Shown here: in pieces, positions 1 through 64,000 of the stretch
How positions within the stretch are numbered: the stretch's first letter is position 1
Layout of the letters: every line of letters begins with the position of its first letter
Origin: a virus
Strand: one strand, 5' to 3'
Virus record (IMG/VR): IMGVR_UViG_3300043411_002794
Coordinates: 32,001 to 96,000 of that record
Length of the DNA stretch: 64,000 nucleotides
The notes under the pieces: generated by a model
Told to the model about the DNA's origin: nothing
The model's database searches: none
The model's input: only the letters and a program-made list of their open reading frames with translations
Program-made: the position numbers and the translations under genes

Positions 1-1
1 A

Positions 2-385
2 CCAAATGTCGCCCCGCATCGATCGCGGGGTCATCCGCGACGCCACCTGAGCCCACTCGGCAGGCGACACGGTGATGTACGAATCATCGTCGAACCAGGC
101 CGTATAAGGCGTCCTAATCGGGTACTCGATGTCGTGAAACATCCGCCGCATGGCCGGATACTTGTAGACGTTCTTCTCAGCTTCGTAGAGCACCGGAAAC
201 AAGTCCGGCATCTTCGTCCGAAGCTCGTGCACGTAGTCCGTCGTCTCCGGGCTGCATTCGTTGAGGAATACGCGGATCTGATACGGGGCGTCGTGCTTGG
301 CTAGTGACCCCAGGCAACGACGCGCCAAGGCCGGGAAGTCTCCGTAACACAGCACGAAGACGGTCAGCTTATGCGGTTCCGGCAT
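2..385 (-). CDS. Glycosyltransferase (GT-A/GT2-like), truncated by window edge
   Basis: Manual translation from ATG at 385: MPEPHKLTVFVLCYGD...IRVFLNECS...TAWFDDDSYI (DxD-type motif); runs off the window. Confidence 0.6.
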   Translation of the reverse strand, partial: MPEPHKLTVFVLCYGDFPALARRCLGSLAKHDAPYQIRVFLNECSPETTDYVHELRTKMPDLFPVLYEAEKNVYKYPAMRRMFHDIEYPIRTPYTAWFDDDSYITVSPAEWAQVASRMTPRSMRGDIW

Positions 386-935
386 CAGGGATCACCACGT
401 GAACGGATCGAACAGGAGTAGGCGACTGAGCTAAGATCATGATCAGCTCGGCCGCATCACGAGGAGACGGGTTATTCCCGTCACGTACGGCAGCCTGCAT
501 CTTTTCCAGCAGGCTGAGATAACGACGGCGGGCGTGCTCGTCGTGGAAGGTATGTCGAATCGAAGGGAACAGCTCACGCAGGCCCGTCACTTCCTGGGCC
601 AGTTCCACCTCGTCCAACCCGCGGGCCGAACGACTGAGCAAACGCGTGAGTTGCCCGGTATGCGAATAGGCTAACGCGATGGTGCAATCTCGGATGGCGA
701 CATGATCACCAAAGATATGCGCCTCTTGAACCGTCCGTGTAAACGGTAACTCCGCAGCATCCACCAGTACGCGACAGAACTGCCGGTATTGTTTCCTTGA
801 GCCGTCATCCATGCAGGCGTCAATGGACGGTGATGTTGGATCGATGCTAAGCGGGTATTGAGTCAGACGTGAGTTAGTCACAGTAGTCAGATTCCGTAAT
901 AGTGACGGCACGAGGCATCCCGCCGACGCCGTCAT
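369..935 (-). CDS. Hypothetical protein
   Basis: 188-aa ORF packed between co-directional genes; no recognisable motif. Confidence 0.55.
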   Translation of the reverse strand: MTASAGCLVPSLLRNLTTVTNSRLTQYPLSIDPTSPSIDACMDDGSRKQYRQFCRVLVDAAELPFTRTVQEAHIFGDHVAIRDCTIALAYSHTGQLTRLLSRSARGLDEVELAQEVTGLRELFPSIRHTFHDEHARRRYLSLLEKMQAAVRDGNNPSPRDAAELIMILAQSPTPVRSVHVVIPDAGTA

Positions 936-953
936 TAAAGTATCCCCGCGACG

Positions 954-1919
954 TTACCCGGCCGTCGCAGTCTTGCGCTTCGCCGCGTCTGCGGCGCGTG
1001 CAGCGGCCCGAGAAGCAGCCACTGGGGTCTTGGGAGGCGAAGCCTTCGCACCCTTGTCCTTAGTCTCCTTTTCAGGCGGCTTCGGTTTCTCGTCATCGGT
1101 CGCCCGATTGTCGAGAACCTGCTGCACATATTGTTGCGTTCGTGTGCAGGCTTGCAACTCATCATCGAGTGCTGCCCGCATATCGCCCAGCGACGCAGAT
1201 ACGTCGTTCAACGATTTTAACGTGTCCGGCGTAATTCCGGAGTCACCTTGCTGCATGACGTTTGTGTAGACGCTGTGGGCCTTCCCATTCCAGACGTCGG
1301 TGTGCCGCTTGATCCAGAGTCGCGACATCTCGCGGATCTGCTCCAGCTGCTTATCGACCGTCTTCGGGATCCCCAGCGGCCGGCCGCCGCCTGCCCGGGC
1401 GCCACCGTAGAACCGCACGATCGCGTTGTGCAGATCCTGTGGCGTCCACATGTTGGTAACGATGTCCCGCTCAAAGCGGAGGCGTGTCGGATCGTCTTCG
1501 ATCGACAGCAGGTAAATGATATGACCCCACAAGATGCGGAAGTCTTCGATCGTCTTACTCCGGTACCCGAGCAGGCGTTGCACGGCTTCCTTGTCATAGG
1601 TCGCCGCAAACTGCATCGCCTTCTTGAGCGTCTCGAAGCCTGCGCCGGCCGAGCTGGCACGCCGGATGAGATCCAGCGGATCCACTCCGTTATGCTTCTG
1701 CTTTTCGGTCAGAAAGTCTTCCGGGCGCTCCTTAATCTCCAGGGCTTGCGTCCCGAGATTATGCAGAAACAAAATCGTCGCCTGCGTGTGATGGACGAAG
1801 TCCACCTGCAGCTGCTTGAATTTCTGCCGAAGCGCCGGGCACATCTCTTTGATCGCGGCCTGGCTATCAGCCAAGGCCTGTGACCGCTGCAGCATCCCGA
1901 CGGCACTTGTACGTCCCAT
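954..1919 (-). CDS. Hypothetical protein with Lys/Ala-rich C-terminal tail
   Basis: 321-aa ORF with GGAG RBS before the ATG; in operon. Confidence 0.65.
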   Translation of the reverse strand: MGRTSAVGMLQRSQALADSQAAIKEMCPALRQKFKQLQVDFVHHTQATILFLHNLGTQALEIKERPEDFLTEKQKHNGVDPLDLIRRASSAGAGFETLKKAMQFAATYDKEAVQRLLGYRSKTIEDFRILWGHIIYLLSIEDDPTRLRFERDIVTNMWTPQDLHNAIVRFYGGARAGGGRPLGIPKTVDKQLEQIREMSRLWIKRHTDVWNGKAHSVYTNVMQQGDSGITPDTLKSLNDVSASLGDMRAALDDELQACTRTQQYVQQVLDNRATDDEKPKPPEKETKDKGAKASPPKTPVAASRAAARAADAAKRKTATAG

Positions 1920-1927
1920 ACGTACTC

Positions 1928-3046
1928 CTAAAACTTGTGCTTTCCAATTAGTAGATCGAATGCCAGTCGATCAATAGCTTCACGACGACGGCCCAGGGAA
2001 ATGCTGGCCCGCAACGTCGCGGCAATGAGGTCAAACACAGTTCGCTTAGCGTTCATGCTGTAACTATCCTCGATACCTGACCGTTGCTCGGCATTGTTGC
2101 CGCCACGGACAATGGCGTCGCGAACGACGTCTCGAGTGATTTGCGGATGCCACTTGTCGCACCAGTCGGCCAGTTTCTTAGCCAAATAGTTACGACGCTC
2201 GTGCAGCTTTGCGACATCCTGCGGCAGCTCCAATGACCGCTTCGCTACGAACTCCGTACGAAACTTCCACCGCTCCACGTCCGGCTGTTTGGCGAAGACC
2301 GCCCGGAAGGCGGCGGCCGCACGCGCCGAGAAATGACGACCTAGATGCACTTCGCGACGGCCGTACTCTTTGAACGGGGCCAGACAGGCGCCCTTACGAA
2401 AGAACAACACGGCCGTACCGCGTAGACTGGTCGACGTCGCCTCCCCGTTACAGAAGTAGCAACCGGCATGAAACTGCTGCGGCTGCCCGTCAATGTTCGC
2501 GGTGAAGATCGGCTCTTGCGTGCGGTACCAAACCGTCAGCGTTCGCCCGTAGGCGACGCCCCCGTAGAACTCCATCGGCGTCCAGGCACTTTCAGCAGCC
2601 TCTTGGATTGCCGCGAAGATCACAGCACTTTCCATATGGGCGTACTGGGGCCCCACCATGCCGTCGAGCAGCTTCTGCTCTTCGTTCCGAATTAGTCGCC
2701 GCGAGGCCAGCCGATTAAAGCGAGCCTTGATCAAGTTGTTGAGGATGTTGATCGCATCCTGCAACTGGAACTCGGCGGGATCTCCGTCAGCAACACCATC
2801 AACGCCTGCCACGTCGGTAAGAAACGAAAAGCCGCGATGACTGATCGGCCGCATGACTTGCGACAACCCGGCCGACGTATAGCGATAGCCATGCAGTCGC
2901 GTCTTGCCGGAGGGTAAGAGCATCAACTCTTCCACCGAGGCGGGCGGGGACAGGCGGGTCGTTGCGTCCATCTTCGCCAGGTATGCGGCAAACTCGCCGA
3001 TATTGCCTTTGGCGAATTTGGCGCTGAGCGGCTCGACGTACAGCAA
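1928..3046 (-). CDS. DUF932-like phage protein (tentative)
   Basis: Probable TTG start at 3046 after GGAGGT; segments GMVGPQYAHMES and HAGCYFCNGEAT resemble the DUF932 family from memory. Confidence 0.45.
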   Translation of the reverse strand: MLYVEPLSAKFAKGNIGEFAAYLAKMDATTRLSPPASVEELMLLPSGKTRLHGYRYTSAGLSQVMRPISHRGFSFLTDVAGVDGVADGDPAEFQLQDAINILNNLIKARFNRLASRRLIRNEEQKLLDGMVGPQYAHMESAVIFAAIQEAAESAWTPMEFYGGVAYGRTLTVWYRTQEPIFTANIDGQPQQFHAGCYFCNGEATSTSLRGTAVLFFRKGACLAPFKEYGRREVHLGRHFSARAAAAFRAVFAKQPDVERWKFRTEFVAKRSLELPQDVAKLHERRNYLAKKLADWCDKWHPQITRDVVRDAIVRGGNNAEQRSGIEDSYSMNAKRTVFDLIAATLRASISLGRRREAIDRLAFDLLIGKHKF

Positions 3047-3062
3047 CGGCCCACCTCCGCTG

Positions 3063-3650
3063 CTATTCCCGCCAGTCGCGACCGACGGCTGGGATGAAGG
3101 TTTTAAGAGTTTCGATGACATAAGTGATCGGTGGTGCCCCGACGCTCCGCACAACCAGCGTACCGCCGTCGTAGAAGGAGTCATCGTTCCCGATTTGACT
3201 GTTGCGTCGCAAATTGTGCAAGACAACGGTCCCGATCCCCGGCCATTCAAAAATCAGCCCTGCGTTCCGGGTGCGAAGGTCGAGACCGTCCGCCCGCACC
3301 TTCTCTTCAAACACCGTCAGGAACTTGAGCTTAGTGAACCGCAGAAACAAGTCCGCAATGGTGACCTCGTGCACGTACCGCAATTTCTCGGCGTACAGGA
3401 CAACCGGAAACTGCGGATAACGTGAACGAAACCAAGCAAACGTCAACTGCGCCTCGCCGGTGTCCGCCTTGGCCTGGGCTTCTAATACGCCCCGACCGAG
3501 CCGCACACCGGCCTCCTGAAAGAACCGGAGGACGAACTTCGCCTCGTAGTTCTCCTGACGCTCCGCATCCTTCTCTTCGCGGATCTGCGTCGCGTCAGGC
3601 CCCTGCATTGCGCTGAAAAAGCTGTCGTTACGCTCCAGCGGGTTCGCCAT
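3063..3650 (-). CDS. Hypothetical protein
   Basis: Probable start MANPLERND at 3650 with GGAG RBS, overlapping the end of the recA-like gene. Confidence 0.6.
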   Translation of the reverse strand: MANPLERNDSFFSAMQGPDATQIREEKDAERQENYEAKFVLRFFQEAGVRLGRGVLEAQAKADTGEAQLTFAWFRSRYPQFPVVLYAEKLRYVHEVTIADLFLRFTKLKFLTVFEEKVRADGLDLRTRNAGLIFEWPGIGTVVLHNLRRNSQIGNDDSFYDGGTLVVRSVGAPPITYVIETLKTFIPAVGRDWRE

Positions 3651-5028
3651 TTTCTTCTCCCGTCGCAAGGTCGCCGTCACCGTCTTCGTCGGACGCTTCG
3701 GATTCGGCCACCACGGAGTCGGCAGCCAGGGCACGCGCCTGCTGCTGTTCGGCCCGCCGTGCGGCGGCCGCCTTGGCCCGCTCTTCCGCGGCCCGGTAGT
3801 CGATCCCCGGCGTGAACGGCACCCCAATGTTAATACCCAGCAACGGGTACAACTGGGAGAGCAGATCCGGACGGGACTCGAGCATTTCCCCTGCCACGCG
3901 ATACGGCACGTTCTCGCAGCCCAGGACGGGGCTACTCACGGTCTTGGTCGACCGCTTGGCGTCGAGCCGCAGAATCGCATTGAGGGCCTTGAAGAGGGTC
4001 TTCTTGCCGTCGATGTTCTCGAACCGAACCAACATGTCGATCGTAGCGGCGTGCCAGTCCCAGCCGTGTCGCTGGATAACCGTACGGCCGCGGCTGTCCG
4101 GAACGGCCAGCTGCTGCTGCCACCACAGGAAGTCGACCTCGATGTACTTACGGCTGGCCCCGGCCGAATTCTTCTGCAGCTTGAGCCGCAGCCGAACCCC
4201 GCCGACGTCCGCCAGATCGATATCGCAGATCCGCTTGTTCATGATGATGTAGGTCGCCATGAACGGGACTGCCTTACCACCGGGTACGTTATCGGTGGGA
4301 ATGCCGGTCATCGGATCGGTGGACGGCTTCAAGTGGTTGGTGCCAACCAGCGAGAAAGGATAGCCTCGGAAGTTACGGGCCATGCCCTGCCGCATGAAGC
4401 GGGAGATCAACATGGCGATCGTACCGAAGCCGCGGCTGGCGAAGCCGTCCTTCTGCGTCTTTTCGATTTCCTTCTGGCTGTCCACGGCCGTCAGCGAATC
4501 GACGCCGAACATCATCGGCACCGTACGTCCCGGACCGCCGTCAGCATCCATGATGCCACGAGCGACGTTGACGTTGACCGTCATGAACTGCTGCCACTCT
4601 TCCAGCGAATTGCACGGCCCGATCGTCAAACGGTTAAGCAACCGCTCGTCGTAATTGAGGATGGAGCTGCGAAGCTCGGCAGCATCTTTGTTTTCGGTCT
4701 CGGCGATAACACCGCCGCCGCCGAAGTGCATGTGCCACCGCAAGATCTCGTCGAGCAGGGCCGTCTTACACGTGCCCTCTTCGCCGATGATCTGCCAGAT
4801 ACGGCTGAGCGGGAATACGTCGCACTGGGCCAAATAGCGAAGGCATAGTGCGGGGAGCGGGAGACCGACGTTAAGCTCGTCGGCCCGCGAACCGACGACC
4901 AGGTCGGTTCGGTTGAGCGCGTCGGATGCGGCGTTACGCATCGACGCAAACATGGAATCAAGGCTCGACTCTCGCTGGGTGGTCCAAGCGTTGCGAACCT
5001 GCGGACTAGAACGGCGGCGTGCTGCCAC
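3628..5028 (-). CDS. RecA/UvsX-like recombinase
   Basis: Walker A GEEGTCKT, Walker B region MFGVDSL, GGKAVPFMATY matching the RecA GGxALxFY segment; GTG start with GGAG RBS. Confidence 0.85.
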   Translation of the reverse strand: MAARRRSSPQVRNAWTTQRESSLDSMFASMRNAASDALNRTDLVVGSRADELNVGLPLPALCLRYLAQCDVFPLSRIWQIIGEEGTCKTALLDEILRWHMHFGGGGVIAETENKDAAELRSSILNYDERLLNRLTIGPCNSLEEWQQFMTVNVNVARGIMDADGGPGRTVPMMFGVDSLTAVDSQKEIEKTQKDGFASRGFGTIAMLISRFMRQGMARNFRGYPFSLVGTNHLKPSTDPMTGIPTDNVPGGKAVPFMATYIIMNKRICDIDLADVGGVRLRLKLQKNSAGASRKYIEVDFLWWQQQLAVPDSRGRTVIQRHGWDWHAATIDMLVRFENIDGKKTLFKALNAILRLDAKRSTKTVSSPVLGCENVPYRVAGEMLESRPDLLSQLYPLLGINIGVPFTPGIDYRAAEERAKAAAARRAEQQQARALAADSVVAESEASDEDGDGDLATGEENGEPAGA

Positions 5029-5040
5029 GTGTTGTCTCCG

Positions 5041-5079
5041 AAGAAAAGCTCACCCCGGCGATAGGCACCGGGGTGAGCT
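5041..5079 (-). terminator. Intrinsic terminator between the SSB-like and recA-like genes
   Basis: Perfect 12-bp inverted repeat AGCTCACCCCGG/CCGGGGTGAGCT (5047-5079) followed by TTTCTT on the minus strand. Confidence 0.75.
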
Positions 5080-5106
5080 GCAGGAATCATTACCGAACGA
5101 AACGAA

Positions 5107-6918
5107 CTACCGACCGAGAGCGCGACGAGCAGCTTCCAGCGGATCCAGCCCCGGCGCCCCGGCGGGCGGGGCGACCGATGCAACAGGCATCTGTTGCTGG
5201 ACCGGTTGCTGTTGCTGCGGCATCGTAAACGGTGCCGTAACAGTCTGCGGCATCGGAGCCGACGGCATGACCGGAGCCGGAGGCATGGTCATAGCCGGAA
5301 TGCTCCCGGACGGAATGCTGGCGTCGGGCGGCGGCGGTGCGAACACCGTCGCCGGCACGGTCTGACCGAGGGGCAACTGACCGGCTCCCGGCATGCCGGG
5401 AAATTGCATCTGCGCACCGGGTTGCTGTGCCTGCGGTTGACCGCCGAAACCGCCACCACCGAACCCGCCACCGACGAAGCCGCCCCCGCCGAAGCCGGTT
5501 TGCGGCTGTTGGACGGGAGGTTGCTGCGGGGCTGGTTGGAACTGCTGCGGGGCAGGTTGGAACTGCTGCTCGACCTGAGGCTGCTCGGGCTGCCCCGGCA
5601 TCATCACGTGCGGCATCGTGGTTGCGGGAATGCCGCCACCACCGAACCCACCGAAGCCGCCTTGCGGTTGCTCCGGAACCGGATTAGGTCCGCCGAACCC
5701 GGCGCCGAATTGCTGCGGAGCAACCATCGGCATGCCCGGCATCATCGGCATTCCGGGCATCATCGGCATACCCGGCATCATCTGACCGCCCATCATCGGC
5801 ATTTGCGGCATACCGGGCATACCCGGCATCGCCACCTGCGTGGCAGCAACGGCACGGCGACGGATGTCTTCCGTGATCCATTGCGGGTGATCACGCCACG
5901 CGTACATCAGCATGTCGCCGGGGAACCGCGGGGCGAGCATCGCAGCCTGCTCGTCGAACGTCGGTTGGTGCAGGATGTCGTCCCACAGCTGCGTGCGCTG
6001 CAGCACGTATTCCGGCGGCACCGGCAGCGTCGCCGGGACCGTGCCCATGAACGACTGCTCCCAAATGAAGTCGAACCCGATCTCTTCGCGACCGCCGCCG
6101 TTGTCGTTGCTCGGCATGCCGCCAGCAGGACCACCGAACGTCGAAACCGGTCCGGCCGCGGCTGCGTTAGCAGCCCGCGTACGGGGGTTACCGTCGGTCT
6201 TGCGGAAGATCGTCAAGAACCGCCCGTGCTGCAGCGACACCGGGTCGCCCGCTTCCATGCTGTTCTCGTAGTCGGCAGGGTCGCCGTTGAAGTTCGCCTT
6301 CACGCGATTCAGCGACTCCACGATCAGCTTGCCGAGCCCTTGGCTGAGCTCGTAGACGATGGCCTTTTCGTTCGGCCCGCTGCCCTTCCACGGCTGGAAC
6401 ATCTTCTGGCCGTTGGCGAGGATCGCCACCTGCACCAAGTAGATGCCGCCCGGCTTCGGCAAGTCGGCCGAACGCCCTTGCCCGCCACGGAGGTAGCCAC
6501 CCCAGCCGCGATCTTGCTTAGCCGCCACGGCGCGTTCGATGGCGTTGTAGAGCACGTGGGCCGGGCTCATCGCCAATTCGCTCGCTTCGCCGGAAGGCGT
6601 CGCAATGATGAACGTCGTCTTGTCGTTGCCCATGCCGAATTGACGGGCGGCAGGGTAGTAACGAATCCAGTCGCCGAAGTGGTTCGGCTTCTGCGAGGTC
6701 CGGTACGGCTCCAGGACGCTCGGGTTCTCCGGCGAAGGCGGAGGCAGGAAACGCACGGTCGAAACCGAGCCCTGCTGATACGACGGCTTCCAGTACTGTG
6801 CCGCACCCGGCTTCAATACGAAATTACCACGCTCGGAGTTACGATCTCCAGCTGCGGTGAGCGCGTCCGCAGTAGAGTAGGACCGGGCCGAACGGCCCGT
6901 CGTCGAAGGCATGCTCAT
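5107..6918 (-). CDS. gp32-like single-stranded DNA-binding protein with long P/Q/G/M-rich disordered tail
   Basis: Start MSMPSTT at 6918; N-terminal YWKPS...STVRFLPP resembles gp32-type SSB; lies between DNA polymerase and recA-like gene; tail contains PGMPMM and GFGG repeats. Confidence 0.55.
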   Translation of the reverse strand: MSMPSTTGRSARSYSTADALTAAGDRNSERGNFVLKPGAAQYWKPSYQQGSVSTVRFLPPPSPENPSVLEPYRTSQKPNHFGDWIRYYPAARQFGMGNDKTTFIIATPSGEASELAMSPAHVLYNAIERAVAAKQDRGWGGYLRGGQGRSADLPKPGGIYLVQVAILANGQKMFQPWKGSGPNEKAIVYELSQGLGKLIVESLNRVKANFNGDPADYENSMEAGDPVSLQHGRFLTIFRKTDGNPRTRAANAAAAGPVSTFGGPAGGMPSNDNGGGREEIGFDFIWEQSFMGTVPATLPVPPEYVLQRTQLWDDILHQPTFDEQAAMLAPRFPGDMLMYAWRDHPQWITEDIRRRAVAATQVAMPGMPGMPQMPMMGGQMMPGMPMMPGMPMMPGMPMVAPQQFGAGFGGPNPVPEQPQGGFGGFGGGGIPATTMPHVMMPGQPEQPQVEQQFQPAPQQFQPAPQQPPVQQPQTGFGGGGFVGGGFGGGGFGGQPQAQQPGAQMQFPGMPGAGQLPLGQTVPATVFAPPPPDASIPSGSIPAMTMPPAPVMPSAPMPQTVTAPFTMPQQQQPVQQQMPVASVAPPAGAPGLDPLEAARRALGR

Positions 6919-7042
6919 ACATCCCCCAAAGCAAAAAAGAAAAACAGAAAAGTGAAAAACGAAGCAGAAAACAGTGAAGAAAAATAAAGTGCCATAAAGG
7001 CAATAAGGCGTCCAACATACCAGACGGATTGCAGCCGCCAAG

Positions 7043-7453
7043 TCAGTCGACATTTTGTGGCACGGCCGGTGTCGAACACTGTAGGTCGTAGGCCTTGTCG
7101 AGTTCCGAGTGATACAGGTGATGCTCGGCAAAATGTGGCGTAACGATACCCGGAAAGAGCATCACATAATCGCCCTCTTCGTTGAGCAGCCCCCATACCG
7201 GTACGCCCGGCGCACTACTGCGGGGTACTGCCTCCGGGTCGTACCAGTGGAGCCGTCGCAGTTCAAACTCAAACATGGTGTCCAGCAAATGTGCAACCCA
7301 TTCCGTGCAACCCGTGCCGGAGAGCAGCTCGCTGCGGTTGAACATCTGCTTGATCTGATCCGGAGTGGGCTCCGGGTCATAAAGCATGAAGTGTTGTTTA
7401 CCGAGGCCGCGAATGTGATCGCCAAACGTATACAGAGAAACGGGAGCGATCAT
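7043..7453 (-). CDS. Hypothetical protein
   Basis: 136-aa ORF coupled (ATGA) to the polymerase stop. Confidence 0.5.
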   Translation of the reverse strand: MIAPVSLYTFGDHIRGLGKQHFMLYDPEPTPDQIKQMFNRSELLSGTGCTEWVAHLLDTMFEFELRRLHWYDPEAVPRSSAPGVPVWGLLNEEGDYVMLFPGIVTPHFAEHHLYHSELDKAYDLQCSTPAVPQNVD

Positions 7454-10400
7454 GCGGCCATTGCCTCTTCATAGGTCTTGGGCGGATTCAACATCCACCG
7501 CGGAAGATTGCGCTCGGCAACTTCCTCTTCACTGATGTGCTCACCCCAGTGGATGAACATTTCTTTGTCGATGCCGAAGTAGTACGGCCCCGCATTCAGC
7601 GGCGTGCCGTCCAGGTCCCGTGGTTGGAACGGAACCGACGTCATGCAGCGGGCCATCGTGTCGTAATAAACACGGGCCGCATGCTCAACGGGCACCAACA
7701 GAATGATCGCATCGTGGATCTGCAGCATCAGATGGTAGTAGAACTCGCGGGGATCGAACTGTTTGCGGTAATCAACGAAGTTGAACAACATCTCGTTGAC
7801 CGCTTCGGCCACGCCGTTTTGAATCCCGAAGTTCTGGAACTGCCGCTGCTGCTCGCCGATCACTTGGCGGTCATTTGTGGACTGCAATCTTCGATAGCTA
7901 AGATACGCTCCGCTCATCCAGTGCTGGTTTACGGCCCGTTCACGACAGCGGGCCAGATAAGCATCAACGCCGGAATAGTCATGCAGGTAGCTATCGATCA
8001 TCGCCTGGCACTGATCAACGGTGACGTTCACGCCTTCTTCGGCACACTGCCGGGCGATGGCTTCCGCCGACCGCCCGTACGGGATACCGAAGTTCACGTT
8101 TTTGGCCGCCACATAAAGGCCCTTGTTGCCGGAGTCGCTAAGACCCTTCTTCGTCGGAGCGCACGACAACTGAAACGTGGAACAGGCCCGGCGGGCATGC
8201 ATACCGAAGTAGTCCGGATCGTCCTCTTCCAGATCATTACGCCGGACGTGTTCGATCATCAGCGTATCCTGGGCCTGCCAGGCCAATACGGCCAACTCGG
8301 CGCCCTTGATATCTGCTTCAATCCCGACGTAGCCCGGCGGCACGGTCAACACGGAGCGGATGGGATGGTGATACAACCGTTCGACGCGGAAGATGTCCTT
8401 GTAGGCGCCGTTCAGAATGCGGTTGTAATCGTCCTCGCGTCGCTTCGAGATGTTCTGCAAATTCGGCCTGCGACTGGCAAACCGACAGGTTTCGAGCGTC
8501 TGCAATAAGTGCGTCCGCACCCGGCCGTCGGTACACATGGAGCCGAGCAGGCCGGCGTCATACTCGAAGTTGCCGTCTTCGTCCCGGTTGAACTCTCCGG
8601 TCGATTCATCCTGCGTCGGTTTCCGCAGCACGGTCTTAACGACCTGCGTAAGAAACTTGAGGTCACGAAGCTGCCGCGCAAGCGGATTACGGTGGCCCAG
8701 GATGCCAAGCACTTCTTTGTCGACGGACGGGGCGAAGTTGCCGTCTTCGCGGCGATTGATCAAATCGACCCACAGCTTCTTCCGCTTGCCGGTACTCGTG
8801 ATCGGCTGCAGTCCCAGCGACACAGGTTCCGGATGACCCGGTTCCGGCGTCGGTCGGATCCGCACGAACTGCCCGGTCTGCTTGTCGCGCTTACGGGCAT
8901 ATTCGTCACCGAACAACATGGCGACGCATTGCGGATGGCTCTGATGATTGAAGTTCGGCCAGTTGAGTTTGGTGCGCAAGTCGGCCAGCAACACTTCGCT
9001 GGCCTGCAAGAACACCGAGGTCAGCTCGTCCGCCCGATCCTTATCGATCTGGAAGCCGCACCGTTCCATCTCCAACACCGCCGCAGAGGCTTTGTGATGG
9101 CGATGATACGCGGCCCAGCAGTTGTTACCGAACCGATCGGCGTCCAACAACCCGCCCGGCTTCGTGTGCTGCACGTGGATCCGCAGCGTCACGTCTACGT
9201 CGTAGCAGCCGTAGTGCGGGTTCGTGTCGCCCCGTCGCAACTTGTCAGGGCACAACACTTCCGCCGGACATTCGCCGTACCCTTCCAGGTCCTCGAACTT
9301 GAGATGGTTCACGCTGCAGAAGCGTTTCTTCCATTCGCTCAAAGCCGTGTCGTAGCGAGGACACGTCGTGAGCTTCATGGCCACTTCTTCCAGCTTGAGC
9401 CGTGCCGTCTCGTTAATCGAGTGATGCTCTAACGACGTATCCCAACCGCCCGCACGCGGGTCCGCAGGATCCGGGAAGTATTCGTCCCGTACGTCGAGCC
9501 CCTCGTTGACGAGCCACGGCATATCCGCCCGAAGGAAGTGCCCGCCAATCTTCACCCGACGCCCCGGCGTGCTCTTGCAAAGCCGCCGCATATGGAACAT
9601 CAGGCGTTCGATCGACGGAGAACAGGCCACGGCGCCGCCAGGATGCCGAAGCACCAAGCAGCGGGCCCACTTCTCCTTGTAGGTGAACTGGATCGTACGC
9701 ACGTAAGATCCGGGCTCGCCCGGCTGCTCTCCGTGCCACTCAGCGTCCAGCGCGATCGTGCTGTTCTGCTCCACCGGCAACGCCAAGATCTCGTCCACAA
9801 CGCGAGACAACTCCCGCTCGGTGTAGATGTTGCCGTGATCGACATCCTTCTCCTCGGCTCCGACCTCGCCTCCGTTGATCATGTGCCAGAACAGCCGCAG
9901 CTGCTCCATGAACGGATCTTCAAGCTCAGGTGTCCGGTGCACGGCAGCAGGATGCAGGGCCGCCATGACGCGGATCTTATGCATCTGCGGCTGCTCACCT
10001 TCCCGAGCTTGCAGCGGAACCTCAATATCGATCACCCGGCCGTGCATGTTCGTGACACCGAACGACGACCCGAGCACCGCCTTAGAGGCTTCGGAGCCGA
10101 GACAGAGCAGGTACTTCGGCCGCACGAGCCGCAGCTCTTCGTGGAGCAGCGGCAGGCAATTCTTGATCCACGTCGTCGGCATGCTGCCGAGATTCGGATC
10201 AAGGGCCCCGTGCTTCACGAGGTTGGTGACGTACCAGCTATTGGCGACGTCGGTCGGAATGCCGAGCTCGTACACCGCTTTGTGCAGCTCATCGCTTGCC
10301 GGGCCGATGAAGTTGCATCTGCGCGACAACTCATCCTGCCCGGGCTGCTTGCCGAGAATCATGACGTCCGACTGCATCGGGCCGCCGCCGAAGTTGTCTG

Positions 10401-10752
10401 TGGAATAGCCCCACAGATGCCCCGGCACAAACTGAGCCGGCAAGAGCCGACCCTTGAGATCCACCTGGATCATAAACGTCGGGTCATACAGAGCCCGGCG
10501 ATAGAGGTAGTGCAAACACGGACCAATGGATCGCAGGCGTTTATTGACGCCCGTGCCCATGAAGACCGTGTCGGTGTCGCCCATCAATTCTGCTTGCCGC
10601 AGGAAGTCGGGTCCCGGCAAGGGCATCCCGACGGCGTCCAGCGGATAGAACGGGAATTCGCGGTCGAGATGTTCGCTCGGTCGTCCCTGCAAAATCCCTG
10701 AAAAAGCTTCCAACGTCTGTTCGTAGCTCGTTGGAACGGCAGTTGTCGTCAT
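7450..10752 (-). CDS. Family A DNA polymerase with N-terminal UDG family-4-like domain and 3'-5' exonuclease (SPO1-type architecture)
   Basis: UDG-like ILGKQPG and HPAAVHR; exonuclease ALDAEW and YDVD; polymerase PNLQNI, motif A ADIKGAEL, motif B AKNVNFGIPYG, motif C QIHDA. Confidence 0.93.
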   Translation of the reverse strand: MTTTAVPTSYEQTLEAFSGILQGRPSEHLDREFPFYPLDAVGMPLPGPDFLRQAELMGDTDTVFMGTGVNKRLRSIGPCLHYLYRRALYDPTFMIQVDLKGRLLPAQFVPGHLWGYSTDNFGGGPMQSDVMILGKQPGQDELSRRCNFIGPASDELHKAVYELGIPTDVANSWYVTNLVKHGALDPNLGSMPTTWIKNCLPLLHEELRLVRPKYLLCLGSEASKAVLGSSFGVTNMHGRVIDIEVPLQAREGEQPQMHKIRVMAALHPAAVHRTPELEDPFMEQLRLFWHMINGGEVGAEEKDVDHGNIYTERELSRVVDEILALPVEQNSTIALDAEWHGEQPGEPGSYVRTIQFTYKEKWARCLVLRHPGGAVACSPSIERLMFHMRRLCKSTPGRRVKIGGHFLRADMPWLVNEGLDVRDEYFPDPADPRAGGWDTSLEHHSINETARLKLEEVAMKLTTCPRYDTALSEWKKRFCSVNHLKFEDLEGYGECPAEVLCPDKLRRGDTNPHYGCYDVDVTLRIHVQHTKPGGLLDADRFGNNCWAAYHRHHKASAAVLEMERCGFQIDKDRADELTSVFLQASEVLLADLRTKLNWPNFNHQSHPQCVAMLFGDEYARKRDKQTGQFVRIRPTPEPGHPEPVSLGLQPITSTGKRKKLWVDLINRREDGNFAPSVDKEVLGILGHRNPLARQLRDLKFLTQVVKTVLRKPTQDESTGEFNRDEDGNFEYDAGLLGSMCTDGRVRTHLLQTLETCRFASRRPNLQNISKRREDDYNRILNGAYKDIFRVERLYHHPIRSVLTVPPGYVGIEADIKGAELAVLAWQAQDTLMIEHVRRNDLEEDDPDYFGMHARRACSTFQLSCAPTKKGLSDSGNKGLYVAAKNVNFGIPYGRSAEAIARQCAEEGVNVTVDQCQAMIDSYLHDYSGVDAYLARCRERAVNQHWMSGAYLSYRRLQSTNDRQVIGEQQRQFQNFGIQNGVAEAVNEMLFNFVDYRKQFDPREFYYHLMLQIHDAIILLVPVEHAARVYYDTMARCMTSVPFQPRDLDGTPLNAGPYYFGIDKEMFIHWGEHISEEEVAERNLPRWMLNPPKTYEEAMAA

Positions 10753-10762
10753 AGGTGCTTTC

Positions 10763-10777
10763 GGTAATTAGAAACCC
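10763..10777 (+). promoter_or_regulatory. Junction motif GGTAATTAGAAACCC, copy 1 (inverted relative to flanking genes)
   Basis: Exact 15-mer in the primase-polymerase intergenic gap; other copies at 21566, 38517, 39571, 60372. Confidence 0.6.
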
Positions 10778-10779
10778 GA

Positions 10780-11895
10780 CTACCAGGCAGGCAACGTGAT
10801 ATTGGCCTGGAAAGCCGCATTGCGAATCATTTGAACGTCGAGCTCGTGAGTGTAATCGCCCGGATCGAATTTGTCGGGCAAGCGCACCATTGCGACCGGG
10901 CTAGTGCCGAGTCGCTGTAGCTCGCGGAGGATCCCTTCCGATTGTTGAATGGCGTCATTGTCGAGCATGATGATGATCGGCTTGCCGGTCCACGTCCGCA
11001 GCAGCATCTGCTGCGGGCCGGTGAGAGTCTTGCCGAGCAACGCCACTGCCGGGCCGCCGATGCGCCACACGCTCGGAGCCCCTTCCACCACGACCACGAA
11101 GGGCCAGTCTTTGGCCGTATCGAAGTTGTAGAGCATCCGACTCTTCGGCATGCCCGGACGGCCGTAGTACTTGGGAATACCGCTGGTCTTCCAGTCCACG
11201 TCTTCCAGGTACCGTGTCTGCCAGCCGACGAGCTGGCCCTGCATCTTGATCGGGATGTACAACCGATCGCGGGCGGCCCAGAAGTCCCGCTCCGCTTCCA
11301 GCACATAACCGATATCGAAGGCCTGCTGCAAATATTCCGGCGTGTACTGACGACGCCCGATGTACTGCAAAGCCTTGTGACCCGGATACAGCTCACTAAG
11401 CCGCAGGATCGATCCCGGCGGGCGGACCTGAATCAGCGCGGAGGAGATATCCTCTCCCGGCAAGATGACGGCCTCGCGTCGCATATGGCGACCGATGCTG
11501 CGGAAGATCAGATCTTCCAATGCCCGCCGATTGCCGAAGGTGTCCATGCACGGCTCGTTGAAGCAGTGGGCGAGCCAATGCTGCGGAGCCCCGCGGTCAT
11601 CTTCTTGTCCGTACAAATAGTTGATCCACAGCCGCTGCCGTGAATCGTGACAGAACGGACAATTGACCCGGTAGTACTCGCCCCAGGTCAAGGGACGAGA
11701 CTGCCGACGACGGTTGTTAAACGGCCCCGCCGGCAATCCGGAAGATGCCCGACTGAAACTGTCGCCCGGCATCGTCATGGCCGTCGCCGTCGCCATCGCC
11801 GGAGCGCCGGACATCTGAATGCCCTCGTTGGCGATCATGACGTGTTTGAACTGCTGCACCAGCAAAGAGTAAAGCAGCGGGTTTAATCCTGGCAT
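10780..11895 (-). CDS. DnaG-like DNA primase (Zn finger plus TOPRIM)
   Basis: CPFCHD...HCFNEPC Zn ribbon, VVVEG and IIMLDNDA TOPRIM motifs; TAATG coupling to the helicase supports a start at 11895. Confidence 0.85.
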   Translation of the reverse strand: MPGLNPLLYSLLVQQFKHVMIANEGIQMSGAPAMATATAMTMPGDSFSRASSGLPAGPFNNRRRQSRPLTWGEYYRVNCPFCHDSRQRLWINYLYGQEDDRGAPQHWLAHCFNEPCMDTFGNRRALEDLIFRSIGRHMRREAVILPGEDISSALIQVRPPGSILRLSELYPGHKALQYIGRRQYTPEYLQQAFDIGYVLEAERDFWAARDRLYIPIKMQGQLVGWQTRYLEDVDWKTSGIPKYYGRPGMPKSRMLYNFDTAKDWPFVVVVEGAPSVWRIGGPAVALLGKTLTGPQQMLLRTWTGKPIIIMLDNDAIQQSEGILRELQRLGTSPVAMVRLPDKFDPGDYTHELDVQMIRNAAFQANITLPAW

Positions 11896-13589
11896 TAGTC
11901 CACACCGATCCCGTAGTCTGACTGCGTAGTAGGTCCGACCGCCGGACGAAAGCCCGGCGGACCGTGGCCCGCAGGACCACGCGACACACCCTGAATCTGC
12001 ATCGCCGTCGACGAATCGATGAAGCGACCGCTGGCCAGGTCTAGTTGGTAATTGTTGGCAATCACCATCTGCGAATAGTCGTAATCGATGCGAAGCACGG
12101 CCGGTTGCTTGTTGGCGGCTTCGTGATAACGAACCTTCGACCAGTTGAGCAACAGACATCCCGTCTGTTTGTCCTTCACGCCGAGGCAGCCGCACGCCGC
12201 CAGATTTTCCGCAAACGCCTTCGATTCCGCGGCATCCGAGTGATGCAGCAGTGTCGTCGGAGCCCGCTTATTCTGGTCGCCGTTGAACTGGTGCGCGAGC
12301 CAAACCGTGGCCTGAAACTTCTCCGCCACCTGTTGTCGCAGCTGGTCGCCCAACCGACGTAAGTGATAACGGAGACGATCAGGATCTTCGTCACGAGCTT
12401 CCATGAACCGCGTACAGAGCAAACCGGCGTAGTCGATGTGGACCGTGCCGATCTCCTGCCCGCGTTCTTCTCGTAGCCGAGTCAGCAAACTGACGATCTC
12501 TGCCACGCCGCCGCGGCCTGCATTAGGGAAGCGCTCCGAGCCCGAAGCATCGAGCAGCACGAACGACTTGTTGACCCATTCGCAAGCCCGGGCGTATCGC
12601 TCCGACTCGCTCAGCACCATACCGCCGAACCGCCTCGCTTGCTCCGCACCAAGTTCCAGATCTGCAGGCGACAAATTGGCCTGCGTAGTGAGCTTGGTCC
12701 AGTCCATCTCTTCGATCGTACTGCGCTTGATCTTGGCGGCGTAGGACCAGATACGCGGCCGGATCTTACCCTCCGGTTCTTCGTACGAGATCAAAACCGC
12801 CAGCGGCGATGCAGTGTTGAATTGACGCGAACGCTCGAAATAGTTCTGCGCGTTCTGCAGTGCCAGGTGGCACAACTGCGTCGTCTTACCGCTGCCGAAC
12901 ACGCCCAGCAACCCATTACAGTCGCCCGGCCGCTGCCCCTTGATGTAATCGTCGAAGTGCGGGATCCCGGTCTTGTTGTACAACTGCGGCGGCGGCAACG
13001 GCGTGCCGAACAACGGCATCGCCTCGGCCACCGGCATGTCGCGCATCGCTTCGATCCGCATCATGCGATTCTGTGCATCTTCCAAGATGCCTTGCACATC
13101 GGAGACGTACGTCTGCTCGGCGCCCTGGGCTAACCGCGACTGCAGCGGGAACACCACCAAGCGCTCACGGAGGAAGCGTCGCAAGACGTCGCGGCCCTGA
13201 TCAGGCATCAACTCGGACGTTTTCGTGTTATAGATCGTCCAGATCAAACCGCCCTGCCCGTTGTACACGAGTTGCTGCAGGTCCTGCGGCAACAACGCCG
13301 TCGGGTCAGCGGCGACGCGTCGCTCAATCTCATAGATGAGCGCCATCACGGTCCAGTCCCGGTACTGATCGACCATCGTGGCGAACGTCGCCCACAAGAC
13401 GGCCCAGTGTGCCTCCGTTTGCTGCCGGAACAAATCCGGTCGCAACAGAGGGCGGGCCTCGGCGTAAATCGCCGGGCACCGCATGATGTACAAAAACATG
13501 CAGTAAATTTCTTGCTCGGAAACCGGCACCGTGTGTTCGGCCAGTTGAGTATCTAGTCGACGTTGCGTCCGTTCTGAACGATGCGACAT
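11895..13589 (-). CDS. DnaB-like replicative helicase
   Basis: Walker A GVFGSGKTT, ISYEE, VHIDY and WLAHQFN motifs; adjacent to the primase. Confidence 0.85.
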   Translation of the reverse strand: MSHRSERTQRRLDTQLAEHTVPVSEQEIYCMFLYIMRCPAIYAEARPLLRPDLFRQQTEAHWAVLWATFATMVDQYRDWTVMALIYEIERRVAADPTALLPQDLQQLVYNGQGGLIWTIYNTKTSELMPDQGRDVLRRFLRERLVVFPLQSRLAQGAEQTYVSDVQGILEDAQNRMMRIEAMRDMPVAEAMPLFGTPLPPPQLYNKTGIPHFDDYIKGQRPGDCNGLLGVFGSGKTTQLCHLALQNAQNYFERSRQFNTASPLAVLISYEEPEGKIRPRIWSYAAKIKRSTIEEMDWTKLTTQANLSPADLELGAEQARRFGGMVLSESERYARACEWVNKSFVLLDASGSERFPNAGRGGVAEIVSLLTRLREERGQEIGTVHIDYAGLLCTRFMEARDEDPDRLRYHLRRLGDQLRQQVAEKFQATVWLAHQFNGDQNKRAPTTLLHHSDAAESKAFAENLAACGCLGVKDKQTGCLLLNWSKVRYHEAANKQPAVLRIDYDYSQMVIANNYQLDLASGRFIDSSTAMQIQGVSRGPAGHGPPGFRPAVGPTTQSDYGIGVD

Positions 13590-13591
13590 TG

Positions 13592-14281
13592 TTATCCTTT
13601 CGGGCTAGTCATTTCGCGCTGAATCTGCGTAGCTTCATCGCGAATAGGTTGCGGCAGCGTCGGTAGTAATCGGTCGTACGCAACGCGATTGAACAGGTAT
13701 TCCACGGCGGCCTGACGGAGAAAGTCCGCCGCCAATTCATGCAGACCAAACTCAGTTGCCATGCAGTACCGCAGCAGCGGTCCCGCCTGCACGCGGTGTC
13801 GGTCACAAATAGCCGTGACCTGAATGGCTCGATCCGTTTGGGCCGGATAGAGTCGTTTCAAAGCCCAGATCTCGGTCTGCACGACTTCCCGTTGTCGATG
13901 CCACGACTCGGCAATCTCTGAGCTGCGCTCGGCGGTGATCTGGTAATAGTGCGAAAGAATATCACCGTGTGTCAGCGTATTCGGGGCAGGCGGCGTACGC
14001 CCGCGACGAAGTGCAAACGCCGCCTGGATGTACACGATCGGATCGAGCTGGTGCTGCGTGAAGAAGTCGGCCAGCCGCGGCCAGATCGGCCGGTGGTTAC
14101 GACCAAACGAATCGCGACCGCCATCCCAGTGCGGGATCTCTTCATCGCCGTAGGTCAGCGCCGACGGACACGCACGACGATACTCGGCGCAGTAGATGCT
14201 CCGAATAAACGTCGGCAGTACCGCTTCGGTGATCTCTCCCAAACCTTCGCCGAGAGAGATTCCTCGTCTCGGGTCGGTCAT
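13592..14281 (-). CDS. Hypothetical protein in replication module
   Basis: 229-aa ORF coupled to the flanking helicase genes. Confidence 0.6.
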   Translation of the reverse strand: MTDPRRGISLGEGLGEITEAVLPTFIRSIYCAEYRRACPSALTYGDEEIPHWDGGRDSFGRNHRPIWPRLADFFTQHQLDPIVYIQAAFALRRGRTPPAPNTLTHGDILSHYYQITAERSSEIAESWHRQREVVQTEIWALKRLYPAQTDRAIQVTAICDRHRVQAGPLLRYCMATEFGLHELAADFLRQAAVEYLFNRVAYDRLLPTLPQPIRDEATQIQREMTSPKG

Positions 14282-15792
14282 AGGAAAGATCTCGTCATTT
14301 CGGCTTGGCCAATTTGTCGCTTACCCTGGTCCCAGTCCTGATCCCACTCCAGTTCCTTGTAGGTTCCATAGCGGGACTTGGAGCGACGCAAGAAGTCGTC
14401 GTCCCAGTAGTCGATCGTGTCGATCACCTGGCCGTACTCTTTGCCGTCGTGCAAACGAGAGGCACGACCAGGGCCCTGGGTATCCAGGATTTCCGAACTG
14501 CGGGCATCGGCCCGCACGACGGTCTGCAGGGCGGTGAAGTCGACGCCGGTCGCCCAGACGTCAGTGGCGATCACTCGCTTGAGCTGTTGCTGTTCGAACG
14601 CGAGCTGCATGTTGTAGCGCACTTCCGACGTCACATCGACGAAGTGCTGCGGCAACATTCCCGTCGCCTTGTAGTTGTTGAATTCCTCCGGCTTCATTTC
14701 CGCATAGCACAGCGCGAAGTCTTTCAACTCCTGCCACAGGTGCACGGCATGCTCAACGGTCTCGACCAACACGAGCACCTGCTCGTCGGCCGGGATCGTA
14801 CGAACCTCGTCGGCGATGATCCTGTTGCGGAACGCATTTCGCCAGATTCCCCATCGCTTCTGTGCCGTGTCCTTCTTGCCCTTCGCCGGATTCTTGTCCA
14901 TGCGAATCGGCAACCAACGTACGCGGATCGGAACGACCAACCCGAGACGCACGGCCTCGGCGTAGGACATCTCGAAAAGCAACGGGCCGAACAAACCTTC
15001 CAACCGGACTTCGGCTCCATCCATCCGACCGAACGGCGTGGCGGAGAACCCGAAGTTACGGCTAAACCGATAAATCTCGGCCAGCTTGTTGGCATAGTTG
15101 TCGGTCACCAGCTGGTGACATTCATCGCCAAAGAGGAAGTCGGCGTCGCCGTTGCTGCGATGCACGCTATCGGCCGTGATAACCATGACGCGCCCCCACT
15201 GGGCCTTTCCGCCGCCCAGCATCCCGACGCTCGGCAAGTACTTCCGCAGCTGCCGCATGATACGACTGGCCACGGCTACCTGCTTCACAACGATGTGGAT
15301 GTTGGCATACGGATAGCGAAGCGCCATGGCGCAGATCAGCGAGGTCTTACCGAAACCGGTCGGAGCCTTGATGACCCCGCCGCGGTGGCGATCCATCGTC
15401 TCCACGCACTCCTGCTGCCGTGCCCGGTACTGCAGCACCTGCTCGATGTTGTTGGCAAACAGCTGGAAGCGATTCGGTCGATGATGATCGGCCGTCAGAT
15501 CGAGCTCACGGACATGGTGCCCGAGCGAACGAAGCTTCTGTACGATCGACTGTGCGAAGCCGGCCGCACAAGTAAAGCGGCCTTCGTCCAAACGATAGAG
15601 CGTCCGTGTCTGCAGCGAGACGGGGCGGTAGACGCCCTCGGGGTTGGCGTACGCTGCGCGGCCGCGAAGAAAAGTTTTATGGGTGTAGGTCAGCCCTGGC
15701 GCCAGGGCCGAGACTATCTCGGGAGGAAGAGGATTCTTTCCGTCCGGCGAGACGTCGATGAGATTTGCGCTGCGACGAATAAGAATGTGCAT
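14278..15792 (-). CDS. Superfamily 2 helicase (UvsW/Res-like)
   Basis: APTGFGKT, GDECH, FSATP, TDVWATGVD and QGPGRASR motifs; probable start MHILIRR. Confidence 0.88.
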   Translation of the reverse strand: MHILIRRSANLIDVSPDGKNPLPPEIVSALAPGLTYTHKTFLRGRAAYANPEGVYRPVSLQTRTLYRLDEGRFTCAAGFAQSIVQKLRSLGHHVRELDLTADHHRPNRFQLFANNIEQVLQYRARQQECVETMDRHRGGVIKAPTGFGKTSLICAMALRYPYANIHIVVKQVAVASRIMRQLRKYLPSVGMLGGGKAQWGRVMVITADSVHRSNGDADFLFGDECHQLVTDNYANKLAEIYRFSRNFGFSATPFGRMDGAEVRLEGLFGPLLFEMSYAEAVRLGLVVPIRVRWLPIRMDKNPAKGKKDTAQKRWGIWRNAFRNRIIADEVRTIPADEQVLVLVETVEHAVHLWQELKDFALCYAEMKPEEFNNYKATGMLPQHFVDVTSEVRYNMQLAFEQQQLKRVIATDVWATGVDFTALQTVVRADARSSEILDTQGPGRASRLHDGKEYGQVIDTIDYWDDDFLRRSKSRYGTYKELEWDQDWDQGKRQIGQAEMTRSFL

Positions 15793-15846
15793 ACGTCCAC
15801 CGTATTTCGTATCCGGAAGACTTGCACACCCCAACAGCTTGCGCTA

Positions 15847-16407
15847 TCATTGTGAAGTCGTTCCATTGGTGCCAGCCGATTGGAAGCCACAGGGGTCTTG
15901 CGATGCCGGTCGCAAGACCCCATTTTTTATGCGCTGTTCTTCCGAGAAGACTCGGCGTCCCAACGCGGTAATTTCAAACGTACCGTACTTCTCCCGTTTG
16001 TCGTGATAGGGCGAGAAGCCTCGCTCTTTCCCGATAAACGTCAACAGTCGATGGAACGCCGGCAGCTCCATCTCCTCGGGCAACTTAGCGTGCACTTGAA
16101 TCGTGCTGCCGGGCTCGAACTGCTCATGAAACACAAAGGCCTGCGGACCAGCGGCCGTCTTTCTGCGATACGACTGCGTGGACGGAACCCCGTGAATCAC
16201 GAGATCCCAAGCAACGCGATCGACCATCCCTTGACAACTGTTCGTCGTCATGGCGGCGTACCGCAATAACGACTCCCACTGCTCAGGAAGAAAGATGATT
16301 TGCCGCTGCGCGTTGCGGAGAAAGCGAAACCAAGCCCCTTTGCCGCGGCGCTCTCGCACAGTCCCTAAACAAGGGAACGTGAATTCGAGCGTAGCGGTGA
16401 CTTCCAT
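15847..16407 (-). CDS. Divergent RAMP/Cas7-like protein
   Basis: N-terminal TLEFTFPCLG strand, HEQFEPGSTI, and C-terminal IGKERGFSPY...YGTFEI matching RAMP layout with a degenerate G-rich loop. Confidence 0.58.
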   Translation of the reverse strand: MEVTATLEFTFPCLGTVRERRGKGAWFRFLRNAQRQIIFLPEQWESLLRYAAMTTNSCQGMVDRVAWDLVIHGVPSTQSYRRKTAAGPQAFVFHEQFEPGSTIQVHAKLPEEMELPAFHRLLTFIGKERGFSPYHDKREKYGTFEITALGRRVFSEEQRIKNGVLRPASQDPCGFQSAGTNGTTSQ

Positions 16408-16458
16408 TTCTCAACTCCGAGCGCGGTCGGCCATCCTAGCTTCGTGCCATATGGCGTG

Positions 16459-17388
16459 TCAAACAGTAGTCGCGAACTCCGCGAGGTGCGACTTATAAGC
16501 CGTGAGCTCATCATCAGTTTTGAAGATTCTAGTCGGATCAAAAACATCAACCTGCTGTCGATTGAGTCCCTGCAGCCAGGTGTAATTCAGGAACGACAAG
16601 AACATTTGTGAGGCCCGCAGATCACCCCGCGCGCCGCGTCCGGCAGCATGCCAGATGCGCCACAAGAAATGCCCGGGGATTTGCATCTCAGCCGCGGAAG
16701 GCGGTTCCCGGTGCTGCCATGCTGCTAGCACGCAGAAGTTGCGTCGCGACTGCGCATCAATCACCAGCGACGTTGACGACGAAACCTGGGCCTGTTGCTG
16801 CACGTCGAGCCCCATGAACCGCCGCAACTTGTTGGTACGGTAAGGAGTATCCGAAGCAACATACCAACGCGGATCGCGAATCGCCGCCACCACGTGTGCG
16901 ACGAAGTAGGGATGCAGATCCTGCAGAAAACACAGCGAGGACCATGCCGGATGCCGTCGCAAGAGCTCGAGTCCCGTGGCGTCCAAGTCACCCGCATTTT
17001 CACGTAATCGTTTTGCCAGGGCATAGGTCACGTAATCTCCGGCAGTCATCGTATGCCAGCCGCCTAGTGCCGGCGGCAACGAACACTGCCGCATCCGAAA
17101 CAAAGCAATCTGCGGATTCTGCAGCTCGCGACGCGTGCTGCAAAGCAACGGACTAGCCACCTCAAAACGAGCCACCGACTGACCCAACTGCTGGTAGAGG
17201 CCTACCAGCAGGTCCACGTTGCCCTCGGTGCCGAGCAGACGAATACTGCGCGGCCGGGTGAATAACGGCCCAGTCACAAAATTGTGTGACGGCATACGAG
17301 ACGAACACGGCGACCGCGTACCGTCGGAGTACCACACGATGCCGTCCGGCGCCGTGTGAATTTTAAGCGTAAGTTCTTCGGCAATCAC
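16459..17388 (-). CDS. IS110-C-terminal/Nop-domain (Tas-like) protein
   Basis: HPAWSSLCFLQDLHPYFVAHVVAAIRDPRW...KLRRFMGL and ASQMFLSFLNYTWLQGL resemble the Transposase_20/Nop-like domain; no clear DEDD RuvC. Confidence 0.52.
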   Translation of the reverse strand: MIAEELTLKIHTAPDGIVWYSDGTRSPCSSRMPSHNFVTGPLFTRPRSIRLLGTEGNVDLLVGLYQQLGQSVARFEVASPLLCSTRRELQNPQIALFRMRQCSLPPALGGWHTMTAGDYVTYALAKRLRENAGDLDATGLELLRRHPAWSSLCFLQDLHPYFVAHVVAAIRDPRWYVASDTPYRTNKLRRFMGLDVQQQAQVSSSTSLVIDAQSRRNFCVLAAWQHREPPSAAEMQIPGHFLWRIWHAAGRGARGDLRASQMFLSFLNYTWLQGLNRQQVDVFDPTRIFKTDDELTAYKSHLAEFATTV

Positions 17389-17406
17389 GGGTACGGCGCT
17401 CCGTAA

Positions 17407-19617
17407 TTACAGGGAGATGACGTGGTCGAACAGCGGCGCGAGTTCTTCTTCGTGCGTGACGATGATCACCTGCAGGCCGCGATCGGCCAGGATCCCGCGT
17501 AAACGGTCGAACACCGGGGCAAATGCGGCAATCGCCTTCTTGTCGAGATAGGCGGTTGGCTCGTCGAGGAACAGTACATCCAGATTCTCAGCGAACTGGA
17601 CGGCGGCAGCAATCCGGAACAACCAGGCAAGCAGGGTCTTCTGCCCGCCGGAAAGCCGTCGAGCACCCTGGCGGCGGCCGTCGTGAAAGAGGGCTGAGAA
17701 GTTCAGCGAGTCGTCGGCCATGACGGTAAACGGGGCGTCGCAGATCCGGAGCAAGTCGTTCAGCTCGCCCTCGGCCCGCTGCAAACGGGTCTGCAGCACG
17801 ATCTTTTGCGATTGCTTGAGGGCTTCCTGAACTTCCGTGCCTTCCTGGATCCAGTTACGCATCCGGTTCGCCTCAGCAATCCGCTGCGACATCCGTTGCG
17901 ACTCGGCCAGCAGCTGCTCGACCTGCGGCCGCAACCCGGCTACCCGCGTCGAGCAGGTCACGTGGAGCTGCTGCTGCGACGTACGCTGCATGATCCGCGT
18001 GGCGGCCGCCTGAGCCTCTTCCGGCTTCGGTGCGTTCAGCCAACGCTGCGTAAGGGCCTGCAGCTGCTCCTGCTTGGCCGCTATCGATCCTTCCGACTTG
18101 GCGACGCGTTCTTCGATCGTCGAGATCTTGGCCCGTACCTGAGTCAGCATCACCGATGCCTCGTCGTAGGTCTTGATCTTGGACTGCCACTCCACGGCGT
18201 TGCCGTCGACCGGCGTCAACGTCTGCGGCGACTGAAGTTGCGTCCGCAGCGTCTTGAGTTCGCTTTCACGCACGGCATTAGCCTGCGACCAAGCCGCGTG
18301 CGCCTGCTGTTGCTGTACCCGCTTCGCCCGGGCCTGCTGATAAGTCGTAGTAGCGGCTAGGTATTGATCTGCAGCCTGTTGAGCAACAGCCCGCAACTCC
18401 GTAAGCTCGGCCTGCAGAGTAGCCAGTTGCTGCGACTTACCCGGGATTCCGGCCTCCACCTTGGACACGGTGTCCGCGATGTTGGTCGTAGGAGTCCGGC
18501 ACGTCGGGCACTCGGCAATCCCGGTCAAACGAAACTGCGAAACATACGACTGATCCTTGAGGATCTCGGCAGTAATAGCCGCAATCGCATTGCCCAGCTC
18601 GGCGACGCGGGGATTCGTTTCCGGCGGCTTCGGCGCCTCCGGTTCGGCATCGACGGTCGGTTCGGGTGTACCGCTCCGCTCCAGCACGGCAACACGGTCC
18701 TGCCATTGCTGCCGCTGCTCCAGCACTTGCTGGTAATTGCGCAAGTTGATGATCGCCGCCCGAATCGCGTCCACGTTCTGGCGTTCCGCGGTGATCATGT
18801 TCTCCAGGCTAAGCGCCGCCGATCGCAGTTCAATCAGCGAGGACTTGTCCGGAAAGATCGCTGCGGTGAGCTGGCTGATCTCCATCGCCAAGGCGTCCTG
18901 CTGCCCGGTGGCGGCAAGATACCCGGCATAAGCATCTACGATCTTTTGATCGGCAGACTGGGCCGTCGCGAAGTCCGCGATCGAATCCACTACCGCCAGT
19001 TGCTGCTCGGCCTGCGCCAATTCAGCTTGCTTCTGCTGCAAATTAAGCAGCAGCGTATCGAGGTTGCCCTGCGTCTCCGCAGGCACCTGCAGCTTAGAAT
19101 CGTGGTCGGCGATCGCCTTGATGCAGCGGGCCGCGTGCGTCGTGTCGAACAGCTGCTGAAACAGCTTCAGCCGTACCTCGGGCTGCTCGGCCAAGAACCC
19201 GAAGATATCTTCCTGGGCCACGAGCATAAAACGATCCACGAGCTTCGGATCAAGCCCATACAACTCGGCCAGCTTAGCGGTGACCTTCGTCTCGCCGGCC
19301 GCCGCCAGGACGCCGTCGTACTGTAGCGTCGCTTGATCCGTGTCGGGACGGAGGCTGCGGTACAACTCGAAGTTGTGTCCGCGCTTGGTCATCTTCATCC
19401 GCGCGTTCGCCCGTTCGTGCGGCGGGGCGAGCTGGTAGATGTTTTCCTGCTTGGTCCCGAAGTTCGGGTTCAAGCCGGTCCACAGCCATTTCACCGCCGC
19501 CTGGATGTTTGACTTACCGGACCCGTTCGGCCCGATCAGGGCCGTGATTCCAGGCCCGAATTCAAGCACACGGTGACTGTGCTGGCACCAATTGACCAGC
19601 GTCAACTCCGTAATCAT
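17407..19617 (-). CDS. SbcC/Rad50-like SMC ATPase
   Basis: GPNGSGKS, long coiled coil with CPTC hook, LSGGQ signature, LFLDEPT Walker B, VTH. Confidence 0.92.
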   Translation of the reverse strand: MITELTLVNWCQHSHRVLEFGPGITALIGPNGSGKSNIQAAVKWLWTGLNPNFGTKQENIYQLAPPHERANARMKMTKRGHNFELYRSLRPDTDQATLQYDGVLAAAGETKVTAKLAELYGLDPKLVDRFMLVAQEDIFGFLAEQPEVRLKLFQQLFDTTHAARCIKAIADHDSKLQVPAETQGNLDTLLLNLQQKQAELAQAEQQLAVVDSIADFATAQSADQKIVDAYAGYLAATGQQDALAMEISQLTAAIFPDKSSLIELRSAALSLENMITAERQNVDAIRAAIINLRNYQQVLEQRQQWQDRVAVLERSGTPEPTVDAEPEAPKPPETNPRVAELGNAIAAITAEILKDQSYVSQFRLTGIAECPTCRTPTTNIADTVSKVEAGIPGKSQQLATLQAELTELRAVAQQAADQYLAATTTYQQARAKRVQQQQAHAAWSQANAVRESELKTLRTQLQSPQTLTPVDGNAVEWQSKIKTYDEASVMLTQVRAKISTIEERVAKSEGSIAAKQEQLQALTQRWLNAPKPEEAQAAATRIMQRTSQQQLHVTCSTRVAGLRPQVEQLLAESQRMSQRIAEANRMRNWIQEGTEVQEALKQSQKIVLQTRLQRAEGELNDLLRICDAPFTVMADDSLNFSALFHDGRRQGARRLSGGQKTLLAWLFRIAAAVQFAENLDVLFLDEPTAYLDKKAIAAFAPVFDRLRGILADRGLQVIIVTHEEELAPLFDHVISL

Positions 19618-20492
19618 CGAGTCTCCATGGAGATATTTCGTAAAGGTTTGTGATAACCGCCGACTTCACGTTCATCGACAGTCAGCGTTTTGACGCACCA
19701 TTCCTGCAACTGCATTGCACGCGCCCGCTGCGGATCGTATTCAAAGTTGTAGTCGCACTGCTCAGTAAGAAACACGGCGACCTTGCGGGGCAGCGCCGGT
19801 GCCGCCCCACTAAACAAAACCGACGGATCCGTACGCTGGAAACAACTTCGACACTGCCCGTCGACGTACCAACCGCCGCACCGACCGCAGAAAGAAAAGT
19901 TGATCCGCGGTAACTCGCAGTCAAGTTGCGCAGACTCTTCGTTGTACTTCACGAGAGTGACAATCGAATTATCCAGCACCTCGCAAAGCGGGTTGTGGTC
20001 GGCCATCGTCAAAATTGTGGCCCAGTTTTCGCGAAGCGCACCAAACACGGAACGGACGACGGCACCCTTCTCGCCCATCAAGCAGAAGTTGGCTGTCGAT
20101 CGATACCGGGGCGGCGGCTCGGTTGTCGGGCTGTACTCGTCGGCTGCCTTAGCCTGCGCATAATCCGGCGAGTTCGGCTGCAACAAAAAGTGCGAATCAC
20201 CAGGACCGGGCAAGGTATCCAACCAACGGGCGCCGGCGAAGTACATGCTGCGCATCTTCCAGTTCAGCGCTTCGCGAATGCAATACCGACAAACGACACC
20301 GCGGAACAATGTCCCCGGTCCGTAAAAATACGTCACCCGCCCGGTAGTCTTGCGAGTCTCCGGATCCAACAGACGAACAATCTCGTCGTCGGACAGCTGC
20401 GGTGCAATTCGCCGAATGTCCGCATGGCCCGGCCCATAAATTACGCCGGTACGTTCCGGCGGATTTAAGCTGTAGTCTGTGGTGTCTGGCAT
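19614..20492 (-). CDS. Hypothetical protein with CxxC motifs
   Basis: Probable start MPDTTDY; CRYC and CGRCGG...CRSC; between sbcD-like and sbcC-like genes. Confidence 0.55.
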   Translation of the reverse strand: MPDTTDYSLNPPERTGVIYGPGHADIRRIAPQLSDDEIVRLLDPETRKTTGRVTYFYGPGTLFRGVVCRYCIREALNWKMRSMYFAGARWLDTLPGPGDSHFLLQPNSPDYAQAKAADEYSPTTEPPPRYRSTANFCLMGEKGAVVRSVFGALRENWATILTMADHNPLCEVLDNSIVTLVKYNEESAQLDCELPRINFSFCGRCGGWYVDGQCRSCFQRTDPSVLFSGAAPALPRKVAVFLTEQCDYNFEYDPQRARAMQLQEWCVKTLTVDEREVGGYHKPLRNISMETR

Positions 20493-21565
20493 GTGTCCCG
20501 TTCGTACTGCGCGTATTGTTCTTTCGTCTCGGCGTCCGGATCCGGTGACGCCAACAAACGGGCGCACCGCTCCTGCACGCGCGGGTTCAAGCTGACGACG
20601 CGCACGGCGGCCGCCAGTGACTCCGTCGTACTGGGCGGCAGTTCCCGTACGGCGATTTCCATCTCCATCTGACGCGGAATACGCTTCCAGAAAAGATGGC
20701 AGTTCCCGCTCGCAGCCTCGGTGAGCCGCGAGTACACATCCGGAACATCTTCATAGAAGATGATACGAACAAGCGGCAGCAGTTGCTGGTCGCAATGCTC
20801 AGAGATCGTCAGCCCGCTCCGCATGAACGTACAAAGCTGATCCAGTTCTGCGGCCGCACTAATCGTGAACTCGAAGTACGGCCGTGTACGCAAATAGATC
20901 GGCGTCGGATCGGTCATCGCCGTGTCGAGCAGGAACACGCACTTCTGCGGCGGCTCGGCAATGTTGCGCATATGCGTCGAGCCGGTGGAAAGAACCTTCA
21001 TCCGCTGCCCGGTCTTACCGACGGCTTCCTTGATGTAGGTGTCGTGATAGTCGCCAGTGAGTACCCAACCGGCGTACGGAACATCAACAAACGCTCCGTC
21101 CGTCTTACCGACGCCCATCACGTCCGACCACACCTCGTGGCAAAGCAGCACGGACGTATCCGGCGAGATCTCGTCGAGAGCTTGCTGCAACTCGATGCGC
21201 GGCAGCCAGTCCAGGCCGTACACGACGCTGTCGCCAAGCTGCTGGCTACGGCGATTCATATGCGTCGGATGCCCGTGCACCAACAACCACGGCGTCACGC
21301 GGTCCAGTTCGTGCTGACCCTGAATCACCAACACGGGCAGCCCTGCTTCCTGCATTCTGTCCATTTGCCGACAGAAGCATTCCACGGAGCGGGGGTCAGG
21401 ACGTCGCTTCTCGAAGACGTCGCCTAACAAGAACAGCGGCAACTGCATGCCGATCGCAATATCGACGACCTGTGCAAAAGCACGGTAAGCGTCCCCGTCA
21501 ATTTCCGGTCGATCGACCCAAGCACCTGGGGAAAGGTGCGGGTCGCCGCAAACGATTGCTCGCAT
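20465..21565 (-). CDS. SbcD/Mre11-like metallophosphoesterase nuclease
   Basis: GDPHL, GDVFE, GQHE and GDYH motifs. Confidence 0.88.
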   Translation of the reverse strand: MRAIVCGDPHLSPGAWVDRPEIDGDAYRAFAQVVDIAIGMQLPLFLLGDVFEKRRPDPRSVECFCRQMDRMQEAGLPVLVIQGQHELDRVTPWLLVHGHPTHMNRRSQQLGDSVVYGLDWLPRIELQQALDEISPDTSVLLCHEVWSDVMGVGKTDGAFVDVPYAGWVLTGDYHDTYIKEAVGKTGQRMKVLSTGSTHMRNIAEPPQKCVFLLDTAMTDPTPIYLRTRPYFEFTISAAAELDQLCTFMRSGLTISEHCDQQLLPLVRIIFYEDVPDVYSRLTEAASGNCHLFWKRIPRQMEMEIAVRELPPSTTESLAAAVRVVSLNPRVQERCARLLASPDPDAETKEQYAQYERDTCQTPQTTA

Positions 21566-21580
21566 GGGTTTCTAATTACC
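21566..21580 (-). promoter_or_regulatory. Junction motif GGTAATTAGAAACCC, copy 2
   Basis: Fills the gap between an upstream TAG and the sbcD-like ATG. Confidence 0.6.
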
Positions 21581-21921
21581 TATGGGTTGAAAAACCCCGC
21601 GATATACGCGGCAGTTTCCTTAGGACCAAACAGTTGGTAGCCCTCCGGGACAAATACTGCGTCAGGGCAGTCCGGATTATGGCAGAACGGGCACTGATGT
21701 CGCCCGCGTCGTACGCGGAGCCGCACGTCGTACGCCGTCTTGGTCAGCTTGGCGTCGAACTCCGCGAACAGCGGCTGCATGCCGTTGACGATGCGGACCC
21801 CGGTCGGCCAGGAGAACGTGTTCAGCTTGTCGGCACGGATCCGCCCGACCTGCCGCAGCAGCACGTGCATCCGTGCCTCGGCCTTCTTGTAGAGTTCGTC
21901 AAACAGTGCTTCCGCGTCCAC
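21580..21921 (-). CDS. Hypothetical protein (CPFC..PDC)
   Basis: Probable GTG start at 21921 with GAGG RBS. Confidence 0.5.
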   Translation of the reverse strand: MDAEALFDELYKKAEARMHVLLRQVGRIRADKLNTFSWPTGVRIVNGMQPLFAEFDAKLTKTAYDVRLRVRRGRHQCPFCHNPDCPDAVFVPEGYQLFGPKETAAYIAGFFNP

Positions 21922-23347
21922 TGAGAACCTCAGCAATCTGCGTGGTACTAAAGTTGGGTAGCATCGGGATGAAGACGACTTCACCGCCGCGGGCCGCCAC
22001 GAAGTCGGCACCGACCACATTCTGGTCGATATACTCGTCGCCCTTGAACAAAAACTGCGGATGAATCGCTTTGATGATATCCAGCGGTGTGTCGTCGTCG
22101 AACTCGACGAGGGCATCCACCAGCGGCAACAACAAAGGGCGACGCAAAGAAGCGTCACCAACCGGACGACCGGGACCCTTCAACCGACTGATCGACGCAT
22201 CGGAATTGGCGGCGACGATCAGTACGTCGCAACGACTGCGGGCCTGTTGCAGTAAATACACGTGCCCTGGATGCATGAGATCGAAGCAGCCGTTGGTAAA
22301 GCCGATTCGCTTGCCCTTACGATGCTGCCGGGCCGCATACTTGGCGACCTCTGCGTCATTCATCAGCTTCCCGGCGTCGCCTTTGAGGCCCAGCACGAGA
22401 TCTTCTAACTCGTCGCCGCCGATAGTGACGGTGCCGTAACGAGAAACCGCCATAGCTCCTGCCAGCGTTGCCCGGCGGGCGGCTTCGCAAACACCATGAC
22501 CAGCCACGACTCCGGCGACAAGCGTCGCCAGAAACGTGTCACCGGCCCCGGTCACGTCCGCCACCTGGTGGTGCGACGCATCGGTGGACGAGTCCCGGTC
22601 GCCGGCCAGCAGCACGGATCCGGCGGCGCCCAGCGTCACGCACACGGCCGAGATCTGCGGATGTGTCCGCAGAATCTCCCGACCGTAAACGATCCCGTGC
22701 TGCACAGGATCATCCGTCTCCAGCGCCGGGTGCAACACCGGCCCGGCCATTGCTGCCGCTTCCCGCAGGTTCGGCTTCAACATGAACACCGAACCGTACT
22801 CCTTCAGGTACTCCGGCTTAGTGTCGACGTAGAGCGGTAACTTGTACGACTCGCACAAATTGCTGATGACATTGCGCAGGCCGTCCAGCGTACCCTTCCC
22901 GTAATCCGAGACAACGACGGCGGACGGCTGCTCGTGCAACAGGTGATGCAACGAACGAACGTACTCCGCCTGCACTTCCGGCGGATCGTAGAGCTTCGGA
23001 TACGTGGTATCGACGCGAAGCAACTGCTGCCCGGACGCGTAACGGTGCTTAACCTCCGGAGGAACCTTGCTGGCGTACCCTGCCCGCATATCGACACCAT
23101 GAATGGCCAACATGCGGCAGATCCGCTCGGAGTCAGGACAGTCATGACAATCAACACGCCGCCCGAAATACCGCGTACGGATCCCGAGCGAGCTCAGGTT
23201 CATCGCCACGTTCCCGGCGCCGCCCGGAGCTTCAATCGTCTGCGTGGCGACGAGCACCGGTACGGGCGCTTCCGGAGAGCAGCGAGACACGGTGCCGGTC
23301 GTCCACCGATCCAGAAACACGTCGCCGAGAACGAGGACCCAACTCAT
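21899..23347 (-). CDS. hldE: Bifunctional heptose kinase/adenylyltransferase (HldE/RfaE)
   Basis: GDVFLD...SPEAPVPV, GGAGNVA, DYGKG, DVTGAGDT (PfkB kinase); TNGCFDLMHPGH and KGDEY (nucleotidyltransferase). Confidence 0.92.
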   Translation of the reverse strand: MSWVLVLGDVFLDRWTTGTVSRCSPEAPVPVLVATQTIEAPGGAGNVAMNLSSLGIRTRYFGRRVDCHDCPDSERICRMLAIHGVDMRAGYASKVPPEVKHRYASGQQLLRVDTTYPKLYDPPEVQAEYVRSLHHLLHEQPSAVVVSDYGKGTLDGLRNVISNLCESYKLPLYVDTKPEYLKEYGSVFMLKPNLREAAAMAGPVLHPALETDDPVQHGIVYGREILRTHPQISAVCVTLGAAGSVLLAGDRDSSTDASHHQVADVTGAGDTFLATLVAGVVAGHGVCEAARRATLAGAMAVSRYGTVTIGGDELEDLVLGLKGDAGKLMNDAEVAKYAARQHRKGKRIGFTNGCFDLMHPGHVYLLQQARSRCDVLIVAANSDASISRLKGPGRPVGDASLRRPLLLPLVDALVEFDDDTPLDIIKAIHPQFLFKGDEYIDQNVVGADFVAARGGEVVFIPMLPNFSTTQIAEVLSGRGSTV

Positions 23348-23589
23348 GCCAACGCTCCGTTTTCGGTCAGGTAATGCTGCAGTTGCATATACACCTGCAT
23401 CGCAACAGCCGGATTCATGACGATTTGATTTCCGTCAATCTGAATCTCGGCGTTCGGGATAGTCTTCACCACGGCCGCAGGGGGCGTCGCGGGCGGCGGA
23501 GTCACAGGCGACGCAGCGACGGGCAGCTTCGCAGGAAGTCGCGAAATGTCGCCGAAGACGTCAAGCATAGTTCCGAGTGCTTGGCTCAT
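23344..23589 (-). CDS. Hypothetical protein
   Basis: 81-aa ORF coupled at both ends. Confidence 0.5.
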   Translation of the reverse strand: MSQALGTMLDVFGDISRLPAKLPVAASPVTPPPATPPAAVVKTIPNAEIQIDGNQIVMNPAVAMQVYMQLQHYLTENGALA

Positions 23590-24386
23590 TGCAGTTTGAT
23601 CTCGACCGCGATCGTGGCGTCCTTACCACGAAGCACGTAGTTGTTGAGGATGTCGGTACACAGCGTATCGACAGGCATGTCGGCGATCACTTCGCCGCCA
23701 CGTTCGAAATAGATGTCGACGGACGGCCGCGGCTCGCCGTTGACGACGTCGACATGCAACTTACCGCCGAAACAGTCGACGACCCAGTTGAGCAACGGAT
23801 CGCCGACGGCGACGCCGCCGACGGCACTACCGAGGTTCAGGTATTCGACGGCCTTGGCGCGTTCGGCCGGGCTGATGCCGACCTGCACTTGCGGGATCGT
23901 CGGATCGACGGGTGCAGCCGCAGGTGGCGGCTGTACGGGCTGCACAGGCTGCACGGGTGCCGGTGTTGCTGCTGCGGGCGGCAGAGGAGGCGGAGAAGGC
24001 GGAGTTGCAGCTGCAGCCGGAGCTGTCGGCGTCTCCGCGGGTGCTGCCCCGAGCACAGCCGCCATGAACGCATCGAACGAAATCGCAGACGCTCCGGTGG
24101 CGGTCGCGTAATCGATATACGTGGCCATGAACTTGACCCGCTCTTCGGGCGTGTGCTTGGAGCCCTTAGTCGGCATCCAGTGGTCGAGCGCGTCTTTCGG
24201 GAACAGGCGATTCTCGTCCGTCGCGCCGAGCAGGTTGTCGGAAGCGGTCAGATACTGGGCCAAGCTAATGGCCGGAAACAACAGCCGCACGACCAAGTAA
24301 CCGAGCAGCAGTTTGACCTGCTGGGCGGGTTTCAGCTCACGCGACTTCGAATGGGCGGAAAATTGAACTAAAGCAGATTCAGTCAT
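23586..24386 (-). CDS. Two-domain hypothetical protein with Pro/Ala linker
   Basis: 266-aa ORF with central PPAAATPAPVQP linker. Confidence 0.6.
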   Translation of the reverse strand: MTESALVQFSAHSKSRELKPAQQVKLLLGYLVVRLLFPAISLAQYLTASDNLLGATDENRLFPKDALDHWMPTKGSKHTPEERVKFMATYIDYATATGASAISFDAFMAAVLGAAPAETPTAPAAAATPPSPPPLPPAAATPAPVQPVQPVQPPPAAAPVDPTIPQVQVGISPAERAKAVEYLNLGSAVGGVAVGDPLLNWVVDCFGGKLHVDVVNGEPRPSVDIYFERGGEVIADMPVDTLCTDILNNYVLRGKDATIAVEIKLQ

Positions 24387-25320
24387 CTAGTGCTCGTTGT
24401 TGGCGAAGAGCGCCCGACGTTGCGTGCAAACGCAAACCGGCGGACGCCCGCAAAATGATACTGGTAAGTAACGGGTTCCCGCGGAACATTCCGGCGGGAT
24501 AACGACAAGTTGATGCCAGGGTCCGCAACAAGCAGGCCCGTGACAGATCCGTATGCCGAAAACAAACGCCGCGAGTCAGCTGCGGAAGCTGCAGCTCGAT
24601 GCGATCATCCGGCCGCACAAGAAACAATTGGCGAACACGCAGTCGCCATCCGGACACCCGCGGTTCAACCGTCATTTGAGAGTACGAACCGTAAGGACGC
24701 AACTTCTGCAGCATGTTGCTGCGAACCGTGATACGTTCTCGTAAGAACGTCCGCAAATGCTCGGTCATAGTTGCAAACATTTGGTCGTCGATCGTTTCCG
24801 TCGATCCAATTCCAAACGAGATATCCGCCATGTTTCGCCGCTCCACCAAGTGAAACGGCGAACTAGCCGGCGGCGTCTCTTCCAGCTGAATCGCCCGCAG
24901 CGGAACGTCGTCACCAAATGGGTCGGCAACGACGGGTGGCGGCAGGGCCGAAGTAAACAACGGCCACAGCTTGCCGATCCGCCTCGCGTAGCAAAACGGA
25001 CAGATCCGATCGTACTTGCACGTACGCGTCTCTTGTTTGAACCAATGAAACGCAGGCTGACAATTCTGGATGTACACCAGCGTATCGTCGTAGTTGCCGA
25101 ATTTGCGGGGCAGCGGCCAGCCATACTGACGCAAGGCCGCCACGCGATCCCGCCATTCGCAAATCATCCGGATAATCGCTCGCTTGGCCAGCTCCGAGTT
25201 CGGCGGTTTGCCGCGGACTGCAGGCATGAGCGCCCACAGCACGGCTCGCCGTTCTAACTCGGCGACGTAACTGCGAGACGGTTGCCCGTCCGTAAACACA
25301 AAGTTGGTCGGCGAGACCAT
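24379..25320 (-). CDS. Hypothetical protein, possibly a degenerate HUH Rep-like fold
   Basis: CKYDRICPFC Zn motif as in Rep_1/IS91-type proteins; no intact HUH motif. Confidence 0.4.
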   Translation of the reverse strand: MVSPTNFVFTDGQPSRSYVAELERRAVLWALMPAVRGKPPNSELAKRAIIRMICEWRDRVAALRQYGWPLPRKFGNYDDTLVYIQNCQPAFHWFKQETRTCKYDRICPFCYARRIGKLWPLFTSALPPPVVADPFGDDVPLRAIQLEETPPASSPFHLVERRNMADISFGIGSTETIDDQMFATMTEHLRTFLRERITVRSNMLQKLRPYGSYSQMTVEPRVSGWRLRVRQLFLVRPDDRIELQLPQLTRGVCFRHTDLSRACLLRTLASTCRYPAGMFRGNPLLTSIILRASAGLRLHATSGALRQQRALDD

Positions 25321-25321
25321 G

Positions 25322-25555
25322 CTAACTTGCCGGGATTTGAGGTCGTACCGACGTCGGTAATTGCGACAACGCCGTTAATTGGCGATCGCGTTCCTCCGGA
25401 CTGACTTGATCACAGATGTTGTCGGCTAACACCTGGTTCCAGAATAACGCCGTGTCCGTGTCGGCGTGGCTGAACGGAGGGTTCGCCACGTTGAGCACGG
25501 AACGACGGGCCGCCGCCACGCGGAGGCAGGAAGTACATTTTCCGCAGCGATTCAT
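25322..25555 (-). CDS. Small hypothetical protein (CGKC)
   Basis: 77-aa ORF coupled to neighbours. Confidence 0.45.
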   Translation of the reverse strand: MNRCGKCTSCLRVAAARRSVLNVANPPFSHADTDTALFWNQVLADNICDQVSPEERDRQLTALSQLPTSVRPQIPAS

Positions 25556-27252
25556 CGCCGCACCGTCTGTTCTTTGACGCCGGCCACCTTTGTCGCCGCA
25601 GTCGTAACCTTGGTGACTCGATCGATCTGCCGGGCGTGATTCTTATTGTAAGCACCTTCGACGCCGCGCACGATGGACGGGAAATAGTGCAAGGCAGTAC
25701 CCACAAACTCATGAAGCGACTTCATCGTCCAGTCGTGGTACCGCTCGTAGAAATCCTGGCCGTGAATATGCGTCCCCTGGTCGGATTCGTCGTGACTCAG
25801 CTCGTGAATCATGACCTGCCCGTAGGAGATCCAGGCCTCCAGATCGATACCGGTCTTAGCGATGAACTTGCGGTCGATTGCAATGAATTGCTCGCCGTCG
25901 GTCCACGCGTGAGCACAGTCGGACTCCCCGATGTACAGCGCCCGAGTCGACCGACGGATTTCGTCATCAAACTCTTCGCTGTCCTGGGCCGCCCGGCGTT
26001 CGTACTGATAGCTCAGCAGCCGGTACATCGCCCGCCGGATCGTCTTGATGATGATCGTTTCCTGGACCGTCCAGTTGGCCTCAGGGATGATACGGTAGGT
26101 TTCCTTCATCTTGGCCGTCAGATCTTTGAACGGCACAATATTGAACTCGCGATGCGCATCAAACCGATGCGGGCAACTGCACAACACGTGGTAGAGCTCG
26201 TCAAGCGAATCAACGCGGAACTGCTCCAACATATGCTCGCTAAGCACAAAGCCGAGCTTCATTTGCATCAACCGATCGGCCTTCTGACTGCCGTGCTCGC
26301 CGATCGTGAGTTTGCCGTTGAACGCGTCCGGCCGCACCAAGCCGATTGCCCAGTGCCGTCCACAGGCGTCCGTCAACAGCTTCGCACTACTGGGGACGTC
26401 GAGATCTCCGGAGAGCAGCTGATCGATCAACCGCTGCCGAGAACCGTCATTGAGGGCAGGCGCCCGCGTGATCCGTTCCTTAGCCCGTTTGTCGACCAAC
26501 GGCTTGATCTTCTTCCAGACCGGACAGGTCGACATCACCTCGTTGCGGGCGAAGTTGACCGTCAACTGTTGCTTACTGACGACTTCACCGCCGCAGCCGA
26601 ACGTACGATTCGAGTGCGACGTGACCAGCACCCCGCGGTTGTAGACATACAGGTTGCCGGTGTCCCGCAACTTGACGTACGCCTCGTCGGTTTCCTGGTC
26701 CCACTTCTGCTTGGGCGCTTCGAGCGAGATCACCTTCTTGTTGAGCGTGATCTTCGCCGGGACGTACTTAATCCCGATCGGTAAGTCGCGAAGGATGTCG
26801 CAAATATCGGTTTCCCGAATCGGATCGTAGAGCTCGATCTGCACGTCGCAGCCCGGCTTCTCAGCCAGCTTTTCATGCAGATCGTACTCGAGCCCGCGAC
26901 CGCGGATATCGACGTCCATCTTGAACTGGGACGTTCGCCAAGTGTTCTTGCCGAACGCAAAAGCCTGCCCGCGTCCCATGCGAAACTGACCATAGGTCTT
27001 TTTCTCGTGCTCTTCGGGCGGCTGGCCAAACGTACGCCAGTACGTTTGGATGTGTTTCTTATCGGTCATACCGGTCCCGTCGTCGACGACGCGGACCGAC
27101 TTCGTATTGAGCGTGATCTCGATGTTCTCCGCCTTCGCGTCGACAGCATTCATCACCAGCTCAAAGATCGCTTTGATCAGCGTGCCCGCCTGACGACGAA
27201 TAACGTCGTACAGCATGTGCGGGTGCATCCGGAAATCGTGTTTTTCTGCCAT
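25552..27252 (-). CDS. GHKL (Hsp90/MORC/rIIA-like) ATPase domain protein
   Basis: ELVMNAVDA, DDGTGM and GQFRMGRG GHKL motifs; C-terminal HELSH; probable start MAEKHDF with AGGA RBS. Confidence 0.85.
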   Translation of the reverse strand: MAEKHDFRMHPHMLYDVIRRQAGTLIKAIFELVMNAVDAKAENIEITLNTKSVRVVDDGTGMTDKKHIQTYWRTFGQPPEEHEKKTYGQFRMGRGQAFAFGKNTWRTSQFKMDVDIRGRGLEYDLHEKLAEKPGCDVQIELYDPIRETDICDILRDLPIGIKYVPAKITLNKKVISLEAPKQKWDQETDEAYVKLRDTGNLYVYNRGVLVTSHSNRTFGCGGEVVSKQQLTVNFARNEVMSTCPVWKKIKPLVDKRAKERITRAPALNDGSRQRLIDQLLSGDLDVPSSAKLLTDACGRHWAIGLVRPDAFNGKLTIGEHGSQKADRLMQMKLGFVLSEHMLEQFRVDSLDELYHVLCSCPHRFDAHREFNIVPFKDLTAKMKETYRIIPEANWTVQETIIIKTIRRAMYRLLSYQYERRAAQDSEEFDDEIRRSTRALYIGESDCAHAWTDGEQFIAIDRKFIAKTGIDLEAWISYGQVMIHELSHDESDQGTHIHGQDFYERYHDWTMKSLHEFVGTALHYFPSIVRGVEGAYNKNHARQIDRVTKVTTAATKVAGVKEQTVRR

Positions 27253-27278
27253 GGTTTCCTGTGTAAACGGAACGGCTC

Positions 27279-28433
27279 TTAGACGGCTTCGTGCACGCGT
27301 ATCGCAACCGGGAAGCGAGGGACAGGCGGAGTGGTCGTCGTCCATTCCTGGAACTTGACCGTCAACTTCCGCCCGAGCAACTGATCGCGTTGGTCGTAAA
27401 GCTCCCGCTTCTGTGCGTGCGTGCCGGGCGCCAAAACATCGAACGTCGCGTTGGTGGTCGGGACGACACAGGTGAAGATAGCCATCCCGGCGTGCGTACC
27501 GCGACCTTCGGTAACTGAGACGATCCCGAACTCCGCGTCCATGAACGTCTTAACCTTGAGAAGATCCCGTGAACGCTTACCGGCCTGATAGGCCTGCAGG
27601 CCGTGTCGCAGCATCGCACCTTCGTAGCCGTCGGCAACGCACGCGGCCTGAAACGACATCACTTCGTCCGGCGTCGCCACCTTAATGGTTTTGACCGGCA
27701 CGATGATGTCGCGAGGCAGCCGCCGCAGCCGCTCACAGGCCGACGAGTAGCGCGATCCGAACGGACCGGGCAACATCGCGTCGTACACGTGGTACTGGAT
27801 CCTGGTCGGATCCACGGCACCGGCCTTCTTCGAGTTACGGATGGCACTGGCGATCTGCTGGAACGTAATGTCGCCGTGCACGAACAGCTCGCCATCGAGC
27901 GTCTCGCCCGGCTGGATCGCGTTTCGCAGGACCTCTTGAATGTGCCCCATCGTCTCAATCAACGTACCCTTCCGCGAATAGAGCCGAATTTCTCCGTCTT
28001 CATTGCGGGCCAAGCAGCGGTGTCCATCGAGCTTGGGTTGCACGAAGGCCTGCTGCCAGTCGACGATGTTGACGTAGTCACCAAAGCTCTCTGCGAGCAT
28101 CGGCGCCAGTGCCCGGCTGGCAGCGGAATCGGCGACGTTGGTCGCGTAGTGGTGCCGCTGCGTCTGGGCCTTATACCGTGCCTCGGCCTCTTTCACGGCC
28201 TGCTGCAAGGGAGTGGTGGCATTCTTCTTGCCGGGGTTCTTGCCGACGGCGATATTGTCGCGGATGACCTGCTTCACACCGCCCTGCCGTCCGTGATGGA
28301 TGACAATGTCGGCCGTGCCGTTTTCCCGGGCTTCGACACGAATGTCCCATTCTTGGACCCCTTCATCCGCGGTCTGTTTCAACAGCGTATCGCCGCGGTA
28401 GGCGACTTCGCCTAATACCTGGTCGGAATTCAT
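27279..28433 (-). CDS. ATP-dependent DNA ligase with N-terminal WGR-like region
   Basis: QPKLDGHRC (KxDG), LDGEL, YEGAMLR, LLKVK, VKFQE. Confidence 0.92.
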   Translation of the reverse strand: MNSDQVLGEVAYRGDTLLKQTADEGVQEWDIRVEARENGTADIVIHHGRQGGVKQVIRDNIAVGKNPGKKNATTPLQQAVKEAEARYKAQTQRHHYATNVADSAASRALAPMLAESFGDYVNIVDWQQAFVQPKLDGHRCLARNEDGEIRLYSRKGTLIETMGHIQEVLRNAIQPGETLDGELFVHGDITFQQIASAIRNSKKAGAVDPTRIQYHVYDAMLPGPFGSRYSSACERLRRLPRDIIVPVKTIKVATPDEVMSFQAACVADGYEGAMLRHGLQAYQAGKRSRDLLKVKTFMDAEFGIVSVTEGRGTHAGMAIFTCVVPTTNATFDVLAPGTHAQKRELYDQRDQLLGRKLTVKFQEWTTTTPPVPRFPVAIRVHEAV

Positions 28434-28768
28434 TCCGTCTCCTGGATTGAGTGAAGTTGAAGACTCCCCTGCAAAATCTGCAGGGCAGCATCGTAAAAAT
28501 TGATTGTGCGTTTGCTCGGGCGCGTCGCGACGCAGCCGACCGTTACGGGCGTCGGATCCAGGCCGCGGGCTTCCATCGCACTGCGGAACTGCGGGTGGCT
28601 ATGGATGCTTCGATAGTCGCGAAGCACGCGGCGCGACACGGGTAATCCCTGCCCTGCCGCGGCGGCGACCGCGTTGGCATGACGCATCGCCTGGAACTTT
28701 CGTTCCCCGTGCGGGAATCGCTGCAACCACTCCGCCCGCGTGTACTCATGCTCGGATTTGTTCGGCAT
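28430..28768 (-). CDS. Hypothetical protein
   Basis: 112-aa ORF coupled to the ligase gene. Confidence 0.45.
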   Translation of the reverse strand: MPNKSEHEYTRAEWLQRFPHGERKFQAMRHANAVAAAAGQGLPVSRRVLRDYRSIHSHPQFRSAMEARGLDPTPVTVGCVATRPSKRTINFYDAALQILQGSLQLHSIQETE

Positions 28769-29048
28769 CTTTTAAGTAATAGTTGACAGGATAGATGAAG
28801 TTGCTCGGCTGCGTCCCAATCGGCCTGCCGAGCTTGTTTTCCAGGGCGCCGGTGTCTTCCAGCGTCTTGAGCGTCCACTTCGGACCGACGGGCATATGCG
28901 ACGTACGCAGTTCGCCTGCGGGCCGCAGCTCCAGATTTTGATAGCAGACGCCGCCGGTCGTTTCCGGATCGTCGAGCTGCGACTGAATCTGCAAATGTAC
29001 GGACGGATCGAACTGCGCGAAGTACTCCTCGCGAGAAAGTTGCTTCAA
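28746..29048 (-). CDS. Hypothetical protein
   Basis: 100-aa ORF in operon. Confidence 0.45.
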   Translation of the reverse strand: MKQLSREEYFAQFDPSVHLQIQSQLDDPETTGGVCYQNLELRPAGELRTSHMPVGPKWTLKTLEDTGALENKLGRPIGTQPSNFIYPVNYYLKDAEQIRA

Positions 29049-29064
29049 AGGACGCTAGCTCCGG

Positions 29065-29334
29065 TTATTCTTCGTCTTCGTTGAGCGGGTGCCCGTCGAC
29101 ACCGACGACAAAGCGAGCACCACCCTCGCCGTCATGCTCGATACCGAGCGTCATGAACTCCAACTGCGGCCAGTGGTCGGGAGCGTAGTCGTGCCAGGTC
29201 GGGCCCAGCGTCATCGTGTCGGGCAGCCCGGCGATGGCTTGGCGGAGATGCCCCAGTGTCAGCAACTTCTGGCCGAGCCTGGGTTTGATAATCTGATGCC
29301 CGGCTTTAGGCGCAGCCGATTGCTTCTTGGCCAT
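29065..29334 (-). CDS. Hypothetical protein
   Basis: 89-aa ORF with AAAGG RBS. Confidence 0.5.
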   Translation of the reverse strand: MAKKQSAAPKAGHQIIKPRLGQKLLTLGHLRQAIAGLPDTMTLGPTWHDYAPDHWPQLEFMTLGIEHDGEGGARFVVGVDGHPLNEDEE

Positions 29335-29959
29335 GTAAAAGGCCTTTCTTTAATTTTGGATCAACGCATTCCGCGTGAAACAGTACCTGCCACGGTAATA
29401 ATTCCGCCAAGCGGTAGGCGACAGCGCACGCATGCCCGATCGCCGAGAGGCTCACCCGCAGCTCATCGCGATCGCTGCCGTAACGCCCATAGTGATGATC
29501 GAAGTCAGCGACGATCGTCGTGAACTGCGGGCCGTGAATGCAGACCCGGTAACTGGTCCAACCGGGCCGCGGACAGTGGTGTACCGTGATCGAATATTCA
29601 TTGCGATCACGCGTACCGACGTTCCGTGGAAAATCACGGACGACGTAATACGCGCTAACCTGGGTCATCGCGAATAGTTTCCAGTAGCCGCAAGGCGCCA
29701 ACCGTCGCCTCGTACTGCGCGTCGGTCAAATGCCGCATTAACCCACTGATCGTCACGCACTGTCGTGCCAAATCGTCTTTGCTGACATTCAAAAAGTAAT
29801 TGCGACCCGGTCGCTCCGGTGCCCGCTCCCACGTGCCGCCGCGCGGTAAGTGGTTGAAAAAGTCGTGTTCGTTATCAGTGAACCGAGTACAGAACGCCAG
29901 ATCCGTCCAACCGTGTTCGTTGGACCAGTAGAGCCCATTCTCGTCGACAATGACCCACA

Positions 29960-31987
29960 TTACGCAGCCTGCATTTCGTGTTTCGGAATGTTGGCCTCGA
30001 CCAGAACCTGCGACATCACAGGACAAACCGAATTGCCGATCTTGGCAACCTGATTCGCGGTCGAGCCCGTCAGTTTGTACCCAGCCGCCAACTCCGGCGT
30101 GAACTGGGCGTTCAGCAGCTCTCGCGGCCGGAGCATCCGCATGCCGACGTCGCTGATCAGATACATCTGACCGTCAACCGTCAGAAGCGGCAGCTTGGCC
30201 TTCTTGCCCAGATGCTTCTTGAGAAAGCGATGCACGCGGCGGAAGCCGTCAAACGTCGCCTTGTCGACCTGTTGCTGCAGCTCCTTGTAGACCTGCTTAT
30301 GGTCAGTGAGATCGATCGCGGTCAGATCGGCGTTGACGAGCCCGTTGTGATCGACGGCCGTAACCGTCGAGAGAGGGTCCTCCGGATGCGATCCGACGAC
30401 GCCGCCATAGAACTTGGTAATATGGGCAGCGGAGACGCCCATCGCATGTGCGGCCCCTGCGGGCCTCGCAGCACCTTCGCCGGACGTGATGACGGGCAGC
30501 GGTGTCTCCGCGTCGGTGCCGACGCTGTCGCCCCGCATCTTGGTCACGTGGGCGGCGATCAGCCCAGTGTGCGGGATCTGCGTCTGGGCCGGGGCTGGTG
30601 CGTCCGCCGGCTGACCGATGCTCTGCCCGTTGAACTGAGTGAGGCCTGCCGCGATCTCAGTAATCACCGGCGTAACGACGGCCTGCCGGTTGTCCGTCTT
30701 GACGACGTTCAGCGGTTTATCGACCGGACGCGGCTTAGCGGCGTAGCCGCTGCCGCCAGTACCGACGATAAGCGGTACCGCCGTCGGCTGTACCACGGCT
30801 GTGCCGCGGTGCTGCGTCAACGTATGCAGCGGCCGCGTGACCGGCCCGCCGCGCATATGGTCGGAGCCGTGCTGCGGCTTCACCAAGTAGGCGGGTGTCA
30901 CGGCAAACCGATCCCGCGTCGGGATCGTGTGCAACGGTTCGTCGGCGGCCTGCAACTGCCCGCCCTCGCCGTAGAACTTGTTGATGACCGGAGCAACGAT
31001 CGCCTTGTCGTTGTTGCTGTGTACGACCGAAAGGGGCTGGTCGCACGGCTGCCCGCGAAAGGATCCGCCTTCACCGGACTTCTCACTAAAATGCCCGATC
31101 CGCACGATGAACGGCTTATTTGCCTCGATCACGTAACGGAGCAGCCCGTTGGCCATCCGCCACATGGTCTTGGGTGCCAGCGGTCGCTTGCACTCAATCC
31201 CGGTACGCTTGCGGAGCAACGCTGCTTGCCGCTTCGTGAGAAAGATGCTGGGGCACGGGATGTCCCAGTAGATGCACTCGGCAGCCGTCCGCCAGGGGTG
31301 CATGCCGTGCGGCGCGAGTCCGCTCTTGTCGGGTTTGCCGTGCGTCTGTTTCGGCCAGACGATCGGCTTCCCGTCCCGCCGAGCAATCACGAACAACCGC
31401 TTCCGCGCCGTCGGTACGCCGTAATCGGCCGCGTTGAGCACGCGGGACTCGACCACGTAGCCGAGATCTTCCAAGGCCCGCACCCACCGACGATAAATCT
31501 CGCCTTTACGGGAGTGGATCGGAATCATCTGCGGCTTGCCGTCTTTCTTGACGAGGCGACCGTTCTTCTTCAACAACGTCAACGGGCCCCAGTCTTGGAA
31601 CTCCATGACGTTTTCGAGCATGATCACGTCGGGCAGCACATCCTTCGCCCACTTGACCACGACCCAGGCGAGCATGCGAATCCGCTTCTCGACCGGCTTG
31701 GAGCCCTTGGCCCGCGAATGGTGCTTACAGTCAGGGCTAGCCCAGAACAGTTTCACCTTGCGGCCGAAGGTCGCATCACGGGGATCGACGTGCCAGACGT
31801 CCTCCGTGTAATGCCAAGTCTCCGGATGGTTCATGGCATGCATCTCGATCGCCGCGTAGTCGTGGTTGATCGCGATATGCGGGCTCATGCCCAGGGCCAG
31901 AGTAATCCCCAACGAAGCCCCGCCGCCGCCGGCAAAACTGTCGACGACGATCGGAGCGTTGTGGTTCAGCGTCAGTGTCGGGTTCAT
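29960..31987 (-). CDS. C5-cytosine DNA methyltransferase (Dcm-like, long variable region)
   Basis: FAGGGG (motif I), SPDC (IV), ENV (VI), RKRLF (VIII), IGNSVCP (X); probable start MNPTL. Confidence 0.93.
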   Translation of the reverse strand: MNPTLTLNHNAPIVVDSFAGGGGASLGITLALGMSPHIAINHDYAAIEMHAMNHPETWHYTEDVWHVDPRDATFGRKVKLFWASPDCKHHSRAKGSKPVEKRIRMLAWVVVKWAKDVLPDVIMLENVMEFQDWGPLTLLKKNGRLVKKDGKPQMIPIHSRKGEIYRRWVRALEDLGYVVESRVLNAADYGVPTARKRLFVIARRDGKPIVWPKQTHGKPDKSGLAPHGMHPWRTAAECIYWDIPCPSIFLTKRQAALLRKRTGIECKRPLAPKTMWRMANGLLRYVIEANKPFIVRIGHFSEKSGEGGSFRGQPCDQPLSVVHSNNDKAIVAPVINKFYGEGGQLQAADEPLHTIPTRDRFAVTPAYLVKPQHGSDHMRGGPVTRPLHTLTQHRGTAVVQPTAVPLIVGTGGSGYAAKPRPVDKPLNVVKTDNRQAVVTPVITEIAAGLTQFNGQSIGQPADAPAPAQTQIPHTGLIAAHVTKMRGDSVGTDAETPLPVITSGEGAARPAGAAHAMGVSAAHITKFYGGVVGSHPEDPLSTVTAVDHNGLVNADLTAIDLTDHKQVYKELQQQVDKATFDGFRRVHRFLKKHLGKKAKLPLLTVDGQMYLISDVGMRMLRPRELLNAQFTPELAAGYKLTGSTANQVAKIGNSVCPVMSQVLVEANIPKHEMQAA

Positions 31988-32138
31988 GCACCAAATTCCA
32001 GTAATGTGTGAACAGGTACTCGCTTGAACCGTACGCGACACCGCGAACAGATCGGGCGAACAGCGCTCCGCACTAACTCTAAAAAGCGACGCGGCCGCAG
32101 ACGCACGTCACGGCCGCAACATTTGCACGCCAGTGTAC

Positions 32139-32636
32139 TCATACTTGTTCGCCCAGTTCTTGCAGCCGTGCAACAATTCGCACCCGTCGCCGATCTAGCC
32201 GGTTCAGCTCACAGCGCAATCGCTGGCATTCTTGCCGTCGCGTCTCACGACGACCGCCCGGCGTTAGTCGAAGATACGCTTTCACGGAAACGCTGGGCTC
32301 GCCCGGGTTAAGATACTCCGGCCGATCGTGCAGCAGCTCCAGCGCCCGTAAGTTGTAGTGGTACTGCCGCCAGATCGGTTCCGGCAGCGCTTCATATACG
32401 GCGATCAGCTTCTGCAGCGTGATAAATCCGCCGATATCCTGAAAAAGTTGTTCTTGTAAGTGGCGAACGGCCGCCGCTTCTTGTCCGTCAAACTGTGCCT
32501 GGATCCAGCGATGATCTCGCAGCGCAGTAATTGCGTCACGGATCCGGCGGCGATAAAGACGGCCGGTCATTCCGGCCATAGTTTCCATCCGTCGAAGCGC
32601 TGCTCGCGTACGCGGCAGCATCCCAGAAGGCGGCAT
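32139..32636 (-). CDS. Hypothetical protein
   Basis: 165-aa ORF co-directional with neighbours. Confidence 0.4.
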   Translation of the reverse strand: MPPSGMLPRTRAALRRMETMAGMTGRLYRRRIRDAITALRDHRWIQAQFDGQEAAAVRHLQEQLFQDIGGFITLQKLIAVYEALPEPIWRQYHYNLRALELLHDRPEYLNPGEPSVSVKAYLRLTPGGRRETRRQECQRLRCELNRLDRRRVRIVARLQELGEQV

Positions 32637-32781
32637 GAAACTCCGTAGAGTTATGATTTATTGATAGTCTTGCGCGAGCAGCGCAAACACGCCGGGGCGG
32701 TTTTCCGCCAGCCACGCTTTCGCGGGGCCTTCTTCGACGTTGCACTCGAAACCCTTACAGTCCTTCTTGGACGGGGCGTCA

Positions 32782-33726
32782 TCATACGACGTGCGAACGG
32801 CTGTTACCGTGTGCCCACGGTGGTGCTGGTAACAGCGGCTTATCGGCGCCGTCTTCGATGAGTCGTTTGGTAAAGATTCCTTTAAGTCGAGCATACGCCG
32901 GAGCCCGGTCACGATCGCCGAGTTTGCGACCCACCAACCAGTCGACGTAAGTGCTGCTGGCGGACAAGCTCATCAAGCACTTAGTGAATTGACTGTCCGT
33001 GATCTTCTGCGTCTTCGCCGAGTACTTGGTAAGCACGATACGGCGGTACAGCCACGCGCAAAGCGTCAGGTTAAGCGACGCCCACAAACGAAAATACTCC
33101 TGGTCGTTGCCCCAGGCCTTGAAACAACACTGCAAGAATCGCACGATCTGCTCGCCGTCTTCCTGCGTCATCTGTTTCGCAAGCGCAGCGCCACTGATAT
33201 TACGTGCACCCGGCACCAACGGCGCCGACGTCGACCAGCTGCGCACCAGCGCAGACATCGACAACAACGAGGAGGTACCCTCGCGGCGAATCTGCCCGTA
33301 GCCGACAAACGGGCAATGTTTCCGAATCGTCTGTAGTACCGGAGAACACGGCTCAAGCCCGCGCATGATGTCGTCGGGCTTCATGGAAACTAAGTGCGAG
33401 TTCAGTGCCACGAACTCTTCGGCCAACTCGGCCATCGAGCTACAGTAGCACGTACGCGCATCGACGTAGCCTTCCGACAATTCACTCAGCAGGAAGGCGT
33501 GGCGGCGTTGTCGCCCGTCAATCAGGTAGCGAGTACCGTCGACGACGCCGAACGTAATGATTCCCGGCAAAACGCCGCCGTCGGTCTGCAGCCGTTCAAC
33601 CAAAGCGAGAACAGCTGCGTTGACGGTATCTTCTCGCTGAAAATCCGGCAGCCGCCAGTCTTGCGCTTGTTTACGCGTAAAGTGCAGTGTATCGACAGAT
33701 GTCTTCGTAACACGGTTCTTACTCAT
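32782..33726 (-). CDS. ParB/Srx-like (DUF262/DndB-type) N-terminal domain protein
   Basis: LPDFQR and YLIDGRQRRHA motifs. Confidence 0.6.
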   Translation of the reverse strand: MSKNRVTKTSVDTLHFTRKQAQDWRLPDFQREDTVNAAVLALVERLQTDGGVLPGIITFGVVDGTRYLIDGRQRRHAFLLSELSEGYVDARTCYCSSMAELAEEFVALNSHLVSMKPDDIMRGLEPCSPVLQTIRKHCPFVGYGQIRREGTSSLLSMSALVRSWSTSAPLVPGARNISGAALAKQMTQEDGEQIVRFLQCCFKAWGNDQEYFRLWASLNLTLCAWLYRRIVLTKYSAKTQKITDSQFTKCLMSLSASSTYVDWLVGRKLGDRDRAPAYARLKGIFTKRLIEDGADKPLLPAPPWAHGNSRSHVV

Positions 33727-35198
33727 TAGCGGTCAAAACTCCGTACCCGCTGCCGAATGTCGAGCAGCGTGTTGTTATAGGTAATCACGCCGTCTTCAAA
33801 GACGGTGTTCAAGTAGCTGGCGTCGAAGGCATCCCGCATCGTCACCTTGTCGCAGGTGATGAAGTTGCCGCCGGCGTCGCGGTAGAGTCGCATGAAGCCC
33901 TTGAGCGATTTCTTATTGGGATCCGTGATCGGATCCTTTTCAATCTCGCGGACTTCGTCGTTGACGCGGACAACGGTCGCCTTGATGGCGTAACCGCTCG
34001 TGTCCCGGGTATGGTTGCGGAGGATCCCGCCGACGCCGATCACGAGGTTCTCGGGCGAGTAGCCCATCTCGCGAAGGTTGGCCAGCACGCGTTCGTAGCG
34101 GGCCAAGAACATGCCGTCGCCGTAGATCAGGCGTACGTGCGGATCGAGGACCTTGTAACCCTGCTTGTTGACCGTATGGCCGAAGGTCTTGTCGAGCAGT
34201 TGGATGCAGCCCAGTCGCTCCGGGCTATCGATTTCTGCGGCCGGGTCGCCACAGATGATCAGCTCTGGATCGCCCGAGTCCGGCCGGAAGACGACCTGCC
34301 CGTCACGGGCCATGATCTGATCTTTGAGCCGCGGCGCGAAGTCCGTCAGCACGTTGTAGATGCTGTACGTGTCGCTGACGATCGAGACGTGGCCGGACGG
34401 GTATTCTTCGAGCATGTGCACGAAAGCGTCGAACTCGGCCGTACGGCCGTAGCTGCACATGACCGAGTGCTCGCTGGCCGGGACCGACATCATGACCGGC
34501 TCCACCGCGTCCACGGCGTCGTAAAACGCGTCGGCGTACGGGGCGGCCGGAACCGTGTCCGAGCCGAAGAAATTGGTCAAGTGCGCAACGCCGGAGATCC
34601 CGGCACTCTCTTCCGTATCGGCGCCGCGGTAGCCGAAGTCGTGGACCGAGAAGCCCATCCACGGCCGCACTTCTTCGTCGACGCATTCCCGCCAGTTCTT
34701 GAGGACGACTTGGCGGTAGGTGTTGCTGCAGGTGGCCACGGTGTTCGTGTACCAGATCTTGAGCAGCAACGACTCGAAGAAGCCGACGACCCAGTAGAAC
34801 TCCGGCAGCGTGTTGGAGATCGTCATCAACACGTTACGGGCCGGAAGGATCGTCCCTTCCGGCACAGCCATGATCTTGAGCGGGATCCGGCCGTGGTTAA
34901 TGAGCCTCGCAATCTTGTCTTTAATCTTGTCCGGGCACGGCTGCCGCAGGATCTGCTCGTAGTACTTGAAGAACTCGACGGCCATCCACGGCTCGAGCTT
35001 CATCGTCAGGTACCGGCGGAGGTAGTACTGCAGCCCGAAGAAAACCGTCCGCGGAAAGGTCTTGGTGCTCCGAGCCATCAAGTGCGAGTACACGAAATCG
35101 CAGCCCGGGGCGTACTGAGACATATGCCCCAGTTTGTAGACGTCCGTGAGTAGCAGCGGGTTCGTGCGAAGCGTGACGTGCTGAGGGATACCGTTCAA
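33726..35198 (-). CDS. Nicotinamide phosphoribosyltransferase-like protein (Nampt/Namat)
   Basis: TDVYKLGH, HDFGYRG, SVPASEHS, SIVSDTY, RPDSGDP, IYGDG. Confidence 0.93.
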   Translation of the reverse strand: MNGIPQHVTLRTNPLLLTDVYKLGHMSQYAPGCDFVYSHLMARSTKTFPRTVFFGLQYYLRRYLTMKLEPWMAVEFFKYYEQILRQPCPDKIKDKIARLINHGRIPLKIMAVPEGTILPARNVLMTISNTLPEFYWVVGFFESLLLKIWYTNTVATCSNTYRQVVLKNWRECVDEEVRPWMGFSVHDFGYRGADTEESAGISGVAHLTNFFGSDTVPAAPYADAFYDAVDAVEPVMMSVPASEHSVMCSYGRTAEFDAFVHMLEEYPSGHVSIVSDTYSIYNVLTDFAPRLKDQIMARDGQVVFRPDSGDPELIICGDPAAEIDSPERLGCIQLLDKTFGHTVNKQGYKVLDPHVRLIYGDGMFLARYERVLANLREMGYSPENLVIGVGGILRNHTRDTSGYAIKATVVRVNDEVREIEKDPITDPNKKSLKGFMRLYRDAGGNFITCDKVTMRDAFDASYLNTVFEDGVITYNNTLLDIRQRVRSFDR

Positions 35199-35207
35199 GC
35201 GAAGCTC

Positions 35208-36080
35208 CTAGAAAACGTCGAAAGGAAGACGATACACATGCGGCGGCGAAGTGTGTTCCTCCCGCCAGAAAGAGTTTGTTGTAGCAATCGTGGCGTAGTG
35301 GGCTTTCAGCGAATCGAGCCCCTTGGAAAAGATCCCGTGCGAAACAAATAAATGCTTCGCTACGGCACCGCCAGCGGTAAGTGCGCGCGCCAGCAGCTCG
35401 AACGTCGCGCCGCCGTCACAAATATCATCGACCACCAGACAACGACAGCCGCGAACATTGCCGCTAAGTTCGTAACTGGTGATGTATCCGGTGTTGAGAT
35501 CGCGCACCTTGTTGCCGATGACGACGCGATGCGACAGATTCAGTTTCGCCATCTTTTTAGCGGCACCGGCATCCGGCGCCACGATCACGAGCTCGGTTTC
35601 ACCGGATCCGAGTAACGTCGCCTGTTGCTTCACGTGCGATTCGTTCGTGATGATCAGCGACTTGATTTCAAGTGCGTCCGTCATCGCTGCGACCACGTCC
35701 GAGTGCGGGTCGAAGAAGGCGACTTTTTCAAACTCAGCCAGCTTCAATTGTTTCAAAAACACTTTAAGGCTGAACGATTCGCCGGGCACCATCACGCGAT
35801 CTTGTCGTGCATACGGCACGTACGGAATGAACCCGTACACGCGCCAATCGCGACGACGGCACGCATCGGCCAGCAGTAACATCCGCTGAATATCACCGCT
35901 GCTGCGAAGCCGTGCGACAATAGTTACAGGCGTGTCTCTCGGCCAGCCTTCAAATCTACGCAACTTGACGTGCTCTTCGCCGCCGTGGAACGTAAACGCC
36001 TCGAATCGCGGGGAGGCGTCACGACGGGTTTCGTTGTCGCCGAGGGCGGGCGTCGGACAATCCAGATCCAAAAAGATCAT
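35208..36080 (-). CDS. Ribose-phosphate pyrophosphokinase-like protein (Prs/Adps)
   Basis: F..GE.HVK, PYVPYARQDR, DPHS, APDAGA, VVDDICDGGATF; start could extend to 36116. Confidence 0.9.
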   Translation of the reverse strand: MIFLDLDCPTPALGDNETRRDASPRFEAFTFHGGEEHVKLRRFEGWPRDTPVTIVARLRSSGDIQRMLLLADACRRRDWRVYGFIPYVPYARQDRVMVPGESFSLKVFLKQLKLAEFEKVAFFDPHSDVVAAMTDALEIKSLIITNESHVKQQATLLGSGETELVIVAPDAGAAKKMAKLNLSHRVVIGNKVRDLNTGYITSYELSGNVRGCRCLVVDDICDGGATFELLARALTAGGAVAKHLFVSHGIFSKGLDSLKAHYATIATTNSFWREEHTSPPHVYRLPFDVF

Positions 36081-36715
36081 CGATAATGCCTTGCAGGAGA
36101 TACGATATAAGGACAAATTTCACGCGGCTCGATCCAGCTTTCGTCTAACACGGCGTTCGGATTTCCCGCCGCCTGTATTTGTTTCAATTCAGCCTGTGCC
36201 GCTTTTCTACGTGCAGCGATCTGCTCGTAGCGATGATTAAGGTCGCGCGCCATTTCGTCGGCACGATTCGCCAGCGACTCATGAAAGTCCGCGGCCGAGT
36301 CAATACCATGCAGCAGCCGTTCGCGGACAACTTGCGGTACGCCTAGCGACAAAATGTTTTCACGAAGCAGTGTAGTCTGATCCTTAAACCAGACGCGGCC
36401 GCCGACGGACAACGGATCATCGAAGATTCGCTCGGGAACAATGTGTCCCGGCAAAACCATCCCGTCCCAGCCGCAATTACGAATGTAGTGCAGCGTCTCG
36501 GTGCGCGTTTCTTGCAGGATGAACTGGAACACGGCAATACGGGCCTCGTAAGCCGTTGGCGCCGAAGTGTGATACGCGGACATATCGCCGGAACCGGCGT
36601 CGTACAAAGCGCAGACAACGGTAAACGGCTTGAGCGGAGTATTGCCGTAACGAGGAAACAGCGGATCGGGGTCGCCGTCCGTTTGAAGATCAATCGAGCG
36701 TCTTGCCGTGCTCAT
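36077..36715 (-). CDS. Hypothetical protein
   Basis: Probable start MSTARRS, coupled to upstream stop. Confidence 0.5.
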   Translation of the reverse strand: MSTARRSIDLQTDGDPDPLFPRYGNTPLKPFTVVCALYDAGSGDMSAYHTSAPTAYEARIAVFQFILQETRTETLHYIRNCGWDGMVLPGHIVPERIFDDPLSVGGRVWFKDQTTLLRENILSLGVPQVVRERLLHGIDSAADFHESLANRADEMARDLNHRYEQIAARRKAAQAELKQIQAAGNPNAVLDESWIEPREICPYIVSPARHYR

Positions 36716-37005
36716 GGTTCCAGGTTCACTAGCCAAATCGTGCCGTAGTCTTGTCCGACCTGCGATCGCCATTGATCGCGGATCAGTGCTTCGATGTGCT
36801 CCGGAAGCGAGTTACTGAGTTCGCCGTGATCGTAGACCAGGAAGACGTCAGAGAACTCGTGGGGTTCGCCGCCGCGATGCCAGGTCGCCGCAAAGCAGCG
36901 CGCCCGGTGGTGCCAGGACTGGTTGAGCCAGGCCTTAAACTCAGCGTCCGCAAAGATATGCGGGCATTCCCATCGCAGCGTCGGAATCGTCTCCACGGGC
37001 GTCAC
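36712..37005 (-). CDS. Hypothetical protein (3' part of the 263-aa ORF)
   Basis: GTGA overlap with the stop of 37002-37310 suggests an internal GTG start. Confidence 0.4.
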   Translation of the reverse strand: MTPVETIPTLRWECPHIFADAEFKAWLNQSWHHRARCFAATWHRGGEPHEFSDVFLVYDHGELSNSLPEHIEALIRDQWRSQVGQDYGTIWLVNLEP

Positions 37006-37310
37006 AGTCGTGCCCCGGAGACGTAAATGGTGTTCTCGGGTCCGGCGATTCCCGGTGTCCCGTGCGGGCCGCCCAGGTTCAACACCCAGATCTGCTGATT
37101 CTGATTCCAGATTGTCGCCCGGCCCGTCAGCAACTGGCCGTGCGGCGTCTCGATCCCCACCTGGGAGCCGATCTTGATCTGGTTGAACAGAACTTCCCGT
37201 TGAAACAGACCCGGCAGCCGGGTCCTGCTGTAGCCGTTCTTCTGCAGCCACATGTCGAGGCGGGAGCCTTTCGTTGCGGTATTCACGCCAGTTCCAGTGA
37301 TAAATTTCAT
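37002..37310 (-). CDS. Conserved-looking phage hypothetical protein
   Basis: ETPHGQLLTGRA...WVLNLGGPHGTPGIA looks like a folded beta-domain; lies inside a longer ORF in another frame. Confidence 0.5.
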   Translation of the reverse strand: MKFITGTGVNTATKGSRLDMWLQKNGYSRTRLPGLFQREVLFNQIKIGSQVGIETPHGQLLTGRATIWNQNQQIWVLNLGGPHGTPGIAGPENTIYVSGARL

Positions 37311-37481
37311 TTGTGTTGAGCGCGAGATCGATCATCGCACCGCTCGCCGGCGAGTAATTGAGCAGCTCAATCACACCGTTTCCGCTTTGCGACATGTGTC
37401 GCAGCATTTCCTGCAGGCGAGCAGTCGCCTCTTGCGTCGCATCCGCTTCTAGCCGAATGCTCAGCTGCAGCGGGTGCGTCG

Positions 37482-37838
37482 TTATGAGCTCGTAGGTGGG
37501 CATGCGTCGCCTGCCTCCGCCGGCGCCTCGGGCGGCAGCATGTAGCTGAGCTCCAGCCGCAGACTCATTTTGTCGGGCGAGTTGCCGGGGACGACCTCCG
37601 GCCGCGAGCAGGGAACGAACGCCCGATCCGGAACATGTTCCGGCACGGCGATCCCCATGCCCCGCAGGTCGGCGGCTTTGATGAGATAGGGTCGCTCGGC
37701 GCAGGCTTCCTTGACGGCTTCCCGGAGAATTTCCGAGATATCCATCTGCAGCTTGAGCGCGACCACTTTGGTGAATCGGTAACCGACGTACTTCCGCATC
37801 AAAGCGGAAATACGATCCACGAACGGACGGACTTCCAT
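37482..37838 (-). CDS. Hypothetical protein
   Basis: 118-aa ORF, TAATG coupled. Confidence 0.5.
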   Translation of the reverse strand: MEVRPFVDRISALMRKYVGYRFTKVVALKLQMDISEILREAVKEACAERPYLIKAADLRGMGIAVPEHVPDRAFVPCSRPEVVPGNSPDKMSLRLELSYMLPPEAPAEAGDACPPTSS

Positions 37839-38017
37839 TAGAGATACTTGTCGATCATTTTTTGAGCGGCCGTTCGCTGCTTCTCCGACAGCGGTCCGGT
37901 TTGTTTATGGAGCAGGCTCTCCAAAAAGTCAGCCTCCCAGGCCGACACGTCGATGCCTTCGTCATCGTCAATTTCGCGAAGCTTCTCGCGGATTTCTGCG
38001 TCCTCGTCCCGCGTCAT
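37838..38017 (-). CDS. Small hypothetical protein
   Basis: AAGGAGG RBS; SAWEADFLESL...LSEKQR motif seen in phage proteins. Confidence 0.55.
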   Translation of the reverse strand: MTRDEDAEIREKLREIDDDEGIDVSAWEADFLESLLHKQTGPLSEKQRTAAQKMIDKYL

Positions 38018-38049
38018 GTCGCCCTCCTTGGCGCCAGGCCGATGCGTCA

Positions 38050-38466
38050 TCATCCCTCCGTCAGAAAGTACTCCCATTCAGCTTCCGAGTCGACTACGTC
38101 GTCCCAGCCGGCCGGATAGGTGCGGCGATTGCGGGCCGTCAAAGCCCGATGTTTCGCCGCGGTCATGGCTCGTAAGTTCTTATAACGATTGTTTCTTCGG
38201 TCGCCGTCCCGGTGGTGGATATCGTAGCCATCCGGGACCAGTTTGCGACGCACGGACATCCAGACGATGCGGTGAACCGCCACCGCCCGCCGCGCGCCGT
38301 CGAGGTAAATACGCACAAACAGGTACCGATCGGTTGAATCGGGCCGCTGGATCATCAACCTGCCGTCTTTGAAGATCTCGAGTTTCTTCAAATCAACGGT
38401 GATCCGCCCGGCCCGAATGGCCTGCAGTACACGTGCGTACGTGAGCGACTTATATTTTCTCGGCAT
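38050..38466 (-). CDS. HNH endonuclease (HNH_3-like)
   Basis: AVHRIVW...DIHHRDGDRRNNRYKNL. Confidence 0.85.
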   Translation of the reverse strand: MPRKYKSLTYARVLQAIRAGRITVDLKKLEIFKDGRLMIQRPDSTDRYLFVRIYLDGARRAVAVHRIVWMSVRRKLVPDGYDIHHRDGDRRNNRYKNLRAMTAAKHRALTARNRRTYPAGWDDVVDSEAEWEYFLTEG

Positions 38467-38516
38467 TGCCGGCTCCGAGGTCGGAGCCACTATACCCGCA
38501 AGCCGGTCGGCGTCGA

Positions 38517-38529
38517 GGTTTCTAATTAC
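38517..38529 (-). promoter_or_regulatory. Junction motif, copy 3 (13-bp core GTAATTAGAAACC)
   Basis: Overlaps the stop of 38526-38891; upstream of an 8-bp hairpin (38471-38488) and the HNH ATG. Confidence 0.55.
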
Positions 38530-38891
38530 TCGCCGTCGAGGGTCATGCCGCGGAAACGCCCTATAGGCATTTGCGCGCGTGGTGTCGGCGGGCCGGGCGG
38601 TTGCGTCGGTTCGTCGTCCAGATCGACGGCACCCCACTCGTGGCCGTTGCAACAGAGCAGGGTCACCAACCCCTCGTCATCGAGGACGGTGTGCTGGGCG
38701 TCCCAAAAGATCTTGGTCTCGCCGCCGTGATCGAGGACGGCACCAGCATTGATGGCAGCCTGGATCTCTTCGGCGGAGGACTCGTCGTCCAGGTCGTCGG
38801 GGTAAACGAAATTGGCGCGACCGTAGAGAACCTCGGCCGTCCCGCGAGCTGGTTCCCCGCATTCGGGGCAAGCAATCGGTGAAAACCGCAT
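38526..38891 (-). CDS. Hypothetical Zn-binding protein
   Basis: CPECG at N-terminus, CCNGHEW near C-terminus. Confidence 0.55.
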   Translation of the reverse strand: MRFSPIACPECGEPARGTAEVLYGRANFVYPDDLDDESSAEEIQAAINAGAVLDHGGETKIFWDAQHTVLDDEGLVTLLCCNGHEWGAVDLDDEPTQPPGPPTPRAQMPIGRFRGMTLDGE

Positions 38892-38906
38892 AAAACGGAC
38901 GTTTCC

Positions 38907-39044
38907 AACTTTAGCCTATAATACTTCGTATTCATACGGTTCGCTGGTAAGCCAAAGTCGGGCCAAAACTTTAGCCTATAATACTTCGTATTCATAGGGT
39001 TCACTGGTTCCACCAACTTTAGCCTATAATAACTACGTTATTCA
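38907..39044. repeat. Three AT-rich direct repeats (about 30-bp core AACTTTAGCCTATAATACTTCGTATTCAT)
   Basis: Copies start at 38907, 38967 and 39015; copies 1 and 2 share about 42 bp, copy 3 is a variant with ATAACTACGTTATT. Confidence 0.92.
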
Positions 39045-39094
39045 TTCTCATGAGTTTGATTGGGGCCTAAGGGCACCCCAATCAAACATGAGAA
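39045..39094. other. Long imperfect inverted repeat (hairpin or terminator-like)
   Basis: GTTTGATTGGGG/CCCCAATCAAAC 12 bp perfect plus TTCTCAT/ATGAGAA 7 bp with a 2-nt bulge. Confidence 0.85.
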
Positions 39095-39117
39095 AGGCGA
39101 TAGGAAGAGTAAATACC

Positions 39118-39567
39118 CTAAGTACCATGATCACAGGCTGCGATGGCATCCCGCACGACCGTGAGCTTGTCGATGATGCGCTGCAACCTAGCAACAGCGG
39201 CCGCAGGTGCTGCTCGCGATTCTTCATCCAACTCGGCTGCGATGAACGTCAGCCGATCATCACCAGCGGCCTTGGCGCGCTTCCAAAGTTGATGCAGCGT
39301 GCTAATCCCGCGATAGGGCGCGCGGGCTTCTTCCGCGGGATGGTAGGCCTGCAGCACGACCAGCATGTCATCGGCCGGCCAGCAGAGTTTGTTGCGGGTA
39401 CGCCGCGACAGGATCTTGGCGCGTTCGTAGGTGGTAGCGTCGATGGTGCCCATGTTCTCGCACCCTTCGGTCTCGTAGGCGTCCACGACGTCTGCGAGCA
39501 TGGCTGCAAGTTCTTCGTAGGTGGGTTTGTCGGCTTCGGGTCTTGCGACCTGTTCAGCTTCGGTCAT
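39118..39567 (-). CDS. Hypothetical protein
   Basis: 149-aa ORF directly after junction motif copy 4. Confidence 0.6.
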   Translation of the reverse strand: MTEAEQVARPEADKPTYEELAAMLADVVDAYETEGCENMGTIDATTYERAKILSRRTRNKLCWPADDMLVVLQAYHPAEEARAPYRGISTLHQLWKRAKAAGDDRLTFIAAELDEESRAAPAAAVARLQRIIDKLTVVRDAIAACDHGT

Positions 39568-39570
39568 GTT

Positions 39571-39585
39571 GGGTTTCTAATTACC
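39571..39585 (-). promoter_or_regulatory. Junction motif GGTAATTAGAAACCC, copy 4
   Basis: Exact 15-mer, 3 nt before an ATG. Confidence 0.6.
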
Positions 39586-39843
39586 TGATTTGGTAAGTTG
39601 CGTAAGATGGCTCTTCCAGGTACCGTCGTCCCCGAAAGTTCGCAGGTCGATCGCCGCCGAGCAGACGCCGCGATCAAACTCAGCGTTGCTGGCAGCAACT
39701 TTTTCGTAGTCATGCCAGAACTGGTGAGGCTTGCTGTTTAAGCGAGCCAGAAGGCCGATGGCGTAGCTCTGGCGGGCTCTCAGCTCGCGAAGCGTCATAC
39801 CGGCCATCCAACGGACCAACGCGTCTACGTGCTCCGTAGGCAT
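39577..39843 (-). CDS. Hypothetical protein
   Basis: Probable start MPTEHVD. Confidence 0.42.
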   Translation of the reverse strand: MPTEHVDALVRWMAGMTLRELRARQSYAIGLLARLNSKPHQFWHDYEKVAASNAEFDRGVCSAAIDLRTFGDDGTWKSHLTQLTKSGN

Positions 39844-39899
39844 CGTGTCGCGTTCCCGGGGAATTCTGTTCAGTATTAGTGGAAGTGGTTGCATTATCA

Positions 39900-40484
39900 C
39901 TAAAGCGAATACAAGAGGTTGTCGTCGCCCGCGTACAGATTCCACTCGCCGAACGACTTGGCGATCGCTGTCAGCTCGGCCACGGCGTCTTTGGATTTGT
40001 GATCCCAGTCGCCGTCCCAGAACCCGGCGCCGTGGCGGTTACGGGTGAGGAAGAAATCCTGGCCGGCGTCTTTCAGCTCGGCGTCGTCATCCATGTCGAG
40101 GTACGGCGAGGCCTGCTGCAAGAAGTGGTAGCAGTCTTTGCCCATCTCATGCTGGGTGCATTCGGCTAGGTCTTCCGGGCCGTGGTCGGTGTTAAGCTCA
40201 CGGCCTTGCTCGTCGGACGGGGAGAACCAGATTGCAGCGTCGATGTAGCCCTCAAAGAACGCGTTCTCGTTCAGGATGGCATACTCGACGAATATCCAGC
40301 AGGCCGTGTCGGCCAGCAGGCCGGGGCGACCGGGGCGGGCCAGTCGCCAGCGGTTCATTGCGCTCCAGTGTATCGACCACCAGCGAGATCGTGTCGGAAT
40401 GCGGCGCTGGCCGCGGCGGTGTTCGTTGAGATTGAACTCCAGGCAGGTGTTGACCGACACCGGCAGCGGGGCCAGGGCGATCAT
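39900..40484 (-). CDS. Conserved phage hypothetical protein (FFLTRNRHGAGFWD family)
   Basis: Motif GQDFFLTRNRHGAGFWDGDW; start at 40484 or 40358. Confidence 0.6.
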   Translation of the reverse strand: MIALAPLPVSVNTCLEFNLNEHRRGQRRIPTRSRWWSIHWSAMNRWRLARPGRPGLLADTACWIFVEYAILNENAFFEGYIDAAIWFSPSDEQGRELNTDHGPEDLAECTQHEMGKDCYHFLQQASPYLDMDDDAELKDAGQDFFLTRNRHGAGFWDGDWDHKSKDAVAELTAIAKSFGEWNLYAGDDNLLYSL

Positions 40485-41104
40485 GCTTTGGTCTTTTTGC
40501 GCGGCTTGGCGACCAACACCGCAGCTCCGGCGATCTCAACGATTCGATCGCGGGTCCAGGTGCGACTGCCTTTGCTGGTTATTGCCAGAATGGCCTGCCA
40601 TTCGTCTTCGGTCAGCGTGTCCCAGAAGTCTTGGCCGACCGCGGCGATATGCTCGTACGTTTCCAGCAGTTCAACAAAGAACTTGTTGCCGTAAACCTTG
40701 AGCGGATCCCCGGGAATGATTTTCAACTCATCCGGGTGGAAGTCTTTCTCCGGCAACGCCAAGAGATCCACTTCGAAGATGTCCGGCTTGGCGAACTTTT
40801 TGATCGTGCTGCGAAGCCAGGCTTGCACGAGCCCGGCGTTTTTCAGATTGGCAGTCGGGATCAGGATATTGCGGCAGGGCGTCGTCTGCTCGCTGTCCAT
40901 CTCGTACTCGACCGTCACGCGTACGACGAACGGCGGAGTCAGCGGCCGATCGAAGCGATCCTGCACGCCGAGCAGCGTACGTAGCAGCAGGGCCTGATCT
41001 TCACTCGTAAGCAGCACTTGCTCGCCGCGACGCGAAACGAAGCGGATGAGGCCGCTGTCGGTGTGCTCGACGACAGGCCCGGGGTTATAGGCTTTCTTCG
41101 CCAT
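40481..41104 (-). CDS. Hypothetical protein
   Basis: Probable start MAKKAYN. Confidence 0.55.
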   Translation of the reverse strand: MAKKAYNPGPVVEHTDSGLIRFVSRRGEQVLLTSEDQALLLRTLLGVQDRFDRPLTPPFVVRVTVEYEMDSEQTTPCRNILIPTANLKNAGLVQAWLRSTIKKFAKPDIFEVDLLALPEKDFHPDELKIIPGDPLKVYGNKFFVELLETYEHIAAVGQDFWDTLTEDEWQAILAITSKGSRTWTRDRIVEIAGAAVLVAKPRKKTKA

Positions 41105-41123
41105 TAAAACATCGGTACTCCGG

Positions 41124-42326
41124 CTAGGTCGCGATGCAGCTGCATTCACAACCGGCACAAACGGATTTCATTTGTAGGTTGAGCTTCGGTAGCGGTTCAC
41201 CCATGTCTTCGGGCGTGAACTGCTCGATGAAGTCGTGCCATTCGGGGATTTCAAGCCCGCCGGCAAACGCCTGCTGATTGTCGATGATCTCCTGCGGCGC
41301 CGTCGCCGTCAGGAGATCGATCTCTTCGGCCGGGAGAAGTTTGTGCTCCCGAATGAACTGGGTCATCATGCCCGGCATCTTCTTGCCGCCGCGATTGCCC
41401 TTGCGGCCGCGACGCCAGAGGCCCAGTACGCCGGTGGCGTTGCGTCCCCGACGCGGCTGCTTGGGAAGTTCCTTTTGGGCCCGCTTGCCGCCGTCGCGCT
41501 TCGGACGGGCGTTCTCCGCGTCGATCTCTTGGCAACGGAGCCGCCACGCGGCGAGCTTCGTCTCATATTGGCGATCGAGCTCGTCTTGCGGGATGTGGCC
41601 TTCGAGCCGCGGGAGCGCCCGGGCCTCCATGATCACGATGTACCGCAGGTAGATCTTCTTGAAGTGCTGCAGCTCTTCCGGCTGCGTAGCCGGGCAGAAG
41701 ATGCATGCCGACTTCACAGGCTGCCCGCCGCTTTCGACCCAGGTCTTACCGGTCCAGTCGGACCAGCCCGGGAGGTTTTCTTTGCGGATCTCGGCGATGC
41801 ATCGCTCTCGATCCCAGCCCCATTCGATGAGCGGGTACCAGTAGTTGTACTTGGGGTCAGTGTCCTGGCCCTTGATCGCTTCGTTATAGCGACGCTGATC
41901 TTTGGGTCCGGCGTCGTAGCCGATGACCTTCGTGACGCGCTGCCCGGCGGCCCAGGCCGCTTGAGCCGTCGCCCATTGCTCGCAGAAGGCATTCTGCGGG
42001 GCGACCTTCCATTTGAGCGAACAGCTTTTGAAACCAAACGCCAGACTCGGCAGCGTGCCGTTGGTGAGGCAGTTCTCGCCGAGGGAGTGATATTTTGGCC
42101 AGTGCATGAAATCTTGCACGACATTTTTAACGACGGTTACAGGTGGAAAACCAACCGATTGCAGCCATCGTTGTGCTACCGGAAGGTAGTCGTATGTTTC
42201 TTGTCGCTCGTTGCCGGTGTCGGCAAATAAAATGAGATCCGGCCGAATGTTCTGGCGGCGAAGTCCGATGATTGCAGCCCAACTGTCAACACCGAGGCCG
42301 TAGGATACAACAAGGGGCTTATGCAC
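41124..42326 (-). CDS. PAPS-reductase-like adenine-nucleotide alpha-hydrolase family protein
   Basis: PP-loop VSYGLGVDS, FADTG.E, CSLKWK, YPLIEWGWDRERC, SACIFCP. Confidence 0.8.
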   Translation of the reverse strand: MHKPLVVSYGLGVDSWAAIIGLRRQNIRPDLILFADTGNERQETYDYLPVAQRWLQSVGFPPVTVVKNVVQDFMHWPKYHSLGENCLTNGTLPSLAFGFKSCSLKWKVAPQNAFCEQWATAQAAWAAGQRVTKVIGYDAGPKDQRRYNEAIKGQDTDPKYNYWYPLIEWGWDRERCIAEIRKENLPGWSDWTGKTWVESGGQPVKSACIFCPATQPEELQHFKKIYLRYIVIMEARALPRLEGHIPQDELDRQYETKLAAWRLRCQEIDAENARPKRDGGKRAQKELPKQPRRGRNATGVLGLWRRGRKGNRGGKKMPGMMTQFIREHKLLPAEEIDLLTATAPQEIIDNQQAFAGGLEIPEWHDFIEQFTPEDMGEPLPKLNLQMKSVCAGCECSCIAT

Positions 42327-42806
42327 GGTGACTCCATGGCATAGCGACGCAAGGCACGGTACTTACGATATTTCCGGCCTCGCGACATAAATACTTTGAA
42401 CTGAATACGCGACTGGCGAAGCTGTCGCCAGTCTGGTTGTTGTCGGAAAGTCGTAATGAACTTTCCGTCGATGAGTTGCGGATCTTCGCGAGGGCGGCCG
42501 ATGCGAAGAGACAGGCTGTGCCTGCCCTCTAATGAGATCCGCAGCCAAAGCCGCTTCTTCCAGTGCCGCAGATCCCACGGGCGAATTTGATCTTCGCGGA
42601 GTGTCATGAAAGCGGCGGCTCGACGGGCAGCGGCGGCGTGATAAATGCACGGCCCGATAGTTCGCGGCTACGCATGAACGCAGTGATTTGTTCGTCGGTC
42701 GGCTCTTGCTCGTCAGTCAGCTCAATCACGAACGTAGGTGGACGATTACGCAGAAAAATATCCGGCGTACGACTAGACGGCGGGATCACGGTGAGAATGC
42801 AGACTT

Positions 42807-43310
42807 TCATCTGTTCACGATCTTGGCCAGGAGTTTCTTTTGTTTGTACCAAGCCATTTGTGCGCCTTGGCTTAGACCTTTGGTGGCCCAGTTGCAGTTC
42901 ATGCCGATGGCCGGAATGATCTGCGTTAAGTACTCAGCGTAGGGCTCGCCCATGTGGAGCTCGATAAGAATGTCTTTGAACGCGGCTCCTTCGTGTCCCG
43001 TCCCTTGTGCGTCTCCGTACTTGAGCTTCACCAGCAGGCTCTCGACAACACGAAGCGACCAAAGTGCCCGTTCTCCGGCCGGGGCGCCGACGAGCGTTTT
43101 GTCATACGTCGAGATGTACTGGTCCGGAGACAGCAGTCCGAGTTGTGCAGAGGCAATGTACCACTGATCGCCCGTCGCTTCCGCGTAAGTGCGGCGGGCG
43201 TTGAAGATGCTGCCGGTATAAAGCGAGCGAGCCGTTACGAGGTCGTTGGTTCGTTGCTTTGCCTTCCCGCAGCCGACGATAATTATTCGAGTCGGTGTTT
43301 GGTGTCCCAT
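42807..43310 (-). CDS. DUF6884-like (YaaA-fold) protein
   Basis: IIVGCGKAKQ...ARSLYTGSIF...WYIASAQLGLL; AGGAG RBS. Confidence 0.62.
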   Translation of the reverse strand: MGHQTPTRIIIVGCGKAKQRTNDLVTARSLYTGSIFNARRTYAEATGDQWYIASAQLGLLSPDQYISTYDKTLVGAPAGERALWSLRVVESLLVKLKYGDAQGTGHEGAAFKDILIELHMGEPYAEYLTQIIPAIGMNCNWATKGLSQGAQMAWYKQKKLLAKIVNR

Positions 43311-43323
43311 ATTCTCCTAGTTC

Positions 43324-44550
43324 GTCAGCATTGTCGTAGTCGCAGCCACAGTCGTAACGCAGTCGTTGTCGTCAGCACGGTCGTTGCCGTTGCCAATGCC
43401 GTTGTCATAGTCGAGGTCAGTGTCCGCAGCGTTGCCGCAGTCGTTGTCACAGTCATGAACGAAGCGCCGTCATCGTCATCAGCGTCGTCGTTGTCGACGT
43501 CGTGGTCGGAGCAGATGCCTAAGTCAACGCCGTCAGCAGTGCCGCAGTCGGTGACGAAGTCGCTGCCGGTGTCGTTGCGCTGTCGTGGCCGGAAGCGTCG
43601 TCGATGTCGTTGTCGTTGCGCCGTCAGTGTCGTTGTCGCAAGCGGAGACGTAGTCGTTGTCGCAGCCGTCGTCATTGCCGCTACCGAAGTCGCCAGCGCT
43701 GTCGCTGCCGTAGCCGCTGCCATTGCCGACACGTCGGGGTTGTCGATGTCGCGGGCTGCAGCGTGGTCGTTGCCGGAGTCGATGTCAGAGACGGTGTCGA
43801 TGCCAGTGTCGTGGTCAGATGCAATGTCGCGGACGCAGTCGGAGTCATGGTCGATGCGGCGTCTCAGTCGAAGCCTGCAGCGTAGTCACTGTCGTTGTCG
43901 AGGTCAGGACATTGTCGTTGCCGTTGCCGTGGGCAGAAGCATCGTCAACGTCGAGGTCGTCGTCACTGCGTGGTCGGCAGCGTCGTCGTTGCCGGAGCCA
44001 GTGTCAAAGCCGGAGTCGGTGTCGTCGTCTTTACGCTGTCGTGGGATCAGCAAGGACGGAGTCGGAGCCGGTGACGTAGCCAGAGACGATGTCGCTAGCG
44101 CAGTCGTAGTCAATGCCGATGCATGGACATAGCCAACAGCGTCGTCAAAGTCGCTGCACGGTCTCCGTCGAAGTCATCGTCGAAATCGTTGCCAGTAGCA
44201 TTGTCGTTGCCGCTGCCGTTGTCGGGACGTAGCCGGGGCGTCAGCGCAGTCAATGCCGTTGTCGTCGTCAATGTCACTGCCGGAATCGCCGTCGTTGCCT
44301 CTAGCGTTGCCGCAGTCGTTGCCGCAGCCGGCACGCTGTCTATACCGGAGTCGCAGCCGATAGCGTTGCCGCTGTCGGCGTCATTGCCACAGCCGTCGTC
44401 ATGGTCGTTAGCAGAGTCGTGGTCGCTTGCGTAGTCAGCGTCGTAGGCAGAGCCGTCGCCGATGTCGTTATCGAAGTCAAAGTCACTAGCGTCGTCAGTG
44501 TCGTCGTCGAAGTCGTAGTCACGATCGTTGCCGCTAGCAGTGTCGCTGCC
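43324..44550 (-). ncRNA. Hexamer-periodic array, candidate guide-RNA locus of the adjacent RAMP gene
   Basis: Manual parse of the minus strand gives 192 hexamers (G-N-Y-N-N-Y, mostly GAC/GGC-NNY) plus 15 pentamers = 1227 nt exactly; the register shifts reading frame repeatedly; no RBS/ATG at its start. The periodic repeat is certain; the RNA function is inferred. Confidence 0.65.
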
Positions 44551-44564
44551 GTCGACGGTTCGGG

Positions 44565-45236
44565 TTAAACTTCGGTGCCTTCTTCGACCACGTCGCACGA
44601 AACGACGCGGCCGCGGCCGTACCCCATTTTACGGCACGCGCCGACGCCGACGAAGTAGCAGGCGTAGTCGATCAGGTGCTTCACCGAGTTTTCGTCGTAG
44701 ATCGTCCGCATGATCCCGACGGCGTCGAAGTTGCGGAGCAGTTCGTTGGACTGGAAGCGGCGCTGCCCGCCTTCTTCCGGCTTGACGTACCGCTCGTAGA
44801 TGTCGTCTTTCTCGAACTTGCCCGTTTTGAAGTCGCCCAGCCGCAATTTGCTGCGGAGGTCGTCTTTCGGGAAGCGGCTGCCCGCCGGAGCCGACGTGGT
44901 GGCCTGCACCAGGGCACCCGAGAACTGGTGACGGGGAATGATGATCTCCGTCTTCATGTTGTTCGGGTCGATGCGGTACCACTTGCGCTCCGCGGCCTTG
45001 CAGAGGCGTTCGTATTCGTCTTGCGTAATCCCTTCCTTTTTGAGGTAGGACTGCAGGGCCTGGGCGCGTTTGTCGTCGGAGCGGGCCCGGTTCATGCCGG
45101 ACTTCTTCTGGATGTCGATGACCGAATTGCGTTCCGGCCAATACGGGTCGGCGATGTAGTCGTCGAAGTGGACGACCACCTTGAGAGTCTTGATTTGATC
45201 GAAATCGTTCGGGATCGTGCCTTTGGACTTAGTCAT
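44565..45236 (-). CDS. Stand-alone Cas7/RAMP-superfamily protein (223 aa)
   Basis: IIIPRHQFSGALVQA matches the Cas7/Csm3 IPxxxxxGxl segment; C-terminal G-rich loop VGVGACRKMGYGRGRV; start coupled to upstream ORF (ATGACTAA). Confidence 0.82.
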   Translation of the reverse strand: MTKSKGTIPNDFDQIKTLKVVVHFDDYIADPYWPERNSVIDIQKKSGMNRARSDDKRAQALQSYLKKEGITQDEYERLCKAAERKWYRIDPNNMKTEIIIPRHQFSGALVQATTSAPAGSRFPKDDLRSKLRLGDFKTGKFEKDDIYERYVKPEEGGQRRFQSNELLRNFDAVGIMRTIYDENSVKHLIDYACYFVGVGACRKMGYGRGRVVSCDVVEEGTEV

Positions 45237-45453
45237 GTTGCTTCGTGAAAACCTGTGTGAATATTTTGGGATCTTGAAAACTCGGATGAGCCTCGACCAG
45301 CTTGTGGATGCAGATCGTGCTGTGGAGTCGCCGGGCGGTCTTCGGATCGCAATCCGGATCCGCCAACATGGCTTCAAAGGCCCGGGCCATGTCGGCGTGA
45401 TAGCCGCCGTAGGTGCCGGGTCGGTAGTGTCGTCGCCAGAGAATTTCAAGCAC
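45229..45453 (-). CDS. Small hypothetical protein coupled to the RAMP gene
   Basis: 74-aa ORF whose stop overlaps the RAMP start. Confidence 0.5.
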   Translation of the reverse strand: MLEILWRRHYRPGTYGGYHADMARAFEAMLADPDCDPKTARRLHSTICIHKLVEAHPSFQDPKIFTQVFTKQHD

Positions 45454-45950
45454 TACATGTACTCGATGAAGTCGTCAGGTGCGGCACATAATCGCTCGTC
45501 CGCGCCTTCGATACGGATTTCGCTGAAACCGTCATCGATATTCGGTTTGCCGCTGCGAAAGTGGCCGTCTTCGAAACGAAACGGCGCGTGTTCGACCGTG
45601 CCTGTCACGTAGATGACGTTGCAAAGCTGCTTGGTCATGAAGCGATACCGCAGCTCCGTGTTATTGCAACAGGAGAGCGCTACGATTAGGCCGTACTTCT
45701 TTGCGAACTGCTCAGCTTTCTTCGGCACATCTTCCGGCAGAATATGTACGCCGGAGGCGAAGACGTTGATATGGCACGGCTTTCGGTTTTTGAATCCGAC
45801 CCGCACGACGCACGGTGTGCCGTGTTCGTTGGCGTAGCCGACTTGCAGAATGCGACCGAGCAACGGAGGCTGACCTGATCGCTCTACGCAGATTTGATCG
45901 CCCGCTTTACCGTGACCCGCGGGCCACGGACTTTTGCTTTTCTTGGGCAC
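45453..45950 (-). CDS. Hypothetical protein
   Basis: 165-aa ORF in operon. Confidence 0.5.
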   Translation of the reverse strand: MPKKSKSPWPAGHGKAGDQICVERSGQPPLLGRILQVGYANEHGTPCVVRVGFKNRKPCHINVFASGVHILPEDVPKKAEQFAKKYGLIVALSCCNNTELRYRFMTKQLCNVIYVTGTVEHAPFRFEDGHFRSGKPNIDDGFSEIRIEGADERLCAAPDDFIEYM

Positions 45951-46359
45951 GAACCTTCCTAGCTAATGCTTGAGCCATGTTGGTATCGATCACCGCCTCC
46001 CGCCAAGCTCTGCTGGCGACAGGGGTCATCTTCAAATACTTCAACGGGCAGTCGAACCAAATTGGTCCGTCCGCTTCGGTACTTTCGCGTTCGGTCCAGC
46101 ACTTCTCTTTCGAGTCGTACGTGAAGCGAATGACAGAGATAAACGGCCACATGCGTTCTTGGCGGTCGTCCGGGCGGTTATCGACGTACTGCCAGACCGC
46201 CCACACTCGCACGTCGCGTTTGATGTTGCCTCGTACGCATTTGGCCAGCAACTGGATACAGCCGAGCCCACCGCTGCGGGTTGCATGCTGATCTGTCGTT
46301 AATGCGAACTTGAGGCAGTTTTTGAGCGTGTACCCGGACGGGTAACTCGTACTCCCCAT
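45907..46359 (-). CDS. DUF6927-like protein (tentative)
   Basis: ESTEADGPIWFDCPLKYL...WREAV motif. Confidence 0.5.
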   Translation of the reverse strand: MGSTSYPSGYTLKNCLKFALTTDQHATRSGGLGCIQLLAKCVRGNIKRDVRVWAVWQYVDNRPDDRQERMWPFISVIRFTYDSKEKCWTERESTEADGPIWFDCPLKYLKMTPVASRAWREAVIDTNMAQALARKVRAQEKQKSVARGSR

Positions 46360-46365
46360 GTCGCC

Positions 46366-47184
46366 TCAGCAGAGATCTTGGACGTTGATCGGAGCTTGGT
46401 TGCGCGGGTCGACCAACTGCACCCGCTCCACGGACGCCGCGGTCTGCGACGCCAACGTGTTCAGCCGTCCGGCCGCTTCGCGGACCACGGCCTGCAGCTC
46501 GGCGATCGCGGCGGCCGCCGCCGGGTTGTTCCCGGCTGCTGCAGCTGCTTGACGATCGGCCCGCATGAGGCGGCTACGGAATTCGTCGTCCATGAACCGC
46601 GTCGATTGCGTGAGCACGCTGCGACGAGCCATAGACGCGATACAGTCGCAGGCGATGTTGAAGGTGCTACTGGCCCGCGGCGCCCAGTGAAACTGGAACT
46701 GAAAGCCTTCGCGAATCATCTCTCGCCATGCCGCCCACAGCGGATACTGCGTCCGCGGCAGCGGTTGATCGAAGTCGGAGGCCTGGCTGCCGTGTTTGGC
46801 GACCGTCTCCGAGTCGGTGACGATGTGCACCTGCAGGACGCCGCGACGCTTGATCAGATCTCGACCTTCGCACGCGTTGAGCCAGTGCAGCATGGCCTGC
46901 ATGTACGGCATCTGTTCCGCCAGGTTGACGGATCCCAGGTTCATACCGCCGTGATAGAAGCGGCCGAGCTTTTGGTTGTTGTCGACGAGTGCCGTCGCCC
47001 AGCCGCAGGCGCCGTCCCAGCCGCTGCCGCTACCGTCGCCGACCAGGAGCAAGTCCCAGCTGACGATACCGGTAGCATCAAGCAGAGCTTGCAGAGTCGG
47101 ATACGGCGGCAGGCTGCCCGGCTGGACCTTGGTCCGCCCCGCCGCCGTCGGCTGCGTTCCGGGCAAGTTGTTGTGTTTGCTCAT
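46366..47184 (-). CDS. Ribonuclease HI-like protein
   Basis: VGDGSG, VNLAEQ, IVTDS, FHWAPR, NIACDCIA: RNase H acidic residues present. Confidence 0.8.
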   Translation of the reverse strand: MSKHNNLPGTQPTAAGRTKVQPGSLPPYPTLQALLDATGIVSWDLLLVGDGSGSGWDGACGWATALVDNNQKLGRFYHGGMNLGSVNLAEQMPYMQAMLHWLNACEGRDLIKRRGVLQVHIVTDSETVAKHGSQASDFDQPLPRTQYPLWAAWREMIREGFQFQFHWAPRASSTFNIACDCIASMARRSVLTQSTRFMDDEFRSRLMRADRQAAAAAGNNPAAAAAIAELQAVVREAAGRLNTLASQTAASVERVQLVDPRNQAPINVQDLC

Positions 47185-47518
47185 TCAGTTTCTTTGCCAG
47201 GCGACTGCTGGCTTCGTTAAGTTCGTTGTAGACCTGTTGCAGGTTGTTCAGCAGCGACGTGCTGATCTTTGCCATCTGCTGGATCAGGTCCAGAGAAAGT
47301 CCGGCCGAAGGCGGGTCACCGTTCGGGCCCGCGATGACGCAGCCCGGCAGCGACGTACCGAGTCGTTGATCCCAGACCAGCACGACGGCAACGCCTGCCA
47401 GCTCGGGATAAGTTTGCGCAAGTCCGTTGGAGAATGCGGCCGCCTCGTTGCGAGCCAGTTCGAAGAACTGAAGCGGCTTAGGCGGAGCCGTCGGATTGGG
47501 TATCGGTTGATCCGTCAT
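47078..47518 (-). CDS. Hypothetical protein
   Basis: Probable start MTDQPIP; 3' end overlaps the RNase H start. Confidence 0.45.
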   Translation of the reverse strand: MTDQPIPNPTAPPKPLQFFELARNEAAAFSNGLAQTYPELAGVAVVLVWDQRLGTSLPGCVIAGPNGDPPSAGLSLDLIQQMAKISTSLLNNLQQVYNELNEASSRLAKKLNEQTQQLARNAADGGGADQGPAGQPAAVSDSASSA

Positions 47519-47882
47519 GGGGAAGAAAGTCTCGTGGTCGCGAGTAGCGAATGGCTTCGGGAAGGACGTTGTCGAGGCTCCAGGCAAGATACCCGGCGGC
47601 CCAGCCGTATGCTATCGCCTGCGGTATCAGCCAGAGCGGCGTCCACCAGGGCGTAAGAAAGCGATCGGCGTAAAGGACGAGCAGCATCACGGCGGCGAAT
47701 AGTCCGCCGGCATGATGGGCGTGGCAGAACGGGCAGAGCAACGCTTCTTCCACAAAGTTCGCGCGCTGCGAGAGCCGGTGCTCCATGCGGGCCCGGAGGA
47801 CTACGAACAAGTCGCCCTGGAACCAGATTTCGAGCCAAGCCCGCAGGGCGAGCACTAACACCGTGAAATAGAAAAAGTTCAT
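47478..47882 (-). CDS. Membrane protein, DUF1360-like
   Basis: Hydrophobic helices flanking LLCPFC; start MNFFYF. Confidence 0.5.
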   Translation of the reverse strand: MNFFYFTVLVLALRAWLEIWFQGDLFVVLRARMEHRLSQRANFVEEALLCPFCHAHHAGGLFAAVMLLVLYADRFLTPWWTPLWLIPQAIAYGWAAGYLAWSLDNVLPEAIRYSRPRDFLPHDGSTDTQSDGSA

Positions 47883-48208
47883 TCTGCGGCTTCTTTCCGG
47901 GCTTTGACCCAGTCTTGATATCCGGCCACGGTGTCGCCGTTGACGACCTCCATGGCCCAGTCTTCCTTCGGATACTCGGGATCCGAGGCCCATAGATCGT
48001 CCGGCCGTTCGACGGCGTAGACGTTCCCCAGGCCCGGGCTGCCCAGCGTATCACTGATGCACTCGTCCCAGATCTCGTCGGCCGACGTGACCATGTCCAA
48101 GAACGCATCAACCTTCTTGGCGATTGCTTCCGGCGTCGTGGTCTCCGGATCGTACTCGACTTCGACCGTGATGTAAGCCGTTTTTGGCTTTGGTTCTTCG
48201 TCGGTCAT
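47879..48208 (-). CDS. Hypothetical acidic protein
   Basis: Start MTDEEPK coupled to the MTase stop. Confidence 0.5.
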   Translation of the reverse strand: MTDEEPKPKTAYITVEVEYDPETTTPEAIAKKVDAFLDMVTSADEIWDECISDTLGSPGLGNVYAVERPDDLWASDPEYPKEDWAMEVVNGDTVAGYQDWVKARKEAAE

Positions 48209-49020
48209 TGGTCTTTGACGATCGTCAGGATGCCGGTGCGGACATTGGTGCCGCTCTCCGCGAAGGAGTTGTCGGGCAGCATTTCCCACGTGCCGTTGAC
48301 GCGTTCCACGAATTCCCGGAACTCGACAGCACGCTTGTCGCTGCGGTAAGTCCAGGCCGGACACATGATCGCCACCAGGATACCGCCGTCGGCGAGGAAC
48401 TGGTACGCATGATTCACGTGCTTCACGTCGCCCAGGCCCGTGAATGGCGGGTTCATCACGATCGCGTCGTAGTCGCACGGCGAGGCGGCCAAGAAGTCGC
48501 CGTTGTGGACGATCAATCGATCCCCGTGTTTTTGCTTCAAGGCGATGAGCACGTTGATTAGCAGGGGATCGAGTTCGTACATCTCGATGCGCGTGTGCTT
48601 ACCGAGGCTGAGCAGGGCCTGCACGATGCGGCCCTTGCCGGCCGAAGGCTCGAGGACGTCGATCGTTTCGGTGTTGACCTTCCGCGACTTGAAGTGGTTA
48701 CGAATGATCTCGTAAAGCATGGCGGCGATTGCCACCGGCGTTTCGAAGAATTGGTATTCCTTCTTGCGGTCGATGTACTGGCCGGCGAATACGACGTCTT
48801 CCAGCAGGCCGCGAGCCTCTTCGGGGAAGACGTGCACTTTGCCGGAGCGCGACCACTTGCCGCCCATCGCTTCGAGCACTTTGTTGACCGCTTGGTACGT
48901 AGTGCGGTCAAGTTTGTTGGTGATGGTGACGTTGTTGCCGTCGTACTTGAGTTGCCGCAGCTCTTCAAGGATCTTGGGGTCGATCTTGGTGATACCGGGG
49001 GCTTTAGCCGTTTTCGGCAT
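48205..49020 (-). CDS. Amino (N6A/N4C-type) DNA methyltransferase
   Basis: QFFETP, LEPSAGKG and VMNPPF motifs. Confidence 0.85.
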   Translation of the reverse strand: MPKTAKAPGITKIDPKILEELRQLKYDGNNVTITNKLDRTTYQAVNKVLEAMGGKWSRSGKVHVFPEEARGLLEDVVFAGQYIDRKKEYQFFETPVAIAAMLYEIIRNHFKSRKVNTETIDVLEPSAGKGRIVQALLSLGKHTRIEMYELDPLLINVLIALKQKHGDRLIVHNGDFLAASPCDYDAIVMNPPFTGLGDVKHVNHAYQFLADGGILVAIMCPAWTYRSDKRAVEFREFVERVNGTWEMLPDNSFAESGTNVRTGILTIVKDQ

Positions 49021-49056
49021 TGTCGTCTTTCTGGTTGTCGGGATCGCTTAGCGGCG

Positions 49057-49380
49057 TCAGCTCGTCGGGCACGGCGTGTCTCCGGGCGGATTCGTCGGAC
49101 AGGGGTACTGCGTGATATTCTTCTCACGCACGGCGGCGACGACCTTCTGGAATTTTTCCGGGTCGGCCATGATGAGGATGCCCAGCGGATTGTCGAAGCA
49201 GATCGCTAGGGCGATTGCTTCGGCAGGATCTGCGCATTCCAGTGGTGCGCCGAGGAGGCAACTGCCCCGCTCCTGATTGAACACGCCGGTTTTGCCGTTG
49301 GGCAGCAATTCCGTGTACGTGTCAATCGGAGCGGGTCGCGGCGTCTTTGCGGATCTGTCGAGGATTGTGGAAAAGTCCAT
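49057..49380 (-). CDS. Hypothetical protein
   Basis: TAATG coupling to the thyX stop. Confidence 0.45.
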   Translation of the reverse strand: MDFSTILDRSAKTPRPAPIDTYTELLPNGKTGVFNQERGSCLLGAPLECADPAEAIALAICFDNPLGILIMADPEKFQKVVAAVREKNITQYPCPTNPPGDTPCPTS

Positions 49381-50486
49381 TACGCGGCTTTGTACACGAG
49401 GCCGAGCTTCTGCAGCTTGGCCAAGCACTCGTCGCGTTCACGGGAGCGGGCGCCGCCCCATTCCGGCGGGCAGGCCTGCAGGAACATCGCTTCGGTTACG
49501 CCACCGTGTCCGTCGACGAGCGGTACGAGATTCTGGATCACCGCGATGTCGAGTTCGGTCAGCGTCATCGCGTTGAGGCGGTACTGCTTGAACGCTTCCC
49601 ACAGCACGGGGTAGAGCTGCCCGACGATCGCACCGATCGCGTTGGCGTAGGTGCGGATCTCCAGCTGCGCGTGAGAGTCCATCCGCAGCGAGAGGAAGTG
49701 CAGCAGGTTGTGCATGTCGCACTTCCAGATCGCCGTCGTCATAGTCGACAGCGGCAGATCTTTGCGGGCCTGCTCTTTGGCGACGCCGAACGCCAGGCGT
49801 TCTTCGTAGATTCCGCGGGATTCGTCGAGACCTTCCGTCTCGCGATGCGTCAGATACCGGCCCGGCGTAATGTCCGAGTAGTAACCGACGTATTCGAACA
49901 CCAGGGCTGACTGCGCAAATTCAAACGTGTCCGCCGCTTCGGTGTTGTTGAAACGGAACACACCCCAGCGACGTTCGTCCGCCCGGTCTTCTTCGGTGAC
50001 AAGTACGCCGGGCTGTCCGTCTTCGTCGATCGGAAAGATGCGATAATTGGCGGGCCAGTTATCGCCCAGTTCGCCTGCGCTGCCCTGCCGGTTCGACGTG
50101 CTTTGCAGCCGCCACGAATCAACGCCGGTGCGCTGGCACTCATCGATCGCCGGGGAGTACCGCGTCGAGTATTCGTTGACGTTCGCCATGCGGTGGCGAA
50201 TCCATTGGCGCCAGGTATCCATCGCGACCGTCACGCGAAACTTCATCTCCACCATCTCGAACGGCGTCGTATGGCGGTGCCGCAGCAGGTACCGCATGAG
50301 GCCGACGTCTTCGGCCGGCAACTTGGCGGTCGTCTGTGCCGTCACGCGGGCGGCTTCACAGATCTCGCGTTCATGACCCATGACGTCGATCAACTGGATC
50401 GAGCCGTCGAGTACCGGGACGCATTCTTGTTTCAGTGCGGCAAGCTTCGCAGCAAACGCTTCCGAGGAAAGGAACTCAGCCGACAT
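49380..50486 (-). CDS. thyX: Flavin-dependent thymidylate synthase
   Basis: RHRHTTPFEM, RQWIRHRMANVNEYSTRY, EQARKDLP, LRMDSHAQLEIR. Confidence 0.95.
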   Translation of the reverse strand: MSAEFLSSEAFAAKLAALKQECVPVLDGSIQLIDVMGHEREICEAARVTAQTTAKLPAEDVGLMRYLLRHRHTTPFEMVEMKFRVTVAMDTWRQWIRHRMANVNEYSTRYSPAIDECQRTGVDSWRLQSTSNRQGSAGELGDNWPANYRIFPIDEDGQPGVLVTEEDRADERRWGVFRFNNTEAADTFEFAQSALVFEYVGYYSDITPGRYLTHRETEGLDESRGIYEERLAFGVAKEQARKDLPLSTMTTAIWKCDMHNLLHFLSLRMDSHAQLEIRTYANAIGAIVGQLYPVLWEAFKQYRLNAMTLTELDIAVIQNLVPLVDGHGGVTEAMFLQACPPEWGGARSRERDECLAKLQKLGLVYKAA

Positions 50487-50510
50487 AGATTCTCCAAAAG
50501 AGGCAAGCGG

Positions 50511-50693
50511 CTATTCTCCCCGGGAACGATCCCGACGATCACGCCGCTCCAGTGCGTTGAACAAACGTAGAAGGTAGTACATGCCGATGACGACGGCGAT
50601 ACCACCGGAGAAGCCAAGCTGACGCTTGGCGATGAGTGCAGAGAAAACCATCAGCCAAAAGAGGCCGATGAACAGCTGACCGCCTTGGAACAT
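50511..50693 (-). CDS. Small membrane protein
   Basis: 60 aa with two hydrophobic segments. Confidence 0.45.
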   Translation of the reverse strand: MFQGGQLFIGLFWLMVFSALIAKRQLGFSGGIAVVIGMYYLLRLFNALERRDRRDRSRGE

Positions 50694-51028
50694 GCGGTTA
50701 CAGGATTTCCGCCTCTCCGTGCGGCCACGGCGTCGTCAGACCGGTGTCTACGACAAGCTCCGGTAACTCATCACGAAGCAGTTCCGGGGCCGGAAGCGGA
50801 GGGGACAAAGAGTAATTGCTGATCGGACTGTCGGACAGTCGGATCTGCGGGCCGGGGCCGCGGAGGGTACTCCGCCCTTCAGGGAGCCGGCGTTCTTGGT
50901 AGCGTTTAGCGCTTCGCGAAATTTCAACCATTGTTGCGTCCTCAGGGACGGACGGGCATAATCGCGAAGCATAACAAAGGTAAGGCGAGACCCCAACGCC
51001 GTTTAGCAACGGGGTCCCGGCTTAGTGC

Positions 51029-51178
51029 TTAGATCCGAAAGCAGGCACGGAGTGTCGCCCACAGGATCCCGGTAATCGCCGAAACGATATGCCAGAGCAC
51101 GCTAAATAAGTCATCTGCCAGGTCCTGAACCCACTGGAGTTCCGGATCGTCAGGCTGACGCTGTCGAGGAGTAGGCAT
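51029..51178 (-). CDS. Small putative membrane protein
   Basis: GGAGG RBS 5 nt before ATG; 49 aa with one hydrophobic helix; shares CATG with the terminase start. Confidence 0.35.
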   Translation of the reverse strand: MPTPRQRQPDDPELQWVQDLADDLFSVLWHIVSAITGILWATLRACFRI

Positions 51179-53129
51179 GGCTGCCTCCATGTATGACCGG
51201 CCGGAGCAGGCGCTCCGCACCGGTAGTGTTGCTCGCCTTGGGGCTACTCCCAAGGCCGTGAATTCGCTCATCAAAGATCTGATCTCGCCCGAACGGCACG
51301 GCCGCCCGATCGATATCACGGACAGGACCCACGCCTTACGGCGAATGGTCGATAACGGGGCGGTGCTGAGTCCGGCTAAGTTCTTAGGCAGCATCCTGCG
51401 GCTCGACGGGAAGCCGTTCACGCTGGACGACTACCAGCCGATGTCGCCGCTGTATCGCGCCCTCATGCCGACCAATACCACGTTAGGTACGGGTCGCCAA
51501 GTCGGCAAATCGACGAACATTGCGGCCCGCGGTCTGTTGACCTCGCTCGGTATCCCCAATTTCAAAACGCTTTACGTCACGCCGCTCTACGAACAGATTC
51601 GGCGTTTTTCCAACAACTACGTACGGCCCTTCATCAATCAGTCTCCTCTGCGGAGTCAATGGGTCAGCACGGTGACTGAACAGTCGGTGCTGCAGCGAAG
51701 CTTCCGCAACGGCTCGCTGATGTTGTTCTCGTTCGCGCTACTCGACGCGGATCGTATCCGCGGTGTGTCGGCACACTGCGTGTGCATCGACGAAGTGCAA
51801 GACATGGATCCGGCGCACTTGCCGATCATCAACGAAACGCTGACGGCCAGTAAGCAATACGGCCTTTCGATTTTTACAGGTACACACAAGAGCCTCTCGT
51901 CCGCGCTGCAGGGGCTCTGGAGTGAATCAAGTCAAGCGGAATGGGTGATCCCGTGTCCGCATCCAGGTTGTAAGACCGAGAATGTTCCATCGCGAGAGTT
52001 TCACGCGGAAGCAATGATCGGTCCGGTGCACATGCACATCAGCGAACGCTACCCGGGCGTCGTCTGTCGCAAGTGCCGCCGTCCGATCTCGCCGCGCTTT
52101 GGTATGTGGCGGCATCGTTACAAAGAGCTGCGATGGGTGCGGGCCGGTTATCACATTCCGCAAATCATTCTTCCGCTTCACTACGCTAGTCAGGAAAAGT
52201 GGAGCCAGATCGTTCGTAAGAAGTCCGGCGCTATTAGTGAAGCGGCCTTCTGGAATGAAGTGATGGGCGAGGCCGTCGACGTCGGGCAAAAGCTCGTGTC
52301 CGAATCGGAACTCAAACAAGCCGCATCGCTGCCGTGGCAAAACAATCCCGATCGACCGAACGGGGAGATCAAGAAACGGCTGAACCAATACGCCCACAAA
52401 ACGCTGGCCATTGACTGGGGCGGCGGCGGTGAGAAGGGTACCAGCTTTACGGCGCTCGCCGTGCTCGGCCAAACTGCCGACGGTAAGATCGACGTGCTCT
52501 GGGGTAAGCGGCTCATGCTTGGTTGCGATCGTATTCGCGAGGCCAAGGAGATCCGCGAGTGGTACACGTTCTTCAAATGTGAGTACATCGCGCACGACTT
52601 TACCGGTGCCGGCGAAGTCGCTGAAGCGGTGTTGATTCAAGCCGGACTGCAGCCGAAGCGGATCTTCGGCATTCGCTTACAGCGGTCGGGATACCAGGAC
52701 ATCATGGTGTTCCACGAACCGACGAGCTTCAACCACCATACGTTCCACACGCTCGACAAAGCCCGCTCACTGAACTACACGTGTACGGCCATTCGATTAG
52801 GTCGCGTCCGTTTCTTCCAGTGGGATCGTTTGGCCAAAGATCAGATCGGCCTAATCGGTGACTTCCTTGCATTAACCGAAGCCAATACGGAGCTGCGGCT
52901 CGGCGGTACGCTTTACACGATCGTCCGGGATCCTATGTGGCCGGACGACTGGGCACAGGCCGTGAATCTTGGCACCTGTTTAATCTGGCAGTTGTCCGAT
53001 TCGTGGCCTAACTTCGCCAAGCTGGCCGGCATCAAGAAATTGAGCCAGGCGCAGCTCCACGCCGCCGGTGATTACCAGTGGGGCTGGGATACGGATCCGG
53101 GCCGAGCTCATTTTCTCGGGAAGCCGTGA
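51177..53129 (+). CDS. Terminase large subunit (GpA-like)
   Basis: GAGGAG RBS; TGRQVGKST Walker A, CIDEVQD Walker B, CPHPGC...CRKC Zn, AIDWGGG nuclease motif. Confidence 0.9.
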   Translation: MAASMYDRPEQALRTGSVARLGATPKAVNSLIKDLISPERHGRPIDITDRTHALRRMVDNGAVLSPAKFLGSILRLDGKPFTLDDYQPMSPLYRALMPTNTTLGTGRQVGKSTNIAARGLLTSLGIPNFKTLYVTPLYEQIRRFSNNYVRPFINQSPLRSQWVSTVTEQSVLQRSFRNGSLMLFSFALLDADRIRGVSAHCVCIDEVQDMDPAHLPIINETLTASKQYGLSIFTGTHKSLSSALQGLWSESSQAEWVIPCPHPGCKTENVPSREFHAEAMIGPVHMHISERYPGVVCRKCRRPISPRFGMWRHRYKELRWVRAGYHIPQIILPLHYASQEKWSQIVRKKSGAISEAAFWNEVMGEAVDVGQKLVSESELKQAASLPWQNNPDRPNGEIKKRLNQYAHKTLAIDWGGGGEKGTSFTALAVLGQTADGKIDVLWGKRLMLGCDRIREAKEIREWYTFFKCEYIAHDFTGAGEVAEAVLIQAGLQPKRIFGIRLQRSGYQDIMVFHEPTSFNHHTFHTLDKARSLNYTCTAIRLGRVRFFQWDRLAKDQIGLIGDFLALTEANTELRLGGTLYTIVRDPMWPDDWAQAVNLGTCLIWQLSDSWPNFAKLAGIKKLSQAQLHAAGDYQWGWDTDPGRAHFLGKP

Positions 53130-53371
53130 TGCAACGGATCAAGTAGGCGATCGTCTTCGAATGCTTGTTCGATCTCGTCGTCGAGGTCGAGGTCGACGTC
53201 CAGCAACCAGTCGTCGTCAATGCTGTCGTCGTTCGCCGCGAGCACGTTGTGCTCCGGCGGGAAGTACGGACTGTCGATGTTCTCGGACTTACCGCGGAGC
53301 TCTTCCAGCGGCTCGTCGACGTCGAGATCGAACGCTTCGGGAAATTCTTGGTCGTCGAGATCGTCTTGCAT
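53108..53371 (-). CDS. Small highly acidic protein
   Basis: 87 aa with 31 Asp/Glu; no clear RBS. Confidence 0.5.
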   Translation of the reverse strand: MQDDLDDQEFPEAFDLDVDEPLEELRGKSENIDSPYFPPEHNVLAANDDSIDDDWLLDVDLDLDDEIEQAFEDDRLLDPLHHGFPRK

Positions 53372-53480
53372 AGAAGGATACAAACAGCGGCCTGACATAA
53401 CACTGCTCCCGGAGTTACTACGGCGGGGCGACCACTGCAATGGTACCGCCCAATCTGCTTTATTGCGCGTCGCGTGAACA

Positions 53481-55682
53481 TCACCGACGGACGGGGATCT
53501 GCGAGTCGTCAATAACGACTCCGGTTTCTTGCGTCCACCAACGGACGACATCGACTAGAAGCGTTTCATACAGGTTTTCCTTACGGGGTATGTTGAAGCG
53601 GCGGCGGGCAAGATCGTGTAAGTAACTGGCCGGCAACTCTCGTGCCGCCTGGAGGAACGCGTCCGACGGTTGCGGATGGTCGTCCTCGAGTATCGTCCAA
53701 CCGCGGGGCTGCACGATGTCGGCATCAAGCTCGTTGCCGAGCATGATTATGTTCACGTAGTCGCCGGCGACTACGTGGTAAAGTTGTTGCCGACGGTGTT
53801 TTTGTTTTTTAACCCACGGCAGTAGGGCCGACCAGTCGTGCGGATGGCTGTAGTACCGCCGACTGTGGCGGGGAATAAAGTTGCAACCAAATTTTTCCAA
53901 GATGGATCGCGACGCATCGAACGTACCGCCCGTGATCATCATGCGCGGTTTTTGCTCACCTATCAGCGGTGACATGACGGAACACGCCACATTGGTCAGT
54001 AACCCTAGTGCCAATGGCAGGCACGGCCCGTTCAAGGCACGGATGTCGGCACTACCCAGTATGCTCGGCGGTGGTACGGCCGCAGCCGCAGGCGAACCGA
54101 CGTAGCGGCTGTTCTCGTCGATCTCAAGTTGCCCGGTGGAGCTGATGCTGAAGTCTTGAAAGCGAAAGCGAAGCGAGTCCCAGCCGATACGCGTGTATGC
54201 AGCACTGGTTAGCGGTTGGTGGAACTGCGTGGCGATCGCCAGCACTTTGGTCTTAATCGAGTTGGAGATGATCAGGTTGGCGTTGACGGATGCGGCGACA
54301 ACAACCAACGCGTTAGCGAAGGCACTTGCGTCACTTGCCGACCAGCGGACGTCGAACGGGATCTGCGTATCGTGACAGTGCAGCACCCCGGTTGCCCGCA
54401 TAACATCGTGTGCGATGATTTCGTGAATCTTGACACGAGCGCTTGCGAGCTGCGTACCAGCCGGCGTGTACCAGCCATTCTCGCGTTCAACGACTTGCAA
54501 CGGGCCCGCCATAGCGACAATCTGCGTATCTGCGGTTGCCAGCCGGGAACAGCCTTTGACAATCTCCCGTTGCTCGACCGCGTCTAGCGGTAGGCTCTGG
54601 AAGAACGCCCGGGCGTCGTCTACCGGCATCCGCTGCAGCTTACGAATCAGTGCCGCTCTCCAGCTCACGGCAGCCGTAATCGTGTTACGCAGCGTTTCCG
54701 CGGCACGACTGATATTTCTAGGAACGGCGGGAGCTGCGTCCCAGAGCCAGCCAATCCGTGCATTCATGCTGCGGGCCATCAAGATGGTCTTCGCAAGCTC
54801 GTTTGGCGGGACCGTTTCTGGGGCGAAGACAAGCACGATCGTACGTTTGCGATTGCCGAACCAGTCGCACGAGTTGCGCAGCGAGACGTTGTACGAATGC
54901 ATCCCCATGAGCGGCAGCGGGGCGATGTTCGTCGCCATGTGCCGCTGCTGCAGTCGCAGTGCCCACCAGATATCGGGCATTAGGACCAGCTCGTTCTCCA
55001 GGTACCGGGTGGCGACAGGGAGCGTGCTCGGCATGGTGTACGCGGTTTGCGTCGAGCGCGGGTCATGGCGAATCACAGTCTGACGCACAATGCCGTGTTG
55101 GTGCGTGGCAAAATGCATCCCGGCGATAAGCCCCGGCAGTGTATAAAGCGGCTGTATGACGTAGTACCCGTCACTGAGCTGCCCGACGTTCAGGCCGAGC
55201 GATAATTGTTTAAGTTCGGCCCCTACGCCTAACCCGACAAATTCCATTGTGGCGTCGGGCTGAAACAGTAATTGCTGCAGGAGCACTTTGATCCCTTGCG
55301 GCAAACCACGCAGATTTTCTCGTGGTTTACGGGATTCTTCCCAGTAGGTCGCCAGTACTTTGCGGTTCTCGCAGAGGGTCGCGTATGCGATCCGCTCCTC
55401 CGCTGAGCTGACGTACGCTGCGTGATCGCGGCCCAGCCGGGTCAATGCCTCGGCCTGATCGACCTTCCAAGTCGCTGCGGCAAACTCTATCATGTCGCCA
55501 CAGAACCGGCAGCTATTGCAGTGTGCCCATGTACCGTGTTCCGGTGCGTCGGGCAGCAACTGAAGCTTGCCTCGGCAACGAGGACAAGCGACGATTGTCG
55601 GAAGCACGGTCGTCGTGACGGGCAACCCGACCGACGTCAGTACGTCATGCCAGGGATAATAGCGATTCAGGGAGGATTGCAT
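53481..55682 (-). CDS. Primase-type Zn-finger protein with possible DUF927-like region
   Basis: CPRC...HCNSCRFCGDMI resembles the CHC2 primase Zn finger; no intact TOPRIM or Walker A seen. Confidence 0.5.
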   Translation of the reverse strand: MQSSLNRYYPWHDVLTSVGLPVTTTVLPTIVACPRCRGKLQLLPDAPEHGTWAHCNSCRFCGDMIEFAAATWKVDQAEALTRLGRDHAAYVSSAEERIAYATLCENRKVLATYWEESRKPRENLRGLPQGIKVLLQQLLFQPDATMEFVGLGVGAELKQLSLGLNVGQLSDGYYVIQPLYTLPGLIAGMHFATHQHGIVRQTVIRHDPRSTQTAYTMPSTLPVATRYLENELVLMPDIWWALRLQQRHMATNIAPLPLMGMHSYNVSLRNSCDWFGNRKRTIVLVFAPETVPPNELAKTILMARSMNARIGWLWDAAPAVPRNISRAAETLRNTITAAVSWRAALIRKLQRMPVDDARAFFQSLPLDAVEQREIVKGCSRLATADTQIVAMAGPLQVVERENGWYTPAGTQLASARVKIHEIIAHDVMRATGVLHCHDTQIPFDVRWSASDASAFANALVVVAASVNANLIISNSIKTKVLAIATQFHQPLTSAAYTRIGWDSLRFRFQDFSISSTGQLEIDENSRYVGSPAAAAVPPPSILGSADIRALNGPCLPLALGLLTNVACSVMSPLIGEQKPRMMITGGTFDASRSILEKFGCNFIPRHSRRYYSHPHDWSALLPWVKKQKHRRQQLYHVVAGDYVNIIMLGNELDADIVQPRGWTILEDDHPQPSDAFLQAARELPASYLHDLARRRFNIPRKENLYETLLVDVVRWWTQETGVVIDDSQIPVRR

Positions 55683-56874
55683 GTCGACAATCTGGGATCA
55701 TACGCAGGACGTGTCGGGTAGTGAGTTCCACCGCCTGACTAGTTTATTTCCGCCGCCGGATTTCGTGAAAGAGGCCTCCCACGAACGCCTATTCGGTGAT
55801 GCGGACGGCATCCCGGCTCACCTTTACGGTGACACCGCCGGACGCCGCTTCCCGTGCCACTCGGCCCCGGCTACGTGGGCCTCGGCTTTGTTTCTGTTCG
55901 ATAAGCAGGCTGCCCTCAAGCCGAACGAACGGCAACTCTACGAGCAACGCCTGTTGTCGCAGGCCGAATACTTCGGCATCAAGGGGCAGGTCATTGCTCT
56001 GCGGGAAAAGGTAGCAGCAATCGCCAACGACACGGAAGCCCAGCTGCCGGACGAAGACTTCGCCCTGGTCTGGGCGGCCGCCGACGGCACCAAGCAACGC
56101 CGCTGGCCGCTGCGGAACGCCGGAGAGGTCAAGGTTGCAGCCGAGACCTTTGCCAAGTACCGCGACGACTTCACGTTCGCCGATCGCCACACGGTGGCCA
56201 CCAAGATCCTGGAATCCGCCGTCCGTTACGGCGCCTCGCTGGGCGGTGCCGACGAGGTCATCGAAAAGGCCGCCGGCCGCGGCTCCTGCGCCGGAGCTCA
56301 CGTGGCGGACGCGTTCGAACAACGGGGCCGCATGGCCCGGGCCACGCATCCGGCCTTGGCGGAAGAAGCGATCAAGATGGCGGAAGTTGTCCGCAGTGCC
56401 CCGCAGCAAGCCCGTGGCCACGACAATCTCGTGAAGCTGGCCGGATTGCTCGACACCTTCGATCGTTCGACGGGACTTGTCTCGCTGTACGACGAAGGCG
56501 GCCTGCCGCGGCCGGAAGAGATCTTCTTCCAGGTCACGGAGAAGAATGCGGGCGAGTTCATCGCCACGCACGTGCCAACGACCACCGGTCGGATCTACGA
56601 GCTCGAATCGCTGGAAAAGATCTCGGTCTCGCAATACCGCGAATGGCTCGGCGACGACTTCGCCGATGCCGTCTGTGCCGCCGGGATGCTGCCCGACAGG
56701 GAAAAGTTGGCAGCGGTGCTGCCGACCATGGACCGCGGCATGGCCACGACGTTCGACCGGATGGCCGATTCGTTGGCGATCTCGCCGGTAGCGCAAGAAA
56801 AGGCTGCCGCCCAGGGACCCCTGAGCGGCAGCCGGTTGTTTGAACAAGCCGCGAAGTATCAGCCTGCGGGCTGA
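55681..56874 (+). CDS. Hypothetical protein, possibly head assembly (DUF6582-like segment)
   Basis: GGAGG RBS; RWPLRNAGEVKVAAETF...VATKILESA repeat-like motif; same strand as the terminase. Confidence 0.55.
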   Translation: MSTIWDHTQDVSGSEFHRLTSLFPPPDFVKEASHERLFGDADGIPAHLYGDTAGRRFPCHSAPATWASALFLFDKQAALKPNERQLYEQRLLSQAEYFGIKGQVIALREKVAAIANDTEAQLPDEDFALVWAAADGTKQRRWPLRNAGEVKVAAETFAKYRDDFTFADRHTVATKILESAVRYGASLGGADEVIEKAAGRGSCAGAHVADAFEQRGRMARATHPALAEEAIKMAEVVRSAPQQARGHDNLVKLAGLLDTFDRSTGLVSLYDEGGLPRPEEIFFQVTEKNAGEFIATHVPTTTGRIYELESLEKISVSQYREWLGDDFADAVCAAGMLPDREKLAAVLPTMDRGMATTFDRMADSLAISPVAQEKAAAQGPLSGSRLFEQAAKYQPAG

Positions 56875-57110
56875 GTTGGCGGCGGTGCCGCTTCCGTCGC
56901 AATTTCTTCCCGCAGGATATGACATTGCGGCGGAAGCTCGAGCCCGACACGGACACGTTCAGTGCCGCGGATGTCGACAATTCGCACGATACCCGAGAAC
57001 ACAATGGTGTCTTTCTCGGGTGCGGCCTGGGCCAACAGGCTCTCAATCTGCTCCCGCGTCATGGTGAGCAGGACTGCTTCGTCGCGTTTACGGGATAATA
57101 CAAGCATCAC
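56859..57110 (-). CDS. csrA: Carbon storage regulator CsrA-like protein
   Basis: MLVLSRK.DE...VRIVDIRGTERVRVGL..P....ILREEI; AGGAG RBS. Confidence 0.8.
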   Translation of the reverse strand: MMLVLSRKRDEAVLLTMTREQIESLLAQAAPEKDTIVFSGIVRIVDIRGTERVRVGLELPPQCHILREEIATEAAPPPTQPAG

Positions 57111-57116
57111 GAACTC

Positions 57117-57599
57117 CTAAGAATCTTCCAGACGATAGTCGGCGGCGTCCGGGTTGCCGCTGTAGCACAAAAGCGTACTGATGATTCCAATCAGCAACGA
57201 AACCGGGAGCAAATCCCGGACCCGTCCGATAGCATCCTCTGCGCGACTAACGGGTGCGACGCAACAAGCATCGACCCCCAGTCCCTTGAAGGCGGGACCA
57301 ACATAGTCCATGTTCCTGTAAATGCCAGACGCCTGCGGAAACAAAAAGTTCCCGGCGGTCGCGACACGGATTGGACCAGAGTAACCTGCCGGTGATGCTT
57401 GCAATGCCACCCCGGCAAACAGGCGACACGCAATGCTGCGAGTATGTTCGGGATCGTCACCGTGAATGGCGTGCAACGCCACGGCGATCTCGCCGCGTAC
57501 GAGTGCCACGAGATCCCCGACGTGGATGACGTGCTCGTTGGAGGTCGGCAGCACCACCGGAGAGACGTCTCCGGAGTGATACCGCATTACGTCGGGCAT
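57117..57599 (-). CDS. Putative capsid decoration/cement-type protein
   Basis: IHVGDLV...FAGVALQAS...IRVATAG...AIGRV pattern; probable start MPDVMRY. Confidence 0.5.
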   Translation of the reverse strand: MPDVMRYHSGDVSPVVLPTSNEHVIHVGDLVALVRGEIAVALHAIHGDDPEHTRSIACRLFAGVALQASPAGYSGPIRVATAGNFLFPQASGIYRNMDYVGPAFKGLGVDACCVAPVSRAEDAIGRVRDLLPVSLLIGIISTLLCYSGNPDAADYRLEDS

Positions 57600-58348
57600 G
57601 GTACGTCCGGTGCCAGCAGCGGAATGCCTTCGTCGATACCGCCCATCAGCGGCATTAGGAGCGATTCCCAGAACGGGCGACGCTGCTTGTCCCAGCATAA
57701 GCCGCACGAAGTGCAGGTGTGCTTCATCTTACCGCCGACAACACCGTTCTCGGCCGGACAGACCAGGACGCCGTTGGCTTTCTTCATGGTCGTGTCGGGG
57801 CTGTCCCGGAAGACCAGGTCGCAGTCGTCGGGCGCCGTAGCGGCGTCCGCGTCGTCGATGGCCATGTAGGCGATCCGGACGCCGGGTACGCGCGGGGCCA
57901 TGCCCTTCTCGCGATCGGTGCTGAACCACAGGCACATGTTGACCAGCGAGCTGAGGCGGGCCAGCTGCGGGAAGATATCCAGTTCGGACCAGCTGCGGGT
58001 GTAACCGTAGAAGGTCGTGCTGCGGCAGGCTTTAATGATGTCGTACCACTTGTCGACGTACGCCGGATCGTAGAAGTCACCGGCGACGTGCAGCCGGACG
58101 ACACCGGCATTGTGTTTACGGATTTCTCCGGCCATCCACGGAGCGAACTCCGGCATGGTCGAAAAGCGGTAATTGGCGGCATGCGATTCTTTGACGTTTC
58201 GCATACGGAAGAAACCTTCGGCGGCGTAGCAACGCGAGTCGCAGAGGCGACTTTTTCCCGGGCAGGTCTCTCGGGCTGGAATACTCCAGCTGAAAATACC
58301 TACGCCCAGTTTCGTGTTGCCGCCCTGCAATTTGGCGACGGCTGTCAT
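57587..58348 (-). CDS. Gp88-like (radical-SAM-related) phage protein
   Basis: TCPGKSRLCDSRCYA Cys cluster, VRLHVAGDFY, YGYTRSW, C-terminal CTSCGLC. Confidence 0.72.
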   Translation of the reverse strand: MTAVAKLQGGNTKLGVGIFSWSIPARETCPGKSRLCDSRCYAAEGFFRMRNVKESHAANYRFSTMPEFAPWMAGEIRKHNAGVVRLHVAGDFYDPAYVDKWYDIIKACRSTTFYGYTRSWSELDIFPQLARLSSLVNMCLWFSTDREKGMAPRVPGVRIAYMAIDDADAATAPDDCDLVFRDSPDTTMKKANGVLVCPAENGVVGGKMKHTCTSCGLCWDKQRRPFWESLLMPLMGGIDEGIPLLAPDVPCPT

Positions 58349-58878
58349 TCTTCGAATGAGATGTTCCGGCGTTGTTTTTCGTACGGGTCCGGCTCAATGC
58401 CGGCAATCCGATTCATGGCTTCCTGCTGGACAGCCCGTAGTTTTTCATTTCGCCAGGGCTCCGCTTCACGTTGCGGGGCCGCGCCGGACGTCACGTCTAG
58501 GCGATCACGGATATAGCTGAATGTGGACGGCGGGAACGACAGACCGCGGTTGGCGGCCTCGATGACCAAGGCTTTGAACATCGGTTGCTGGGCGAGCCAG
58601 CCGGAAGGGCCGAAGCACGCTTCCATTTTGGTTGCCCAGGCCTTGGCCAACGACAAGTGGGCGTTGACCATCCAGATGACGATCTCCCAAATTCGCTTGT
58701 CGGGCAGCGTGTCGAAGGCAACGACAGTCCCATCTTGTTCCCGCCAGAAGCGATCGGATCGCTTCCAGTCGATGGACTGCGTCGTTTCCCGCCAGGCGTC
58801 TTTATCGGCATCGCGGGCGGCTTGTTCGGCCGCCCGCTGCCTGGCGGGAATCCCTGGTTCGACATGACGAAAGGCCAT
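58345..58878 (-). CDS. Hypothetical protein
   Basis: 177-aa ORF in operon. Confidence 0.55.
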   Translation of the reverse strand: MAFRHVEPGIPARQRAAEQAARDADKDAWRETTQSIDWKRSDRFWREQDGTVVAFDTLPDKRIWEIVIWMVNAHLSLAKAWATKMEACFGPSGWLAQQPMFKALVIEAANRGLSFPPSTFSYIRDRLDVTSGAAPQREAEPWRNEKLRAVQQEAMNRIAGIEPDPYEKQRRNISFEE

Positions 58879-58880
58879 GC

Positions 58881-59303
58881 TTAGTCATCCAGACTGATGC
58901 CGCGGCGGACTTCGACCGTCGCCTGCACGATGTAACGGGCAACCGGAACGGCGCGCTCGTCGTTACCGACGGCCTCCGGGCTGCGGCCGAGCGACAGATT
59001 AGCGGCCATTTGCACGACGTGCTTGCAGGTCCGCTCACTGCCCCGCATGTTTGCCCAGCCCGGGCAATTGCAGCTGAGCCGTCGTTCGCCGGTCGTCGGG
59101 TGAACCCATTCGACCGTGGCGTACTTGGTCATTCCGTTGGTCGAGGCAGGTTCCCAGATTCGCACGGGAGCCTGCAGGATGCCGTCGACCATGAGTATGC
59201 CGCGGGACTGACCCACGGACTGTGCTCGGGTGATCGGCAGGTAGGCAACTGCGGTCTGTTCGACCTGCGTTTCCTGTTGTCGTTGAATAGGCGAACGTGA
59301 CAT
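58881..59303 (-). CDS. SWIM Zn-finger protein
   Basis: SCNCPGW...TCKHV. Confidence 0.7.
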   Translation of the reverse strand: MSRSPIQRQQETQVEQTAVAYLPITRAQSVGQSRGILMVDGILQAPVRIWEPASTNGMTKYATVEWVHPTTGERRLSCNCPGWANMRGSERTCKHVVQMAANLSLGRSPEAVGNDERAVPVARYIVQATVEVRRGISLDD

Positions 59304-59306
59304 GGT

Positions 59307-60371
59307 TTATCCCAGGTCTAGGGCCCGATGAGCGCGACCGAAGCGACGAATGTCTTCTTCGATTTTAACATCGCTTTGGGCAGCTTGTGTGATTTCGTCG
59401 AGGCTTTGCGCAAAGCCGCTGGCAATCGCCGTGTCGCGGTCGAACTGACTGACGACGATGCCGCTGATACGGGATTCCAGCTCGGCGGCCTTCGCCAGCA
59501 GCTCGGGGCTGGCGATGAAGCTGAACGACCGCAGTTTGCTGATGGCTGCCCGCACGGCGTTGAAGGAACGGTCGGTAATGCGGCCGTCGCGTTGGATGAG
59601 TTCGTTCAGCTCGGTAAGGGCCTTGGCGAAGGCTTCCCGCGGGCCGACGGTGGCCTGCATAATCGCCGCGTCGATCTGGGCCCGGGCGGCCTGGTCGATG
59701 TAGTCGGCATAGTTGGCCAAGTCGCCGACGGAGAGCGTCCCGCGGCTGGCCTGCACGCGTTCAGACTCGTCAGCGGCTGCCAGGCGGACGCGGACCAATC
59801 GCAGGTAGAACTTTTCGCGTACCTTTTCGGGTTCCGGTAAGCGGCTGTAGATGCGTCGCCAGATGGCGTCGCTGAGGTTGGCCTTGATCTCGTCGATGAC
59901 GCGGCCCCAGTTGTCGCAGAAGTAGTCTGCCAACGCACCCAGGCGATAAGCGACGCTTTGGTCGCGAATGTTGGTCCAGCGCGGGACGTATCGAGCACCA
60001 TCGTAGACCGGGACGCCGTTGACGGTTTTCCCGATCAATTCGTAGAGCATGTTTTCGGCGGAAGCATGCGGGACCATTCGCAGGCCGCGGATCGGAAACG
60101 GTTCGCTGTAGAAGGCAACGGCGGCCTTGGCTTCCGAGATCAACAGATTGAACGCCGCCTTCTGTTCGCGGAGCCAGGCGGATTGCTCCATCAGCTTGAC
60201 CTGCGGGGCGGTGACCGTGTCTGCGTCGGCGGTTTCGTTACCGACCATGACCTTGGCGTCTTTGAGGATGTATCGACCTTGCCAGACGCCAATGTCCGGA
60301 TCGATGATGTGTACGTGCTGCAGCAAACTACCGGTATCACGGGTAGTTTGCGTGTTTTCTACAATCGGCAT
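59307..60371 (-). CDS. DUF3150-like protein
   Basis: 354 aa, helical; S.PFPIRGLRMVP segment; position in the AAA/DUF1257/DUF2997 module. Confidence 0.55.
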   Translation of the reverse strand: MPIVENTQTTRDTGSLLQHVHIIDPDIGVWQGRYILKDAKVMVGNETADADTVTAPQVKLMEQSAWLREQKAAFNLLISEAKAAVAFYSEPFPIRGLRMVPHASAENMLYELIGKTVNGVPVYDGARYVPRWTNIRDQSVAYRLGALADYFCDNWGRVIDEIKANLSDAIWRRIYSRLPEPEKVREKFYLRLVRVRLAAADESERVQASRGTLSVGDLANYADYIDQAARAQIDAAIMQATVGPREAFAKALTELNELIQRDGRITDRSFNAVRAAISKLRSFSFIASPELLAKAAELESRISGIVVSQFDRDTAIASGFAQSLDEITQAAQSDVKIEEDIRRFGRAHRALDLG

Positions 60372-60386
60372 GGGTTTCTAATTACC
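60372..60386 (-). promoter_or_regulatory. Junction motif GGTAATTAGAAACCC, copy 5
   Basis: Exact 15-mer containing the upstream TAA and directly abutting the ATG. Confidence 0.6.
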
Positions 60387-60765
60387 GAGGGTCGTTTGCG
60401 GTGGGAATGCCGTGCTCGGTCAGCCACTTCACCTCTTCGGCGAGGGCGACGTTTTTGTCGAAGTACGGACCGAGGACCGGACCGCCGACGGGGAGCATGT
60501 CTGCCCACCAGGAGTTGGCGGGAAGAAGTTCTGCGGCCGTTACCAGATCATCAAGATGGATCTCGTCGGCAAATACTTTGCGGTTGTTGGTGGCGAGCCA
60601 ACGAAGCGCAGTGTCGGAAAGATCACCAGGCGGCTCCACGTGGCTCGCCCGGCGCGTCTCTGTGCCGCCCAGGGCGGACAGGATCTTGGCGGACTCGGGC
60701 GAATGAATCGCCCGAGTGCCCGCCGCACGGTCCCGCGGAACCACGATGGTGATTTTCTTACTCAC
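60382..60765 (-). CDS. Conserved phage hypothetical protein
   Basis: WWADMLPVGGPVLGPYF...ALAEEVKWL; probable GTG start. Confidence 0.55.
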   Translation of the reverse strand: MSKKITIVVPRDRAAGTRAIHSPESAKILSALGGTETRRASHVEPPGDLSDTALRWLATNNRKVFADEIHLDDLVTAAELLPANSWWADMLPVGGPVLGPYFDKNVALAEEVKWLTEHGIPTANDPR

Positions 60766-60970
60766 CGCTGATGTGCTCGCGCTGTTCATTGTCTTCGAAC
60801 ATTTCCGACTTCGCCTCGTCGGCGACGACGTTGGCGAACATCCGGGAGATCGCGGCCGTGGCGTCTTTGCAGGCCGTGCCTTGGAAGCCCGACGTCTCGA
60901 ACGACACCGGTGCCTTACCGGAGGCCACGCCCTTGAGCGGGACGATGATCTTGATCTGACGCATACTCAT
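60758..60970 (-). CDS. DUF2997 family protein
   Basis: FETSGFQGTACKDAT motif; adjacent to DUF1257. Confidence 0.75.
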   Translation of the reverse strand: MSMRQIKIIVPLKGVASGKAPVSFETSGFQGTACKDATAAISRMFANVVADEAKSEMFEDNEQREHISGE

Positions 60971-60983
60971 GTTTTGCTCTCGA

Positions 60984-61028
60984 AATAAAAAAAGAAAAAC
61001 ACCCTGGAGGACCGGTTCCTCCAGGGTG
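60984..61028 (-). terminator. Intrinsic terminator between DUF1257 and DUF2997 genes
   Basis: CACCCTGGAGGA/TCCTCCAGGGTG stem followed by a long T-tract on the minus strand. Confidence 0.78.
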
Positions 61029-61068
61029 CCTTGAGCGTACCGACTAGCCTATGTCGTTGTCGACCGGC

Positions 61069-61437
61069 TTAGTAAGCCGTAGCGGTCAGGTGCACGTCGC
61101 CGTTCTCCTGCACTTCTTCGGTGATTTCCGAGAAGCCCTGCAGGCGGCATTCGGCGGCCGACTTTTCCAGGGTGTACGCCTGGACGAGGCGATCGATTTC
61201 GATTTCTTGGCCCCAGTGGCCTTCGTAGTTGTCGTAGAGCACTTCGCCCGACGCGACGTCGAAGACGACGTCGTAGCGCCACTTCGGCAGGCGCAGGGCC
61301 ATGCCTTGGCGGGTGGTGCCGTCGAAGAGACGGTGGGTGCCTTCCTTCAAGGCCGGCAGATTCAGACGACCGACGGCGGCACGCAGAGCTTCGACATCGG
61401 TGACGTTGACCGACTTAACTTTCACAGTGTGCGACAT
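61069..61437 (-). CDS. DUF1257 (Ycf35-like) protein
   Basis: MSHTVKVK...DVEAL..A...VLYDNYEGHWG...QAY..EK. Confidence 0.78.
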   Translation of the reverse strand: MSHTVKVKSVNVTDVEALRAAVGRLNLPALKEGTHRLFDGTTRQGMALRLPKWRYDVVFDVASGEVLYDNYEGHWGQEIEIDRLVQAYTLEKSAAECRLQGFSEITEEVQENGDVHLTATAY

Positions 61438-61540
61438 AGCGGCAAACTCCAAAAAACAGAACAAAGGGATCCCAAAACAAACAGCGCTTCCAAACAATAT
61501 ACAGGCTGCTGCGATTTCTCGCAGCGCGGACTCAGTCAGA

Positions 61541-63274
61541 CTACTGGGAGAGCGGGGTAACCCCGGTAGTCACGGCGCGACGACGCGGCGGCGGAGCGGT
61601 TACGGCGCCGCCCGGCAAGCTGGCGGGACGCGCCCGCTCCTTGCAGAACGTGCGGATCGCTTCGACGTCTTCGGCCGCCAACTTGGTCAGCGGGATGATG
61701 TTGCTGGCGGCTTGGATGAAGTCCGTCAGTTGCGGCGTGGCGGCTTTGGTCGGATCGGTCCCGGACCGACCACCGGTCTTGTGTTGCTCGAAGGAAATGA
61801 AGCGGGCTTCCTTGACGAGCTCTTCGATTTCGGAGCCGACCCAGCCTTCGGTGCGTTCGAGCAGGGTGTCCCAGTCGGCCGTCGAGAGCGGCAGGTCTTC
61901 GAACTTGTCGCCCCGCTTGGCCAAGTGGATCTTGAGGATTTGGCGACGTTCTTCCATGCTCGGCACGTCGACGAAGAACACGGCATCGAAGCGACCCGAA
62001 CGGAGGAACTCCGGCGGGATGCCCTTGGTGCGGTTCATCGTCATGATCACGAAGGTGCGATCCTGCTTGCTGGCGAGCCAGCTCAGCAACTGACCGAACA
62101 CGCGCTGCGTAACGCCCGAGTCGCCGCGGCCGTCGTGGGCGTTACCCCACGCCTTGTCGGCTTCGTCGATGAGCAGCACGCAGCCCTGCTGGGCCGAGAT
62201 CTGGCGGATGGCGTCCCGCATACGGGCTTCCGACTCGCCGACCAACGAACCGAACACGGCGCCGACGTCCATGATGTAGACGGGCAGGTTCAGCAGGCGG
62301 CCGGTGGCCAGGGCGACCATCGACTTACCGGTACCCGGCACGCCGAGGAGCACGGCACCCTTGGGATAGTCCAAGCGGGCCACGCGGGCGTCACGCCCGT
62401 ACGCCAAGGCGCGGCGGCCGACGAACTCGAGGAAGTTTTCGTAGCCGCCGATTTCGTTACGGTTGGCGACGACTTCTTCGTGGATGTAGGTCAGCACTTC
62501 GCCCTTGCGGATGATCTGCGCCTTCTCGTCTTTGATGAGCTTGAGCATTTCGGGCGTGAAGCCCTTGTGCCGCACCAAGCACTTGGAGAGCGTATTTTCC
62601 GCTTCGGCGGCGGTGAGGCCGAGCAGGTTCGCCACGATCGCATCGCGGAGGTCGTCCGGGCAGGCGGTCTTGCTGGCGTCGGTGGTGCCGATCGAGGCCG
62701 ACTCGCGGACGTAGTCGAACACGGCACGGAGCTTGTCTTCGTCCGGCAGCGAGAATTCGAGCACGGTCATGCAGCTGCGGAGATTCTTGTGGATCTCCAG
62801 GCTCGGGCTGGTGATCACGACCGGGCAACGGCGGCGTTCGTTATTCAGCCGCACGCTTTCGACCAACGAACGGAAGGCCCGACGGACGACCGGATTGATG
62901 AAGAAGTCCGGCATGTCGCGCATCACGAAGATGCACTTGCCGGGCCACTTGGCGTCGGCCAGGGAGCGGAGCGCGGCAGCGGCGTCGCGGTACTTCTCGT
63001 TCGCGAACTCGGTCGGTACGGCCTGACCTTCGCCGGCCAACTGGAACCCTTCGAAATGGTCCCAAGTGTAGACGCTCATCTGCAGCTTCTTGGCAGTGCG
63101 AACGACCTCTTTCTCGACGCGCTTTTCTTCGCTCGTCGGCACGTACATCGCCTGGTAACCGGCACGGATGTATTCGGAGAGCTGATCCCCGAACGTGGTG
63201 TCATTGAGGCCATCTTTTTCCAGCAGACCGGAAACGGCGGCGGCAGAAGCGGGAGCGGTATTACGACTCATCAT
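61541..63274 (-). CDS. AAA ATPase (Ycf46/SpoVK-like)
   Basis: GVPGTGKS, LLIDEADK, TMNR, RSGRFDAVFFVDVP; degenerate N-terminal AAA domain. Confidence 0.9.
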   Translation of the reverse strand: MMSRNTAPASAAAVSGLLEKDGLNDTTFGDQLSEYIRAGYQAMYVPTSEEKRVEKEVVRTAKKLQMSVYTWDHFEGFQLAGEGQAVPTEFANEKYRDAAAALRSLADAKWPGKCIFVMRDMPDFFINPVVRRAFRSLVESVRLNNERRRCPVVITSPSLEIHKNLRSCMTVLEFSLPDEDKLRAVFDYVRESASIGTTDASKTACPDDLRDAIVANLLGLTAAEAENTLSKCLVRHKGFTPEMLKLIKDEKAQIIRKGEVLTYIHEEVVANRNEIGGYENFLEFVGRRALAYGRDARVARLDYPKGAVLLGVPGTGKSMVALATGRLLNLPVYIMDVGAVFGSLVGESEARMRDAIRQISAQQGCVLLIDEADKAWGNAHDGRGDSGVTQRVFGQLLSWLASKQDRTFVIMTMNRTKGIPPEFLRSGRFDAVFFVDVPSMEERRQILKIHLAKRGDKFEDLPLSTADWDTLLERTEGWVGSEIEELVKEARFISFEQHKTGGRSGTDPTKAATPQLTDFIQAASNIIPLTKLAAEDVEAIRTFCKERARPASLPGGAVTAPPPRRRAVTTGVTPLSQ

Positions 63275-63280
63275 GAATCC

Positions 63281-63943
63281 TTATTGACTAGCAACTTGCG
63301 ACAAATGACGGACGATGCCACGCGCATCGCCCGTTCTCAGTTCCAACCCTTCGAGCTGCTTGGCCAGCAACCCGAAGCGAAAACGTACGATCTTGTTGAT
63401 CTCGTTCGTCTTCTCTTGTTCTACGGCGTACATGGCAGCGAACATCTCCGGATCATCGGAAAAGTCGTTCTGCACGAAGGCCTGGGTGTTGCGCGCGGCA
63501 ATCCGGAGCACGTCCGGCGCCTGCATGATTCCCTCTGCGTCCAGCGTATAGCCGATGTACGCACGAATTTCTTCGGTAAAGGGCTCCTCGTCTTCCGGCG
63601 GCGAAATCAGCAGGGCCTCAGTAATGCCCCAAGCGATCTCTAGCGCGTCGGCGGGATCCCACAGTTCCGGATTCCAACTGCCGCCGGCTAGTACATTGCA
63701 AAATGCAATGAACGTCGGCAGTGATTTGTAAAAGTCATCGGTGACGAGCAATTGTACCCCGGTCATCAGCCGATCGAAGTTCGGCCCCGACAGGGCAACA
63801 CCGAAGTCTTGCTCGACCTCCATTGCGATCGTCGCCGGATCCCATTTCAACCCCTCCGTGCCGTACTTGTCCAAGAACAAGACCAGCAAGGTCGTCGTAA
63901 ACGCGTCGGGGTTAGTCCACATTTCTTGCGGTTGGGTCGGCAT
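63281..63943 (-). CDS. Hypothetical protein
   Basis: 220-aa acidic ORF with GGGAG RBS. Confidence 0.6.
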   Translation of the reverse strand: MPTQPQEMWTNPDAFTTTLLVLFLDKYGTEGLKWDPATIAMEVEQDFGVALSGPNFDRLMTGVQLLVTDDFYKSLPTFIAFCNVLAGGSWNPELWDPADALEIAWGITEALLISPPEDEEPFTEEIRAYIGYTLDAEGIMQAPDVLRIAARNTQAFVQNDFSDDPEMFAAMYAVEQEKTNEINKIVRFRFGLLAKQLEGLELRTGDARGIVRHLSQVASQ

Positions 63944-64000
63944 TGTGCACTCCCTGCAGGCAGCGACGAAGGACTACGTTGAGATCGTATGCCAGCGTTT

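What the first reader, a model, noticed from the sequence alone, without database searches (positions are those of the whole stretch)
43324..45236. Stand-alone Cas7/RAMP gene followed by a 1.2-kb hexamer-periodic array: candidate RNA-guided system with a 6-nt gapped code
Seen: a 223-aa protein with the RAMP G-rich loop (GVGACRKMGYGRG) and a Cas7-like IPxxxxxGAL segment. On the same strand, 14 nt after its stop, is a tract that parses exactly into 192 hexamers plus 15 pentamers (1227 nt) and ends just before the RBS of the next gene. In the first 36 units, position 1 is G in 36/36, position 3 is a pyrimidine in 35/36, position 6 is a pyrimidine in 35/36, position 2 is A/G/C (21/9/6), and positions 4-5 vary freely. 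So the pattern is a fixed YGRY-like scaffold alternating with a variable NN. No CRISPR array, cas1, cas5 or cas6 is seen in the window. Established: Cas7 subunits bind guide RNA with a 6-nt period. As I recall (please verify), recently reported viral VIPR systems pair a RAMP protein with GGY-NN pentamer arrays whose NN dinucleotides spell a gapped DNA target. Inference: this is a related or new system with a 6-nt register and a different scaffold, possibly aimed at competing phages or host loci.
Basis: partly seen in the sequence, partly recalled or inferred. Interest (0 to 1): 0.95.

Follow-up and report, generated by a model that had tools for sequence, protein, structure and literature searches.

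The report
Six-base VIPR-like phage guide array
A large uncultured phage carries a lone CRISPR-type (Cas7-like) protein that is distantly related to the newly described VIPR proteins. Right behind the gene lies a 1.2-kb non-coding array of about 208 six-base units (four constrained bases, two free), a step length not reported for VIPR, whose published arrays use five-base units.

Summary
On the minus strand, 44556-43324 parses into 193 hexamers plus 15 pentamers. The unit is G-N-Y-N-N-Y: G1 99%, Y3 99%, Y6 96%, and positions 4-5 carry about 1.9 bits each. The array starts 9 nt after the stop of a 223-aa gene and ends at the RBS of the next gene.

- **Protein:** It models confidently (pLDDT 93.5) as a Cas7/Csm3-type RAMP (Z 12.9). 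Its family is a remote homolog of canonical Vipr (hhalign 96.8%, E 2e-10).
- **Conserved pairing:** In about 31 of 33 homolog loci a same-strand hexamer array with the same grammar lies directly next to the gene. No period-5 tract lies next to the gene. No neighbouring protein gene is conserved.
- **Variable code:** Phages whose proteins are 89-95% identical keep the array flanks but carry entirely different NN dinucleotides.
- **Context:** The contig is a 192-kb virus record with no Cas1, no other RAMP and no CRISPR array.
- **Literature:** The four VIPR papers I could search describe only 5-nt units.

Verdict: a VIPR-related RNA-guided system with a 6-nt register, a new variant of a known kind. 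This scan had already noted the six-base form on another phage. The reading rule and targets remain unknown, because all target searches gave chance-level results. No transcription or binding data exist.

The parts
44565..45236 (-). vipr-like gene: a 223-aa stand-alone RAMP (Cas7/Csm3-like fold). It has a G-loop at residues G197-G209, an inserted helical bundle (residues 34-82) and a beta-hairpin (131-151) in the thumb position.
   Evidence: ORF and overlapping start. AF2 pLDDT 93.5 and pTM 0.86. Foldseek top hits are Csm3 and type VII Cas7. VIA Z is 12.9 to Csm3, and CRISPR RAMPs fill the top 38 rows. hhalign to the canonical Vipr family gives 96.8%, E 2.1e-10 over 152 columns. There are 264 clusters of relatives at E<=1e-3.
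43324..44556 (-). Non-coding array of about 208 units (193 hexamers G-N-Y-N-N-Y and 15 pentamers G-Y-N-N-Y). It is a candidate multi-guide RNA. The 22 units that begin with GCT, and the pentamers, are candidate guide boundaries.
   Evidence: The order of the NN dinucleotides is non-repetitive. RNA structure does not exceed that of shuffles. There is no Rfam match. Pentamers and in-frame stops break all reading frames.
45229..45453 (-). 74-aa ORF whose stop overlaps the start of the vipr-like gene by 8 nt. It is probably co-transcribed, and its function is unknown.
   Evidence: No match in PADLOC or NCBIfam; not scanned against Pfam. No homolog in the 33 related loci.

Best explanation
This is a phage-encoded RNA-guided system of the VIPR kind that works in a 6-nt rather than a 5-nt register.

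**Inferred mechanism.**
1. The array is transcribed together with the vipr-like gene, on the same strand and inside a long same-strand gene block.
2. Copies of the RAMP protein polymerise along the RNA, one protomer per unit.
3. Each protomer holds the constrained bases (Y6-G1-N2-Y3) through the G-loop, thumb and RRM surface.
4. The two free bases (N4 N5) are exposed, and together they spell a gapped recognition sequence on a target nucleic acid. By analogy with VIPR, the target is most likely DNA of a competing mobile element or of the host, and binding silences it.

**Guide boundaries.** GCT-initiated units and the 5-nt units probably mark boundaries between individual guides. In relatives, clean junctions (GAC-TTA|GCT or GAC-GAC|GCT) delimit modules of 7-12 units.

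**Shown here.**
- The RAMP fold.
- Homology to Vipr.
- The array grammar.
- The family-wide linkage of gene and array on one strand.
- Hypervariability of NN against conserved flanks.
- The non-coding nature of the tract.

**Inferred only.** Transcription, processing, one protomer per six bases, which bases pair, the target type and the skip rule.
For: **Protein.** RAMP/Cas7 fold. Profile-profile homology to 40 canonical type II Vipr proteins, including SUSP1 Vipr. A weak direct hit to the solved SUSP1 Vipr chain 36pp_D and to Cmr6 G-loops.

**Array.** G1, Y3 and Y6 are fixed, and N4 and N5 carry about 1.9 bits each.

**Linkage.**
- About 31 of 33 related loci from IMG/VR contigs and MAGs carry hexamer arrays directly next to the gene. 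The exceptions are L028, where the array lies about 1.9 kb downstream of a disrupted gene, and L001, where strand and phase were ambiguous. No period-5 tract lies next to the gene in any locus.
- Every clearly phased array next to the gene has the G..Y..Y motif on the gene's strand.
- The fixed triplet is clade-specific: GCC, GGC or GAC.
- The only protein conserved across these loci is the RAMP itself.

**Variability.** Phages with 89-95% identical proteins share array leaders and tails but have unrelated NN strings.

**Modules.** G006, G005 and L028 arrays are built of modules of 7-12 units with constant junctions.

**Context.** A virus record, 93% complete, with phage genes, no Cas1, no other RAMP and no CRISPR array.

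**Published VIPR mechanism for comparison.**
Against: - There is no expression, processing or binding evidence.
- No promoter or terminator consensus lies near the array.
- No natural target was found under any rule tried (target period 2-6). I searched the phage's own 192 kb, 1.14 Mb of related contigs, five IMG/VR scans, two metagenome scans and 401 Planctomycetota genomes. All results were at chance level.
- No conserved accessory (vap) gene is present.
- Module boundaries in this particular array are irregular, at 1-10 units between candidate boundaries.
- If the hhalign register holds, the residues that read G1 and G2 in SUSP1 Vipr (D177, W178, R138) are not conserved here. Scaffold recognition would then have to differ.
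Confidence: 0.75

Rival explanations
1. The tract is, or recently was, a protein-coding gene for a low-complexity (Asp/Gly/Ala-X)n repeat protein, now frameshifted. The RAMP gene next to it is a coincidence.
For: A G-N-Y-N-N-Y unit cannot contain a stop in two of three frames. ORFs of 162 aa and 135 aa on the minus strand, and 392 aa on the plus strand, overlap the tract. Period 3 is also visible.
Against: - Fifteen or sixteen 5-nt units shift the frame, and in-frame TGA, TAG and TAA codons occur.
- The fixed triplet shows almost no synonymous variation. It is GCC in 25/25, 21/21 and 48 of 51 hexamers in relatives. The variable triplet almost always ends in one pyrimidine. That is a nucleotide-level constraint, not a protein-level one.
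- Arrays lie upstream as well as downstream of the gene and run straight into its RBS.
- The linkage to the RAMP gene holds in about 31 of 33 loci.
Confidence: 0.03
2. The array acts as DNA, for example as an array of binding sites for the neighbouring protein or another factor, or as a recombination or packaging element. It would not act as a guide RNA.
For: Transcription has not been shown, and no promoter consensus was found.
Against: - The protein has an RNA-binding RAMP fold and is homologous to Vipr, which binds a periodic RNA one unit per protomer.
- The motif has a fixed orientation relative to the gene in every clearly phased array next to it.
- Hypervariable dinucleotides within a fixed scaffold make no sense for a simple binding-site array.
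Confidence: 0.05
3. It is an RNA-protein filament system of the VIPR lineage, but it does not read DNA by a gapped NN code. It might target RNA, read three bases (NNY) per unit, or serve as a regulatory or structural RNP.
For: No target was found under the VIPR 1-nt-skip rule or other periods. G-loop and thumb residues differ from those of SUSP1. The closest solved folds are the RNA-targeting type III Csm3 and Cmr4. VIPR filaments can also pair with RNA in vitro.
Against: Homology to Vipr and the same fixed/variable grammar argue for the same kind of function. The target searches were badly underpowered, because the host and competing elements are unsampled.
Confidence: 0.15

Closest known systems
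VIPR systems (Vipr protein plus vrRNA), type II exemplar Escherichia phage SUSP1 (KT454805, Vipr = ALH47069.1; PDB 36pp). Sources: bioRxiv 10.64898/2026.04.26.720920 and 10.64898/2026.04.26.720927.
   Same: - It is phage-encoded, with a minimal locus and a small stand-alone RAMP that has a G-loop, a thumb and a helical bundle.
- The protein family is homologous (hhalign 96.8%).
- Same-strand arrays of very short units flank the gene. In each unit a fixed G/Y scaffold alternates with two hypervariable bases.
- Arrays occur upstream and/or downstream of the gene.
- Some relatives have a conserved 3' tail after the repeat tract.
   Different: - The unit is 6 nt (G-N-Y-N-N-Y) rather than 5 nt (GGY-NN). 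SUSP1's own arrays are pentamers by the same kind of scan.
- The second scaffold base is clade-specific (C, G or A) rather than G.
- The G-loop is one residue longer.
- The G-loop residues D177 and W178 that contact G1 and G2 are replaced. R138 also appears replaced, if the hhalign register holds.
- No conserved vap gene is present.
- The array here is 1.2 kb and continuous, with about 208 units and no tail.
- The reading rule is untested.
Non-canonical and staggered VIPR arrays: NNNGG, YNNNG and NNNNG (720920, methods and figs S17-S18); GAC/NN, CAC/NN, WGT/NN and TGH/NN (bioRxiv 10.64898/2026.10.21.760802).
   Same: These show that the fixed triplet can differ from GGY (GAC/NN is reported) and that arrays can be continuous, without separate tails.
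   Different: All reported units are pentanucleotides. The genome-wide periodicity survey lists bands at 5, 18 and 60-79 nt plus a few clusters at 7, 8 and 10 nt, and names no 6-nt class. Hexamer arrays stay open in two frames and are easily called as ORFs. That may be why surveys of intergenic sequence miss them (inference).
Class 1 CRISPR backbone subunits (Cas7 family: Csm3, Cmr4, Cmr6, type VII Cas7).
   Same: - Best structural matches: Z 12.9 with 140 residues aligned at rmsd 3.4 to 9g9a_G, and Foldseek E 2e-6.
- Cas7 subunits bind guide RNA with a 6-nt step.
- The G-loop has the same length as that of Cmr6 and a similar sequence (profile hit to 3x1l_H).
- Weak Pfam RAMPs and Cas6 hits occur in 4 and 8 of 65 family members. 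None occur in 40 canonical Vipr proteins.
   Different: - No CRISPR repeat-spacer array, no cas1 and no other cas genes.
- The guide is a run of 6-nt units with only two free bases each, not a contiguous spacer.
- It is encoded by a phage.

Membership tests
VIPR system | Protein homologous to Vipr (the early-branching RAMP clade) | tested here: met
   hhalign of the 65-sequence family against 40 canonical Vipr proteins gives probability 96.8%, E 2.1e-10 over 152 columns. The profile hit to the SUSP1 Vipr chain 36pp_D is weak, E 0.6.
VIPR system | RAMP fold with RRM core, glycine-rich loop, thumb and helical bundle | tested here: met
   AF2 model with pLDDT 93.5. CRISPR RAMPs fill the top of both fold searches. 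The G-loop is at residues 197-209. A three-helix insertion spans 34-82 and a beta-hairpin spans 131-151. I assigned the thumb and bundle by position only.
VIPR system | Non-CRISPR context on a virus or other mobile element | tested here: met
   Virus record, 93% complete. Phage genes are present. No Cas1, no other RAMP and no CRISPR-like repeats in 192 kb.
VIPR system | Adjacent same-strand tandem array in which a fixed scaffold alternates with a hypervariable NN | tested here: met
   NN differs completely between phages whose proteins are 89-95% identical, while the flanks are conserved.
VIPR system | Pentanucleotide unit (GGY/NN or a related 5-nt consensus) | tested here: not met
   193 of 208 units are 6 nt. 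No period-5 tract lies next to the gene in any of the 33 related loci. SUSP1 gives pentamers.
VIPR system | Accessory vap gene in the operon (typical, not universal) | tested here: not met
   No protein other than the RAMP is shared among the 33 loci and this window. The flanking 74-aa ORF and the DUF6884/DpdC-like gene are not conserved partners.
VIPR system | Conserved structured 3' tail after the repeat tract (type II) | tested here: inconclusive
   This window has none, because the array runs into the next gene's RBS. Relatives G012 and G014 have a conserved tail of roughly 55 nt. Three copies are too few for covariation analysis.
VIPR system | vrRNA expression, RNP formation and gapped (1-nt skip) DNA recognition with silencing | not testable with these tools
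   Natural-target searches under target periods 2-6 gave only chance-level results.
CRISPR-Cas class 1 effector (Cas7) | Cas7-type RAMP fold | tested here: met
CRISPR-Cas class 1 effector (Cas7) | Repeat-spacer CRISPR array with other cas genes (cas5, cas6, large subunit, cas1-cas2) | tested here: not met
   No Cas1 or further RAMP in the 192-kb record. No CRISPR-like repeats.

The most novel reading that the evidence does not exclude
The hexamer family is a distinct VIPR type whose protomers step six bases along the guide, as CRISPR Cas7 backbones do, while still exposing only two bases per unit. On this reading it is an evolutionary and mechanistic intermediate between 5-nt VIPR filaments and 6-nt Cas7 backbones, and it uses its own programmable gapped code. 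Three observations fit: its G-loop has the length and sequence style of the Cmr6 G-loop; it is the only one of the two Vipr families tested that still scores against Pfam RAMP models; and this array mixes 6-nt and 5-nt units.
Probability: 0.25. Interest if true: 0.9.

Novelty: new variant of a known kind. Interest (0 to 1): 0.75.

Why it matters
VIPR was described only in 2026 and is presented as a 5-nt code (three sequestered bases, two read). A sizeable sister family has 264 clusters at 50% identity and occurs in phages and MAGs of Planctomycetota, Actinomycetota, Methylomirabilota and others. It uses a 6-nt unit, which shows that the register of these filaments is not fixed.

This gives a natural experiment on how RAMP protomers set the guide step. 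It also bears on the proposed descent of the 6-nt Cas7 backbones from Vipr-like proteins, and it could yield a second programmable gapped code.

There is a practical warning too. Such arrays stay open in two reading frames and are likely to be annotated as ORFs, so surveys of intergenic sequence will miss them.

At about 208 units, this window holds the longest array of the 34 loci examined.

Tried and rejected
**1. Self-targeting.** Windows of 8 units were searched against the phage's own 192 kb, reading positions (4,5), (4,5,6) or (3,4,5) at target periods 2-6. Real guides did no better than guides with reversed unit order.

**2. Cross-targeting.** I used 33 clean arrays (1,638 units) against 1.14 Mb of related phage contigs and MAG loci.
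- There was no enrichment over reversed or shuffled guides.
- A first pass gave apparent hits, but these came from mis-phased arrays and coding repeats.
- A single 9-unit hit at period 4 (a G003 guide on G009) fits chance.

**3. Exact-pattern scans under the VIPR 1-nt-skip rule.**
- Five scans of IMG/VR, using modules from this window, G006, G014 and G012.
- Two scans of JGI metagenomes.
- One scan of 401 Planctomycetota genomes with an L028 module.
- Results were zero hits or chance-level hits. The seven IMG/VR hits are one homologous gene family and match 0 of the 10 further guide units. The three metagenome hits extend by at most one further unit.

These nulls do not test the rule, because the host and its other mobile elements are unsampled.

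**4. Other negative checks.**
- No isolated phage in INPHARED encodes a homolog.
- Sequence search of the PDB with the single protein found nothing.
- No Rfam family, promoter or terminator was found.
- The array RNA has no excess secondary structure.

**5. Limits of the tools.** The array history of this phage's own lineage is therefore unknown. Relatives cannot be drawn for a virus record.

**6. Rejected reading.** I considered and rejected a repeat-protein gene (see rivals).
Full report
**What is in the sequence**

All features lie on the minus strand.
- A 223-aa ORF (45236-44565) starts with an ATG that overlaps the stop of a 74-aa upstream ORF. It ends in TAA.
- Nine bases later a periodic tract begins. 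It runs to 43324 and stops at the GGAG-N7-ATG of the next gene, 43310-42807.
- Base autocorrelation peaks at lags 6, 12 and 18 (0.48, 0.48, 0.45), against 0.14-0.20 off-period. Side peaks grow at 11, 17 and 23, which is the signature of occasional 5-nt units.
- Dynamic-programming parses give 192 hexamers + 16 pentamers or 193 + 15. The score is 769, against 160 +/- 15 for shuffles.
- Over 192 hexamers, position 1 is G in 189 and position 3 is a pyrimidine in 190. Position 6 is a pyrimidine in 184. Position 2 is A 106, G 49, C 27, T 10. Positions 4-5 carry about 1.9 bits each.
- The pentamers read G-Y-N-N-Y. They are hexamers that lack the least constrained scaffold base.
- The order of the 208 NN dinucleotides is no more repetitive than a shuffle.
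- NN is A/T-rich (about 37% G+C by my count) in a contig of about 60% G+C.

**It is not a coding sequence**

- The unit G-N-Y-N-N-Y cannot contain a stop in two of three frames, and its complement is open in one frame. This explains the ORFs of 162, 135 and 392 aa that overlap the tract.
- Fifteen or sixteen frame-shifting units break any single frame, and in-frame stops do the same.
- In relatives the fixed triplet is a single codon with almost no synonymous variation: GCC in 25/25, 21/21 and 48 of 51 hexamers. The variable triplet nearly always ends in the same pyrimidine. That is a nucleotide-level constraint.
- The RNA has no excess secondary structure (z -0.36 and +0.12) and matches no Rfam family.

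**The protein**

- Pfam finds nothing above threshold for the protein itself. Of 65 homologs, 4 hit RAMPs (PF03787) and 8 hit CRISPR_Cas6 weakly.
- With the 65-sequence alignment, AlphaFold2 gives pLDDT 93.5 and pTM 0.86.
- Foldseek against the PDB returns Csm3, type VII Cas7 and Cas7-11 (best E 2.3e-6, 109 hits at E<=1e-3).
- The independent all-against-all aligner gives Z 12.9 (140 residues aligned, rmsd 3.4) to Csm3 in 9g9a_G. CRISPR RAMPs fill the first 38 rows.
- The best viral models are three uncharacterised or RAMP-annotated phage proteins of 194-252 aa.
- The secondary-structure order is: beta1, three-helix insertion, beta, helix, beta-hairpin, long strand, helix, G-loop, beta. This is what the VIPR structural paper describes for Vipr: RRM core, helical bundle, thumb, G-loop.

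**Relation to VIPR**

VIPR is real and recent. Vipr RAMPs bind vrRNAs made of GGY/NN pentamers, one protomer per repeat. They sequester GGY and present NN, which pairs with DNA while skipping every third target base. The systems are mostly viral and silence competing elements.

I located the SUSP1 locus. Its pentamer arrays lie at KT454805 27.6-28.0 and 29.2 kb, and its genes are ALH47069.1 and ALH47068.1. I collected homologs of SUSP1 Vipr and aligned 40 of them.
- Profile against profile, the two families match with probability 96.8%, E 2.1e-10 over 152 columns. This covers residues 59-216 here and 30-192 of SUSP1 Vipr.
- The IP..G.L segment aligns with the conserved IPG.NI.A.L of Vipr.
- The G-loops align as GVGACRKMGYGRG here against G.GDWRPR-FGRF in Vipr. 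The loop here is one residue longer.
- Vipr D177 and W178, which read G1 and stack on G2, are Ala and Cys/Ser here.
- By my reading of the alignment, thumb R138 (which contacts G2) aligns with Asn.
- These changes would fit a scaffold whose second base is no longer G. This is inference from a remote alignment.
- The family profile also hits the Cmr6 G-loop (E 0.07) ahead of SUSP1 Vipr (E 0.6) in the PDB. The 40 canonical Viprs hit no Pfam RAMP model and no CRISPR chain.

**The gene-array pair is conserved**

Degenerate-pattern searches with the family alignment returned 25 IMG/VR loci and 8 loci in MAGs. The MAGs are Planctomycetota, Methylomirabilota, Actinomycetota and Acidimicrobiia, and protein identity to the query is 29-48%.
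- About 31 of the 33 loci carry a period-6 tract directly upstream and/or downstream of the gene. No period-5 tract lies next to the gene in any locus.
- There are two exceptions. In L028 the array lies about 1.9 kb downstream of a disrupted gene. In AT-rich L001 the strand and phase came out ambiguous.
- One of the 33 loci (L031) lies in genome G030, which is flagged as unpublished. Only its contribution to this tally and to the GCC statistics rests on it.
- In every clearly phased array next to the gene, the G1..Y3..Y6 motif is on the gene's strand.
- The fixed triplet depends on the clade (GCC in most, GGC or GAC in others). Position 6 is C or T by clade. Positions 4-5 are near 2 bits everywhere.
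- The RAMP is the only protein shared among the loci, so there is no conserved vap partner.
- The wider family counts 264 clusters at 50% identity with E<=1e-3.

**Guide-like behaviour in relatives**

- In G006 and G005 the arrays are strings of modules. Each is GCT-NN-T, then six to ten GGC-NN-T, then GAC-TTA.
- In the Planctomycetia MAG locus L028 the modules run from GCT-NN-T to GAC-GAC and are mostly 10 units long.
- G008 repeats near-identical modules with a few NN changes.
- G011, G012 and G014 have proteins that are 89-95% identical. They share the leader, the junction with the gene's RBS and a 3' tail of roughly 55 nt after the downstream array. Their NN strings are unrelated.
- This fixed frame with rapid turnover of the two free bases is what the VIPR authors report for vrRNAs.

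In this window the candidate boundaries are 22 GCT-initiated units, a few GCA or GCC units, and the pentamers. Candidate modules are 1-10 units long, and several end in GAC-GAC before GCT, as in L028. The boundaries here are much less regular than in the relatives.

**Context**

- The contig is a virus record of 192,194 nt, rated 93% complete.
- The window encodes a C5 DNA methyltransferase, NAMPT, a PRPP synthetase, ThyX and a PAPS-reductase-like protein.
- There is one vipr-like copy, no Cas1, no other RAMP and no CRISPR-like repeat.
- The gene after the array is DUF6884, with PADLOC hits to PDC-M57A and DpdC. It is not linked to the RAMP in other loci.

**Is it already known?**

The four VIPR papers in the library speak only of pentanucleotide units.
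- The discovery paper lists GGY/NN plus NNNGG, YNNNG and NNNNG, and its legend says "pentanucleotide motif across types".
- The genome-wide periodicity survey finds bands at 5, 18 and 60-79 nt, non-canonical 5-mers such as GAC/NN, and a few clusters at 7, 8 and 10 nt. It names no 6-nt class.
- The October satellite paper has no mention of hexamers.
- Supplementary tables were not available. I therefore cannot exclude that some family members sit unremarked in the published protein set.

This scan had itself noted a six-base VIPR-like array on a soil phage (e1-5946813). That phage is very probably my locus L008/G008, which has 75 GGC-NN-C units. I rate this a new variant of a known kind.

**Targets**

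I could not decode the rule. The searches were:
- the phage's own genome;
- 1.14 Mb of related contigs, with 1,638 units at target periods 2-6;
- five IMG/VR scans;
- two metagenome scans;
- 401 Planctomycetota genomes.

These gave nothing beyond chance, and the few hits extend by at most one further guide unit. The likely hosts and their mobile elements are poorly sampled, so this is a lack of power, not evidence against targeting.

**Verdict**

The locus is best read as a VIPR-related, phage-borne RNA-guided system with a six-base register. It meets the membership criteria I could test except unit length and the accessory gene; the 3' tail was inconclusive. Function, processing and code are inferred, not shown.

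Noticed in passing
window 42807-43310 (-) and 41124-42326 (-): The gene directly after the array is DUF6884 (Pfam E 7e-29), with PADLOC hits to PDC-M57A (E 3.5e-20) and DpdC (E 6.6e-9). The next gene is PAPS-reductase-like (phrog_424). Together they may form a DNA-modification module of the 7-deazaguanine type rather than a partner of the RAMP.
   Followed up: partly
window 38907-38936 and 38967-38996: A direct repeat of about 30 nt that contains TATAAT recurs at 60-nt spacing. It may be a duplicated phage promoter.
   Followed up: no
window 33726-36116 (-): Adjacent NAMPT and ribose-phosphate pyrophosphokinase genes form a phage NAD-salvage pair. ThyX lies at 49380-50486 and a 693-aa C5 DNA methyltransferase at 29960-32041.
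   Followed up: no
G028 contig 21 (locus L028), Planctomycetia MAG: The vipr-like gene is split. Residues 2-161 lie at 85324-85791 and residues 150-210 at 83418-83597. The second piece has two TAG stops, and the pieces are about 1.7 kb apart, which suggests an insertion. A well-formed 135-unit array still lies downstream.
   Followed up: no
G012 337-552 and G014 6248-6322 (loci L075, L078): The downstream guides of this clade end in a conserved tail of roughly 55 nt that starts TTCGTTCCCTTCC. G012 has two array-plus-tail units in tandem. This resembles the vrRNA tail of type II VIPR. Three copies are too few for covariation analysis.
   Followed up: partly
G015 38234-38467, 39114-39220 and 7549-7703; G009 53038-53151; G010 2132-2319: Further clean hexamer arrays lie tens of kilobases from the vipr-like gene in the same phage contigs. 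They are orphan arrays.
   Followed up: no
L029 about 340-440 (Methylomirabilota MAG): A period-5 tract of GG followed by three variable bases (GGATC, GGAGG, GGAAG, GGACC) lies 3.5 kb upstream of a hexamer-type vipr-like gene. It could be a pentamer VIPR-like array or a simple repeat.
   Followed up: no
loci L104-L110 (IMG/VR): Seven AT-rich phage contigs share a conserved coding motif (NLLKSRQGIVVNISCKPTCL). Nine units of a G012 guide match it in frame, with the skipped base at the wobble position. The other ten units of that guide do not match, so I judged it chance.
   Followed up: yes

Follow-up and report, generated by a model that had tools for sequence, protein, structure and literature searches.

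A tract of Y-G-x-C-N-N repeats beside a lone phage RAMP gene as a probable VIPR-like guide array, and the place of its five-nucleotide units

The window, a stretch of 64,000 nucleotides from a phage genome of 192 kb (IMG/VR record IMGVR_UViG_3300043411_002794, positions 32,001 to 96,000), carries on its minus strand a small Cas7-like RAMP gene and a long tract of tandem six-nucleotide units. The gene is the only RAMP gene of the genome, cas genes are absent there, and the tract, which is the only 6-periodic one in the genome, starts about 10 nt past the RAMP stop codon and runs up to the ribosome-binding site of the gene that follows. The features are as follows, with coordinates of the window and the minus strand given as (-).

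44565..45236 (-): Cas7-like RAMP gene, 223 aa, lone, the presumed partner of the array
43322..44559 (-): putative guide array of 208 units, 193 hexamers Y-G-x-C-N-N and 15 pentamers
43598..43644 (-): putative guide module of 8 units, NN = TG AA AC GG AA AA AT GA
44331..44335 (-): pentamer CGTGC, in both parses
44236..44240 (-): pentamer CGCCC, in both parses
44225..44229 (-): pentamer CGTCC; first base coincides with the end of an RNA-library contig
44154..44158 (-): pentamer TGCAG, in both parses
44119..44123 (-): pentamer TGCAT, in both parses
44042..44046 (-): pentamer TCCCA; placement ambiguous with the adjoining unit TGCTGA
44031..44035 (-): pentamer CGTAA; last base coincides with the end of an RNA-library contig
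43966..43970 (-): pentamer CGCAG, in both parses
43907..43911 (-): pentamer TGTCC, in both parses
43854..43858 (-): pentamer CGCAT, in both parses
43729..43733 (-): pentamer CGTGT; first base coincides with the end of an RNA-library contig
43616..43620 (-): pentamer CGCAA, fifth unit of the guide 43598..43644; aligns with hexamer CGACAA in the arrays L002 and L001
43575..43579 (-): pentamer CGCAA, second copy, in both parses
43462..43466 (-): pentamer CGCTT; alternatively a YGCT unit that has just one N
43355..43359 (-): pentamer CGTTA; first base coincides with the end of an RNA-library contig
43325..44539 (-), span: 29 hexamers with T at position 4 (T-type), 22 of them YGCT-NN, candidate punctuation
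T-type units 1 to 15, upper coordinates: 44539, 44527, 44491, 44473, 44413, 44365, 44347, 44306, 44288, 44246, 44200, 44188, 44141, 44100, 44052
T-type units 16 to 29, upper coordinates: 43982, 43941, 43882, 43763, 43698, 43686, 43644, 43597, 43538, 43484, 43461, 43431, 43377, 43330

The RAMP protein has no family match in Pfam, PHROG, NCBIfam or PADLOC, and a tblastn search with it and with the target protein described below found no match in cultured phages. Its AF2 model (pLDDT 91.7) has Cmr4, Csm3, Cas7-11 and type VII Cas7 as top Foldseek matches, with a probability of 1.0. In VIA-align, against fold libraries without a Vipr structure, Z reaches 13.0 (Csm3, Cmr4) and the top 43 rows are all CRISPR RAMPs. 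The C-terminus carries a glycine-rich loop of the form GhGxxxxxGhG. There are 65 homologues, the closest with 88% identity.

A dynamic-programming parse of the minus strand from 44559 to 43322, in which units of 3-9 nt were allowed, resolves the tract into 193 hexamers and 15 pentamers with no longer unit, and a second, independent parse by a cyclic HMM with a self-trained matrix gives the same numbers and zero 7-mers. The original prediction that all 15 register breaks are units of 5 nt is thus borne out. The unit positions are Y (95%), G (98%), a mixed x and C (83%) or T (16%), followed by N-N. The preferred frame is Y-G-x-C-N-N, and the "variable triplet ending in Y" described earlier consists of NN and the conserved first pyrimidine of the next unit. 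Fourteen of the 15 pentamers have the form Y-G-Y-N-N, that is, a hexamer unit minus x, and 6 of the 15 make up a YGT-NN subclass. The G-Y start previously counted in 13 can be given to all 15 in a G-first frame, where, as claimed, none begins with GAC or GGC; the units then listed as cccac and ttcat are alternative placements of the same breaks. The blocks of hexamers between pentamers range from 1 to 37 units. That the breaks are one-directional, unlike random indels, was also correctly seen, since 15 of 15 in the same direction would have p ~3e-5 with equal odds of +1 and -1. The breaks are not an assembly artefact, because contigs of independent studies carry identical letters: those of X11 (activated sludge, 2021) and X14 (sludge, 2024) span 43513-44317, 43532-43855 and 43928-44607 without a single difference or gap. 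RNA-library contigs likewise match the array unchanged over 43359-43559, 43733-44229 and 44284-44460. The pentamers are real.

Translation of the G-x-C/N-N-Y frame gives alternating Asp/Gly-X, and the tract could in principle be an Asp/Gly-rich repeat-protein gene that has decayed or been mis-assembled, with the pentamers as frameshift lesions or sequencing errors; the array L001 of a close relative, which stays in one frame along its whole length, would fit such a gene. This is, however, extremely improbable. Besides the identical sequence in independent assemblies, the third codon positions break the genome's own usage. Purine-ending codons number 6 of 141 in the four-fold families, against 58 expected from that usage (p 2e-24), and purines end 8 of the 193 variable triplets, Glu, Lys and Gln codons being absent. 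This third-position pyrimidine constraint sustains the earlier argument that selection acts at the nucleotide and not the amino-acid level. The open frame is uninformative because the frames G-x-C/N-N-Y are stop-free by construction: the Y constraint alone yields it, and L001 still has an in-frame TAA. Relatives keep the constant Y-G-x-C and vary NN, the "amino acids" are clade-specific (CGCC, TGGC, CGGC), and the array always occurs together with the RAMP gene, on either side. Neither the genome-like codon usage nor the amino-acid conservation of a protein-coding repeat gene was found in a tract with 15 frame breaks, purine depletion and constant letters that differ between clades. With the same-sense arrays of the relatives added, the decayed gene or artefact that had been named as the refuting alternative is not borne out.

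Matches number 194 in metagenome contigs, 25 in viral contigs and 9 among 185,579 species genomes, the three closest genome matches lying in Planctomycetota MAGs. Arrays are present at 92 of 108 loci, 90 of them within 150 nt of the RAMP gene and always in its sense. When the flanking ORFs of the 108 loci were clustered, no gene beyond RAMP was conserved, families being shared only among near-duplicate loci. The arrays of the relatives consist of Y-G-x-C/NN hexamers (6926 of the 7075 units in 129 arrays), and their NN are almost entirely different from one relative to another. Pentamers make up 1.5% of the units family-wide as against 7% in the window array; the roughly 100 family pentamers have Y (82%), G (86%) and C (80%) or T (14%) followed by N-N, a consensus of Y-G-C/T-N-N. 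In L002, an independent relative, all 8 breaks are pentamers, 7 of them Y-G-Y-N-N, and in L068 the pentamer TGCTT alternates with the hexamer TGGCTT inside a repeated module. The recurrence of this distinct unit type in L002 and across the family agrees with the earlier view that the breaks are not random decay. The claimed lack of 7-nt units holds for the window array but not for the family, which also has 34 heptamers and 8 octamers in the 129 arrays, L301 being punctuated by heptamers.

A nucleotide alignment of the window and L002 arrays is misleading, since the constant letters dominate it, and an alignment of NN only was used instead. It reveals a module, the guide at 43598..43644, in which 8 of 8 NN pairs are common to both arrays (score 16, against a maximum of 11 in 200 shuffles) while x differs in 4 of the units and is absent in 1. 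The same NN string is present in L001, although the constant letters differ. The first unit of the guide, CGCTTG (43639-43644), is of the T type, as is CGCTTC at 43592-43597, the next such unit. Within it, the pentamer CGCAA of the window occupies the same slot, with the same NN, as the hexamer CGACAA of L002 and L001. A comparable pair is found in L011 and L012, where 9 of 9 NN pairs are common and the constant parts differ in 7 of 9.

Written as a pattern with 1 nt skipped between the NN pairs, the shared guide has 54 matches in IMG/VR. Twenty-five of these fall in one protein family, in frame, at a GC of 0.35-0.68 and a mean nucleotide identity of 0.70, and the matched codons spell C-N-T-G-N-N-I-E, a motif conserved in a small protein that these 25 divergent viral contigs encode. 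The control patterns (one with a skip of 2, one shuffled at constant composition, and those of two other modules) gave largest clusters of 4 to 7 near-identical contigs, with a mean nucleotide identity of 0.97-1.00 where measured; the two modules, both pentamer-bearing and from the window, had 26 and 11 matches with no divergent family cluster. Flanking units of L001 lengthen the target match by three codons upstream, to a 9-unit perfect run, and a flanking unit of L002 lengthens it by one codon downstream. The match keeps the same register for three units after the pentamer at 43616-43620. The target gene is missing from the phage's own genome, and the target protein matches nothing in Pfam, PHROGs, NCBIfam or PADLOC. 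Windows of 9 units, with skips of 0-4, gave results no different from shuffles against the phage's own genome and 107 related loci, and an 8-unit search in 21 target-bearing loci rose above shuffle level for the known guide alone. In exact 1-nt-skip scans of IMG/VR, the L011/L012 guide had 1 match, out of frame, and the L017-L019 guide had 0, and such exact-match scans say nothing about the targets of the guides that do not match. With one guide in three related arrays and one target family, there is moderate support for target reading through NN with one base skipped, and a chance match to one abundant conserved motif is an unlikely but conceivable source of the target match. In-register reading through a pentamer is seen in one case of the YGC type, together with the sequence conservation of that slot. 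At least one pentamer thus appears to be read like its neighbouring units and, to judge from these alignments, would not be punctuation.

It seems somewhat probable that the tract is the guide array of a VIPR-like system, in which pentamers are x-less units decoded like hexamers and T-type units divide the array. One RAMP protomer would bind each repeat unit of the array RNA, holding the constant Y-G-x-C and displaying the variable NN, and the protomers would line up as a filament. Successive NN pairs would read double-stranded DNA and pass over one target base after each pair; each unit would then correspond to 3 nt of target, with the unread base usually at a codon wobble position. Pentamers lack x, the third and least constrained constant letter; the NN conserved across the swap of pentamer and hexamer and the in-register target suggest that they still carry NN and keep the 3-nt target step. 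Decoded in this way, they would be neither guide boundaries nor changes of gap length. They were most likely born by one-base deletion and, once formed, inherited together with their modules. The proposed reason why all breaks are -1 and none is in a GAC or GGC unit is that loss of x alone would be tolerated. The T-type units, mostly YGCT-NN, would split the array every 7-11 units into about 28 guide modules. Their spacing in the window is regular (CV 0.51 versus 0.88 in permutations, p 0.0012), as it is in L002, L008, L029, L043 and L059. All 15 pentamers lie 1-5 units past a T-type unit (permutation p ~0.001), an offset that may reflect function or only the history of duplication. Comparison of pentamer positions in relatives places a hexamer in the homologous slot of L002 and L001, and finds pentamers recurring in L002 and mostly missing elsewhere. 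The suggestion that pentamers are a second unit type therefore stands, given their recurrence, whereas the suggestion that they change the gap length in the code does not agree with the single 3-nt register kept through 43616-43620.

The other suggestion of the original prediction, that pentamers are guide boundaries, fares less well, as 43616-43620 sits in the middle of a guide where relatives have a hexamer, and it is the YGCT-type hexamers that recur at regular intervals. More broadly, the punctuation reading, which was the main one of that prediction, would make the pentamers, or at least the YGT-NN subclass, mark transcript cut sites or the boundaries between RAMP filaments; it is unlikely but draws on several observations. 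Four of 10 ends of metatranscriptome contigs fall in CGT-type pentamers, which makes pentamers, at 6% of the array, an over-represented site (binomial p ~0.002), and a fifth end falls in a T-type hexamer, while just one of the 7 DNA-contig ends falls within a pentamer. The RNA contigs, however, have a depth of 2.5-5, come from a single study, may include DNA carry-over and cannot establish RNA ends, and the same contigs read through 12 other pentamers; outside the array, X16 has no RNA-library cover and X15 has it in patches, a pattern that says nothing about expression. The link of CGT-type pentamers to RNA processing is accordingly a weak hint. The non-random offset after T-type units could also be expected of punctuation. 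In L003 all 4 pentamers directly precede an AGCT unit, in L068 all three lie inside a repeated boundary motif, and in other clades length-variant units look punctuation-like (7-mers CGCCCGY in L301 and L025, 8-mers in L011, a 37-nt module in L061). On the other hand, the guide around the pentamer at 43616-43620 stays in a single register with its target before and after that unit, the hexamer of the relatives in that slot has the same NN, and 95 of 129 arrays, including L001, are free of register breaks. Inter-pentamer blocks of 1-37 units also compare poorly with the regularly spaced T-type units. The six YGT-NN pentamers could be T-type boundary units minus x; when they were counted by hand as extra boundaries, the spacing of modules became less regular.

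A structural or regulatory function specific to the pentamers, either as a hinge or phase-setter that adjusts filament geometry about once per guide or as a frame-breaker against translation of the array, appears improbable. A pentamer is found in 13 of about 28 modules, usually one per module, at the 2nd to 6th unit, and the pentamers of L029 cluster likewise at offsets 4-6. For a frame-breaker, the frames G-x-C/N-N-Y and x-C-N/N-Y-G are stop-free, and each -1 shift leads toward the frame that reads TGA in TGAC units. Long arrays with zero or one pentamer are nevertheless tolerated (L008 with 109 units, L043 with 183, L059 with 125 and L001 with 85), and L002 and L001 have the homologous guide without a pentamer. 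The clustering can come from duplication of pentamer-bearing modules, as tandem duplications occur in L029 and L061, and offset permutation tests of L002 and L029 are non-significant. A mixed-length code would combine elements of these readings: the hexamer would be a VIPR pentamer with a bulged, base-unspecific x, the Cas7-like protein would take either form, and YGC-NN would be a guide unit and YGT-NN a signal for processing or filament ends. It, too, is doubtful.

VIPR consists of a Vipr protein and a vrRNA, with type II exemplars in Escherichia phage SUSP1 and a Pseudomonas fulva prophage (bioRxiv 10.64898/2026.04.26.720920; 10.64898/2026.04.26.720927). Its targeting rule is a one-base skip at wobble positions, types with the alternative repeats YNNNG, NNNGG and NNNNG and with "staggered" arrays exist, and the accessory gene vap is "typically" beside vipr but not strictly defining (bioRxiv 10.64898/2026.04.26.720920). 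The locus in the window resembles VIPR in being phage-encoded, in its small stand-alone RAMP outside any CRISPR-cas locus, which is predicted to have one RRM core, a G-loop and a thumb, in the adjoining tandem-repeat tract of constant letters and hypervariable NN, and in the probable one-base skip per unit at codon wobble positions with a target in foreign mobile DNA. The Y-G-Y-N-N pentamer of the window also has the form of the VIPR YNNNG unit, with a conserved G followed by a pyrimidine and NN. The locus departs from VIPR in several ways. Its unit has 6 nt (Y-G-x-C/NN) where that of VIPR has 5 (GGY/NN), and its 208 units form one continuous tract of 1.2 kb, whereas vrRNAs have 9-16 repeats and a length of about 100 nt. 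Neither a structured invariant 3' tail nor a ribozyme or Rfam element was detected at the array, and no vap gene is conserved among the 108 loci. Rfam gave no gathering-level match on the array, and at E up to 1 only a chance miRNA-like match. A sigma-70 promoter scan found no sites, terminator-like sites are at chance level (5 versus 4.0 expected) with none flanking the array, and the folding z-score of the array is ~0 on both strands. The sequence similarity of RAMP to SUSP1 Vipr is marginal: the profile match to chain 36pp_D is weak (E 0.28, 62 residues including the G-loop), and the Cmr6 G-loop scores about equally. In this alignment the GG-reading residues D177 and W178 are, tentatively, not conserved, and R179 is.

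In class 1 CRISPR effectors each Cas7 subunit binds crRNA in 6-nt steps, and Cas7 backbones (Csm3, Cmr4, type VII Cas7 and the Cas7-11 domains) are the best structural matches of RAMP (Z 10-13). Unlike in those systems, there is no repeat-spacer array, other cas gene, Cas5, Cas6 or large subunit nearby; analysis of tandem repeats and ORFs at the locus and in 108 relatives found nothing besides the RAMP gene and the hexamer array. Guide information is distributed among NN pairs, as opposed to a contiguous CRISPR spacer. From these sequence features, the locus appears to be a hexanucleotide variant of VIPR, the published VIPR units being pentanucleotide.

VIPR has been known since 2026 as a pentanucleotide code, and this locus and its relatives would represent a sister family with the same NN code in hexanucleotide form and with the 6-nt step that is used by CRISPR Cas7 backbones. 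For annotation, kilobase-long "Asp/Gly-rich pseudo-ORFs" beside small orphan RAMP genes are to be read as guide arrays. The pentamers can be regarded as a natural experiment that indicates which constant letter may be dispensable and that the RNA step per protomer may vary without altering the 3-nt target step. If the mixed-length code were true, unit length would be part of the array grammar and the family would stand as a natural intermediate between VIPR with its step of 5 nt and CRISPR Cas7 backbones with a step of 6 nt. The behaviour of the pentamers may be relevant to the way in which RNA is measured by RAMP filaments, to the proposal that CRISPR backbones descend from VIPR-like proteins, and to the rules for designing engineered guides.

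The minus-strand tract at 44559-43322 (208 units) consists of 193 hexamers and 15 pentamers only, as found by a dynamic-programming parse in which unit lengths of 3-9 nt were permitted and both strands were inspected. A cyclic hidden Markov model over the same tract, which learned its own position matrix and permitted slips of -1 and +1, gave 15 deletions and 0 insertions. The original observation that all 15 register breaks are 5-nt units is thus reproduced by both parses and, with every break in one direction (p ~3e-5 if both directions are equally likely), the pentamer observation is confirmed and lies beyond chance. The most informative unit frame is Y-G-x-C-N-N, where x is position 3 and NN are two variable letters. 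Position 1 is C (69%) or T (26%), position 2 is G (98%), position 3 is A (54%), G (25%), C (15%) or T (6%), and position 4 is C (83%) or T (16%); 14 of the 15 pentamers read Y-G-Y-N-N. The pentamers listed originally are recovered, with cccac and ttcat representing alternative placements of two of the same breaks, and the described variable triplet with its final pyrimidine is present as a pattern, to be read instead as NN followed by the next unit's constant Y.

The tract is present in runs of at least seven studies of sludge and freshwater, and contigs from two other studies cover most of the array with 0 differences and 0 gaps. The pentamers are unaltered in RNA-library contigs, so the frame is not restored at the RNA level. 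A coding reading of the array fails the codon third-position test: in four-fold degenerate families, purine-ending codons number 6 of 141 against 58 expected (p 2e-24), while in the phage's own genes they make up 28-74%. This depletion upholds the earlier argument for selection on nucleotides rather than amino acids. The long open frames are a by-product of the sixth-position pyrimidine, with which none of the three stop codons is compatible; the array of the related locus L001 has no pentamers, yet it contains an in-frame TAA. Two independent sludge runs depart from the window at 41 of 563 nt in the gene that lies upstream of the locus (45760-46322), while their array and adjacent Cas7-like RAMP gene are identical to it; this suggests either that the region is a recombination mosaic or that current strains strongly conserve the array.

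The array starts ~10 nt past the stop codon of this RAMP gene (44565-45236, same strand) and extends to the ribosome-binding site of the gene that follows. The 223-aa RAMP protein has no family match in Pfam, PHROG, NCBIfam or PADLOC; it has 65 homologues and a RAMP-type glycine-rich loop in its C-terminal part. Its AlphaFold model (pLDDT 91.7) matches Cas7-type RAMPs, namely Csm3, Cmr4, type VII Cas7 and Cas7-11 domains, with a Foldseek probability of 1.0, and in VIA-align, where Z reaches 13, CRISPR RAMPs fill all of the top 43 rows. The phage genome contains no second RAMP gene and no second array. Directly after the array lies a DUF6884 gene (42807-43310, minus strand; Pfam E 7e-29), which PADLOC matches to PDC-M57A (3.5e-20) and DpdC (6.6e-9), followed by a PAPS-reductase-like gene (41124-42326, minus strand). 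Judged from these matches, the two are a possible Dpd-like (7-deazaguanine) DNA-modification pair; at other loci, neither gene is conserved alongside the RAMP.

Homologue loci numbering 107 were fetched (2 Logan assemblies, 25 from IMG/VR and 80 of 194 metagenome matches), with the window as the 108th. A six-periodic array is found in 92 of the 108, lying within 150 nt of the RAMP gene in 90 of these 92. Among 126 classified arrays, all in the RAMP sense, 57 lie next to the RAMP on its downstream side and 44 on its upstream side, and 11 loci have arrays on both sides. Array length has a median of 44 units and a maximum of 226. The constant letters vary by clade (CGCC, CGGC, TGGC, TGRC, YGRC), G at position 2 and C at position 4 being general across clades. 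Among the flanking genes of the 108 loci, none was found conserved alongside the RAMP. No promoter site and no terminator-like site flanking the array were found. Only 9 of 185,579 species genomes carry a homologue, all nine being MAGs, and several of these loci also have arrays. The three closest genome-borne homologues (45-48% identity) belong to MAGs of Planctomycetota (one sits on a 293-kb contig), and this may be the host phylum of the phage clade.

Across the family, 7075 units, a total that includes one doubtful array (L097), comprise 6926 hexamers, 106 pentamers, 34 heptamers, 8 octamers and 1 tetramer, and 95 of 129 arrays have no register break. Pentamer-rich arrays are those of the window (15/208 units), L029 (25/224), L002 (8/183), L083 (8/39) and L037 (7/86). 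That all breaks are of the -1 type is true of the window array and that of its relative L002 and fails for the family, in which other arrays break the register in the opposite direction at recurring motifs: L011 has 8-mers preceding TGCCAT, L061 has a 37-nt module, and L025 and L301 have recurrent 7-mers of the form CGCCCGY, of which 21 punctuate the array of L301 (2139-3783, an Actinomycetes MAG). In the pooled pentamers the first letter is Y (82%), the second G (86%) and the third C (80%) or T (14%), with N, N after them; this consensus is, on sequence grounds, that of a hexamer without position 3, and the suggestion of a distinct unit type is borne out. Growth of arrays through tandem duplication of whole modules or units is evident in L061 (3649-3953), where near-identical 37-nt modules of six units plus one base follow each other in a run, and in L029 (3668-4993), which has runs of five identical units.

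Vipr, the protein of the VIPR system, is a lone RAMP that polymerises on RNA of GGY/NN pentanucleotide repeats, sequestering the constant letters while the NN pairs read double-stranded DNA (bioRxiv 10.64898/2026.04.26.720920, 10.64898/2026.04.26.720927). Every third base goes unread, and this is usually the wobble position of a codon (bioRxiv 10.64898/2026.04.26.720920). An NN-only alignment of the window with L002, whose RAMP is 72% identical, reveals almost nothing in common except one 8-unit run, TG AA AC GG AA AA AT GA (score 16 against a maximum of 11 in 200 shuffles), six units of which are shared by L001. Between window and L002 all 16 NN letters are identical, while x is a different letter in four units and missing from one, and the window pentamer CGCAA aligns to the hexamer CGACAA in L002 and L001. 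Similarly, two viral contigs of 58-61 kb (L011:3441-3958 and L012:3196-3942) have 9 of 9 NN pairs in common and differ in 7 of 9 constant parts; the runs were chosen for NN identity, which biases this contrast. That bias notwithstanding, conserved NN with varying constant letters is what an NN-borne code would predict. In L011, the 8-mer CGCACCGC is inserted directly after the common NN string; no target of the L011/L012 guide was found in IMG/VR beyond one chance-level match.

The 8-unit run, rewritten with one skipped base per unit and scanned against IMG/VR, gave 54 matches, of which 25 fall in frame in a single family of ~50-aa proteins and spell C-N-T-G-N-N-I-E. The inferred target family members are:

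L143:6101-6253, minus strand, inferred target gene
L154:1077-1235, minus strand, inferred target gene
23 other IMG/VR loci within L108-L161, inferred target genes

These 25 matches span a GC content of 0.35-0.68 with a mean pairwise nucleotide identity of 0.70. Four controls (two skipped bases with the same letters, shuffled unit order and two other window modules) gave only clusters of near-identical contigs with 4 to 7 members and, in the three measured, mean nucleotide identities of 0.97-1.00. Flanking units of L001 add three upstream codons (N-T-E) in register, resulting in a 9-unit perfect run, and the flanking unit of L002 extends the match by the next codon (K); beyond two half-mismatches, another L002 pentamer fits a Leu codon. 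The target family has no model in Pfam, PHROG or NCBIfam and shows the His/Cys motifs W-H-S, H-H-N-N, C-N-T-G-N-N-I-E and C-x-E-C. In the two loci inspected, L143 and L154, its gene adjoins a similar ~96-aa gene; it is absent from the window phage and related loci. We infer, with moderate confidence on both points, that the window array follows the published one-base-skip rule and that the pentamer at 43616-43620 supplies its NN to the reading and moves the target 3 nt, as hexamers do.

Pentamers had been proposed to mark guide boundaries or to alter the gap length, and both proposals are contradicted in the one testable case, the pentamer at 43616-43620, where the 3-nt target step appears to be kept. 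Better candidates for module boundaries, giving ~28 modules, are the T-type units, 29 of which occur in the window with T at position 4, mostly as YGCT-NN. Their spacing is far more regular than chance (CV 0.51 vs 0.88, p 0.0012), as in L002 (p 0.0012), L008 (CV 0.18), L029, L043 and L059, with a typical gap of 7-11 units. The guide with an inferred target starts exactly at a T-type unit, as does its copy in L002, and the next T-type unit comes after the last matching unit. Window pentamers lie within modules, 1-5 units past the preceding T-type unit (permutation p ~0.001); by the same test, neither the similar trend in L002 nor the cluster at offsets 4-6 in L029 is significant. This bias may reflect function or duplication of modules already holding a pentamer. 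As for processing, four of ten RNA-library contig ends inside the array fall in pentamers, all CGT-NN, and a fifth in a T-type hexamer, compared with one of seven DNA-contig ends in pentamers. With pentamers at 6% of the array, four of ten has a binomial p of ~0.002. The RNA-library contigs, however, are one or two reads deep, all of one study and possibly DNA-derived; they pass through twelve other pentamers. As a lead only, YGT-NN pentamers (T-type units minus x) could have a different role from the YGC-NN kind.

Against the solved SUSP1 Vipr chain, the RAMP family profile reaches only a marginal match (E 0.28). In contrast to VIPR, whose units are pentanucleotides, the units here are hexanucleotides, the arrays are continuous and much longer, and no structured tail or ribozyme was found with them. 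The RAMP-array family is a new hexanucleotide relative, or variant, of the recently described VIPR.
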